Positions 1 through 37,116 of a stretch of DNA of 37,116 nucleotides are shown here, in pieces. The translations under genes were made by a program, and so were the position numbers. The notes under the pieces were generated by a model that saw only the letters and a list, made by a program, of their open reading frames with translations, was not told the DNA's origin and did not search any database. Source of the stretch: Promethearchaeota archaeon (GTDB taxonomy: Archaea; Asgardarchaeota; Lokiarchaeia; Sigyniarchaeales; SOKP01); the NCBI GenBank assembly GCA_030603385.1, contig JAUVXW010000039.1, positions 1 through 37,116 on the forward strand, in the 5' to 3' direction. How positions within the stretch are numbered: the stretch's first letter is position 1; each line of letters opens with the position of its first letter.

Positions 1-373
1 GACTTTTATCTAGAAATCTATCAATTATCTGGATATAATCTAGCTCTCTAGATAATAAATTTTCATATAATGTTTTAGCAATTTGTTCTCCTTTCCTAGT
101 AAGCTTAAAAATATTAATTTTCTTGTTCTCATCAAAAGGTAGTTCTTCTTTAGAAATCCATGAATTATCAATAAAGACTTGAACTACATCATTAGTTTGT
201 TGTGAAAAGTCGCCATAATCATAAGGAGAATAATTAACATCAACTTCTAATTCACTATCTAATCTAATAATATCAACTAATTTCTGTAATGTAGTGCTAC
301 CTCTTATTTCTCCTTTAAATTTATAAAATAGGATGAAAATTAAATCTCCTAAATTAATTTTTTTAGTTTTCAT
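1..373 (-). CDS. YwgA/Panacea(SocA)-like winged-helix protein, 3' end outside window
   Basis: Not in the ORF track; hand translation from ATG at 373 gives MKTKKINLGDLIFILFYKFKGEIRGSTTLQKLVDII...YSPYDYGDFSQQ...FKLTRKGEQIA, open to the window edge. G-x-T-x-LQKL and Y-x-YG-x-FS motifs. Confidence 0.6.
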   Translation of the reverse strand, partial: MKTKKINLGDLIFILFYKFKGEIRGSTTLQKLVDIIRLDSELEVDVNYSPYDYGDFSQQTNDVVQVFIDNSWISKEELPFDENKKINIFKLTRKGEQIAKTLYENLLSRELDYIQIIDRFLDKS

Positions 374-785
374 AACACTCTCATCTATGATATTATCATC
401 AATCAAAAAGAAAAAGTTGATGGTTTAAAATAAGTTAAAATTTAAAGATATATAAAGAAAAAGGGACAAAGAAAAAATAAATTTCTTTATATAATTTAAA
501 ATATCTTAAAAAATTGGAATGTAAGTTAATATTCAATTCAGAAATTCTTCCTACTTTAGATTATTAAGTTGTAATATCTTTATAATACTTAAAAAATTCC
601 TAGGTAATTTATAGACAAACAAAAATATTTCCTAAAAATAATTACATTGATTGTGGTTAATTAAATGGTTGTTAAGAGAAATTTTCTTTTAAAATTAATT
701 TTTAAAATATTTATATATACTTGAAATTTAAGATTGGGTAAATTCAAGTTAATAATCTCATAACAAAAGTATAGAAAATAAAAAA

Positions 786-938
786 TCGGTTATTTCACGA
801 ATCTAGACTTTAACATTTTTAAACATTGATTGTAGAGGAAATATCCTTAGGAATATATCTTTACTCTTGAAAATTTACAGTTTTATTTGGTTAAATTAAG
901 CTCAAATATGAAGATTAGGACCTATAACCGTTTCGCGA
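786..938 (+). repeat. A-spacer-B unit 1 (putative recombination site)
   Basis: TCGGTTATTTCACGA at 786-800, 124-bp spacer, TAACCGTTTCGCGA at 925-938. Confidence 0.85.
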
Positions 939-1127
939 ACTAATATAATATCATAGTATTTATCTAAATGTCACGTGAATTATAGGATCTATATTCAAAA
1001 AATGAAAGGAATTGCAGTTTAATTCTTGGTCATTATATGTATCAAATTAATTTATGTGTATTACTTTTAATTAATTAGAATTATATAGGAATTAAACAAA
1101 TTTATTCAAATTTATAATATAGTTATT

Positions 1128-1586
1128 ATGAGATATAAATTAAAATTATATCTGGACACATCAGTTATCTCAGCACTTTTTGATGAAAGAAATCCTGAAC
1201 GGAAATCTCTTACTGAATCATTTTTTGATGATATAGAAACATTTGAAATTTATATCTCAAATATTACTACATTGGAAATTGAAAAAACACCTGATAAAAA
1301 TCTTAAAAAATTAATGAAAGAAAGCATAACAAAATTTACAGTTCTTTCTGTTTCGGATGATGTTGAAGAATTAGCAAGAGAAATCATTCAAAAAGGAGCA
1401 ATTAATGCATCATATTCTGAAGATTCTTATCATATTGCTATAGCTATAATTAATGAAATGGATTTCCTTTTAAGTTGGAATTTTAGGCATATTGTTAGAA
1501 AAAAAACAAAGGATATTGTTAGAATGATCAGCAGTTTAAAAAATTTAAGACAAATAGAAATATTAACTCCTGCTGAATTATTATAA
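1128..1586 (+). CDS. PIN-domain (VapC-like) ribonuclease toxin
   Basis: LYLDTSV N-terminus, ED-x-x-HIA and LLSWNF-x-H motifs. Confidence 0.85.
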   Translation: MRYKLKLYLDTSVISALFDERNPERKSLTESFFDDIETFEIYISNITTLEIEKTPDKNLKKLMKESITKFTVLSVSDDVEELAREIIQKGAINASYSEDSYHIAIAIINEMDFLLSWNFRHIVRKKTKDIVRMISSLKNLRQIEILTPAELL

Positions 1587-1601
1587 TGAGGTTAAGATAT
1601 A

Positions 1602-1784
1602 ATGCTAGAAAAAGAAGAACTAGAGAAAATTAAAAAAGAAATTGAACGTGAATTTCCAAATGATTTTGCTTTGCAACAAATTCATATCGCAAGAAAGATC
1701 ATTGCTAAAGAAGCAGAAATGAAGGGTCTAAGTTATCTTGATTACATTAAATTGAGTATAAAAGATATGGAAGCAGTTCAATAA
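1602..1784 (+). CDS. small helical protein downstream of PIN gene, probable antitoxin
   Basis: 60 aa, GAGGT RBS; paralogues at 4510 (also directly after a PIN tail) and 3298. Confidence 0.6.
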   Translation: MLEKEELEKIKKEIEREFPNDFALQQIHIARKIIAKEAEMKGLSYLDYIKLSIKDMEAVQ

Positions 1785-1828
1785 AATAATTTATGTATAG
1801 TATTACGATAACCTATATTTAGTGAACT

Positions 1829-2056
1829 TTATTGGCATTGTGCTAATCTCGGTATTAATTCTTCGATATTCATCTGAACGAGATCATTAAGATTTAACTT
1901 TCTCCCTGTATAATTTAAAATCTCTACACCTACAATATTATCATTCTTGTCATAATCGATTATAATTCCTTCTGCTATTTCATCTGAATTTGAGATTTTT
2001 TCACTTGAAAATCGAATGTAGAGAGCATTTGCCATCTTATCAAAAGAGAAGTTCAT
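1829..2056 (-). CDS. DUF2283 family protein (putative antitoxin), copy 1
   Basis: FDKMANALYIRF...IIIDYD...IVGVEIL pattern. Confidence 0.8.
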   Translation of the reverse strand: MNFSFDKMANALYIRFSSEKISNSDEIAEGIIIDYDKNDNIVGVEILNYTGRKLNLNDLVQMNIEELIPRLAQCQ

Positions 2057-2135
2057 AGTTACTATAAAGGAGTATTTAATTAAATATTTATTCTATAATA
2101 ATAAGATTAAATTGAGGTTAAATTTATTTTCATTC

Positions 2136-2150
2136 TCGGTTATTTCACGA
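2136..2150 (+). repeat. A box (unpaired)
   Basis: TCGGTTATTTCACGA; similarity with the 4422-5058 duplicate stops at its last base. Confidence 0.85.
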
Positions 2151-2376
2151 TTGTATTGTAGAATTAGTTTTAAATTATTATATCTTAAATTTTAATAATA
2201 ACTCATGATACTTGTTGACTCTTGAATTAGCTGTTGTTTTCCGGAGGTTGTTTAATAACTCAATTCCTTAATATCCTTATTAAATATTATAGATATATTA
2301 TTATTTTTTGAGGATTTTTAATTACACAGTGAAATTTTAAACAGGAATAGATTATTTAAATAAAAAAAGAGGTCAT

Positions 2377-2561
2377 TCGCTTATTTCACGAATCTTATTT
2401 AATAAATTCATTCTTGGGTATTATAACCTTAATTTTGCGAATATTAATTATTTTTTTATAAATTTTAATTACCCAAAATCTCACTTCTTAAGTTGTTAAA
2501 TAGAGATTTCGGTCTAATTAAAGTTTCAGCTTTCAACTTAAATTCTATAACTGTTTCTAGA
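2377..2561 (+). repeat. A-spacer-B unit 2 (degenerate, 156-bp spacer)
   Basis: TCGCTTATTTCACGA at 2377-2391; TAACTGTTTCTAGA at 2548-2561. Confidence 0.65.
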
Positions 2562-2816
2562 AGATTTATATATATATTTTTGCATAATACATTGAGTTTT
2601 CGTTGTATTATCTGAAAATAATCAGACTCTTTATCAATTTAAATCATAGAATCTTGTATATTATTGGTAAATATTATTAATATAATATTGGCATTTTTTC
2701 AGTTTGTAATAACAAAATATAATTCTCAGAATTTCTTGAAGTAATATAGGAAATAAAATAATTTTCTCAACAAATTTTTTATTTTATATTTCAATTGGAA
2801 AAATCTGATATGAATA

Positions 2817-3023
2817 ATGAATGAAATAATATTTCTTGTCGAAGAATCTTTAGAAGGAGGCTATGAAGCAAGAGCTTTAGAAACCTCTATCCATACGGAA
2901 GCCGATAATCTAACTGAGTTAAAGGACTCAATTAGAGATGCTATAAGATGTCATTTTAATGAGAAAGAAAGACCTCGAATCATACGATTACATTTTGTAA
3001 AAGAAGAGGTTATAAATTTATGA
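2817..3023 (+). CDS. HicB-like antitoxin (short form)
   Basis: EIIFLVEESLEGGYEARAL...IHTEAD...IRDAIRCHF; ATGA overlap with hicA. Confidence 0.75.
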   Translation: MNEIIFLVEESLEGGYEARALETSIHTEADNLTELKDSIRDAIRCHFNEKERPRIIRLHFVKEEVINL

Positions 3024-3262
3024 TAATCCCGTGAAATATTAGCGGGATGAAATTATCCAAATTACTAAAAAGATTTGGATTTGAAATCACAAGGCAGACG
3101 AGAAGTCATATGAGATTAAGTACAACAATAGGAGGAGAATTTCATATTACTATTCCAAATCATAAGAGTTTGAAAATAGGTACAATTAATAATATATTAT
3201 CGGATATTGCAAAGTATCTCGAAATAGATAAGATAGAACTTATCAAGGCATTATTTGGATAA
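3020..3262 (+). pseudogene. hicA: HicA toxin with in-frame TGA at codon 5 (track ORF restarts at 3047)
   Basis: ATG ATA ATC CCG TGA AAT ATT AGC GGG ATG is in frame with the HicA body; the conserved GSH motif reads RSH. Confidence 0.7.
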
Positions 3263-3297
3263 GCAGGTATTCTATTTCATAATGAAGGCAAAAAAGA

Positions 3298-3384
3298 ATG
3301 TTGGATAAAAAAGAAATTGAAGATATTAAAAAAGAAATAGAATATGAATTTCCAAATAATCAATATATAAGAGCAATTAATTAA
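3298..3384 (+). pseudogene. truncated copy of the 1602..1784 small protein
   Basis: MLDKKEIEDIKKEIEYEFPN then diverges and stops. Confidence 0.65.
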
Positions 3385-3443
3385 ATACTTATTCTAGTAC
3401 ATTTGGATTAAACATTATTTTTTCATTTATTTGATTATAATAT

Positions 3444-3595
3444 TCGTTTATTTCACGAATCCCTAAAAAAAAGCTATGTTAATCATTTATTGTCTAATTT
3501 ATAATTAACTATTTGAACGTTTGAGAATTTAAAATTCGATTTTTTTAGGAAACAAGTGCTATATTTATCACTTAAAATTGGTAACCGTTTCACGA
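3444..3595 (+). repeat. A-spacer-B unit 3
   Basis: TCGTTTATTTCACGA at 3444-3458, 123-bp spacer, TAACCGTTTCACGA at 3582-3595. Confidence 0.85.
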
Positions 3596-3634
3596 TTTTT
3601 TTTAAGCTTATAAAAAATGAATTAGAGGTTGCTT

Positions 3635-3955
3635 TTAAGAAATAATTTCCCCATATTCTAAGGCGTCCATGATGAGAGAAGATCCGCCTTTAATTCTTTC
3701 AAATTCTTCTGGAGTATAACAGATATAATCAATATGTCTAGGAAAATCAAACTTTTTTAATAAGGATGGCATTCGTTCAATAAATGGGATTTCTTGGAAC
3801 AACTTTGACACGATTATTATGTCTAAGTCAGAATTCAATGTAGTATTCCCTTTTATTCGAGATCCGAAAATTATGATTGCTTTGGGGTTATATTCTTTAA
3901 GTATCTGTGGCAATAATGTCTTTTTAAAAAGTTTAGTTAATTTATTATCCTTCAT
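3635..3955 (-). CDS. minimal nucleotidyltransferase (MNT) antitoxin
   Basis: FGSR-x-KG...SDLDIIIV pol-beta NTase motif; overlaps the HEPN gene. Confidence 0.85.
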   Translation of the reverse strand: MKDNKLTKLFKKTLLPQILKEYNPKAIIIFGSRIKGNTTLNSDLDIIIVSKLFQEIPFIERMPSLLKKFDFPRHIDYICYTPEEFERIKGGSSLIMDALEYGEIIS

Positions 3956-4346
3956 TTTTTAATAACTCCTTATATCTATTTTCTAATTGAGCAAATATAT
4001 GTTTTGCTTTTTCTACTTTACTTTTGGCTATATTCTCAGTATAAATTTCATATGGTACTTGTTCAGTAACATCAGGATATCGAGCAATAATATAGTCTCC
4101 TGTCAAATCGATGACTTTATCCAAGATTTGATTCGATAAATTTAATCTTTTACCTAAATCCTCAATATAATGAATTTTGGGAATTTTTTTTCCTTCAAGA
4201 GCAAAAATCGATTTTAATAATTTTTCAATAGATTGATGAGAGAGAAATGCTGCAATATCATACCCTCCAATAGAGATATTTTTCTCAGCTATTTCTAAAT
4301 CATGTTTGGCTTGTTTAAACCATTTGAGAGCTATTTCTTTATTCAT
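3945..4346 (-). CDS. HEPN domain protein
   Basis: W-x-x-QA-x-x-DL, AAFLSHQSIEKLLK, PKIH and ARYPD motifs. Confidence 0.85.
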   Translation of the reverse strand: MNKEIALKWFKQAKHDLEIAEKNISIGGYDIAAFLSHQSIEKLLKSIFALEGKKIPKIHYIEDLGKRLNLSNQILDKVIDLTGDYIIARYPDVTEQVPYEIYTENIAKSKVEKAKHIFAQLENRYKELLKNEG

Positions 4347-4421
4347 ATGGAGCCTTTATACTATTAATGGAAATTTCTTCTTATATTATGAATAGCGTTT
4401 GATATTTAAATCTTTTAAGAA

Positions 4422-4493
4422 ATTGTAAGAATGATCATTACATTAAGAAATTTAAGACAAATAGAAATATTAACTCCTGCTGAATTATTATAA
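4422..4493 (+). pseudogene. 3' remnant of a PIN toxin paralogous to 1128..1586
   Basis: IVRMIITLRNLRQIEILTPAELL* versus IVRMISSLKNLRQIEILTPAELL*. Confidence 0.8.
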
Positions 4494-4509
4494 TAGAGAT
4501 AGATAAATA

Positions 4510-4671
4510 ATGTTAAATAAAGAAGAAATTGAAGAAATTAAAAAAGGAATTGAATCCGAATTTCCAAATGATTTCGCTTTGCAACAAATTCATATTGCTA
4601 GAAAGATCATTGCTAAGGAAGCAGAGAAAAAGGGTTTAAATTATCTCGACTACATTAAATTAATCACTTAA
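4510..4671 (+). CDS. second copy of the small PIN-associated protein (53 aa, slightly early stop)
   Basis: MLNKEEIEEIKKGIESEFPNDFALQQIHIARKIIAKEAEKKGLNYLDYIKLIT*; below the track length cutoff. Confidence 0.7.
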   Translation: MLNKEEIEEIKKGIESEFPNDFALQQIHIARKIIAKEAEKKGLNYLDYIKLIT

Positions 4672-4736
4672 AACATAGAAATGGTTTAATAAGCCTATTT
4701 ATGAACACAATCAAAATAATCCATGTATATTGAATT

Positions 4737-4964
4737 TTATTGGCATTCTGCTAATCTCGGTATTAATTCTTCAATATTCATCTGAACAAGATCATTAAGA
4801 TTTAACTTTCTCTCTGTATAATTTAAAATCTCTACACCTACAATATTATCATTCTTGCCATAATCGATTATAATTCCTTCTGCTATTTCATCTGAATTTG
4901 AGATTTTTTCACTTGAAAATCGAATGTAGAGAGCATTTGCCATCTTATCAAAAGAGAAGTTCAT
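4737..4964 (-). CDS. DUF2283 family protein, copy 2
   Basis: 3 aa differences from 1829..2056. Confidence 0.8.
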   Translation of the reverse strand: MNFSFDKMANALYIRFSSEKISNSDEIAEGIIIDYGKNDNIVGVEILNYTERKLNLNDLVQMNIEELIPRLAECQ

Positions 4965-5043
4965 AGTTATTATAAAGGAGTTTTTAATTATATATTTATT
5001 CTATAATTATAAGACTGAATTGAGATAAAATTTATCTTCATTC

Positions 5044-5197
5044 TCGGTTATTTCACGAAAACGTATCCTCAGTCAGTTATTTTCTGCTTTTGCTTAAAAT
5101 TTAAGCAAGATCTTAAATAGTCCAAAAATCTAATTTTTGGTTCTCTAAAGGAGAGAATCCCTTTTTGATAAGATAAAATTTGATAACCGCTTCAGGA
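5044..5197 (+). repeat. A-spacer-B unit 4 (spacer type S)
   Basis: TCGGTTATTTCACGA at 5044-5058, 125-bp spacer, TAACCGCTTCAGGA at 5184-5197. Confidence 0.85.
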
Positions 5198-5305
5198 ACA
5201 AATGTGATATTAGGGTATATATGGTGATATTTCATTTGTATTATGATTTTATATCTCTAATACCCAATCCTTTAAGGAATAGTAGTTAACCTGTGTAATT
5301 TTTTA

Positions 5306-5671
5306 TTAGGTCGAAGAAATCTCTTTTTTTCCTTCCTTTAATATGTTTTGAATTTCTGATTTTAGTTTCGGCAATCTTTTTTGAACAGTTTCCCAGACAA
5401 GATTAAGATCAACGTCGGAATAACCATGAATCAATCTATCTCTCATCCCCGCCATTTCTTTCCAAGGTATTTGTGAGTATTGATCCCTGATGTTATTAGA
5501 AATGTTTTTTGTTGCTTCCCCAATGATTTCAAACTTTCTTATCACTGCACTCATAGTTTTGTCATCTTTTTTAAAATCTTCAAAATTCATTCCTTCTACA
5601 AAGGTGTCTATGCTTTTTAATGCATTTACGATATCATTAAGATATCTTAGGTGATTTTTACTCATATACAA
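5306..5671 (-). CDS. HepT-like (DUF86) HEPN ribonuclease toxin
   Basis: EIIGEA, IPWK-x-MAGMRDRLIHGY with R-x4-H motif. Confidence 0.9.
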   Translation of the reverse strand: MYMSKNHLRYLNDIVNALKSIDTFVEGMNFEDFKKDDKTMSAVIRKFEIIGEATKNISNNIRDQYSQIPWKEMAGMRDRLIHGYSDVDLNLVWETVQKRLPKLKSEIQNILKEGKKEISST

Positions 5672-5954
5672 CCTCTTGTAGAATATTTTCCCTTAAATCC
5701 TTTTTTAAAGCGGGTTTAGAAATCACGTCGACCTTTCGCTTAAACTTTTCTTCTAGAAAAAAGATCAAACCCATGTAATCAAATAAATCCGCGCCTTTTT
5801 CGAACTCTACTAAAAAGTCGATGTCACTTGAGTCTTTTTGTATATCTTTGACGTATGAACCAAATAAACCAATTGATTTTACTTTATATTCAGACTTAAT
5901 GTCCTTTTTCATATCTTTCAGAATATTGAGAATTCGAGTCTTATCAAGCAGCAT
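5658..5954 (-). CDS. MntA-like nucleotidyltransferase antitoxin
   Basis: IGLFGSY...SSDIDFLVEF, RKVDV. Confidence 0.9.
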   Translation of the reverse strand: MLLDKTRILNILKDMKKDIKSEYKVKSIGLFGSYVKDIQKDSSDIDFLVEFEKGADLFDYMGLIFFLEEKFKRKVDVISKPALKKDLRENILQEVVYE

Positions 5955-6121
5955 CTAAACATCCTCGTGATTTAAATGAAGAAAAAGTATTTTATTAGAT
6001 AATTTTTTTGAATAATTTCATTATATTAAAAGTATTTCCACTATATTAAATCATGGGAGTGCAGAAATTTTAGTATTTAATATTAGCTACATATTCTCTA
6101 AATATGAGTTTCAGTTTTTAT

Positions 6122-6150
6122 TAAGATAAAATTTGATAAACGTTTCACGA
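6122..6150 (+). repeat. 3' end of spacer S plus B box
   Basis: TAAGATAAAATTTGA-TAAACGTTTCACGA matches 5169-5197. Confidence 0.8.
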
Positions 6151-6221
6151 AGTGTTAAATTTCATAAGATTCTAATCTTAACTCAAAATCTTGAAAGTGG
6201 CGAATATTTCTTGTAGGTGGA

Positions 6222-6833
6222 ATGGTCACAATTGATAATGCTTTTACTCCACAACTACTTGGCCAAATTTTAAATTGTAATCATACTCTCCATATAGGTA
6301 AAATTTTGAAATGGAATTTTCCTAATTCAAGTTGGTTGGTTGATGTATTCTTTGACGATATATATTTAAAAATAAACCCTATTATTAGTGGATTTTTAAA
6401 TGGAGATGCAATCTTAGGTAATTCAATTAATTCTTTGAGTTGGGATTCCACGACTAAAAATTTCAGTCTTAGCTTAGAAATACCCGAACTCAGTTATGGG
6501 GATTCAATTTCCTTAGATCTTGCAAATTTGGAATATGACATTAATTTTCAAGTTGATTGGATGTTAGGATATGAAACAGGTTGGGGGATTTCTTGGCTAT
6601 TTGGGGAGGGAGATGAATATAAATTAACTACTTGGCCTAAGGTAAATCTCGATTTAGTTTCCACTGAAGGGACAATAGGATTAAAAGCTTGGGTTGCTGG
6701 AGATACTACTTGGATTTCAGCTGATACAGTAAGAGATAGTAATCCCGTGATCTCGAGTTATAATATATTTTTCATGATTGGTGTGATTGGGATTATATCT
6801 GGAATTCTATTAAGAAAGAAATTTTACAAATAG
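6222..6833 (+). CDS. C-terminal fragment of a surface protein with Loki-CTERM-like anchor (probably 5'-truncated)
   Basis: Ends ISSY + hydrophobic helix + RKKFYK; no signal peptide; upstream frame has stops at 6192 and 6165. Confidence 0.55.
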   Translation: MVTIDNAFTPQLLGQILNCNHTLHIGKILKWNFPNSSWLVDVFFDDIYLKINPIISGFLNGDAILGNSINSLSWDSTTKNFSLSLEIPELSYGDSISLDLANLEYDINFQVDWMLGYETGWGISWLFGEGDEYKLTTWPKVNLDLVSTEGTIGLKAWVAGDTTWISADTVRDSNPVISSYNIFFMIGVIGIISGILLRKKFYK

Positions 6834-6861
6834 ACTAAAATAGGAGATTTTTGCATTGTTT

Positions 6862-6935
6862 AAAAATCTAATTTTTGAATCTCTAAAGGAGAGAATCCAT
6901 TTTTGATAAGACAAAAATTAATAACCGTTTCACGA
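6862..6935 (+). repeat. 3' half of spacer S plus B box
   Basis: AAAAATCTAATTTTTG...TCTCTAAAGGAGAGAATCC...GATAAGA...TAACCGTTTCACGA (B box 6922-6935). Confidence 0.85.
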
Positions 6936-7197
6936 TTGAACATAATATCTGAAGATACATGAGTGTAATATTCTAATAATATGAAATAATCATTTTAAAA
7001 TGCCAAGATAAAATCATTCTCAACTAAACCTATAAAGTAAAAGATATTGAGAATTTACATCATATATTTAAATTTATTTCACTTTATTAAATCATAGGAG
7101 CGTAAAATAAAAATTACTTTAAGATTAATTATTAATTGAAAAGCGATTATTAATTCTATGAAAGAGTGAGTAATATCAATTTTTTTTAAGTGAATGA

Positions 7198-7783
<586 letters not shown>

Positions 7784-7921
7784 TGTTATATTCTCATAAT
7801 AGTTTAAAAAAATATTTCTCTAAGTTAAGTGCTCCATGTAATTAATTAATAATGAAGATAATATCACTTTAGACGAATTGAAGTAAATATAAAAAATATT
7901 TTTTATCTGCTATCTTAATAT

Positions 7922-8075
7922 TCGGTTCTTTCACGAATCCCCACAAAAACTAATCTAACAATTATTTTATCCTGAATCTTAATGGTCTAAGAGTCAATTT
8001 ACTAAAAACTCAGCTCTTATTTTTCAATAAATAGACACTTTGAGTTTACCTTTTAGTTCTGTAACCGTTTCACGA
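7922..8075 (+). repeat. A-spacer-B unit 5
   Basis: TCGGTTCTTTCACGA at 7922-7936, 125-bp spacer, TAACCGTTTCACGA at 8062-8075. Confidence 0.85.
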
Positions 8076-8199
8076 ACTTTTTGTAACTATTGAAATCAAG
8101 TTTTAAGCATTTATAAATCCCTAATTTTTGATAATTTGATATTTTAAACAGATTTCCAATATGTATTTAAATAGATTTTACTATATAATATCATAGAAA

Positions 8200-8442
8200 A
8201 TGTCAGACATAATCGAAAGTAATCCGGAAATTCTAGGAGGAAAGCCTATCATTAAGGGAACCAGAATTCCCGTTGCTTTAATCTATGAACTAATTGGATT
8301 GAATTATTCAATAAGCGAAATTCTTAAAGAATATCCACATTTGGATCGTAATATTATTCTAACTCTTCTTAAGATTGGGAAGGATGCAAATGAAAACCTT
8401 ATGAATGTGGATATTGATGAGATTATAAGTAAAGAGGTTTAA
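8200..8442 (+). CDS. DUF433 antitoxin
   Basis: NPEILGGKPIIKGTRIPV...EILKEYPHL. Confidence 0.9.
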   Translation: MSDIIESNPEILGGKPIIKGTRIPVALIYELIGLNYSISEILKEYPHLDRNIILTLLKIGKDANENLMNVDIDEIISKEV

Positions 8443-8445
8443 TTT

Positions 8446-8517
8446 TTGAATTTTCTTCTCGATGAGAATGTACCTATCTCGATTAAAGATGTAATTCATG
8501 ATTTAATTTATTATTGA
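8446..8517 (+). pseudogene. truncated DUF5615 PIN-like toxin
   Basis: TTG start, NFLLDENVPISIKDVIHDL, stop a few codons later. Confidence 0.75.
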
Positions 8518-8629
8518 AAATAAATTATAGATTATTAAAGGTGCTTATCATAGTTTTAAAGAAGTTGTTCTTAATTATAGATCAGAATTAAATTAATTTA
8601 GATGCGTTTCTTATATTTAATTAATAATT

Positions 8630-8863
8630 ATGACTCAAGTGAAATTGGATAAAGCTTTAGCAGAGGATTTAATTACATCTAAATTAAGAATTTTAAAACA
8701 ATATATTGATGAGATACTAACTCGCTATAATGAATCTTCCTCTAAGGAATTCTTAGAGAAAACGCGTAATGGGACTTATAAAAATGCCGAAGATGATGCA
8801 GTAGAATTGCGCCAATTACTTTCAGAATATACTAAATTACAAGAGATATTAAATAATTTATAA
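8630..8863 (+). CDS. small helical protein, probable antitoxin of the DUF6516 gene
   Basis: 77 aa, Y-x-x-SS-x-EFLEK...G...EDD pattern; directly upstream of the DUF6516-like gene. Confidence 0.55.
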   Translation: MTQVKLDKALAEDLITSKLRILKQYIDEILTRYNESSSKEFLEKTRNGTYKNAEDDAVELRQLLSEYTKLQEILNNL

Positions 8864-8883
8864 AAATTTCCGTTGATATATAT

Positions 8884-9245
8884 ATGGATTCTAGAAGGAA
8901 TCTTGAGTTAGCTCGAGAGTCATTATAAATGATTATAATGAATATATAAGAGGTATTATCCTCGATAAAGACCGTCCGGTCTTAAAAATTGTATTTCATA
9001 GAGAAGTCTACCTTTATTTACGTTATAACGATTATGGAGAATATTCTTATAGCACTATCTTTTCTCCTAATCCTGATGATCAAATACGATTTGATAATTA
9101 TGATGATATATGGGATGTAAAAACACGTCCTCATCATTTTCACATTCGAGGAATGAAAAAAGTTATAGAGAGTCCTATGAAAGGAGAACCTGAGCACGAT
9201 ATTCCTATCCTTCTAAAATTTGTGTTAGAAAATATTAAGAAATAG
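8884..9245 (+). pseudogene. DUF6516/TumE-like toxin, frameshifted near 8914-8919
   Basis: MDSRRNLELAR, then in another frame VIINDYNEY...GEYSY...IRFDNYDDIWDVKTRPHHFH...ENIKK*; R-x-DN and PHH-x-H motifs; no start codon ahead of these motifs in the second frame. Confidence 0.75.
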
Positions 9246-9263
9246 TATTGTTTGATTTAATGT

Positions 9264-9406
9264 TCGGTTATTTCACGAAACCGTAATCCTAAGTCAATTG
9301 TTTTCTGCTTTTGCTTAAAAATTTAGCAAGATCTTAAATAATTCATAAATCTAATTTTTGAGACTCTAAAGGAGAGAATCCGTTTTTAATAAGACATAAT
9401 TTGATA
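9264..9406 (+). repeat. A box plus full spacer S; B box lost after TA
   Basis: TCGGTTATTTCACGA at 9264-9278; the spacer aligns to 5059-5185. Confidence 0.85.
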
Positions 9407-9488
9407 GTGGTTTTATATCTAAAAAAGTATAAACTTTATCTTATTTATGTCTTAAACTTCTTAGTAGGAATATTAAGAAAATCAAATG

Positions 9489-11762
9489 TTATGTTTTCTT
9501 TAGTTGAAATATCTTATTTTTTATTAATTTAAGGATTATTTCGACATCTTTAGTTTGAAAACCTTTTTTTGTTGACAATAAATTAAAAACATAGAAATAA
9601 TCGGTATTATTAGCCTTCATTATTGATACGGCTCTCGTAATCATAGATTTTTCATCCGGACTAGTCTTGACTTGGTGTTTAATTACTTTTAAGGGGGAAT
9701 TAAGAGACGTTTCTAAATATTCTTCGAGTAGTTCCTTAATACCTATAAATGGACCAAGGTCTCCATCAAATTTTGAAATTGCGCTACTGAACTTTTTCTC
9801 AATTTCATAAGATAAAATTTTGATAGAATCTAAAAAATCATGAGAAGGGTTATCTTTCATGAGAAGCAATATTCTAAAATTCTTAAATTCTGACATTAAG
9901 ATCTTTAAATTCATATAATCTAATTTAATAGTTTGAGTGTATTCTTCTGAATCAGTTAATTCAATTCCAAAACTCCGTATTGCTTGCAAGAAACCTGAGA
10001 TTAGAGAACTATCAAATTTTTTCCCGCCATAAAGATGGTCGAAAATAGTCAATCCAGATTCTTTATCTGATATAATAAAATAATCTAAATTTAACATGTC
10101 CCTGTATTTATTAAATATTCTCTGTCGATGCTCTTTACGAATATTTCTGGATCTCTTAACAAGTTTATATGAAGCAAACCCCGTAGTTGAAATAATGGCT
10201 ATTCCGACAAGTATAATCATAATCAACATTGGATCTAAAGTAAATGGAATAATTATGTCAAAGACTTGTGATTGAATTCCTGCATCTGTATTATTATTCC
10301 AATAGATTTTAATAGTATATAACCCCTCGCGTGAATTTGAGGGAATTTTGTATGAAAAAAATGTTTCTTCTGATTGGACTTCTTTCACAATAGGTTCTTC
10401 AAAACCGTAATTTAAGGGATTAATTAGATCGAAAGTAACATTTCCTTCGTTAATAGGCGAAAAAACAGAGAATTGTAATTCTTGTCTAGGTTTCCATTTT
10501 AAATCATTAAGAACCAAATCAAAATTGATATTTGGTGAATATGCAACAATTTTCCAATCTGCTCCATCTTTAATTGTAGCGTTGTGTATAACGATGTATC
10601 TTTTATCCCAATTAATAGTAGTATTTGAAGTTATATTTTCCCATTCTGTACTTAATTTTCGGTAAACAGTTAAATTGAACCAACTTTTTGGAAAGTTAAA
10701 TTGTATAGAATAATTCGGTGAATTTCTGGAAAATATAGGAAAAAGCGTCCATTCATTATCGTAGTTTTCTTTAATAATTGCAGAACTTCTCGTTGAAAAT
10801 TCATTTGTTAAATGAATAGTATAATTATAATTGAAATTTAATTCTATAGTCTGATTAATTTGGAAAGGAATATATACATTAGTACTGCCGATAACATGAG
10901 AGATATTTGCGATCTCTAAAACCCCAGTTCCCATTTTTGGTCCGTTAATTATTTTGTAAGTCTCACCATTAAATTCAGAGGTCATATTTATATCCTCAGG
11001 ATTGTACATTCTTTCAACTCTCTGATTCAATTTAAATAAAAAGCTTGTATTCACGATCCCAGTACTCCAGGAAGTTATATAAGATGACGTATATAGATGT
11101 GGAATTTGAGGATTCAAGGTGTTCTTCTGCCAATAATATTTTGCTAGATAATTTTGAGGTAAATTAGTTCCGTTCATAACTAATGAATAATTCCCAATTG
11201 GAAGTGTAATTGGATCTGATGAAAAATCTTGATAATACCAATCCAAATTGGTAGAAATATTCAAATCGATAGATCTATAGATTGTATTATTAGGACTATA
11301 ATTACCTTCATCATATCCTTGTATTTGGAATTCAATAATCTCAGTTGCTTCTACAGTTTTATATCCTTTTATAAAAACACCATATATTTCAGTAAGTTCC
11401 AAAATTTCAAGTTGCGTTCCTAGCGCAAATGTCCTAAACATAGAATTTCTATTCCATAGTGTTTCTAATCCTGTTTCTATGTCTTCAAATATGTTAATTT
11501 CACTGCTTAAGCTTATATCCGAAATATTCATTTGTATATCTGTAACGGTCCAATTTGACTCGGGTAGTTGAATACTGATTGAACTTATATTGTCTTTTGT
11601 CCCTTTTATTTCTGAGTATTCAAAAAATTTAAAACTTGGATGAATTATATGAGACTCTGTATATAATTGAGCATGAGATAGATGTACAATTTGAAACAGG
11701 CTCAATACTAAAATTGATGTTACTAACACGGATAGACCAGAAATTTTTTTAAATTTTTTCAT
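9489..11762 (-). CDS. single-pass membrane protein: signal peptide, large extracellular beta-rich region, TM helix, cytoplasmic longin/roadblock-like domain
   Basis: N-terminal hydrophobic leader; TM MLIMIILVGIAIISTTGFASY; IISDKESGLTIF...LISGFLQAIRSFGIEL resembles Asgard longin-like domains. Confidence 0.7.
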   Translation of the reverse strand: MKKFKKISGLSVLVTSILVLSLFQIVHLSHAQLYTESHIIHPSFKFFEYSEIKGTKDNISSISIQLPESNWTVTDIQMNISDISLSSEINIFEDIETGLETLWNRNSMFRTFALGTQLEILELTEIYGVFIKGYKTVEATEIIEFQIQGYDEGNYSPNNTIYRSIDLNISTNLDWYYQDFSSDPITLPIGNYSLVMNGTNLPQNYLAKYYWQKNTLNPQIPHLYTSSYITSWSTGIVNTSFLFKLNQRVERMYNPEDINMTSEFNGETYKIINGPKMGTGVLEIANISHVIGSTNVYIPFQINQTIELNFNYNYTIHLTNEFSTRSSAIIKENYDNEWTLFPIFSRNSPNYSIQFNFPKSWFNLTVYRKLSTEWENITSNTTINWDKRYIVIHNATIKDGADWKIVAYSPNINFDLVLNDLKWKPRQELQFSVFSPINEGNVTFDLINPLNYGFEEPIVKEVQSEETFFSYKIPSNSREGLYTIKIYWNNNTDAGIQSQVFDIIIPFTLDPMLIMIILVGIAIISTTGFASYKLVKRSRNIRKEHRQRIFNKYRDMLNLDYFIISDKESGLTIFDHLYGGKKFDSSLISGFLQAIRSFGIELTDSEEYTQTIKLDYMNLKILMSEFKNFRILLLMKDNPSHDFLDSIKILSYEIEKKFSSAISKFDGDLGPFIGIKELLEEYLETSLNSPLKVIKHQVKTSPDEKSMITRAVSIMKANNTDYFYVFNLLSTKKGFQTKDVEIILKLIKNKIFQLKKT

Positions 11763-11943
11763 CTCTCTACAAAAACCTATTATTCCTACCTTATTGAAAT
11801 GAATGAACTATGTATTGTCTTTTATATACTTTAAATACCTACTAAAATAGTATTAATATTAGCATAAAAATTTATGTCAAAAATGTCAAAAAAATAAATA
11901 AATCAATAATTGATTTGAGGCTCACTTAATCGAGTAATATTTT

Positions 11944-12191
11944 ATGGTAGATCCTGAAAGGATCTATAATTTGAATCTTCACTAGAGTGTCGCTAAAGCT
12001 AAAAGTAGGGATTATAAGAGTAAGTTAGCTATTGCCCCTCTGAAAATGGGAGTATTTTCATAGCAACTTTAGACTTTCACATGGGCAAATTACTTTCGAA
12101 ACTTGCGAAGAAGAAAATGCAATAAATATCCCAACACATGATTAAAGAAGGGCAAAATTTGAAAAAGATTTTAGAAAAATCTTTATCTTAA
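11944..12191 (+). pseudogene. decayed ORF of unknown family ending just before an A box
   Basis: Coding-like frames with internal stops (...FIATLDFHMGKLLSKLAKKKMQ*ISQHMIKEGQNLKKILEKSLS*). Confidence 0.25.
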
Positions 12192-12194
12192 CAC

Positions 12195-12233
12195 TCAGTT
12201 TTTTCACGGAACCATAATCATAAGCTTAATGTT
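12195..12233 (+). repeat. degenerate A box plus start of spacer S
   Basis: TCAGTTTTTTCACGG followed by AACCATAATCATAAG, compare AACCGTAATCCTAAG after the 9264 box. Confidence 0.6.
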
Positions 12234-12349
12234 AGGTTTAAATATTTAAACCCAAGAATTAATCTTATCAAAAAAATGAAGACTTTAGTAAAATAAATTC
12301 ATTAATAAATATATATATAAATATTTATATAATTAATTAGGATTAAAAT

Positions 12350-12607
12350 ATGACATCGAAGATGATTTCAATTAGAGAGGAAATCTACAAAGATTTAAAG
12401 CGATTGAAGGCCCCAAACGAAAGTTTTTCTGAATTAATTGAACGCTTAATAATTGAACGAAAAAAAGATCCTTTAAAACACTTTGGAATCCTGAATGAAC
12501 TTCCTGATAATGTTCTTGATGACTTCGAGAATGCCATTATCGAGGCAAGAAGAGAAGATAAAAAAAGGGCAGTAGAAAGATTTTCTGAAAATTGGGATGA
12601 TCTCTAA
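12350..12607 (+). CDS. vapB: VapB-type antitoxin (DUF217/VAPB_antitox)
   Basis: KMISIREEIY-x-x-LKRLK-x-PNESFSELIERL; TAATG overlap with the PIN gene. Confidence 0.8.
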   Translation: MTSKMISIREEIYKDLKRLKAPNESFSELIERLIIERKKDPLKHFGILNELPDNVLDDFENAIIEARREDKKRAVERFSENWDDL

Positions 12608-13023
12608 TGATTGTGTTAGATACAAATGTTATTATTGATCTTGGGCGCGGTCGTTCAGGTGTAAAAAAAAAGTTAGAAAATTTCAAGGGAGCTGAATTTG
12701 CGATATCTGCTATAACAATCCAAGAGATTTATGTGGGATTAGGCTATATCTTGGAAAAACACGGGAAGGAATTATATGAGAAAAATAAGGAAAAAAGCCA
12801 AAATTTATTAGAAGATTGTACAATTTTAAAAATTACTAGACCTATATTAGAGCACTCAGGATTAAAAAAAGGAAAATTAAGGGCTAAAGGTGTTACTATA
12901 GAGATTCAAGATTTAATAATCGGCTCTACCGCAGAGATATTAGGTGCTGAAAAAATCATAACTAGAAACCCTAAACATTTTGAAGTTTTTAAAGTTCGAA
13001 TTGAATCTTATGAGTTGGAATAA
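12607..13023 (+). CDS. vapC: VapC PIN toxin
   Basis: IVLDTNVIID, ISAIT-x-x-E, DLIIG, TRN-x-KHF. Confidence 0.9.
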   Translation: MIVLDTNVIIDLGRGRSGVKKKLENFKGAEFAISAITIQEIYVGLGYILEKHGKELYEKNKEKSQNLLEDCTILKITRPILEHSGLKKGKLRAKGVTIEIQDLIIGSTAEILGAEKIITRNPKHFEVFKVRIESYELE

Positions 13024-13095
13024 AATTTGGGGGGAAATATATGGTTTTTGAGAAAGGTAAAGAATTTGGGTGTGAAGCATTCCACTGTTTGAAGC

Positions 13096-13224
13096 TTGAA
13101 TTTTCTTCTCGATGAGAATGTACCTACCTCGATTAAAGATGTAATTCATGATTTAGGTTTTGATGTTTTCACCTTACATGATTTCAATATGCTAGGTATT
13201 CAGAATGGTTTTTTCACTCCTTAA
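13096..13224 (+). pseudogene. truncated DUF5615 toxin (longest of three remnants)
   Basis: NFLLDENVPTSIKDVIHDLGFDVFTLHDFNMLGIQNG; near-identical DNA to 8446-8505. Confidence 0.75.
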
Positions 13225-13423
13225 CTGTTCTTTCAAATTCATCTAAAACTTCATCCGAAAGATTTTTTGCGATACCAAAATGTTTTAAGGGGTTCTTCTG
13301 TTGATTTGCGATCAACCGTTCTATTAATTCTGAAAAGCTTTCATTCGGTTCTTTTAATTTCTTCAAGTTTTTATATATATCATCTCGAATTGAAATCATT
13401 TTTGAAGTCATATTTTTCACCAT
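13214..13423 (-). CDS. orphan, C-terminally shortened VapB paralogue
   Basis: MTSKMISIRDDIYKNLKKLKEPNESFSELIERLI closely matches 12350..12607; no toxin downstream. Confidence 0.75.
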   Translation of the reverse strand: MVKNMTSKMISIRDDIYKNLKKLKEPNESFSELIERLIANQQKNPLKHFGIAKNLSDEVLDEFERTVKE

Positions 13424-13487
13424 GAATATAAATAAAATTCACTATATGCCTCTCCAAGGATCTTTTGCTCCAAAAACTCACAAAAAA

Positions 13488-14393
13488 TTATTGATCATTA
13501 TAAAGTGGGGATCCTGTTTTCATAAAACGATTCAAGTGACGCATCGAAGCTACAATTTTTCCAGTTTCTTTTTCTTCTAATGTAGAATCAAGCCATAAAT
13601 ATTCTGTTTTCCTAGATCCTCCAATGCAAGCGTATTTCCCTTTTGCAATATAAGAAACACCGATGAGTGCTGGTCCGTTTATATTCCTTAGCTCGGTCGC
13701 ACCATAGAATGGAACAGCTTGGAATTCATCCGTACTTGTGTGCTCAAAACCCAACCCCATAGCCTCAAACAGAGCTGTAGGATAGAAGATCGCATTCCCC
13801 CACGGAGATTTATCTTTTCCTTTATAATACTCCAGTTGGTCTGTTATTCTTCTTAATCCCCTATTGGCATCTTCTTGTGTAAGTAAAATCTCCCTAGAAG
13901 GAAGCTCATCCCCGACTTTCAATTTTGCTAAAATACGTAACTCCTCGGGCTTACTATTTCTTAGTTCTGCCGCTTGTAAATATGATGGTTCTTTGGGTGA
14001 ACCTATTGATACTGTCCCTGTCATTATTTGTTGTCCATTTTTCAATTCAGCCCACGCGTTAACTTGCACATTTTTCGTTGCAATGGGTAGCATCTCTTCA
14101 GTTGTATCTGGGGGTAATTCAATGATAGCTCTTACTTCTTCTTTATCGACTGTTGCAAACGTGTAATACATGCTAACAGTACCCTGCTCAAACCAACGAT
14201 CACCAAATATTTTTTGCGCCAAAGGTGTGAACATACTCAAATGTATAGTTCCTTGTATCGTTCCTCCACGCATGCCAACACTTTTAGTTACATCATCATC
14301 GTGAATTGATGTAGTACTGGCTCTAGCAAGATTTTCTGGTGCTCGCAAACCTCCGAACATTTTTCCATCTTTTATTTCAATATCATCTACCAT
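13488..14393 (-). CDS. putative MaoC-like / double hot-dog fold protein
   Basis: SIHDDDVTKSVGMRGGTIQG resembles the hydratase-2 motif. Confidence 0.5.
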   Translation of the reverse strand: MVDDIEIKDGKMFGGLRAPENLARASTTSIHDDDVTKSVGMRGGTIQGTIHLSMFTPLAQKIFGDRWFEQGTVSMYYTFATVDKEEVRAIIELPPDTTEEMLPIATKNVQVNAWAELKNGQQIMTGTVSIGSPKEPSYLQAAELRNSKPEELRILAKLKVGDELPSREILLTQEDANRGLRRITDQLEYYKGKDKSPWGNAIFYPTALFEAMGLGFEHTSTDEFQAVPFYGATELRNINGPALIGVSYIAKGKYACIGGSRKTEYLWLDSTLEEKETGKIVASMRHLNRFMKTGSPLYNDQ

Positions 14394-14729
14394 ATAACGT
14401 TTACCTCTTCTTATTTAATTTTTAAAAATTGATATTAACTAATTGAATATTTTTCAAAAAACTAACATATCTATATTAAGTTTAAATCTTAAATAATTTT
14501 GATGAAATCAGAATGATATCAAATCCCTTATACAACGCAGATGTTGGCAGCTAATGCGTATGGGTACAAAACCATAATTTTAAGTTGAAAATATATTATT
14601 TAAGAAAAGGTGCTGTGAAACCACACGATTTTCAAGCATTTCTAATTGAATATAAAGAAAGGAAATATTAATGCTGCATTCACATTCATTTTTCAAAAAC
14701 ATTTTAACTATGGGAAAACTCCAGTAATT

Positions 14730-15524
14730 ATGACAATAGATGGAATAGATCAAGGAACTTGTTCTAAGTGTTATTCATGCATCCAAGTTTGTCCAGCTAC
14801 GCTCTACAAAAAAATGGAAGATGGGAGCGTGAAGTTCCTTACTAATCAGTATTGCATTAAATGTGGACATTGCGTGAGTGCGTGTCCAGAAGATGCGATT
14901 ATAAGAAGTGACATGGATGACGTTGAAGATTTCCCCGTAGGGAAAAACATAGACGATTTCGTGGAATATGGGGATTTAATGAATCTTTTTCGGGCAAAGC
15001 GCTCGTTAAGACGATATAAAAAGAAAAAAGTTGACGATGATTCATTGAATAAGATTTTTAAGGCTATTAGATACGCTCCATCTGGAGGTAACAGCAGAAT
15101 GTGGAAATTCGTGCTTGTTTCCGATCAGAAAAAGATAGAAATCCTCCGTGAAAGGATTATAGAGGAAGTGTCGAAAGCAATTCCTCAGTATGGTAAAAGT
15201 TATCGAGTGAAAAAAAAGTTAGGGATGGATCCCATATTTTTCAATGCACCACATCTGTTGATTCTTTATTATCCACCTAATTCACTATCAAACGGGATAA
15301 ATTCGGGGATTGCTTTGACTTATGGTATGTTAGCAGCCGAAAGCATAGGTGTCGGAAGCTGTTGGATAGGTGTAGCTCATAGGCTATTGGCAGTTAATGA
15401 AGATCTAAGGAATATGTTTAACATCGACGGAGTAGTAGATGGTGTTATAACCTTAGGGTATCCAGCTATTAAATACTACAGGTTTCCGTCCCGTTCACCT
15501 CTCAAAATATCAAAAATAGAATGA
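14730..15524 (+). CDS. nitroreductase family protein with N-terminal 2x[4Fe-4S] domain
   Basis: CSKCYSCIQVCP, CIKCGHCVSACP, RSLRRY, APSGGN, GVGSCWIG; ATG 14730 preferred over the track's TTG at 14646. Confidence 0.9.
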   Translation: MTIDGIDQGTCSKCYSCIQVCPATLYKKMEDGSVKFLTNQYCIKCGHCVSACPEDAIIRSDMDDVEDFPVGKNIDDFVEYGDLMNLFRAKRSLRRYKKKKVDDDSLNKIFKAIRYAPSGGNSRMWKFVLVSDQKKIEILRERIIEEVSKAIPQYGKSYRVKKKLGMDPIFFNAPHLLILYYPPNSLSNGINSGIALTYGMLAAESIGVGSCWIGVAHRLLAVNEDLRNMFNIDGVVDGVITLGYPAIKYYRFPSRSPLKISKIE

Positions 15525-15766
15525 TATTAACTATGGTCATGATCAAATTCATCATTTTTAAGCAAATTGGGGAATATGTCGCATGAAGATTGAAGAAAGA
15601 TTATTCTAATGGATTGCTGAGGCCGCCCTTAAACTATCTACTTCTGAATAATAAGATTTTTTTAAAAAGATCCCAAATATTGAAAGATATTGGACTTTAT
15701 ATTTATATTCTATTAACAAATAATTTTTATATTCTATTAACTGACGTCATATTAAGGTATGATAAA

Positions 15767-16249
15767 ATGAAATATATGAGAAATCAATTCATAATCGCTG
15801 GTTCTTTTTTGTGGTGGGGTATTACGGTCCTAATCGCTGGTGTTCTTTTTTGGTGGGGTATTACCCTCTTGCAGTGGTCATGGTCGGGATTTTTAGTGAT
15901 TGGTTTTGGTGTTATTATTTTATCTAGCCAAATCGTTGCGATAACTAATAGGAGTAAATTACGGAGGGTAGTTTTACAAGAATTCCAGACAACTCCTGAA
16001 GCTTCAATAGAAGATGTCAATATGAGAACTGGAATTTCTAGAATGGATGTTCGAGCAATTATTCTAGATCTGAAAGCATCAGGGCAATTAATTGGTAAAT
16101 TTTCAGCAAAAACAGGGCAAATAAAAAATGTATCAATTCAAAAAGAACCCGTTAACTCAGAAGAAAGGAGTACATATTGTCTTAATTGTGGAACACCTAT
16201 AGGTAAAGAATCAGCACAATACTGTGTCTATTGTGGTGCTAAAATATAA
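15767..16249 (+). CDS. membrane protein with HTH-like middle and C-terminal zinc ribbon
   Basis: Hydrophobic N-terminus; CLNCG...YCVYCG; start probably ATG 15767 or 15776. Confidence 0.7.
   Translation: MKYMRNQFIIAGSFLWWGITVLIAGVLFWWGITLLQWSWSGFLVIGFGVIILSSQIVAITNRSKLRRVVLQEFQTTPEASIEDVNMRTGISRMDVRAIILDLKASGQLIGKFSAKTGQIKNVSIQKEPVNSEERSTYCLNCGTPIGKESAQYCVYCGAKI
15792..15864 (+). repeat. 39-bp in-frame tandem duplication
   Basis: TAATCGCTGGT...TGGTGGGGTATTAC twice (IAGSFLWWGIT / IAGVLFWWGIT). Confidence 0.8.
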
Positions 16250-16251
16250 AT

Positions 16252-16404
16252 TCAACCGATTGTTTCATTATCACATGCTTTATCTAATCTATTCATTTCA
16301 GGAAATAATACTAATGAAAATGACGTCTCTGCTTCATCAGCATCTATGAAAGGAGTGTCAAATGGTCGTCCAAGTTCTTTATCCATGCTTTACGTTGGTA
16401 TTGC
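16252..16404 (-). pseudogene. creatininase-family hydrolase fragment
   Basis: DKELGRPFDTPFIDADEAETSFSL / FPEMNRLDKA across a frameshift resembles the HA-x-E-x-ETS...PE motif. Confidence 0.5.
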
Positions 16405-16563
16405 CTTGAAGTAGAATCTATATTATGTAGCTTTAAATCGATCTTTAGAGTCCTGAGACTACTACAAGATAATTAAAGAAACTGCTGAGAAACGAGTAAT
16501 AAACCTTTAAAAACTAAAACAATTCAAATAATGAAATTAACAAAAAATTTGTAGGAATTTGAA

Positions 16564-17685
16564 ATGACACAAGTAGAAGAGAGTTATGAACATATTCGTA
16601 AATTATTTAGTTCTGGATTTTCAACACCCTTACCAAAACATGAGCTCACATATAAATTAATCCAAAATATGTATCATGAAGAAGAAGCATCAGTTATTCT
16701 ATCAAGTTTCAAAGAGATTAGGGAGTATCTTACTGTTGACCAGATCAGTGAAAAATCTGGTGTAAAAAACAAGGAAGAATTAAAAAAAATGCTCGATCAT
16801 ATGGTATTTAAAGGTAGCCTTATGAGAGGAAGAGATTCAACATATTATATGTTTTCATATTTACCTGGAATTTTCGAAGCATATTTCACTGCTGTAAGGG
16901 ATACACCGGAGAGACTGAAAGAAGCTGGAAAAGCGCATAGAGGTTTACGTAAAATAAGTTTCGGAGCTGATGGAAATTGGCCGGTTCCGTTGCCGACAAA
17001 ATTTAATAAAGAAAGTGGGTGGAGATTTGTTCCTGCTATGGAACCCGTATCAAGATCAATAGAAATCAATGAAACGCTTGATGTAAAAAATGAAATACTG
17101 CCATACGAGGTTCTTGAGAAGTATTTGTCTGTGTATGAAGTATTTTCAGAGACTCCTTGCAGTTGTAGAGAAACAGCAAAATTAGCAGATGAACCATGTG
17201 AGAGAACGAGTGAAAATTTTTGCATCCAAGCAGGAGATTTTGCTGAAGGTGCTATTAGAAGTGGAACAGGTAAAAAGTTGAGTTATGATGAGGCAATGAA
17301 ACGCTTGAAAGAAGCAGAAAAGAATGGATTAGTCCATTCTACTATGAATAAATTAGACCCTTCGATGTTTATCTGTAATTGTTGTCCATGTTGTTGTATG
17401 GCCTTAGCTCCAGTGGTAAAAGGATTTAAACTCGGTGTAGCAAAATCGAATTTTGATCCTATAATTGATCCTGATTTATGTGTGCTATGCGACACGTGTG
17501 TAGATATTTGTCCAGTGGGGATTATTGAACACATTGACGACTCTGATGGTGAAAAAATCATTTTCAGTCTTGATGGTTGTTTAGGATGCGGTTTATGTGC
17601 TTCAAATTGCCCAGAAGAAGCAATTTCTTTAGAAAAAGTTAGAAATCATATTCCTCCTCAATCAATGGGAAATATATTCTCTTAA
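16564..17685 (+). CDS. 4Fe-4S binding protein with N-terminal HTH-like region
   Basis: CSCR, GLVH, ICNCCPCCC, CVLCDTCVDICP, CLGCGLCASNCP. Confidence 0.85.
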   Translation: MTQVEESYEHIRKLFSSGFSTPLPKHELTYKLIQNMYHEEEASVILSSFKEIREYLTVDQISEKSGVKNKEELKKMLDHMVFKGSLMRGRDSTYYMFSYLPGIFEAYFTAVRDTPERLKEAGKAHRGLRKISFGADGNWPVPLPTKFNKESGWRFVPAMEPVSRSIEINETLDVKNEILPYEVLEKYLSVYEVFSETPCSCRETAKLADEPCERTSENFCIQAGDFAEGAIRSGTGKKLSYDEAMKRLKEAEKNGLVHSTMNKLDPSMFICNCCPCCCMALAPVVKGFKLGVAKSNFDPIIDPDLCVLCDTCVDICPVGIIEHIDDSDGEKIIFSLDGCLGCGLCASNCPEEAISLEKVRNHIPPQSMGNIFS

Positions 17686-17792
17686 ATATTACCACATTTT
17701 TTTATTATATTTATTCTGAAAAAGTATTCCAGTTTTCTATTACTTTTTTCTTTACTTTTGAGTAAAATGATTTAAATTAAATATATATTAAT

Positions 17793-19256
17793 TTATTTAA
17801 TGTTATTAATTGAGGCTTTTAAGACGCTCTCAAATTTATCGCAAATAAAATCAGCATCTTCCTTACTTATTATGATTGGAGGTTTGATTTTTATTAAATT
17901 GTGCATCAAGATTTTTCCAGTTGTGGTGGTATACGGCATACTTGGACCGAATAATATATGTTGTCTCATTCCCTCAGCAAGCATTTCATTCATTAATTCT
18001 GAGTGTGGTGCTCTACTTGTTTGATCTTTAACCATTTCGATACCAATAAATAATCCTGGTCCTCGAATATCTCCGATGACTTTATAGTTTTCTTGAAGCT
18101 CTTTTAATCTTTTTGTTATTTGTTTACCTCGTTCCTCACAATTTTCTCCGTATTTAGCTTTCTCTATAACTTTTATGGATGCCAATCCCGCTGTTAAACT
18201 TATTGGGGTATTGCAAAAGGTTGTGTGATCTTCCGAAGGAGAGAAGCGCTTTCGTATCTTTTTCGATGCAATCATAGCTCCAAGTGGAAATCCGCCACCA
18301 ATAGCCTTCGTAAAGCACATCATATCAGGTGACACATCGAAATTTAATTCCTTTTCGTACCTCTCAGATAGGGTAAAATATTTTCCAGTCCTCCATACTG
18401 CTGTTTGACACTCATCATATATCCTAAAAATTTTTTCTTCATCACAGATCTCTTTCAGTTTCTCCAAATACTCTGGTGGAAATGGTATGTGACCTCCAGG
18501 ACCTTGACAGGGTTCAAGCAACACTGCTGCTAATCTCCTTGAGGTTAATCCCGTTAGATATTTTTTTGTTAATTCAAAACATTCCATATTACATTGGGGA
18601 TCCTTATTACCATACAATCCTTCCTTATAGTTCCACAGGCATCGATAACAATATGGTTGGGGAATTTTTGGAAACACATCGATTCCAAACCCACGGAATC
18701 TGGTAACCGCGTGTATGGGGTGTGAAGCGGTGATCATTGCTAAGCTATTCCCATGATATGCTCCTTGAAATGTTAAGATTTGTTCACCCTCTTTCGAAGC
18801 TATTAATGAGAGTTTTATTGCAGCTTCGATGGCAGCACCCCCACCAGAATTATTCACATGTACTCTTCCATCCTTTAATCTTCCCGGTCCTAATTCCGCT
18901 AGCTTATTAACAAATTTCACCCTAGCTGGGGAGGTTCCACTCGATTTAATATGAGTCAATCTTTTCATTTGTTCTGAAACAGCATAATTAATATCAGGAT
19001 TAGCAAAGCCTAAAGCTAGAACCCAATTTTGCGAAGTACAATCAAGCATTTGAGAAAATTCACCACTTTTAAGATTTTTCACCACAACCCAAGGAGATCC
19101 CGGTTCTTTTGCTTCGATAAATACATTAGATTCATAGTGGACATTTAGGCAGTGATCTTCAAAAAGTAGCAAATCCTCCTCATTTACTTCCGCCGAGATT
19201 TTGGTTAATTCTTCTTTACTTAATATTTTTGGATTAAAATCTGCCATGATCTTCAT
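17793..19256 (-). CDS. class III PLP aminotransferase (4-aminobutyrate aminotransferase-like)
   Basis: SGG-x-AIEAAIKL, FQGAYHG, LEP-x-QG-x-GG, DECQT...RTG, PDMMCFTKAIGGG, IRG-x-GLFIGIE. Confidence 0.9.
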   Translation of the reverse strand: MKIMADFNPKILSKEELTKISAEVNEEDLLLFEDHCLNVHYESNVFIEAKEPGSPWVVVKNLKSGEFSQMLDCTSQNWVLALGFANPDINYAVSEQMKRLTHIKSSGTSPARVKFVNKLAELGPGRLKDGRVHVNNSGGGAAIEAAIKLSLIASKEGEQILTFQGAYHGNSLAMITASHPIHAVTRFRGFGIDVFPKIPQPYCYRCLWNYKEGLYGNKDPQCNMECFELTKKYLTGLTSRRLAAVLLEPCQGPGGHIPFPPEYLEKLKEICDEEKIFRIYDECQTAVWRTGKYFTLSERYEKELNFDVSPDMMCFTKAIGGGFPLGAMIASKKIRKRFSPSEDHTTFCNTPISLTAGLASIKVIEKAKYGENCEERGKQITKRLKELQENYKVIGDIRGPGLFIGIEMVKDQTSRAPHSELMNEMLAEGMRQHILFGPSMPYTTTTGKILMHNLIKIKPPIIISKEDADFICDKFESVLKASINNIK

Positions 19257-19395
19257 ACCTTTTAAAACTTCTTATATTAAAGATTACTTTATTCAAAAAT
19301 CTATTCCTTCTTGTTATAAATATTCTTTACTTTTGATTAAAATAATAAAATAACTTTTTTTGGAATAATATATTTGATGTTTTTAAGGTGGTATA

Positions 19396-20835
19396 TTGAA
19401 TCAAATTGACTTTTTCGAGAAATTGTTCTATCCAAAAACTCTCGCATTTATAGGTGCCAATCCAAGAAGAATTTGGCATTTGAATGGTTACATAAACAGA
19501 TTTCCAAAAAATTCTCTATATATCGTTACAAATTACTACGATGAATTAATGGAAAACCATGAAGAATTATTAAAAGGTGTGAATATTTGCACAGACATTT
19601 CAGATATTCCTGATGAAATAGACCACAGTATAATTTCGGTCAGCAGAAATAGACTAATAGAAACAATAAAGAAATGTTTAGAAAAAAATTTTTATACTAT
19701 TCATGTATTCTCCGCAGGAACTGGTGAATTCGACGCAAAAGGATTTGCAATTGAATCAGAATTATATGATCTATTCAAAAACAACGAAAATAGCCGACTT
19801 GTAGGTCCAAACTGCATGGGACTTTACAGTCCAAGGGGAAAATTCACATATACTGAGCGTTTTAGTGAACAAGCAGGTAATTTTGCATTAGTTTCACAAA
19901 GTGGGGATCTTACGAATCGGATTGTTTCTAGTCTAAATGCTAAAGGTGTTTATTTTTCTTTCGCGGCGAGTGTAGGAAACTCAATTTCTCTTAGATCTTC
20001 AGATTTGATAGATTACTATAATAAAGACGAAAATACAGATGTTATATTATCTTATATGGAAGGTTTTTCTCAATTTCGACAATCAGAATTTGAGGGTAAA
20101 ATCTTTTTCGATTCATTAAAGAAGATTAAGAAACCGTTACTTCTATTGAAAGGTGGAATTTCAGAGTTAGGAAAAAGAGCAGCAAGCAGTCATACAGGAT
20201 CATTAGCATCACAAGTTCAAATTTGGAATTCCCTATTCAAGCAAACTAATGCAATTCCAATAGAATCATTAGAAGAACTAATAGATACTGCCGTATTGTT
20301 TAGATTCTGTTCTAAATGTGAGCCAAAACATAACAATATAATCATGATAACTTGGAGTGGGGGATCTTCCGTGCTAGGCGTAGATTCTATTGCCCGTTTG
20401 AATGCGGGAATAGATGTTCCTGCAATTCGAGAACCTACTCATTCTAAAATGAAAGAACTAATCCGAGTAGGCTCGATAACAAATCCCTTGGATCTTCCAG
20501 ATGTTAGAGATGAGAATATCCGATTTGAATTATTCAAACTAGCGATAAGTGAAGATTATATTTCAGGTGCTATTCGACTTAGTACAGGGCCTAAATGGAG
20601 AGGAAGGGATCAAGATGAAGAAGCAGTGAAGAGATTTTATGCAGATTTAATGAGATACAAAGAAACATGCGATAAATTGGGAAAACCCTTCATGTTAACT
20701 ATTCCTAATTCAAACGACGCAGATTTCAGAAAAAAGTTAATTGAATTGGAAATACCTGCTTTCCCAAGTTTTTCAAGGGCAGCTAAAGCTTTTTCGAATT
20801 TGTATCGTTATAAAAATTCTAAACGAAAAACTTAG
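19396..20835 (+). CDS. ADP-forming acyl-CoA synthetase alpha-subunit family (CoA-binding)
   Basis: LFYPKTLAFIGA, GPNCMG, VSQSG, AASSHTGSLA, NPLDL. Confidence 0.85.
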   Translation: MNQIDFFEKLFYPKTLAFIGANPRRIWHLNGYINRFPKNSLYIVTNYYDELMENHEELLKGVNICTDISDIPDEIDHSIISVSRNRLIETIKKCLEKNFYTIHVFSAGTGEFDAKGFAIESELYDLFKNNENSRLVGPNCMGLYSPRGKFTYTERFSEQAGNFALVSQSGDLTNRIVSSLNAKGVYFSFAASVGNSISLRSSDLIDYYNKDENTDVILSYMEGFSQFRQSEFEGKIFFDSLKKIKKPLLLLKGGISELGKRAASSHTGSLASQVQIWNSLFKQTNAIPIESLEELIDTAVLFRFCSKCEPKHNNIIMITWSGGSSVLGVDSIARLNAGIDVPAIREPTHSKMKELIRVGSITNPLDLPDVRDENIRFELFKLAISEDYISGAIRLSTGPKWRGRDQDEEAVKRFYADLMRYKETCDKLGKPFMLTIPNSNDADFRKKLIELEIPAFPSFSRAAKAFSNLYRYKNSKRKT

Positions 20836-20979
20836 TAAAATAATTAAAATTTGCCTACATTTCACTTAAAAAGATACAACGATTATTATCACTTATTCAT
20901 TCAATTGTTTATGTACTTTATGTTGATTGAAATGTTTGTAATTATGTGAATTATCCGATTCGTTCGGTGATGGTCAGAT

Positions 20980-21891
20980 ATGAGTAAAATAAAGTTTGGA
21001 GTAACGATAAATGCTGCACCGGATATGCTATACAGATCCGATTACAATTCAATTAGAAAAATAGCACAGGAATGTGAAAGATTGGGCTATGACTCTCTTT
21101 GGGTTATGGATCATCTTATATGGGGTGATTATAATGAGGGAAGCGTTTTCGAAGCGTTTGCGCTGCTTTCTGCGTTAGCTGTAGAAACTAAATCAATCAA
21201 GCTCGGACCATTGGTAACATGCAATTCTTTCAGAAGTCCTACACTGACAGCTAAAATTGCATCCACAATTGATATTATCTCTAATGGAAGATTGATTTTT
21301 GGCTACGGTGCCGGTTGGAAGGAGGAAGAATACAAAGCTTATGGATTTCCATTCAGTGATCCCGTAACAAGAGTGAAACAAATGAGGGAAGGAATAACGC
21401 TAATAAAGAAGCTCTGGACTGAAGAAAAAACGACTTTCAAAGGAGATTTCTATGAAGCAAAAGACGCAATCTGCAAGCCTAAACCGGTGCAAAAACCGCA
21501 TCCTCCCATCATGATTGGTGGGGGTGGAGAAAAGTATACCCTAAAGGTCGCAGCCGAAATCGGGAATATCTGGAATGCGTGGGGGCCTAATACAGAAGAA
21601 TATAAAAGAAAGGCGAATATTCTAAAAGAATACTGCGATAAACTCGGAAGAAAAATAGATGATATAGACCTCTCATGGAGTGGTAACATTTTGATTGGAA
21701 AAAATGAAAAAGATTTGAATAAAAAGATTAGCAGGTATGGAAAAGACATTAGTTTTGTGTGTACTTATGACAACTGTACAGAAATATTACAAGACTATAT
21801 TGACGCGGGTTGTAAAGAATTCATTTTTTCCTTATATAGTTTTAATGATGAAAAGGAGACCTTTATGGACGAGATAGCTTCGTCATTTTAG
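20980..21891 (+). CDS. LLM-class (probably F420-dependent) oxidoreductase
   Basis: GYDSLWVMDH, DIISNGRL-x-x-G-x-GAGW, PKPVQKPHPPIMIGGGGEK. Confidence 0.9.
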   Translation: MSKIKFGVTINAAPDMLYRSDYNSIRKIAQECERLGYDSLWVMDHLIWGDYNEGSVFEAFALLSALAVETKSIKLGPLVTCNSFRSPTLTAKIASTIDIISNGRLIFGYGAGWKEEEYKAYGFPFSDPVTRVKQMREGITLIKKLWTEEKTTFKGDFYEAKDAICKPKPVQKPHPPIMIGGGGEKYTLKVAAEIGNIWNAWGPNTEEYKRKANILKEYCDKLGRKIDDIDLSWSGNILIGKNEKDLNKKISRYGKDISFVCTYDNCTEILQDYIDAGCKEFIFSLYSFNDEKETFMDEIASSF

Positions 21892-22010
21892 AAAAAAATA
21901 TAAAATTATTAAAATCTACTTTTAAACGTCAATAAAGCCCTAATTTTTGAATATTTAGTCTATTTTTCAATATGTATTTAAACATATTTTACTATATAGT
22001 ATAATAGAAA

Positions 22011-22253
22011 ATGTCAGATATTATCGAAAGTAATCCGGAAATTCTAGGAGGAAAGCCTATCATTAAGGGAACCAGAATTCCCGTTGCTTTAATCTATGAA
22101 CTAATTGGGTTGAATTATTCAATAAACGAAATTCTTAAAGAATATCCACATTTGGATCGTGATATTATTCTAACTCTCCTTAAGATTGGGAAGGATGCAA
22201 ATGAAAACCTTATGAATGTGGATATTGATGAGATTATAAGTAAAGAGGTTTAA
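22011..22253 (+). CDS. DUF433 antitoxin, copy of 8200..8442
   Basis: 2 aa differences of 80; upstream ~90 bp also homologous. Confidence 0.9.
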   Translation: MSDIIESNPEILGGKPIIKGTRIPVALIYELIGLNYSINEILKEYPHLDRDIILTLLKIGKDANENLMNVDIDEIISKEV

Positions 22254-22256
22254 TTT

Positions 22257-22286
22257 TTGAATTTTCTTCTCGATGAGAATGTACCT
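22257..22286 (+). pseudogene. 10-codon remnant of the DUF5615 toxin
   Basis: TTGAATTTTCTTCTCGATGAGAATGTACCT identical to 8446-8475. Confidence 0.7.
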
Positions 22287-22407
22287 TCCGTTGATTGTTA
22301 TTGAAAAAGTTACTTCACCTGTTTTATTACTAATGGTATAAGGAAATTATAATTATAAACTAGAATAAAAATTATATAAGTATAAAATCTATTCATATTA
22401 TAGAAAA

Positions 22408-22689
22408 ATGGTAGAGAAAATAACAATTAAACTACCAGCTGACCTTCTTGAGTTAACTGGTCTTAGTTCTAAAAATTTGGAAGAAAAAAGTCTTCTAATA
22501 TGGATATTAGATATTTATGCAGAGGGAAAGATAACGCTTTCCAAAGCGGCTAATCTATTGAATATGAAAGTGGATAAATTTTTATCAGAATTTCATAAAC
22601 GTCATCTTAAACATATTGGCGGGCCTGAATCCGTAGAAGAAGCTCAAAAGGAGTACGATTTAGTTCAGAAATTAACAAATGACGAGTAA
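22408..22689 (+). CDS. UPF0175 family antitoxin
   Basis: YAEGKITLSKAANLL. Confidence 0.8.
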   Translation: MVEKITIKLPADLLELTGLSSKNLEEKSLLIWILDIYAEGKITLSKAANLLNMKVDKFLSEFHKRHLKHIGGPESVEEAQKEYDLVQKLTNDE

Positions 22690-22694
22690 TATGC

Positions 22695-23150
22695 ATGATT
22701 ATCCTCGATAATAGCGTATTAAGCGCATTTAGACGTCTTAAACTCCTTTCTAATTTAAATAAATTAATATCCTCTGCAATAATCTCTAAAGAAGTTTTCA
22801 ATGAATATTCAAAACGGTGGCAGAAGAAAATTCCAAATTGGATCAAAATTAAGCAACCCAGTGATGATATAATATTGGAATCAAGTCCCGTATCATTAAG
22901 TATAGTGGACCTAAGTCTTATAAGATTAGCTTTAGAACATAAAATTCCTATCGCAACAGATGATAAACCCTTACGTCAATTTGCCAAGAATTTAGGTATT
23001 TCAATTGTAGGATCTCTTGGTTTATTAAAATCACTCTATCAAAGTAAGATTATTAAAACAAGAGAAGAATATTTATCGTTTTTAGAATCTCTTCAAGAAG
23101 ATATTTTTATTTCTGACGAGCTCATGAAGTGGGCATTAGAAGAGCCTTGA
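22695..23150 (+). CDS. PIN/DUF3368-type toxin
   Basis: IILDNS, TDD-x-x-LR-x-x-A-x-x-LG...GSLGLL. Confidence 0.8.
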   Translation: MIILDNSVLSAFRRLKLLSNLNKLISSAIISKEVFNEYSKRWQKKIPNWIKIKQPSDDIILESSPVSLSIVDLSLIRLALEHKIPIATDDKPLRQFAKNLGISIVGSLGLLKSLYQSKIIKTREEYLSFLESLQEDIFISDELMKWALEEP

Positions 23151-23296
23151 TTTACTATTGGTATTAATTACAATTTAATCAAAAATAATTAGATCTATTA
23201 AAACTTTAATAGAGGTATTAAGCAATTCAGATCAACGATTTGTAAGAATTCAAAATTCTTGTTTTTATTTTAAATACTTAAATTTTTCTTAAATTA

Positions 23297-23914
23297 TCAT
23301 TCCTTAATCTTATATCCTGTTTCTTCCCATGCTTTTCTTATTACCGGATTTTTTTTAAGAAATGAATCAACTACTTCTTTTTTTACATGGTTAAAAGGGC
23401 AAGAGAAATTTAAACAATTGCCACACCTTTTTATAATTAAAAAACTAAAGAAGATGAAAATTTCTATAATTGAAATTATTAAAAAGATAAATTGACCACC
23501 CAGTATTAAAAAAATTAATGGATATCCAACAAGAATAATAAAACCAATCATTAATTGAATTTTTTCAGATGTCTTCATAGGTTCTGGGTGATATTTCCAG
23601 AGTTTAAGACTACCATAATTAGCAATACAATGTAATGTTTTCCCTTCTTCCGCATAGTAAGGACAATGACTACAAAGAATTCTGATTTCCCAAAATTCAA
23701 AGAAAATGAACCAAAAACCAACCCAACCTAATAAAAACCAACCAAAACCAGCCATTATAACGCCAATAAAAGCAGTAATGACAAAAATAATGAATAATCC
23801 TATAAAACTAAACAAATATTTTCTATGGAAATGGCATATTAGTTTGCCTTTTATAAAGCAATCATTACATTCTTCAGTATCTTTCCAGATACAAACATTG
23901 TGGAGATTTTTCAT
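23297..23914 (-). CDS. Cys-rich multi-pass membrane protein
   Basis: Four hydrophobic segments; CSHCPYY, CGNCLNFSCPFN. Confidence 0.7.
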   Translation of the reverse strand: MKNLHNVCIWKDTEECNDCFIKGKLICHFHRKYLFSFIGLFIIFVITAFIGVIMAGFGWFLLGWVGFWFIFFEFWEIRILCSHCPYYAEEGKTLHCIANYGSLKLWKYHPEPMKTSEKIQLMIGFIILVGYPLIFLILGGQFIFLIISIIEIFIFFSFLIIKRCGNCLNFSCPFNHVKKEVVDSFLKKNPVIRKAWEETGYKIKE

Positions 23915-24028
23915 TGTATTATTATTAAATTAACCTTTTAATATCATATACAAATTTCTACTAGAGTTAAATATTGTTATGAAAAAACCTGGAAGAGTAA
24001 AATATGACCCAAAGAATTATTTGTAAAC

Positions 24029-24475
24029 TTAATTTGAACTTAGATAATTCTTGCAGAATTCTTCTGATGTGCAAATTTTTATAAGGTTCTTTACTCGATT
24101 AAATCTTCCATCATTAGAGATTAAGAATGACACTTTCTCATGTAAAGAAGCTGCGACAATAATGCTATCGGGTAATCTAAGATTTGTTTCACTTCGAATT
24201 TTTGCCGATTGATCAGCTAATCTCCTATCCAAATTAACGATTATGTAATTATCTTGTGAATATAACTTCGAAATATATTCATCTTTCTCTTTAGGTTTAT
24301 TTATATTATAGTAACCTACGCATAGTTCTGCAATTGTAATATTCGAAATAACTCCTTTTAATTGTCCGTCTTCAATCGCATCTAAAATCTTAGAAGAATT
24401 TTCGCAAAATGGCTCTTCTTCTTCTTTAACATTTATAAAGATATTAGTATCAATTGTTATTTTCATTAATCCCAT
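24029..24475 (-). CDS. vapC: VapC PIN toxin
   Basis: IDTNIFI, IS-x-ITIAE, LRLPDSII, ISND. Confidence 0.9.
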   Translation of the reverse strand: MGLMKITIDTNIFINVKEEEEPFCENSSKILDAIEDGQLKGVISNITIAELCVGYYNINKPKEKDEYISKLYSQDNYIIVNLDRRLADQSAKIRSETNLRLPDSIIVAASLHEKVSFLISNDGRFNRVKNLIKICTSEEFCKNYLSSN

Positions 24476-24702
24476 TCCTCTCTTAATTTCCTCTGAAATT
24501 CAACCCCTTTAACCCCCCAACGAGTATGACTTTTTAAGATCTCTACAAGCCTTCTTTTTTCGGGTTTTTTCAGAATGATCTCATTATCTTTCAAATAAAC
24601 AATAAGCTTATCCCCTTTTAAAATGTTCAATCGCTCTCTAACTTCTTTGGGAATGGTTATTTGCCCTTTTTCACTTACAGTTATTCTTGCTACTATCTCC
24701 AT
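24466..24702 (-). CDS. AbrB/MazE/SpoVT antitoxin
   Basis: VSEKGQITIPKEVRERL-x-I-x-x-GD; LREEW C-terminus. Confidence 0.9.
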   Translation of the reverse strand: MEIVARITVSEKGQITIPKEVRERLNILKGDKLIVYLKDNEIILKKPEKRRLVEILKSHTRWGVKGVEFQRKLREEWD

Positions 24703-24899
24703 TAATCATCATTTTTTACTTTCCTATTTATAAGTAAGACTTTTCTTACTTTTAAACCTTACTGTGAATGGAAATCTATTAGTACACATTAAATCATTAA
24801 AACATGAAGTTATTTTTTTTTTTAAAAATAAAGCAGGAGAAATTATCAAGAAATAATTTAGTTCCAAGTAGATTAGATGAGAAGAAATTAAGTAATGAT

Positions 24900-26045
24900 T
24901 TATGATTTTTTTTCTAAATTTTTTTTGGTAACGCAATATACTGGTCCTTTTCTCATTACTACTAAGCAAGAATTACAACTTGTGCATTTTGCTGGTGAAA
25001 TATCACCATTTTTCCAACGATTAGGTAAATCAGGTTCATATATTAAAGGACGACACATCGAAATGAAATCTGCTTGCTTGTCATTTAGTATTTTTTCTGC
25101 AGAGAGTGGATTTTTTATACCTCCCACCAGAATCAATTTTGTTTTATTTATTAGCGGTTTTATCATTTTAGCTGTGGATAAAAAATAGTTTTCACCCTCA
25201 GATGATTTAATCATTTTGCAAGGATAAGGATTTTTATGGGCTAATTGACTTTCATAAATCCCTCCACTAGGTTCAATCGCATCATAACCAGTATCGGCAA
25301 GAATCTCTGCTATTTTTGAACTCGTGTCTAATGTAAGGCCTCCAGGTACTGAATCGTGGGTTTGGAGTTTGACTGTTATAGGGAATTTTTTTCCAAGCTC
25401 ATCTCTAGTTTGATTGAAGATTTCTACAAGGATTTTAGCCATATTTTCAATGCTTCCCCCAAATTCATCCCTACGTTTGTTTGTATAAGGTGAAACGAAA
25501 TTACTTAGAAGATACCCATGAGTTGCATGGAGTTGGACCATATCATATCCGCATTCATAAGCTCGAATAGCCGTTTCTTTAAATCTTTTAATTAATTCAT
25601 AAATCTCTTCAACACTTAATTCTTTTGGTGTTAAACCTGTCGTTTTTTCTGGAATCGGAGAAGGTGCGACAGGAGGAAATCTTGGATGCTCACCCTGCCG
25701 TCCCATATGAACAATTTGTATAGCTAACTTAACATCTGGTTGATCATGAACTATTTTAACTAATTTTTTGTGTCCTGAAATATAGGAGTCATTATCTAAT
25801 CGAAGTTGATATGGGCTTCCTGTCGCACTCGGATCTATTCCGGTAAATCCAGTGATAATTAATCCTGTTCCACCACGTGCTAATTCATCATAAAAGTCAA
25901 TTATTTTTTGACCAACATATCCATATTTTTCAGCTCTATGCTCAAAAGTAGCCGACCTGACAATTCTATTCTTAATTTCTACATTTCCAATTTTTTCCGG
26001 GCTGAATAGTGTTTTTAATTCCTTCATTATCTTTACCAATTTCAT
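24900..26045 (-). CDS. NADH:flavin oxidoreductase (old yellow enzyme family)
   Basis: KNRIVRSAT, GGTGLIITG, QLHATHGYLLS-x-F-x-SP-x-x-N-x-R-x-DEFGGS, RPLI-x-EPDLP. Confidence 0.9.
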   Translation of the reverse strand: MKLVKIMKELKTLFSPEKIGNVEIKNRIVRSATFEHRAEKYGYVGQKIIDFYDELARGGTGLIITGFTGIDPSATGSPYQLRLDNDSYISGHKKLVKIVHDQPDVKLAIQIVHMGRQGEHPRFPPVAPSPIPEKTTGLTPKELSVEEIYELIKRFKETAIRAYECGYDMVQLHATHGYLLSNFVSPYTNKRRDEFGGSIENMAKILVEIFNQTRDELGKKFPITVKLQTHDSVPGGLTLDTSSKIAEILADTGYDAIEPSGGIYESQLAHKNPYPCKMIKSSEGENYFLSTAKMIKPLINKTKLILVGGIKNPLSAEKILNDKQADFISMCRPLIYEPDLPNRWKNGDISPAKCTSCNSCLVVMRKGPVYCVTKKNLEKKS

Positions 26046-26325
26046 TCGTTTAACTATGACTTCATCCTGCCTTTATTTATAATTAACTTGGTTCGTATTT
26101 TCGAAGATTATAAAAATAAACCAAAATAAATTATATTTCTTAAAACAAAGAAATAAAACTAGGATTTTAATGCCTAAATAACATCCTCTTTTGGTATCAA
26201 TTTTTTTTATATTCTTTAAAAATTACTTGATAGCTTTGAAGTTTCTTTTTCTCTTCTTTTGATAATTTTCTCGCACCAGGTCTAACATTATAAGAAAAAG
26301 TAAATTTGATTTTTTTCATTCTAAC

Positions 26326-26520
26326 TCAGTAGAAACAGTAGCTAGTAGATGGAATTTTTGAAATTGTTATATCTCGGTCTTCATATTTTTTTGCCAGTTC
26401 AAGAATGACTTTTATATCAATATTTCTTTCAATTATTTCATCATCTTTTAAAATAACCCATTCACCAGTCAATTCTTCCATCATTTTCCCTCGATTCTTA
26501 CATTTTTTATTTGTAACCAT
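26326..26520 (-). CDS. DUF5678-like small protein
   Basis: GEWVIL-x-DDEII...KIP. Confidence 0.5.
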   Translation of the reverse strand: MVTNKKCKNRGKMMEELTGEWVILKDDEIIERNIDIKVILELAKKYEDRDITISKIPSTSYCFY

Positions 26521-26961
26521 TTCTAAAAGATTTTTGTTTGCCTTACACTTTAAAAAAATGCTTCTAGTATATTATTTCTACTAATATATTTAAAATCTTT
26601 TAATGTAACACGAGTGCAGAATAATAGAAATAGATTTAATATTAATATTTTTCTGAAATTAATCATAACTATTTTGGATAAAGATGTTTTATTATAAAAT
26701 CCTGTTTTCAATTTATTTTTCATCTTAATAAGAAGATTCATAAATAACACTTTTAAAATAGTTTTGAATATTATAGCTTAAAGAACTTTCCATATTGTCA
26801 AATCTACATCCTTCTTGTGCATATTAGAGTTCATTTTTTCTTTAATATATATAGAGATTTAAAAACAAAATAATATATTTAAGATTTTTTCCTTTTTTTG
26901 AAATAAATTTTTCTTGTAAGTTGTAATTTGATTAATTAATACCTCATTTAATTTTAGTGCC

Positions 26962-27840
26962 ATGAATCCAAAAAAGATTTGTATCTATTATTTTTCTGGA
27001 ACTGGTAATACTGAACTTGTCTCTAAACTTTTTTGTAAAGAGTTTAGAAAGCAGGGTGCTAAAGCTGACATTATTGCAGTTGAAGAAATTCTAAAGGGTA
27101 AAATTTCAATAAACGTGAAAGATTATGACCTTCTAGGCTTTGGACACCCCGTACACGCATTCAGCGCACCTAGAATCTTTTTTGAGTTTATAAAAAGCCT
27201 TCCACCTGCTGGAGTTATTCCTTCATTTTATTTCAGAACAGCGGGAGACCCTCTTTGTAATGGTGGAGCTACTTCCCTGGTAAGGAAGATTTTGCAGTAT
27301 AAGGGGTATAAAGTGTTTCATGAGAGTCTTCTGGTTATGCCCGCAAATGTGTTAATTCAATATGATGATGAGTTAGTAAAGCAATTGTTTATCACAGCAA
27401 AAAGAAAAATCTTTAAAATAGTTAAGGAAGTGTTACAGAATGAAGTTAACCTACAAAAGAACAGTCTGATATTGAGAATCATCTCATATCTATTTAGTAA
27501 AGCAGAAACTATTGGAGGGAAATATTTCGGGGAATATCTATATGTCACCGATAGTTGCAACCAATGTAATCTCTGTATTAATAAATGGCCGACAGGTAAT
27601 ATTTATAAAGACAATGAAAGTGGAAAAATTAAATTTGGAAAAAAATGCACCTTTTGCTTGAAGTGTGTTTATCTTTGTCCAAATAATTCTATTAAGAGCA
27701 AATACATGAACTTCTTTATTCTAAAGGATGGATATAATATCCAAAAAGCCATCGAGAATCCCATGTTGAAAGGTATATATGTAACGGAAGCCACAAAAGG
27801 TTACTTTAAGCATTTTTATAAATATTTAAGCGATGTTTAA
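26962..27840 (+). CDS. EFR1-family flavodoxin-ferredoxin fusion
   Basis: YFSGTGNT, MPAN, CNQCNLCINKWP, CTFCLKCVYLCP. Confidence 0.85.
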   Translation: MNPKKICIYYFSGTGNTELVSKLFCKEFRKQGAKADIIAVEEILKGKISINVKDYDLLGFGHPVHAFSAPRIFFEFIKSLPPAGVIPSFYFRTAGDPLCNGGATSLVRKILQYKGYKVFHESLLVMPANVLIQYDDELVKQLFITAKRKIFKIVKEVLQNEVNLQKNSLILRIISYLFSKAETIGGKYFGEYLYVTDSCNQCNLCINKWPTGNIYKDNESGKIKFGKKCTFCLKCVYLCPNNSIKSKYMNFFILKDGYNIQKAIENPMLKGIYVTEATKGYFKHFYKYLSDV

Positions 27841-28088
27841 CACGTTTATTAGAAACCAGCAATTTAGATTTTATTAAGATCTATGTGAAAAATTCTTGGA
27901 TAAACTCACCAATTCCTTTTATTTAAATTTTATCTAAAAAAAAGGTTTTTAAATTGCTCCATTGATAAATATCAGATCTCTATTTAGAAAAACTTAATTA
28001 TATTATAAACAGATAAATATTTAGAAGATTAAAATCATTAGAATTAAATGAAATTCATAAAAACCTAATATAAAAAGTTTGTTGAAAA

Positions 28089-29045
28089 ATGGAAAAATGC
28101 GATTCCGCAAAAGTTATAAGTATTATCAATTGGAAAGGTGGTGTAGGTAAAACTACATGTGCTGTAAATATTGCTGCTGAGTGGGCGGATAGGGGCTCTA
28201 ATGTCTTACTCATGGATGTTGATGCTCAAGCCTCAGCTTCAGCATACATATATACAGAAGAAATGTATAAGGGAGAATATTATAACCCAATATTAGAAGC
28301 ATTGAAATCAAGAAGAGATGAAGATGTTGCAAAAAACATTGCAATAAAGAAATCTATTTTCGGTATTTTTTGGGATGCAATAAAAGATGATATGCAATTT
28401 TCAATTGAAAATGGAATAAAAAAGAGTTTAGGAGGCCTGAGAAAATTGGATTTAATCCCCTCAACATTTTATCTAAATGAACTCGAGCAAGATATCACTA
28501 CAGCATCAAGTTCCCAGGGTTTATCTCCATTTAACATATTGAGGTTAGGATTAAATAAACATAAAATTTTAGAAGATTATAACTATATTTTAATTGATTG
28601 TCCACCGAATCTAAATTTAGTTACTTTGAATGCTCTCTTTGCTTCAGACTATTATATTATTCCTACAATTCCAGATCAATTATCTACACTAGGTTTGCCA
28701 TTATTAATAAGAAGACTACAAACTGTTAAAAAAAGACGGATTGAACTGGATGGCAAAGACCCTAAACTTTTAGGTATAATATTAACAAAGATTTCTCATC
28801 AATTGAGGGGAATTCAAACTTCTTGGATCGAAGTTCAATTACCATGGATGTTGGAAAGATTTATTGAAGATAAATTAGTTTGGGAAAAGGCTAAAATATT
28901 CGAGAATACAATCAAGGAAACTGTTGATATCCAAAAAGCTATGGAGGAATCAAAACCACTTTGTACCTCAAAACAAAAAACTAAAGAAATTAGGACAAGA
29001 TATCAAAGTCTAGCAAAAGAAATTATTCAAACTATATTTACTTAA
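28089..29045 (+). CDS. parA: ParA/Soj family ATPase
   Basis: KGGVGKTT deviant Walker A, D-x-DAQ, LIDCPP, NALFASD. Confidence 0.85.
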   Translation: MEKCDSAKVISIINWKGGVGKTTCAVNIAAEWADRGSNVLLMDVDAQASASAYIYTEEMYKGEYYNPILEALKSRRDEDVAKNIAIKKSIFGIFWDAIKDDMQFSIENGIKKSLGGLRKLDLIPSTFYLNELEQDITTASSSQGLSPFNILRLGLNKHKILEDYNYILIDCPPNLNLVTLNALFASDYYIIPTIPDQLSTLGLPLLIRRLQTVKKRRIELDGKDPKLLGIILTKISHQLRGIQTSWIEVQLPWMLERFIEDKLVWEKAKIFENTIKETVDIQKAMEESKPLCTSKQKTKEIRTRYQSLAKEIIQTIFT

Positions 29046-29070
29046 GAAACAAGTTAGGTGGTTTTTAAAT

Positions 29071-29676
29071 TTGATAAGTGATAAAGAGTTAATTAACAAA
29101 GTAGAAGAAATATTAGAATTCTTAAAAGTAAATACAGTTTCCATAGATTTTAAAAAAATTAAGAATGAGATTTCTAAACTGGATTCAAAGCTAAAGACTT
29201 CATTATTTCCAAACGAAAAATTTAAAGAAATTTTCTCAGACAAAGCTCTTTTTCCAAATTTAACTGAAATAAAATCATTTATGTCAAAAAACTTTAAGAT
29301 TGAGATTAAAGAACGTTCTACAGCAGGAATATTGTCGATAATTACTTACTATCTTACTATTGATCCTACATTATTACTTAAAATTCAAAATAAAGCTATT
29401 ACTTTAAAAGTAAAACCACCAATTGCTCCAATAAAAAGAACCCCTTCAAAAAGGAAAAAAAAAGTAATAACTGATAAAAGTTGGAGGGATTGGACTAAAT
29501 ATAATCCGGTTGATTTAAGAGAACATTTAAATGATCTCACAGTTGCTCAGATTAAATCCCTTTCTGGAAAATTATTAATTTCAAGTGAGAAAAATGTAAG
29601 AAGAGCAATATTGGTTGAAAATATTATTAGAAAGATAAAAAGATTAGAAACTCATTATGGAATGGGACCTGGATGA
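29071..29676 (+). CDS. basic hypothetical protein with C-terminal HeH (Rho-N/SAP-like) motif
   Basis: AGGTGG RBS; LNDLTVAQIKSLS...RRAILVENII; ATGA overlap with next gene. Confidence 0.55.
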   Translation: MISDKELINKVEEILEFLKVNTVSIDFKKIKNEISKLDSKLKTSLFPNEKFKEIFSDKALFPNLTEIKSFMSKNFKIEIKERSTAGILSIITYYLTIDPTLLLKIQNKAITLKVKPPIAPIKRTPSKRKKKVITDKSWRDWTKYNPVDLREHLNDLTVAQIKSLSGKLLISSEKNVRRAILVENIIRKIKRLETHYGMGPG

Positions 29677-30161
29677 CTCGTAGAAAGAAAGTAATGTATG
29701 AAGAAGATCTTCATGAAATTTTTTATAGATGTCCTTATTTAATTATAAATAATCCTGATTCTATAATAAAAACTATACATGAATATCAACTAGATTCTAA
29801 TTCTATACCAGATATTTACATTGAAACTGTTACTGAAAGATATTTTTGTGAAGTAAAAATAACTAAACTTAAGGAGAAAGATCTTTACCAAGCAATACGC
29901 TATTTAACCACCATTCAGAACCTTAAAGGAAAAGAAAATGAAAAGAATTTTTTTGTTATTTTAATCGGAATGAATATTTCTAATCAACTAAAAGAAAAAG
30001 CAAAAAAGAAAAACATTAAAATAATGATTATTGGTAAAGAAATTCCAGATTCTATTAAAATATGTAAAAATTGCCGAAAAGCATATGATTATAAGAATAC
30101 AAATTGTCTCTTCTGTGAGTCAAAGGAATTATTAGAGATTATAAATTTAAAATATCCGTAG
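29673..30161 (+). CDS. PD-(D/E)XK (NucS/Mrr-like) nuclease with C-terminal zinc ribbon
   Basis: E-x-x-L, PD...EVK, Q-x-x-RY, ILIG, CKNC...CLFC. Confidence 0.7.
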   Translation: MTRRKKVMYEEDLHEIFYRCPYLIINNPDSIIKTIHEYQLDSNSIPDIYIETVTERYFCEVKITKLKEKDLYQAIRYLTTIQNLKGKENEKNFFVILIGMNISNQLKEKAKKKNIKIMIIGKEIPDSIKICKNCRKAYDYKNTNCLFCESKELLEIINLKYP

Positions 30162-30252
30162 AAATGAAAATTAAATGATTAATACTTATTTTAGGTCATT
30201 TTTTAATATTACTTAGGCTTAATAAATTCTAAATTATCCAAAGTTTTTAATT

Positions 30253-31271
30253 ATGACAATCATCCCACAGAGACTGTTTTTAGAAATCACAACCGAATGT
30301 AATTTAAGATGTAAATTATGTAAATCGTGGGAGCAGAAAGATCCATCAAATAAATTAAATTTAGCAAATAAACTAATTTTTTTAAAGGAGTTTATAAAGT
30401 GGTTAGATAAATCTAACGAATCCTATAAAAATTTGCTCAATGTTATTTTAACTGGGGGGAGCCTTTTCTTTATCCTGACCAGATTTTTGAAATTGCTAAA
30501 ATTTGTGACGATAATGTTATAAAATGCTATGTGATTTCAAATGGATCATTAATAGCTCATAAATTTGATGAGATCCTAAATTCTGGGTTAAGTGCATTAA
30601 CACTCTCAATAGATTCTCATCTTGCTAAGACTCATGATTATTTAAGAGGAGAACCGGGATTATTTAATAATTTATTAACAGTTATAAGAGAATTAAAATC
30701 TAAAAAGGATGAAAATAGTTATCCAATAAAGATTTGTGTTCAAAGTATTCTAGGCGACTGGAATTTAAACTCATTGCCTACTCAAATTAAATTTTTTAAA
30801 GATTTGGGCTTAGATGGAATAATGTTTCAGCCGATACAATATCCTTTTGGATTCTTAATTCCAGAAGATTGGCACAAAAAATATGATAAATTTCCACATT
30901 CAGAGGAGGAAATTCAAAATGCAATCAATTACCTTTTAAAATTAAAACACCGAGATGGCTTTATTATGAACTCAAAAGAAGAAATCGAGTTATGGCGGTA
31001 TTACTTCAAAGATCCAGAGTATATATCAGACACATTTAACCCTTGCAGAGCGTTTGAACAAAATTTAATTGTAGATGTTTGTGGGAATGTGAAATTCTGT
31101 TTTAGTAGAGAAATAGAGCCCAAAAACAAGATTGGAAATATCACAACTACCTCGATCGATGATATTTGGAATGGGAAAACTGCTTTACAAGAAAAAGCAG
31201 AAATGAGATCATGTATTCGTGCATGTGGTATCATGGCATGCCATATTGATATAAATTTAAGAGAAAAATAA
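30253..31271 (+). pseudogene. radical SAM / SPASM-twitch protein split by a frameshift in a G6 run
   Basis: CNLRCKLC in ORF1; one extra G at 30454-30459 restores TGGEPFL and joins ORF2 (SNG, SIDS...HDYLRG, C...GNVKFC...IGN...C-x-x-x-C). Confidence 0.85.
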
Positions 31272-31281
31272 GTGATATCAT

Positions 31282-32001
31282 ATGAAAAATGAGAAAATTC
31301 CTGTATCGGTAATTGTTCCGACTTATAATAGGATTTTACAATTATTTCGATTATTGAAAAGTCTAGATAAGCTAAATCCAATGCCCGATGAAATAATAAT
31401 AGTTGATGATAATTCGACTGATGGTACAGGCAAATTGCTTTACAAATGGAAAAGAATCAAGAGAGACTATCATAAGGAGATAATTCTAAAGACCAAAAAT
31501 AAAGGACCTGCTGATTCAAGAAATTTAGGGATTTATCAATCAAGAAATGACTTGATAGCTTTTACTGATGATGATGTTGTTGTTCATACCAAATGGATTA
31601 AAGGAATTACTTCAAAGCTTTTAAATCCTGATAAGAAGGTAGTGGGCGTCGGTGGTGTCGTTAAATCGATTAATAACGATATACTCAGTAAATATTATGT
31701 AGAACATAAGATTCTTGAAGCACCAAGACAATTAAATTATTTACCAACTGTAAATTGCTGTTTTAAAAAAAATACTTTAATTAAAAGTGGAGGTTTTGAT
31801 ATTTCATTCTCTTTTGCTGGGGGTGAAGATACAGATTTATGTCTTAGGTTAAAGAATAAAGGATATCATTTTGTGAAGGAGAACAAAGCAATTATTTATC
31901 ATGATTTTTCTTCTAATTTTCTTAATTTTTGTAGAATGTGGATAAGATATGGCAAAGGAACTCAAATGGCAATAATAAATTCAAGGAGAATTTTCGCATG
32001 A
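31282..32001 (+). CDS. family 2 glycosyltransferase
   Basis: VSVIVPTYNR, VDDNSTD, GPADSRNLG, AFTDDD, GGFD...GGEDTDL. Confidence 0.9.
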   Translation: MKNEKIPVSVIVPTYNRILQLFRLLKSLDKLNPMPDEIIIVDDNSTDGTGKLLYKWKRIKRDYHKEIILKTKNKGPADSRNLGIYQSRNDLIAFTDDDVVVHTKWIKGITSKLLNPDKKVVGVGGVVKSINNDILSKYYVEHKILEAPRQLNYLPTVNCCFKKNTLIKSGGFDISFSFAGGEDTDLCLRLKNKGYHFVKENKAIIYHDFSSNFLNFCRMWIRYGKGTQMAIINSRRIFA

Positions 32002-32252
32002 CAAAGTCTTACTTAGTATTAGAAACAAAAAAAGGTGAAATCTGTAATTCTTGGGAACAATGTATTATAGCTCCTAAGTTTACACTGAAGAATTTTACTG
32101 GAGAATTACACTACTACTTAAGAGTCTACTTAAGTAAGAAGAAATCCTTCACAAAAATAATGATGTTCCTTTTTTTGAATGCTGTTCAAAGAATTTTTTA
32201 TACAGTCGGTACTAATATTATAAACATTAGATATAAGACGTTTAAAAGATAA
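31998..32252 (+). CDS. small hypothetical protein coupled to GT2
   Basis: AGGAG RBS and ATGA overlap at 31998; hydrophobic C-terminal part. Confidence 0.5.
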   Translation: MTKSYLVLETKKGEICNSWEQCIIAPKFTLKNFTGELHYYLRVYLSKKKSFTKIMMFLFLNAVQRIFYTVGTNIINIRYKTFKR

Positions 32253-32254
32253 TA

Positions 32255-33994
32255 TTAGCTTTCTTCTTGATTCTTCATAAAATTTACTTTCAGAAATTCA
32301 TCAGGATAGTTAAGTGCATTGAAAAATAGTGGCGACCCCGAAAATGATAACGGAGAGATTGGGCCAATGGTCATAAAAGGATATTTTCTTTGTCCTAAAC
32401 CACTCTGAGGATCATTAAAATTTTGATATAACCTTATAGCTTCTCTGTTACCTCCTATAATTTCCTGGAGGGCGCGTAATTCAGTACCCCACCCAAGACC
32501 AAACCCAAAAGTAAAGACCCTTATTTGATTGATAATCTCACGGTGAAGGCTTGAAATTGTTTGACTAATAAACGTCCATCCAAGACCATATTTTCGAGTA
32601 GTCCTAACTGCATCAATAAATGTAGCTCTAATTCTATTTATATTCTCATTTTCTATTCTTTCCCTTGGTGCTAACCTATGCGCTTCGTCAACTACAACTA
32701 AAGAGTTTATATTGCCTCCTTGCCTAAATTTATTTTCTGCTTGTATTGTAATTTTACTTAGAAATTGATGAATCGCGATTAATTGAATTTCATCGTTCCA
32801 TAAGACATCCTGAGGTTTTTCCCTCGATGATAAATCAATTATAACTAAGGGATTTCCTTTTGATTCTTTTTCAAATAGAGTTGATAATCTCACACTATCT
32901 TTAGCCCTTTTAAAGCTAAACAAATTCGTAATACCCAACCATAAACCATACATACTTTCTTCATTGAGTGAAAGCCACACACTCTTTACTCTTTCTCTTG
33001 GTTCTTTTGTGAATATTATTCTCCCTAAAAACTGCTCATCGGGGATTAGATTCCATATTAATTTAAATGCATCTCTTCTATAATATTCCCAAGGTTTAAA
33101 TCCATCAAATATTTTGGTTTTAATATTAAGAACTCTAATAATTTCATCTACAAAACGAGGCCAATGTTCTTCATAATAGATTTTTAATCTATTAAAGAAA
33201 CCTGAAGCAATCAAAAGATCTTTGAATAAACCATCGGAATAATCAAGCACTAAATTTTGTATTGTATAGATTTTGATTTTTCTACCTATTTCTTTCTCAA
33301 TAATTTGTTTTAATTTTTCATTAGAAGAAAACTCAATAGAGAATTCGCCTTGAGGATCCAAAATAAAAATCGACATATTTTTATGTTTCGCATAACCACT
33401 CACAATCATTTTAGCTAGAACAGATTTACCAGAACCTGTTTTACCAAAAATACCAATATGATAAGCTTCGCCAATACCTTTCTTTCCAATGCCAAAATGT
33501 TTAAACCACATTGGAAGTTTTATGTTTGAACCATAAGCTTTTCCTAAGTAAAATAACTCTTCTTGGTAATCTTCTAATAAACTTTCCATTATTTCTTCAT
33601 CAAATAATTTAATGGAAGTTCCTGTTGCTGGTACTGTACCTAGTATACTAGGAACAAGATGTTGATCATTGTTAGCAAAAACAGAACTCACCATCATTTT
33701 AGCAATATGAAGATCTTGCCTTTCTGTGATTGGGTCAACTCTACCTTTTTGTCTAATTATACTTCTCATAGTTGGGTCCTGAGCCCAAATATTTCGCATC
33801 TCAATTTCAGATATTTGCCCTAGAGCATAATGTGCCATTCCGTCTTGCATAAATTTAAAAACACTTAACTTACCAACTAATTTTTTATTAACAGCAGTTC
33901 CGATTATATCAATCGTTAATTCTCCTGTTGAAGAGGGAGACCCAATTACTCCTATTCTTTCAGCCTTGTCTAACTTCTCATTAACATTGCTAAT
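32255..33994 (-). CDS. herA: HerA/DUF87 family ATPase with N-terminal HAS barrel
   Basis: GKTGSGKS, LDPQGEF, VVDEAH, RKYGLG-x-x-x-x-SQ; frame is open 48 codons upstream of the track ATG, to an ATT at 33994. Confidence 0.8.
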   Translation of the reverse strand: MSNVNEKLDKAERIGVIGSPSSTGELTIDIIGTAVNKKLVGKLSVFKFMQDGMAHYALGQISEIEMRNIWAQDPTMRSIIRQKGRVDPITERQDLHIAKMMVSSVFANNDQHLVPSILGTVPATGTSIKLFDEEIMESLLEDYQEELFYLGKAYGSNIKLPMWFKHFGIGKKGIGEAYHIGIFGKTGSGKSVLAKMIVSGYAKHKNMSIFILDPQGEFSIEFSSNEKLKQIIEKEIGRKIKIYTIQNLVLDYSDGLFKDLLIASGFFNRLKIYYEEHWPRFVDEIIRVLNIKTKIFDGFKPWEYYRRDAFKLIWNLIPDEQFLGRIIFTKEPRERVKSVWLSLNEESMYGLWLGITNLFSFKRAKDSVRLSTLFEKESKGNPLVIIDLSSREKPQDVLWNDEIQLIAIHQFLSKITIQAENKFRQGGNINSLVVVDEAHRLAPRERIENENINRIRATFIDAVRTTRKYGLGWTFISQTISSLHREIINQIRVFTFGFGLGWGTELRALQEIIGGNREAIRLYQNFNDPQSGLGQRKYPFMTIGPISPLSFSGSPLFFNALNYPDEFLKVNFMKNQEES

Positions 33995-34005
33995 TTTTAA
34001 TCACC

Positions 34006-35142
34006 TCATTTCCCCCAATCAGTACGATATCCATGTAAGGCAAAATAAATATTCGCTTCTGCACCTTCCCACTTTAAAGTCATATCTTGAGTTGCTGTTC
34101 TTCTAATTGCTGGTAGAGCTTTTCTTAGATGTTTAACCATTCTATCTGCGAAATATAATGGATAAGGTTCTATAATCCCTGGAACACCACATTGTAATTT
34201 TATAGATTCAAATAACTTTGCTAACCTATAATTATTCGTTGCTATAGAAGGAGCAATTTCCACTCTTAATACAGGAAAAAATTCAGAAGGTCTATAATAA
34301 ACCATATGGACTTCATTTAATGCATTTAAGATCTTTTTGAATTGTTCTATTGTATCAGATGGCAAGTATTCTAGAATCCTTTTTGATATTGGTTTTTCAA
34401 TTTTCATAGGCCCCACAAATTCACCTGCTTTTAATATAAATGAGAGTAACCCACGATCTTCAAATCCATCCAAATTTAAAATGGTTTGAGATATTTGATT
34501 TATAGTAGTATATTTAGGTACACCTGTGAATATTTGGTCTGTTTTTTTAGAAATAAGTATTTTTTCATACGAATTCATTGCAGGTTTTAATATTTTAAAT
34601 AGTACATCCATTATTTCCTTCACTGGCTTAATGTTAGGATTTAAAGCTTGAGTTAATTTTATAAAAGGCGTTATTAATGAACCATCGATAAATACTACAT
34701 CGTGAGGTGCATTTCCAGCCAAGAGTAATTCCATACACATCATTATTGCTCTTGAAATCATAGTTGTATTATCATTATGGGGTAGAGTTAGAACGTTAGA
34801 GTTATGATATGGTGCTGACCAATGTCTAACTTCAGTTGGAGGCGCTAATCCTTCAACTGCTACACCAGCAATGCCAACTATATCTGTAGAGAGTAATTTC
34901 TCTATAGCGAAAGCTCCATCTACACCACAAGTTGTTGGATGAGATGGCGTTAATGTAATTTCAGAATCTCTTCTTAATAAATCTTTATCTTTTAATGTAT
35001 CTCTCGCTAGTTTTTTAAGATTTAATAGATTTTGAAAGGTAATTGACAATTTTTTGCTTATTCCATCGCATTGAATTAACATATCCTCAACAAGAGCCTC
35101 AGGTAATTCTTTAAAAGGAGTTTTTAAAATACTTCTCGACAT
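34006..35142 (-). CDS. nurA: NurA family nuclease
   Basis: GVDGA, FIDGSL, PYPLYFAD-x-x-VK; adjacent to herA. Confidence 0.85.
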   Translation of the reverse strand: MSRSILKTPFKELPEALVEDMLIQCDGISKKLSITFQNLLNLKKLARDTLKDKDLLRRDSEITLTPSHPTTCGVDGAFAIEKLLSTDIVGIAGVAVEGLAPPTEVRHWSAPYHNSNVLTLPHNDNTTMISRAIMMCMELLLAGNAPHDVVFIDGSLITPFIKLTQALNPNIKPVKEIMDVLFKILKPAMNSYEKILISKKTDQIFTGVPKYTTINQISQTILNLDGFEDRGLLSFILKAGEFVGPMKIEKPISKRILEYLPSDTIEQFKKILNALNEVHMVYYRPSEFFPVLRVEIAPSIATNNYRLAKLFESIKLQCGVPGIIEPYPLYFADRMVKHLRKALPAIRRTATQDMTLKWEGAEANIYFALHGYRTDWGK

Positions 35143-35357
35143 TAAACAAATCTCAACTCATTGAATTATTTCTTAAAATTTCTTAATTATATTGTACATT
35201 TAGGTAAAAATAAATGTTATTTAATTTAGGCTGAAACAGATGAAAATAATTATTTTCAAAAGTATAATAATTAGAATTTAATCAAAAAGGAGTATATTAT
35301 ATGAATATTAAATTCAACTAAATTAATTTTCTCATGTCATCTTCTAAGGTAATTTCA

Positions 35358-36008
35358 TTATTTTTTCCAAAAATCGACATTATCAATAGAATTTTTAACT
35401 ATAAGCCCCTTACGTTCTAATTCCTTTAATTTAAGTTGTAGATATTTGACGTCTGTTTCATCAGTTATTTCCAACATTTTTATAAGCTCACTTTTATTTT
35501 TACCCTCATTAGATATAACTCCTAAAATATCATCACCAGTTATATTAAAACCATATCCTTCTGGTAAAACTAACTTTTTCACTGGTTTTTTCTCCTTAGT
35601 TTTTCCTTTTACCCTTAGATCGAATGTAAACTTACATTTGGGATACCCACTACAGCCATAGAACATCCCATAAGTTCCAGTCAGTTCTTTCATGATTCTC
35701 CCACATTTTGGACAGGAAATATTATAAGGATCCTCGAAGTTCTGTGAGTAATTACATTTGGGATAACCATTACACCCAAGAAAAATCCCGTATTTTCCAA
35801 TGTATAATGCTAATTTTTTTCCGCATTTAGGGCATGAAGAAGGTGTGTTTGTGCCAATTTGTTTTGTCTCAGCTACATTTTTATTAGATATATCATGTGT
35901 ATATTTGCATTTGGGGTAATCCGTACAATCAAGATAAGTACCATAGGTTCCTTTTCTTATTTCTAATGGTTTACCGCATCTTGGACAAATATTTGGGCTT
36001 TCAGTCAA
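35358..36008 (-). CDS. protein with three topoisomerase-type C4 zinc ribbons and a C-terminal winged helix
   Basis: 3x CP-x-CG...G-x-YG-x-[FY]-x-x-C-x-x-YPKC; LKELERKGLI. Confidence 0.85.
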   Translation of the reverse strand: MTESPNICPRCGKPLEIRKGTYGTYLDCTDYPKCKYTHDISNKNVAETKQIGTNTPSSCPKCGKKLALYIGKYGIFLGCNGYPKCNYSQNFEDPYNISCPKCGRIMKELTGTYGMFYGCSGYPKCKFTFDLRVKGKTKEKKPVKKLVLPEGYGFNITGDDILGVISNEGKNKSELIKMLEITDETDVKYLQLKLKELERKGLIVKNSIDNVDFWKK

Positions 36009-36091
36009 ATTGGTTTAATCTCTCCCGAATTTCTTGGAACTATTAAAAATTTACATCTCGGATAGTTCGTACATCCTAAAAAAGCTCGCAT
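36005..36091 (-). pseudogene. half zinc-ribbon remnant
   Basis: MRAFLGCTNYPRCKFLIVPRNSGEIKPI*; its stop overlaps the TTG of the next gene. Confidence 0.6.
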
Positions 36092-36286
36092 TAGGCATAC
36101 ATATTTTCAATTAACCACAATTAAAAAATATAGACTTTTACTCTAAAATTAATAATATCATCAATTTAAATATATAACTCTAATTAATCAAAATTAAAAT
36201 ATTGTCAAGAAAATCATCGAACAATTAAATACTAAGAATCCCAAATTAAGATTAAATAACATCATAATTGTAAGGTGATAATAAAA

Positions 36287-36442
36287 TTGAAAGAATATAA
36301 GGTAGAAACGGTAGGAAAAGTCTACTCAAGTCCAAAACATGCAAAGGAATTCGAAAAGATCTTAAATGACCAGGCAGTCGAGGGATGGGAATTAAAATTA
36401 GTTGCTTCATTTTTTTTAGTCTTCGAAAGAGAGAAAAGCTAA
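36287..36442 (+). CDS. DUF4177-like small protein (51 aa)
   Basis: AGGTGA RBS, TTG start, KEYKV...FEKILND-x-A-x-EGWEL...VFERE; below the track length cutoff. Confidence 0.7.
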   Translation: MKEYKVETVGKVYSSPKHAKEFEKILNDQAVEGWELKLVASFFLVFEREKS

Positions 36443-36714
36443 AAAACGCAGCTATGATGTACCTACAACTAAATTATTAATCCTCACTTTTTCTTTTACC
36501 TAAAATATTTTTAAAAAGATCAAAAAAAAATTAGTTTAATTAATAGGCCCAGTTGAAAAATCTTCATCAAAATTTTGCAAAGAAATTACACCTCACCTTT
36601 CGAGAGGGGGATCGCGTTCTATTAAAAACCCATATTATATCTTAAAAAAAAAGGAAGAAAACAATCAAATAGAGTAACGAATTAAATTGTTTATATCAAA
36701 AGTGGTAATAAAAT

Positions 36715-36990
36715 ATGATTGAAAGAGAAATTGTAATTGGACTTGTAAAAGATGGAAATTTTTACACACGATCTCCTGAACCAGAAATTAGTGCCCCTAC
36801 CCTCTTAACTGAAATCAAAGTAATGGAGAGCATAGCACCTGAAGCTCGACAGTTGAATTTAACCGAATATGAGGGAAAAGCGATAGCCGTTCAAGGTCAC
36901 AATCAAGGGGATGTGATCTATGAGGCAGCTATTATTGATGTTGCGGGACCTATTCTTACTGTTTTAGTTAAGCAGGCAATGGGAGATTAA
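36715..36990 (+). CDS. hypothetical protein
   Basis: 91-aa ORF with GTGGT RBS-like sequence and protein-like composition. Confidence 0.6.
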   Translation: MIEREIVIGLVKDGNFYTRSPEPEISAPTLLTEIKVMESIAPEARQLNLTEYEGKAIAVQGHNQGDVIYEAAIIDVAGPILTVLVKQAMGD

Positions 36991-37116
36991 TATAGTATCT
37001 AGCGATTAGTATTGGTTTCATCCTTAGAAAAGAGGAGTCTTAGGATTCAGATGATTTTAGACTTTTTTATGAAAATTTTTATACTTCCGAGTTACTTATT
37101 TAATATTAAAGGATAT

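Follow-up and report, generated by a model that had tools for sequence, protein, structure and literature searches.

Swappable gene packets, mostly toxin-antitoxin pairs, joined at candidate one-armed dif-like sites in Lokiarchaeia

Results

The window, by which we mean the whole 37,116-nucleotide stretch analysed here, carries a series of genes set between short repeated boxes of two kinds, A and B. The first-pass annotation had described eight A and seven B boxes, intergenic and on the + strand, and all 15 were confirmed at their positions. A and B proved to be a single motif, an arm (TTTCACGA) joined to a 6-bp core in either orientation: A is core plus arm, B is inverted core plus arm, and the reverse complement of B overlapping A at the core forms a full, two-armed site. 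Single boxes are called half-sites below, and the features of the window are as follows.

786–800, +: A half-site (core CGGTTA plus arm)
801–924, +: A–B linker of fixed length
925–938, +: B half-site (inverted core plus arm, 1 mismatch)
1128–1784, +: cargo, PIN-domain gene (1128–1586) and small partner ORF without family match (1602–1784)
1512–2150, +: duplicated block, 88% identical to 4419–5058, similarity stopping at the A-arm end in both copies
1829–2056, −: cargo, DUF2283 gene, with a second copy at 4737–4964
2136–2150, +: A half-site with no linker after it
2377–2391, +: A half-site, 1 core mismatch
2548–2561, +: decayed B half-site, 171 bp past A2377 (weight matrix 17.2 bits)
2817–3262, +: cargo, HicA toxin and small ORF (partner by position, no family match)
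3444–3595, +: A half-site 3444, linker, B half-site 3582
3635–4346, −: cargo, HEPN and nucleotidyltransferase (MNT) pair
5044–5197, +: A half-site 5044, linker, decayed B half-site 5184
5306–5954, −: cargo, MNT and HepT-like ribonuclease pair
6094–6150, +: partial linker and B half-site 6137
6222–6833, +: cargo, 203-aa ORF without family match
6842–6935, +: partial linker and B half-site 6922
7204–7783, +: cargo, DUF433 and DUF5615 (PIN-like) pair
7922–8075, +: A half-site 7922, linker, B half-site 8062
8200–9239, +: cargo, DUF433 with truncated DUF5615-like neighbour; 77-aa ORF and TumE-family reading frame (8910–9239)
9264–9418, +: A half-site 9264, linker, fully decayed B 9405
9489–11762, −: cargo, 757-aa protein without family match
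12195–12209, +: decayed distal A half-site (weight matrix 16.8 bits)
12350–13423: VapB/VapC pair (12350–13023, +) and second VapB (13214–13423, −)
22011–35142: probable eroded continuation of the array, with no remaining sites

Within its genome, all 15 boxes are restricted to the window's contig. The arm TTTCACGA occurs 11 times in the window, always on the + strand and inside 793–9278, whereas shuffled sequences averaged 1.0 occurrences and never exceeded 4. Using a weight matrix trained on 206 sites from other genomes we scanned the 3.9-Mb genome, and 13 window boxes took the top places, with all 15 among the top 18; the same matrix gave nothing above 8 bits past 12.2 kb, which bears out the earlier statement that the right-hand 24 kb is free of boxes. 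The shared 8-bp element noted in the first-pass annotation is present but exact in only 11 of the 15 boxes (those at 925, 2548, 5184 and 12195 deviate), and the parts had been assigned the wrong way round: the reverse-complementary hexamers are indeed one invertible hexamer, but this forms the core, and the 8-bp piece previously called the core is the predicted binding arm.

Distances from A to B in the window were 139, 171, 138, 140 and 140 bp, and the linker before the decayed eighth B at 9405 is close to that of the A half-site at 5044. The proposed order of B, cargo, A, spacer and B is usual but not strict, being broken at A2136–A2377 and at B5184–B6137–B6922, and B6137 and B6922 are each preceded by a partial linker. 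Among 159 neighbouring site pairs 134 were AB or BA, giving alternating site orientation and two alternating module types, and junction sites are one-armed, the opposite side being without arm consensus. The A–B linker is constant in length (134–140 bp) and not in sequence, linkers group into families, and a linker-profile search found no copy beyond the window's contig. The strongest period in linker W/S composition was 10.5 bp, which is a hint only since relatedness was not controlled. Three other ideas were rejected, namely structured RNA in the linker (48 units had a mean fold z of −0.4, and Rfam gave no match), the linker as a cassette promoter (first gene after B 53 with, 61 against) and a CTX-type folded attP, for which the sequence permits pairing of cores only and not of arms. 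The region at 22011–35142 is graded a probable eroded array because its genes (DUF433, a UPF0175–PIN pair, ParA-like, a glycosyltransferase block and HerA–NurA) are boxed cargo elsewhere, with matching polarity.

Arrays of related Lokiarchaeia have a single full site with the CGGTTA core in mid-array and half-sites on both sides facing away from it, as in a 46-kb array around one such site (G109:C4). All strand switches fell at full sites and none was convergent; convergent half-site junctions were looked for in these arrays and none was seen. Nine full sites were found within loci that had been retrieved by the A–B unit alone. At 19 full sites, a linker plus B lay on the A side in seven, such linkers being absent from B sides, and at several the next element on the A side was cargo rather than linker. 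Two arrays (G095:C34 and G121:C5) adjoin C47-type genes with no full site close by, and a full CGGTTA site is absent from the window's own assembly (G000). Arrays have a patchy distribution: 41 of 135 genomes contain the exact B 13-mer.

The earlier suggestion of cassette shuffling held up well. Array homology stops at boxes: of 55 homology ends, 16 lay no more than 10 bp from a box, where the null gave 1.4 on average and at most 6. In a contig of a different sample, window positions 9097–9280 are fused to 3461–3592 at the A arm, and cassette order differs across genomes. No excised circle was seen in the sequencing runs, which consisted of contigs. Likewise, 34 of 35 cargo families have a fixed orientation, the lone exception looking like a polarity-call artefact next to a full site, and no single-module inversions were seen; cargo is not mostly co-oriented with the array (199 with, 195 against). 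Gene packets that can be swapped, for the most part toxin-antitoxin pairs, meet at the boxes. For arrays with cores other than CGGTTA, arm pairs at 136–141 bp were no commoner than a reversed-pattern control, and no plasmid matched a unit. The palindrome was also found in viral contigs, in a different context and with no recombinase close by.

The full site, TCGTGAAA-N6-TTTCACGA (consensus WNWTCGTGAAA-N6-TTTCACGAWNW), has Xer/dif geometry and matches the Xer-type format of 11-bp arms around a 6-bp asymmetric spacer. Its arms are XerC-like, the consensus of 143 sites agreeing with the Acinetobacter XerC arm except at two inner positions; the inner bases are AAA/TTT, and almost no core starts with A. 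We found this site at nine further intergenic places in the window's genome, each with its own core, seven perfect and two with one mismatch at 6-bp spacing, and none at spacers of 3–5 or 7–9 bp. Across the family there are ~10 full sites per genome (typically 8–14 in two large genera), ~150–400 kb apart on long contigs, at positions that are mostly stable and orthologous, with cores drifting slowly; GC-rich cores are kept between species as flanks diverge. When cores were paired inside the same genome, a single pair out of 349 differed by no more than one base, against ~6 expected.

A transcription-factor site scattered through the genome near housekeeping genes had been named as a counter-reading, and the arm does occur beside such genes, as the nine full palindromes, but their placement is not operator-like. 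Gene context at 45 full sites was convergent in 14, divergent in 10 and tandem in 21. The core CTGTTC occurs with all four flank combinations, in different genomes, and on contig C25 of the window's genome a split-site footprint reads left arm + GGTCTG ... AGTCTG + right arm, enclosing an insert that itself contains a new full site; a similar case was found in G003. Dispersed sites are mild breakpoints, with synteny broken at 26% compared with 12%. As insertion hotspots they were rejected, the orthologue fraction of the first flanking gene being 0.57 versus 0.63–0.64, with no fall and no excess of variable genes. In single-contig genomes the full sites are dispersed and show no clear relation to cdc6 genes.

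A recombinase acting from outside had been predicted, and none was found beside any array examined. XerA is the only tyrosine recombinase common to the array genomes checked; it passes NF040815 with intact catalytic residues, and is the sole PF00589 match in G113, a 100% complete genome with 14 full sites. Array genomes have one to four tyrosine recombinases besides XerA. A ~430-aa family was rejected as a second recombinase as its distribution does not follow the arrays, being found in 11 of 135 genomes and in none of the 42 from g28, a genus in which arrays occur, with no close match in the window's genome. Resolvases were absent from four of five genomes tested, with one in G121, IS110 was found in none of the tested genomes, and the window cargo contained no XafT-like activator or replicon gene. 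Canonical dif candidates in the window's genome numbered only two, both weak. An XRX motif is present in the XerA binding helix, and is given little weight because the source paper is inconsistent on motif specificity. By elimination and from the shape of the site, XerA would most likely be the enzyme of packet addition.

Discussion

We propose, with a probability of roughly 65%, that the boxes are one-armed dif-like sites and that XerA, acting in trans, would use the full site to insert circular modules, regenerating it each time. Two like-oriented half-sites (A×A or B×B) would recombine, with only two of the four arms present, and free a circle of linker and cargo, which would join the full site through the 6-bp core, via A on one side and via B on the other. 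Each insertion would rebuild the full site and drive older modules outward, where their sites would decay, and toxin-antitoxin cargo would oppose module loss. At cer and psi, accessory DNA controls the directionality of recombination, and the weakened second arm together with the phased ~124-bp linker may do the same here. The window would be the outer part of one array arm, and a full site is expected past the contig's left end. The remaining nine full sites of the genome most likely serve XerA in parallel, and their different cores would prevent mutual recombination. The simple circle model fails to explain the several full sites that have cargo, not linker, on the A side, and the assignment to XerA is weakened by sites without TAA-N6-8-TTA. 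Also counting against the proposal are the two arrays with no full site close by, half-site excision with two of four arms, for which TLC sites need an activator, and the mildness of the dispersed sites as breakpoints.

Matching neither attC nor pdif was how the first-pass annotation placed this integron-like array; the site is not attC, but its parts are Xer/dif-like and its arm is near the Acinetobacter XerC arm. Of known systems, the dif modules of Acinetobacter and IMEX of the TLC type come closest. The former, pdif and chromosomal islands alike (PMC13141974, PMC12907356), share 11-6-11 Xer-type sites with alternating core orientation, two alternating module types, a XerC-like arm, TA-rich cargo, arrays without a recombinase gene and extra chromosomal sites, and their exchange needs matching 6-bp spacers. 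However, they have a complete two-armed C/D site at every junction and invert singly, whereas Loki junctions are one-armed, and the Loki array has one recombinase candidate and one core throughout, a gene-free fixed-length linker as one module type, and a polar layout diverging from a single full site. TLC-phi IMEX combine one good arm and a matching core with a degenerate second arm, and recombine with full dif, regenerating it, comparable half-sites requiring the activator XafT (PMC9226527, PMC5357621). In sequence layout the Loki arrays are alike in the one-armed site, matching core, regenerated full site and tandem accumulation, but have an archaeal host, no phage, replicon or XafT-like activator in the window cargo, and units with two oppositely cored half-sites that would permit growth on both sides.

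Archaeal XerA/dif sites (PMC2958812, PMC8371274, PMC11840125) likewise have symmetric arms, a 6-bp spacer and intergenic positions unlinked to xerA. Their most conserved feature is TAA-N6-8-TTA (PMC11840125) and known sites are single-copy (PMC8371274), whereas the Loki inner arm is GAAA, not ATAA, and each genome has ~10 copies that differ in core. The Loki arrays would work in the manner of integrons and CALINs, archaeal examples included (PMC9668308), with one insertion point, an ordered array, distal decay and TA cassettes, whereas integrons have IntI, attC hairpins, co-oriented cargo and one-sided growth.

The same module exchange could be the work of another enzyme, either a mobile or divergent tyrosine recombinase acting in trans or one missed by PF00589, with XerA then using an unrecognised dif elsewhere. 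We consider this unlikely: the arms do lack the archaeal TAA/TTA hallmark, extra tyrosine recombinases exist in array genomes and arrays are patchy, but the best alternative, the ~430-aa family, is missing from genus g28, G113 has XerA alone, array loci lack any recombinase and the canonical dif candidates are few and weak.

It seems quite improbable that the palindrome serves chiefly for binding without catalysis. XerA would then act as XerD does at the XDS of Bacillus (SMC unloading), or a nucleoid protein or regulator would bind, with half-sites as carried anchors and shuffling by homologous recombination in linkers or TA paralogues. In the account cited in PMC9226527, XerD-XDS of Bacillus and Staphylococcus are multiple dif-like loci that, in addition to dif itself, bind Xer and vary at their centre, a precedent in keeping with the ~10 dispersed Loki copies at stable orthologous positions and their slow core drift, and homologous recombination would suit the linker families and the duplicated window block (1512–2150), which starts within a gene. 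Both Loki arms are complete, however, and at least one core type has strand-exchange footprints. Binding also leaves unexplained one common core in two orientations across arrays, the polarity flip at the full site only, homology stopping at boxes, the split-site footprint and GC-rich cores conserved between diverging flanks. Such binding may be a second role of the dispersed sites.

An attC site runs from R'' (RYYYAAC) to R' (GTTRRRY) and folds as a single-strand hairpin. A divergent integron (CALIN) with A-linker-B as such a hairpin, or a MITE inserted repeatedly between TA genes, would fit the GTTA and TAAC tetramers, TA-rich cargo, the ~150-bp repeat unit and the enrichment of integrons in Asgard archaea (PMC9668308), but is very improbable and largely refuted by tetramers whose order is the reverse of that in attC, the absence of a folding signal from linkers, a sole attC-like pair unrelated to boxes, cargo split 50:50, no IntI (XerA, the one of the genome's five tyrosine recombinases scanned with TIGR02249, scores 96, cut-off 265), unit ends that are not terminal inverted repeats and no linker copy off the contig.

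Returning to XerA acting on one-armed sites, we tentatively extend this to a single XerA that, in Lokiarchaeia of this family, might serve ~10 orthogonal, core-addressed dif-like sites around the chromosome, the CGGTTA address being a two-way integron-like capture platform with one-armed sites under fixed-length linker control. A literature search (motif; Asgard Xer/dif) found no paper describing the system. If true, Asgard archaea would have a gene-capture platform invisible to integron finders, made from housekeeping dimer-resolution machinery, and Lokiarchaeia a first candidate XerA target, one that breaks the rule of one dif per chromosome and bears on the resolution and organisation of chromosomes with several cdc6 genes. 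Furthermore, the symmetry of the site, its numerous natural cores, mutually orthogonal, and its direction-biased variant with one arm make it a possible recombinase tool, testable in vitro or in E. coli.

The boxes are halves of one dif-like site

The array in the window, a run of modules bounded by boxes, is a real feature. All 15 boxes proposed by the first-pass annotation, comprising half-sites A (core CGGTTA plus an arm) and B (the inverted core plus the same arm), were confirmed in place, each on the + strand and intergenic. There are 11 copies of TTTCACGA within 793-9278, against an expectation of 1.0 for the whole window, and in the 3.9-Mb source genome (G000) all seven matches to A with ≤1 mismatch lie on the window contig. 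When scored with a weight matrix trained on other genomes, window boxes took the top 13 ranks.

A and B represent the two halves of a single site, a palindrome of arm, 6-bp core and inverted arm, and in 9 loci retrieved by the A-linker-B unit alone the reverse complement of B overlaps A at the hexamer to give this full site. In all loci the box strand switches only at full sites, divergently every time, and on one contig (G109:C4) some 20 half-sites span 46 kb with a single full CGGTTA site among them. A linker plus B adjoins the A side of 7 of 19 full sites, with no such linkers on B sides. A CGGTTA array of G109 also encloses, at C4:54313 (L283), a nearly perfect full site of another core, ACTACG, at which the array polarity does not change.

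The exact A-linker-B unit was found in 40 metagenome stretches and also in Promethearchaeota (Lokiarchaeia) genomes, and a survey of 135 genomes from the family detected the exact B 13-mer in 41 (reversed control: 4). Spacing from A to B was 134-140 bp in 69 of 79 neighbour pairs, a narrow peak not imposed by the query because this admitted 124-154 bp. Linkers sort into 48 groups that share less than 80% identity, and no folding signal was detected in them. One array (L061, JANBVM010000001.1) belongs to a MAG labelled Patescibacteria, which is likely mislabelled or misbinned because the contig has 26% GC and shares cargo with a Lokiarchaeia array, while its bin holds a second full site whose core is also present in G000.

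Full sites around the chromosome

G000 contains seven perfect and two near-perfect full sites, every core being different, and no arm pairs at spacings other than 6 bp. Genomes of the two large genera typically carry 8-14 full sites (control 0-2). Numbers are mostly lower in other Lokiarchaeia families, and some sites also occur in two further Asgard families. The sites are intergenic without promoter bias and occupy ~10 orthologous positions, with 44 of 90 mapped flanking genes adjoining a G000 site (background 0.5%); as a class, the dispersed sites are only mild synteny breakpoints. Their cores have 52% GC, almost never begin with A and recur between species, yet are mutually distinct inside nearly every genome checked, the exception being one repeat in G113. 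Core CTGTTC occurs in four flank combinations, which we read as an exchange footprint.

In G000 C25 (L105:4880-5560, about 28.27-28.95 kb) a ~680-bp insert splits an older site at its core, again a footprint of exchange, and carries an endonuclease VII (PF02945) gene with its own full site, core TCCACC; the same gene adjoins a TCCACC site in G007 and G012. One possible reading of this insert is a mini-element acting to replace the cores of sites. A second apparent intermediate of core replacement (L197, G003 C21) shows the left arm next to the old core, then the new core in a short duplication, and 41 bp away a full site bearing the new core.

About 13 low-GC phage contigs (L302-L320) have the same palindrome, mostly near terminase-like genes, with arms of about 12 bp and variable spacers; no recombinase was found in their fetched DNA.

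Module exchange at the boxes

Alignments between arrays end ≤10 bp from a box in 16 of 55 cases (null mean 1.4, maximum 6 in 1000). An internal duplication (1512-2150 / 4419-5058) stops at an A arm, and a subsurface-sample contig joins window 9097-9280 to 3461-3592, again at an A arm. Cargo direction relative to the array is 50:50, with 34 of 35 cargo families keeping one fixed orientation, and modules are therefore reordered, not flipped. We put the probability of site-specific module exchange at the boxes at about 0.85.

Candidate recombinase and proposed mechanism

Symmetric arms with an asymmetric 6-bp core between them are characteristic of tyrosine-recombinase sites (PMC2958812), and the consensus arm, WNWTCGTGAAA, matches the XerC arm of Acinetobacter except at two inner positions. 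No recombinase genes were found inside any array locus examined. Among array genomes the host tyrosine recombinase XerA is the only one in common, G100 (88% complete) having no XerA match, and in G113 (100% complete, 14 full sites) it is the sole PF00589 match. In G000 xerA is intact, on a different contig from the array and directly upstream of orc1/cdc6 (L066:1147-3397). By elimination, XerA is the fairly probable candidate for module exchange. Two ~200-aa tyrosine recombinases, 96% identical, also occur in G000 on separate contigs (L067, C50; L068, C41).

Recombination between like half-sites would release a circle containing the linker and the cargo together with a single A and a single B. 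Through its A, the circle could recombine with a full site to add linker-B-cargo on one side, or through its B to add cargo-A-linker on the opposite side, and either route would rebuild the full site. This circle model reproduces the divergent polarity, fixed cargo orientation and distal decay; it does not account for the way fresh cargo would initially gain its ends, for cargo directly on the A side of some full sites, or for two arrays without a full site nearby. TLC-phi attP is a precedent for a one-armed partner and requires an activator (PMC9226527); here the phased linker might take the activator's place, as accessory DNA does at cer (PMC5357621).

Comparison with known systems

The array works like an integron, but tests for integron features found no attC, no IntI and no common orientation of the cargo. 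The closest known systems are Acinetobacter dif modules and TLC-type IMEX, but unlike these the array has one-armed junctions, a single core and a gene-free linker, and is polar on two sides without inversions. Full sites likewise differ from known archaeal dif, which is single copy, in being multi-copy and lacking the TAA/TTA motif. No published description of the system was found in literature that excluded most subscription journals.

Cargo and extent of the island

Family matching across the window cargo bore out the earlier claim that TA-type genes predominate: PIN, DUF2283, HicA, HEPN-MNT, HepT-MNT, DUF433-DUF5615, TumE and VapBC were assigned, and two cargo ORFs have no family assignment. 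Further features are:

8200-8520, 13090-13220 and 22011-22253: DUF433 genes in repeated copies, with fragments resembling DUF5615, which point to one TA module partly duplicated and decaying
9489-11762 (-): 757-aa protein among the cargo, hydrophobic in an N-terminal segment and unmatched in Pfam, NCBIfam and PADLOC
28089-32252: ParA-like ATPase block and SPASM/glycosyltransferase block, both boxed cargo elsewhere (G109, G097, G065)
32255-35142: HerA-NurA pair, possibly a defence module, boxed cargo in the G018 and G095 arrays

Because half-sites in the window lie on one strand only and decay increasingly rightwards, we interpret the window as the outer stretch of one array arm. A full CGGTTA site is absent from the G000 assembly, and we infer that the window's own lies beyond the left contig end. 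Since genes at 22-35 kb are boxed cargo of identical polarity in other genomes, the island probably reaches into this region, with its sites eroded there.

Follow-up and report, generated by a model that had tools for sequence, protein, structure and literature searches.

To our knowledge, prokaryotes accumulate ready-made genes and rearrange them at short recombination sites in two ways, through integrons and through dif modules, each of them a paradigm from bacteria. The attC site of integrons is an imperfect inverted repeat of 55-140 nt that adopts a hairpin in single-stranded form, with R''/L'' and L'/R' cores (RYYYAAC ... GTTRRRY). In the engineered lox66/lox71 pair, used with Cre, a good arm is combined with a poor one in each site, and the products are a two-armed site and an armless site. 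Archaeal examples of integrons and integrase-less attC clusters (CALINs) were described by Ghaly et al. 2022 (PMC9668308). The dif (pdif) modules of Acinetobacter plasmids are moved by XerC/XerD: their sites consist of two 11-bp arms around a 6-bp spacer, neighboring sites alternate in orientation, and sites with identical spacers are rearranged (inversion, deletion, and exchange) by the cell's own Xer recombinases (PMC6449649, PMC13141974, PMC7399989). In archaea, XerA and dif serve chromosome-dimer resolution (Cortez et al. 2010, PMC2958812; review PMC8371274). The sole report of archaeal cassette systems that we found in the literature concerns classical attC integrons, and we found no description of a gene-shuffling system with boxes like those analyzed here; Aloposons and the repeats covered by Wu et al. 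2022 (PMC8813620) are unrelated elements.

Here, we analyzed a 37,116-nt stretch of Lokiarchaeial DNA (hereafter, the window), in which positions 787-12210 probably form one arm of a chromosomal, site-specific array of cassettes that a palindromic hub would supply and that is presumably driven by a tyrosine recombinase. The word TTTCACGA is part of a 14-15 nt box that we observed directly in two forms: L (CGGTTA followed by TTTCACGAA) and R (TAACCG followed by TTTCACGAA). The 6-nt parts of L and R are reverse complements of each other. TTTCACGA occurs 11 times in the window (1.0 expected), always on the + strand and always within 793-9278. The 13 boxes, every one on the + strand and confined to 787-12210, bound about 10 cassettes, mostly toxin-antitoxin, and constitute the sole such array of the 3.89-Mb assembly.

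Like pdif modules, those of the array frequently consist of toxin-antitoxin pairs, are delimited by short sites of Xer-like form, and have no linked recombinase gene. The L/R spacer orientation alternates, with one spacer and its reverse complement in use, while the arm stays un-inverted. The differences lie in the architecture: array boxes are one-armed, with a constant arm direction and only the spacer flipping; the hub alone is two-armed, with one such full site per genome as the center; paired half-sites are tied by a fixed, phased linker of 137-139 nt; and the arrays are chromosomal and archaeal, with XerA as the candidate enzyme. The Lokiarchaeial rearrangement events themselves were deduced from mosaics among loci.

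As in integrons and CALINs, we find a polar array of promoter-variable cassettes, each with a terminal recombination site, in which many cassettes encode toxin-antitoxin systems, decay is greater at distal sites, and a single insertion point would be privileged (attI there, the hub here). However, an intI gene, which in integrons encodes an integrase with the IntI-specific domain and lies beside attI, is absent, the junction elements do not form the attC hairpin (R''-L''...L'-R'), their inverted 6-7-mers are ordered GTT...AAC instead of AAC...GTT, and the arrays are two-sided and mirror-symmetric about the palindrome. Specifically, folding both strands of five junction elements gave no long hairpin (z-scores -2.7 to +0.6), and an attC-like or structured-RNA reading was rejected since the alignment fold retains just the 6-7 nt CGGTTA/TAACCG pair, with no conserved structure. 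An Rfam 15 scan at the gathering score returned 0 matches across the whole window.

An L x R event would give arm'-CGGTTA-arm, much as lox66/lox71 recombination yields a two-armed site, but the latter is an engineered laboratory system with no natural array architecture, and the comparison is an analogy only. Archaeal XerA/dif shares with our system an inverted-repeat site with a 6-bp spacer that is unlinked to the recombinase gene, and an XerA equivalog is present in the source genome; however, dif is expected once per chromosome, whereas the palindromes here number 2-8 per genome, with common arms but differing in spacer.

Boxes, linkers, and layout of the array

L and R boxes are paired through an AT-rich linker of 137-139 nt, and the L-R distance falls into two classes, 137-140 nt and >400 nt. 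The linker has an AA/TT periodicity of 10.5 bp (z = 7.9). The left side of the L box is variable, and the array boxes keep one arm only. The elements are as follows:

787-939, + strand: junction element E1, with L box 787-801, linker, and R box 925-939 (core TTTCGCGAA)
2137-2151, + strand: lone L box closing copy A of the duplicated block, with neither linker nor R box after it
2378-2392, + strand: lone L-type box with the spacer variant CGCTTA
3445-3596, + strand: junction element E3, with L box 3445-3459 and R box 3582-3596 at a 137-nt spacing
5045-5198, + strand: junction element E4, after copy B, with L box 5045-5059, linker, and degenerate R box 5184-5198
6094-6151, + strand: partial element E5, right linker part and R box 6137-6151, without L box
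6840-6936, + strand: partial element E6, right linker part and R box 6922-6936, without L box
7923-8076, + strand: junction element E7, with L box 7923-7937 (CGGTTC variant), linker, and R box 8062-8076
9265-9419, + strand: junction element E8, with L box 9265-9279, linker 88% like that of E4, and decayed R box at about 9404-9419
12196-12210, + strand: degenerate distal L box E9 (core TTTCACGGA)

The most decayed boxes (the R box of E8, and E9) are those farthest from the predicted hub side, and E9 is probably the old end of the array. The E3 linker is 80-90% similar to one in a relative (locus L152), and the E7 linker belongs to a subfamily common to five relatives. The initial annotation had proposed that the boxes at 5044, 9264, and 12195 have unrelated upstream but related downstream DNA. 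This is borne out for the first two (88% between 5065-5185 and 9286-9406, with unrelated upstream DNA) and only weakly for the third, where the box is degenerate and the likeness extends over about 25 nt. The segment between the two lone boxes (2151-2377) contains no genes. An origin of TTTCACGA from a tRNA 3' end (att) was ruled out on inspection, the complementary T-stem being absent.

The duplicated block and the recombination joint

Two stretches of the array carry the same arrangement of genes:

1512-2150, + strand: copy A, comprising the PIN 3' end, a 60-aa gene, a convergent DUF2283 gene with its upstream region, and the L-box core last
4419-5058, + strand: copy B, comprising a PIN tail remnant, a 53-aa gene, DUF2283, and the L-box core last
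1128-1586, + strand: intact PIN-domain gene of cassette A (Pfam PF01850, E = 2.5e-7)
1829-2056, - strand: DUF2283 gene of copy A (Pfam)
4737-4964, - strand: DUF2283 gene of copy B (Pfam), 98% identical to that of copy A
3635-4346, - strand: MNT nucleotidyltransferase and HEPN pair (Pfam), in place of the first five sixths of the copy B PIN gene
3279-3360, + strand: third copy of the small-protein gene, truncated to its start (77-84% identity) and lying about 85 nt 5' of the L box at 3445

In the alignment, segment identities between the copies are 90-98%: 91% for the PIN tail (1512-1586 versus 4419-4493), 98% for the DUF2283 gene (E-values 2e-17 and 1.6e-16), and 90% for its upstream region (2057-2150 versus 4965-5058). 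Over the first 100 nt past the core (2151-2250 versus 5059-5158), identity falls to 29%, the random level, and the right edge of both copies lies exactly 3' of TTTCACGA, at 2150 and 5058. The initial claim of one cassette arrangement present twice, with similarity lost exactly at the core, thus holds. It does not extend to both ends of the duplication: the left edge (1512/4419) lies inside the PIN gene, where there is no box, and the preceding 100 nt are 34% identical. The left edge of copy B results from the HEPN/MNT pair standing in place of the 5' part of PIN, and a contig from run X1 retains the full PIN gene ahead of copy B, joined to 4422. This edge reflects a separate swap of most of PIN for the HEPN/MNT pair and is not box-mediated. 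The 60- and 53-aa proteins have no family match in Pfam, and 3279-3458 was rejected as a third copy of the cassette, convincing homology being confined to its first 80 nt. A DUF2283 gene lies directly 5' of an L box in six loci from five genomes. The duplicated block would represent one cassette tail (PIN, small gene, and DUF2283) present twice, its L box joined to different downstream DNA, and is among the cleanest within-genome demonstrations of the recombination joint.

A pile-up of breakpoints at the core, suggested as a check in the initial annotation, was examined by all-against-all BLASTN of 51 box-bearing loci from the same Lokiarchaeial genus. We found that 79 of 347 homology end points (23%) fall within -20 to +10 (31 nt) of the core end, against 1.06% expected, an enrichment of about 21-fold that is overstated, since the loci were picked for containing boxes and related genomes are non-independent. 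In these 51 loci, upstream homology stops 0-3 nt past TTTCACGA and downstream homology begins at the box 5' edge, i.e., that of the 6-nt CGGTTA/TAACCG part, with strict sidedness (29/29 and 20/21 ends). In related genomes, an upstream identity of 85-95% persists in each of seven independent cassette families to 0-2 nt past TTTCACGA, beyond which the DNA is unrelated; exactly at the box, one and the same tail is followed by varying linker subfamilies or by no linker. On the R side, 26 pairs show such one-sided homology ending at the box. L/R pairs at 137-139 nt are found in many genomes of the genus, with linker subfamilies kept across species, and cassettes reappear in relatives with changed order and neighbors while their orientation relative to the boxes is kept. 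An exact-word scan of 185,579 species genomes gave almost exclusively chance matches, with several matches in one Promethearchaeia contig only.

Natural variants were also observed directly. A run X1 metagenome contig joins window position 9280 straight to 3461, i.e., the L core of one cassette to the linker of another; other metagenome contigs comprise one whose ends lie at 4422 and at 5059, one loose end at position 802, and a 12185-to-9263 join. These contigs are k=31 unitigs, which excludes chimeras across a box of 15 nt. The many read-contig joints with sides of 21-22 nt were set aside as paralogue noise. Low-share sequencing runs (X8-X14 and X19-X24) were left aside and provide no indication of habitat.

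Altogether, the seven families, the end-point pile-up, and the 9280-to-3461 contig identify the box with TTTCACGA as the recombination joint. The initial annotation had gone further and named the core itself as the strand-exchange point; the joint is placed only somewhere in the shared 14-17 nt box, in which TTTCACGAA is the predicted protein-binding arm and the 6-nt spacer is the more likely exchange region. The spacer is favored because the arm-6 nt-arm palindromes are dif/lox-like and XerA is known to cleave at spacer borders (PMC8371274). Variants within the box, used as a test of crossover in the spacer versus after the arm, did not clearly co-segregate with either flank.

The palindromic hub and the candidate recombinase

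The full palindrome (arm, CGGTTA, arm) was observed as a single copy in 8 of 54 genomes of the genus. All of the boxes that flank these hubs (36/36) point away from the palindrome, with 19 on the left on the - strand and 17 on the right on the + strand, and in two loci an R box lies 139 nt past the hub. No gene is conserved adjacent to the hubs in these loci. A CGGTTA hub was not found in the source assembly, in which the array abuts the contig start, and it is missing from a single-contig relative (G006); given the latter, the hub is accessory.

These observations suggest a model in which each box would be half of a palindromic site (arm', 6-nt spacer, arm), retaining one arm, and a site-specific recombinase encoded in trans would exchange DNA at the boxes. 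A putative circular unit (L, linker, R, and genes) would integrate at, or leave, the single full hub. Recombination of the hub with a box of flipped spacer would invert the intervening DNA and relocate the hub, and such inversions would keep all arms pointing away from it. Neither a circular nor an inverted intermediate was seen directly in the data.

The source genome has five PF00589 matches, all off contig C43, on which no match was found. The best-scoring match is an XerA equivalog (G000:C26; 234.8 bits, cut-off 220), and integron-integrase models scored far under their cut-offs in this genome. By tblastn, no recombinase was found in any of 30 loci from relatives that carry an array or a hub. 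Since no such gene lies in or near these loci, the identity of the enzyme is a guess: it may be a tyrosine recombinase of the XerA type, with the chromosomal XerA as the first candidate.

Competing explanations and biological meaning

It is possible, though unlikely, that the boxes bind a regulator or a nucleoid protein or act as terminator-like signals, being kept for the expression or insulation of genes in the island, and that ordinary homologous or microhomology recombination shuffles the cassettes with no dedicated recombinase. Seven other palindromes in the source genome share the arms, carry other spacers, and are located at housekeeping loci that are conserved, for the most part in positions 3' of a gene or between two convergent ones; the arm could therefore be the site of a non-recombinase DNA-binding protein. 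No half-sites with the spacers of these seven were found in the source genome. The lack of a linked recombinase and the phased, bendable linker, as in protein-wrapped regulatory regions, would fit this explanation as well. However, 14-15 nt of identity is very short for homologous recombination and yet holds about 23% of the end points, and the distance from R box to downstream start codon varies from 72 to 269 nt, with many cassettes antisense. Moreover, the 6-nt part is conserved like the arm in only two, reverse-complementary forms, the hallmark of an oriented crossover spacer and not of a one-sided operator, and mirror polarity about a full site with the same spacer is an outcome of site-specific inversion or integration, not of regulation.

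We consider it improbable that a MITE-like, non-autonomous mobile repeat, the L-linker-R unit of about 153 nt, inserts between genes, with the breakpoints marking only the repeat ends and the cassettes static. Linker subfamilies with conserved ends and fixed length do occur in many genomes, many matches lie at contig ends in a repeat-like manner, and of the 26 R-box pairs whose homology ends at the box on one side, 23 have a linker in common and different DNA after it. Nevertheless, box-exact joins in seven families would need repeated independent insertions at one nucleotide, some L boxes stand alone with no linker, and random insertion would not yield the 36/36 polarity about a palindromic hub. 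Terminal inverted repeats do not extend past the 6-7 nt spacers, and variable target duplications are absent, the flanking direct repeat being always the identical word TTTCACGAA.

An assembly or binning artefact with strain variants collapsed or concatenated, the misassembly that the initial annotation had itself allowed for, is very improbable: although the contig is of metagenome type with the array at its end and the region varies by strain in public runs, the copies are 2-10% diverged with different flanks, contigs from independent runs span the left (4397-4778 and 4397-4863) and right (5030-5251) junctions of copy B and cover 4422-5059, all with 0 differences, and the same architecture recurs in dozens of other assemblies.

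Recombination at the boxes, the reading that we prefer, may tentatively be extended to a new Lokiarchaeial gene-capture and shuffling system, in which a walking hub would take up circular cassettes with two half-sites of mutually flipped spacer and a bent linker of fixed length and would build two-sided, mirror-symmetric arrays, run by XerA with no dedicated integrase. Such a system would be an independently arisen archaeal counterpart of integrons and dif modules. If true, this would be a natural case of half-site (one-armed) recombination logic, for which the XerA gene and oligonucleotides of the hub and of the L and R boxes offer concrete biochemical substrates. Asgard archaea are the archaeal lineage nearest to eukaryotes and are almost uncultivable; a distinct, genus-wide chromosomal cassette system would explain the turnover of toxin-antitoxin and defence islands in this lineage.

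The duplicated block and its bounding box

The two copies of the duplicated block, copy A (1512-2150) and copy B (4419-5058), can be aligned without large gaps, with 91% identity in the PIN tail, 98% in the DUF2283 gene and 90% in the region upstream of DUF2283. Since identity drops from this 90% to 29% over the 100 nt directly after TTTCACGA, the right edge of the duplication lies exactly at that word, as the initial annotation had claimed. The left edge, preceded by 100 nt of only 34% identity, falls within the PIN gene and carries no box, and its origin differs from the one initially given. In copy B, a minus-strand HEPN/MNT pair sits where the first five sixths of the PIN gene would be. 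A contig of public sequencing run X1 joins a full PIN gene to the copy B sequence at 4422, with 0 differences on the copy B side; therefore, copy B comes from a complete PIN, small gene and DUF2283 cassette that lost its head later. Misassembly as the cause of the duplication is excluded, because the copies have diverged by 2-10% and both copy B junctions are bridged by contigs from independent studies.

The window contains 11 copies of the word TTTCACGA, where 1.0 would be expected by chance; all are on the + strand and within 793-9278, and the series reaches 12202 if one mismatch is permitted. The word makes up the 3' portion of a box of 14-15 nt with two forms, the L box (CGGTTA followed by TTTCACGAA) and the R box (TAACCG followed by TTTCACGAA). 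One 6-mer is the reverse complement of the other, and the direction of the 9-mer is constant in both forms. Paired L and R boxes, which with the linker between them make up a junction element, are spaced 137-139 nt apart, and the genes sit between an R box and the L box that follows.

Boxes of the array (+ strand)
787/925, L/R pair
2137, lone L box
2378, lone L box
3445/3582, L/R pair
5045/5184, L/R pair
6137, lone R box with partial linker
6922, lone R box with partial linker
7923/8062, L/R pair
9265/~9404, L/R pair
12196, decayed L box

The assembly contains no other array of this kind: allowing up to one mismatch, every box is on this contig, save one probable chance match.

Linker length is strictly conserved. 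The distance from an L box to the next R box is either 137-140 nt (n = 19) or above 400 nt (n = 18), the only other value being a single case of 33 nt. The linkers are AT-rich (25% GC), and their subfamilies are 75-90% conserved between species. In 18 non-redundant linkers, AA/TT dinucleotides recur with a period of 10.5 bp (z = 7.9 against shuffled sequences, a generous value since the linkers are mutually related); such periodicity is typical of intrinsically bent DNA. An attC or RNA identity is ruled out, and a MITE is unlikely: Rfam gives 0 matches in the window, the junction elements fold no better than shuffled sequence, folding of the alignment retains just the 6-7 nt CGGTTA/TAACCG pair, and neither terminal inverted repeats nor variable target duplications were found at the junction elements.

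Homology breakpoints in relatives and in public sequencing runs

Of 61 related genomes, 37 carry the box, well above the level of a reversed-word control, and its copies there are often clustered, co-oriented and at contig ends. We compared about 50 loci of relatives, with 91 boxes having sufficient flank. In nine L-L pairs, representing seven independent cassette families (one is the DUF2283 cassette, seen in three other genomes), the upstream DNA is 85-95% identical and the downstream DNA unrelated, and the likeness stops 0-2 nt past TTTCACGA in all nine. The converse, shared downstream and unrelated upstream DNA, is seen in six L-L and three R-R pairs, where the likeness begins 0-8 nt left of the 6-mer. 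A further pattern, a common linker with a differing cassette behind it, is found in 23 R-R pairs. Locus maps show the same cassettes (DUF2283; PIN with a small gene; a 77-aa gene with its partner; a 339-aa gene; VapBC) in other orders and beside other neighbours, with orientation relative to the boxes always retained.

An all-against-all BLASTN comparison of 51 loci (416 kb, 142 boxes) places 79 of 347 distinct homology end points at -20 to +10 of the core end, a zone making up 1.06% of the sequence; this enrichment of about 21-fold was obtained on loci picked for having boxes, in related genomes that are not independent. Breakpoints thus pile up at the core. Moreover, they are sided: ends at 0 to +3 of the core end are right-hand in 29 of 29 cases, and ends at -20 to -9 are left-hand in 20 of 21. 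Therefore, the overlap between homology blocks is exactly the box, the mark of exchange at a short site common to both.

Variant arrangements are also present in public sequencing data. In 18 public runs from ten studies (marine sediment, cold seep and subsurface), 17-43% of the words sampled from window positions 600-10000 were found, i.e., the runs contain certain cassettes and not others. Variant contigs were drawn from four runs, and this evidence is qualitative. Among the matches listed, a 407-nt contig passes from 9097-9280 (2 differences) to 3461-3592 and then to 91 unlike letters; by its sequence, it is a cassette tail joined at the L core to the linker of another cassette, and the R core is followed by a third sequence. 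The matches listed also include a 638-nt contig identical to 4422-5059 that ends at both edges of the duplication, one contig that loses its match at 802 (where the first L core ends), one joining 12185 to 9263 and one leaving 2150 for other DNA. Because these contigs are k=31 unitigs, the variant joins are not artefacts of the shared 15-nt box.

Palindromic hubs and a proposed recombination scheme

Elsewhere in the genome, seven loci (C4:232408, C11:7527, C15:59004, C18:56491, C25:28364, C30:85760 and C31:11098), each with a spacer of its own, carry the arm of the box as a perfect palindrome (TCGTGAAA, 6 nt, TTTCACGA). Most of them lie between convergent genes or on the 3' side of housekeeping genes. 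No half-sites with these seven spacers were found in this genome. Such palindromes are present in 36 of the 36 genus genomes first searched (1-8 each; zero for the control), and particular spacers, most commonly CGATGA, recur at apparently orthologous sites across the genus. Members of this palindrome family may be dif sites, further hubs, operators or terminators. A palindrome with the array's own spacer, CGGTTA/TAACCG, which we call the hub, is found in 8 of 54 genus genomes, one per genome. Around the eight hubs, all 19 left-side boxes are on the - strand and all 17 right-side boxes on the + strand; one hub contig has three additional + strand boxes further right. At two loci, an R box follows 139 nt after the hub, and the hub itself therefore acts as the L part of a junction element. 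The single-contig relative G006 has no CGGTTA hub and one box-like match, with one mismatch; the system is therefore accessory, and the hub is not the essential dif.

These arrangements can be described by a model in which the hub is written arm'-S-arm, the L box x-S-arm and the R box y-S'-arm. In recombination between hub and L box, with spacers in the same direction, a circle L-linker-R-genes would integrate or excise beside the hub, and integration would yield the order hub-linker-R-genes-L, as observed. In recombination between hub and R box, with spacers opposed, the intervening DNA would be inverted: the old hub would turn into an R box that points outward, and the former R box would take over as hub, with its spacer flipped. 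The polarity of 36 of 36 boxes would follow because both reactions leave all arms pointing away from the hub. Exchange between the half-sites L and R would break this polarity, and no such events are seen, which points to a need for a two-armed partner. Applied to the window, the model would place a hub to the left of position 1. This fits the decay of the boxes, which is strongest in those furthest right (the R box of junction element E8, near 9404, and E9, at 12196). Among the matches listed, a contig of run X3 has more cassette DNA left of position 1.

The initial annotation had named TTTCACGA as the strand-exchange point. The pile-up of breakpoints upholds the box as the joint; the exact point probably lies elsewhere in it. 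XerA cleaves dif at the spacer borders (PMC8371274), and by this analogy CGGTTA rather than TTTCACGA should be the site of strand exchange. Both parts are present in every box, so the mosaics do not discriminate between them, and variants inside the box have no clear association with either flank.

That the boxes serve as recombinase sites is, in our view, reasonably probable. Five tyrosine recombinase genes are encoded in the genome, none of them on the contig of the window. One, on contig C26 (307 aa), matches the NCBI XerA equivalog model at 234.8 bits against a cut-off of 220 and combines a SAM-like with a catalytic domain. Up to about 10 kb from the hubs and arrays examined, there is no recombinase homologue or conserved gene, which argues that the enzyme acts in trans. 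With much less confidence, we infer XerA as the default candidate.

Cargo and relation to known systems

The window spans one entire contig (C43) from the assembly of a Lokiarchaeial (Promethearchaeia) Asgard archaeon, which comprises 3.89 Mb in 58 contigs at 30.7% GC. The first 13 kb of the window, at 24-29% GC and more AT-rich than the remainder, hold a series of small toxin-antitoxin-type genes (PIN, DUF2283, HicA, HEPN/MNT, HepT/MNT, DUF433/DUF5615 and VapBC). The 77-aa protein has a partner gene at 8886-9245, of a 120-aa family that is intact in relatives (loci L152, L156, L180 and L183). Here a frame change near 8925 divides the gene: a stop follows the first 14 codons, and the remainder, in a different frame, lacks a start codon. 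This cassette gene is probably in decay. Three truncated 5' ends of a DUF5615 (PIN-like) gene lie at 8445-8515, 13096-13224 and 22248-22300, two of them immediately after a DUF433 gene. The head of the DUF433 cassette (8085-8434) has a second copy at 21904-22245 with 94% identity; the likeness starts about 10 nt past the R-box core, and the second copy lacks a recognisable box. A second toxin-antitoxin cluster (DUF433, a UPF0175/PIN-like pair and PIN), box-less, lies at 21900-24500 amid metabolic DNA. Further right (28089-35142), genes for a ParA-like ATPase and for 531-aa and 378-aa proteins have homologues adjoining the hub palindrome of a relative (genome G018, contig C57, 16-21 kb).

When species genomes were scanned for the box word, the sole multi-hit locus was a Promethearchaeia MAG. 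In a relative (Promethearchaeia MAG contig, loci L015/L151, 12098-16413), non-toxin-antitoxin genes (hydrolases and a zinc-ribbon protein) are divided from each other by four lone L boxes that share one orientation and have neither linker nor R box, downstream of an orthologue of the window gene at 26962-27840. Thus, arrays are not confined to toxin-antitoxin cargo, and linker-less boxes are common.

Our literature search found no description of this Lokiarchaeial cassette system. The closest known systems are the dif modules of Acinetobacter, which are toxin-antitoxin-rich, lie between Xer sites of alternating orientation and follow spacer-identity rules (PMC13141974, PMC6449649), and integrons and CALINs, of which archaeal examples are also known (PMC9668308). 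In contrast to integrons and CALINs, the Lokiarchaeial array has neither an attC hairpin nor intI; unlike Acinetobacter dif modules, its module borders lack two-armed sites. What sets the Lokiarchaeial system apart from both is its fixed-arm half-sites with a flipping spacer, its single palindromic hub with mirror polarity and its phased linker of fixed length.
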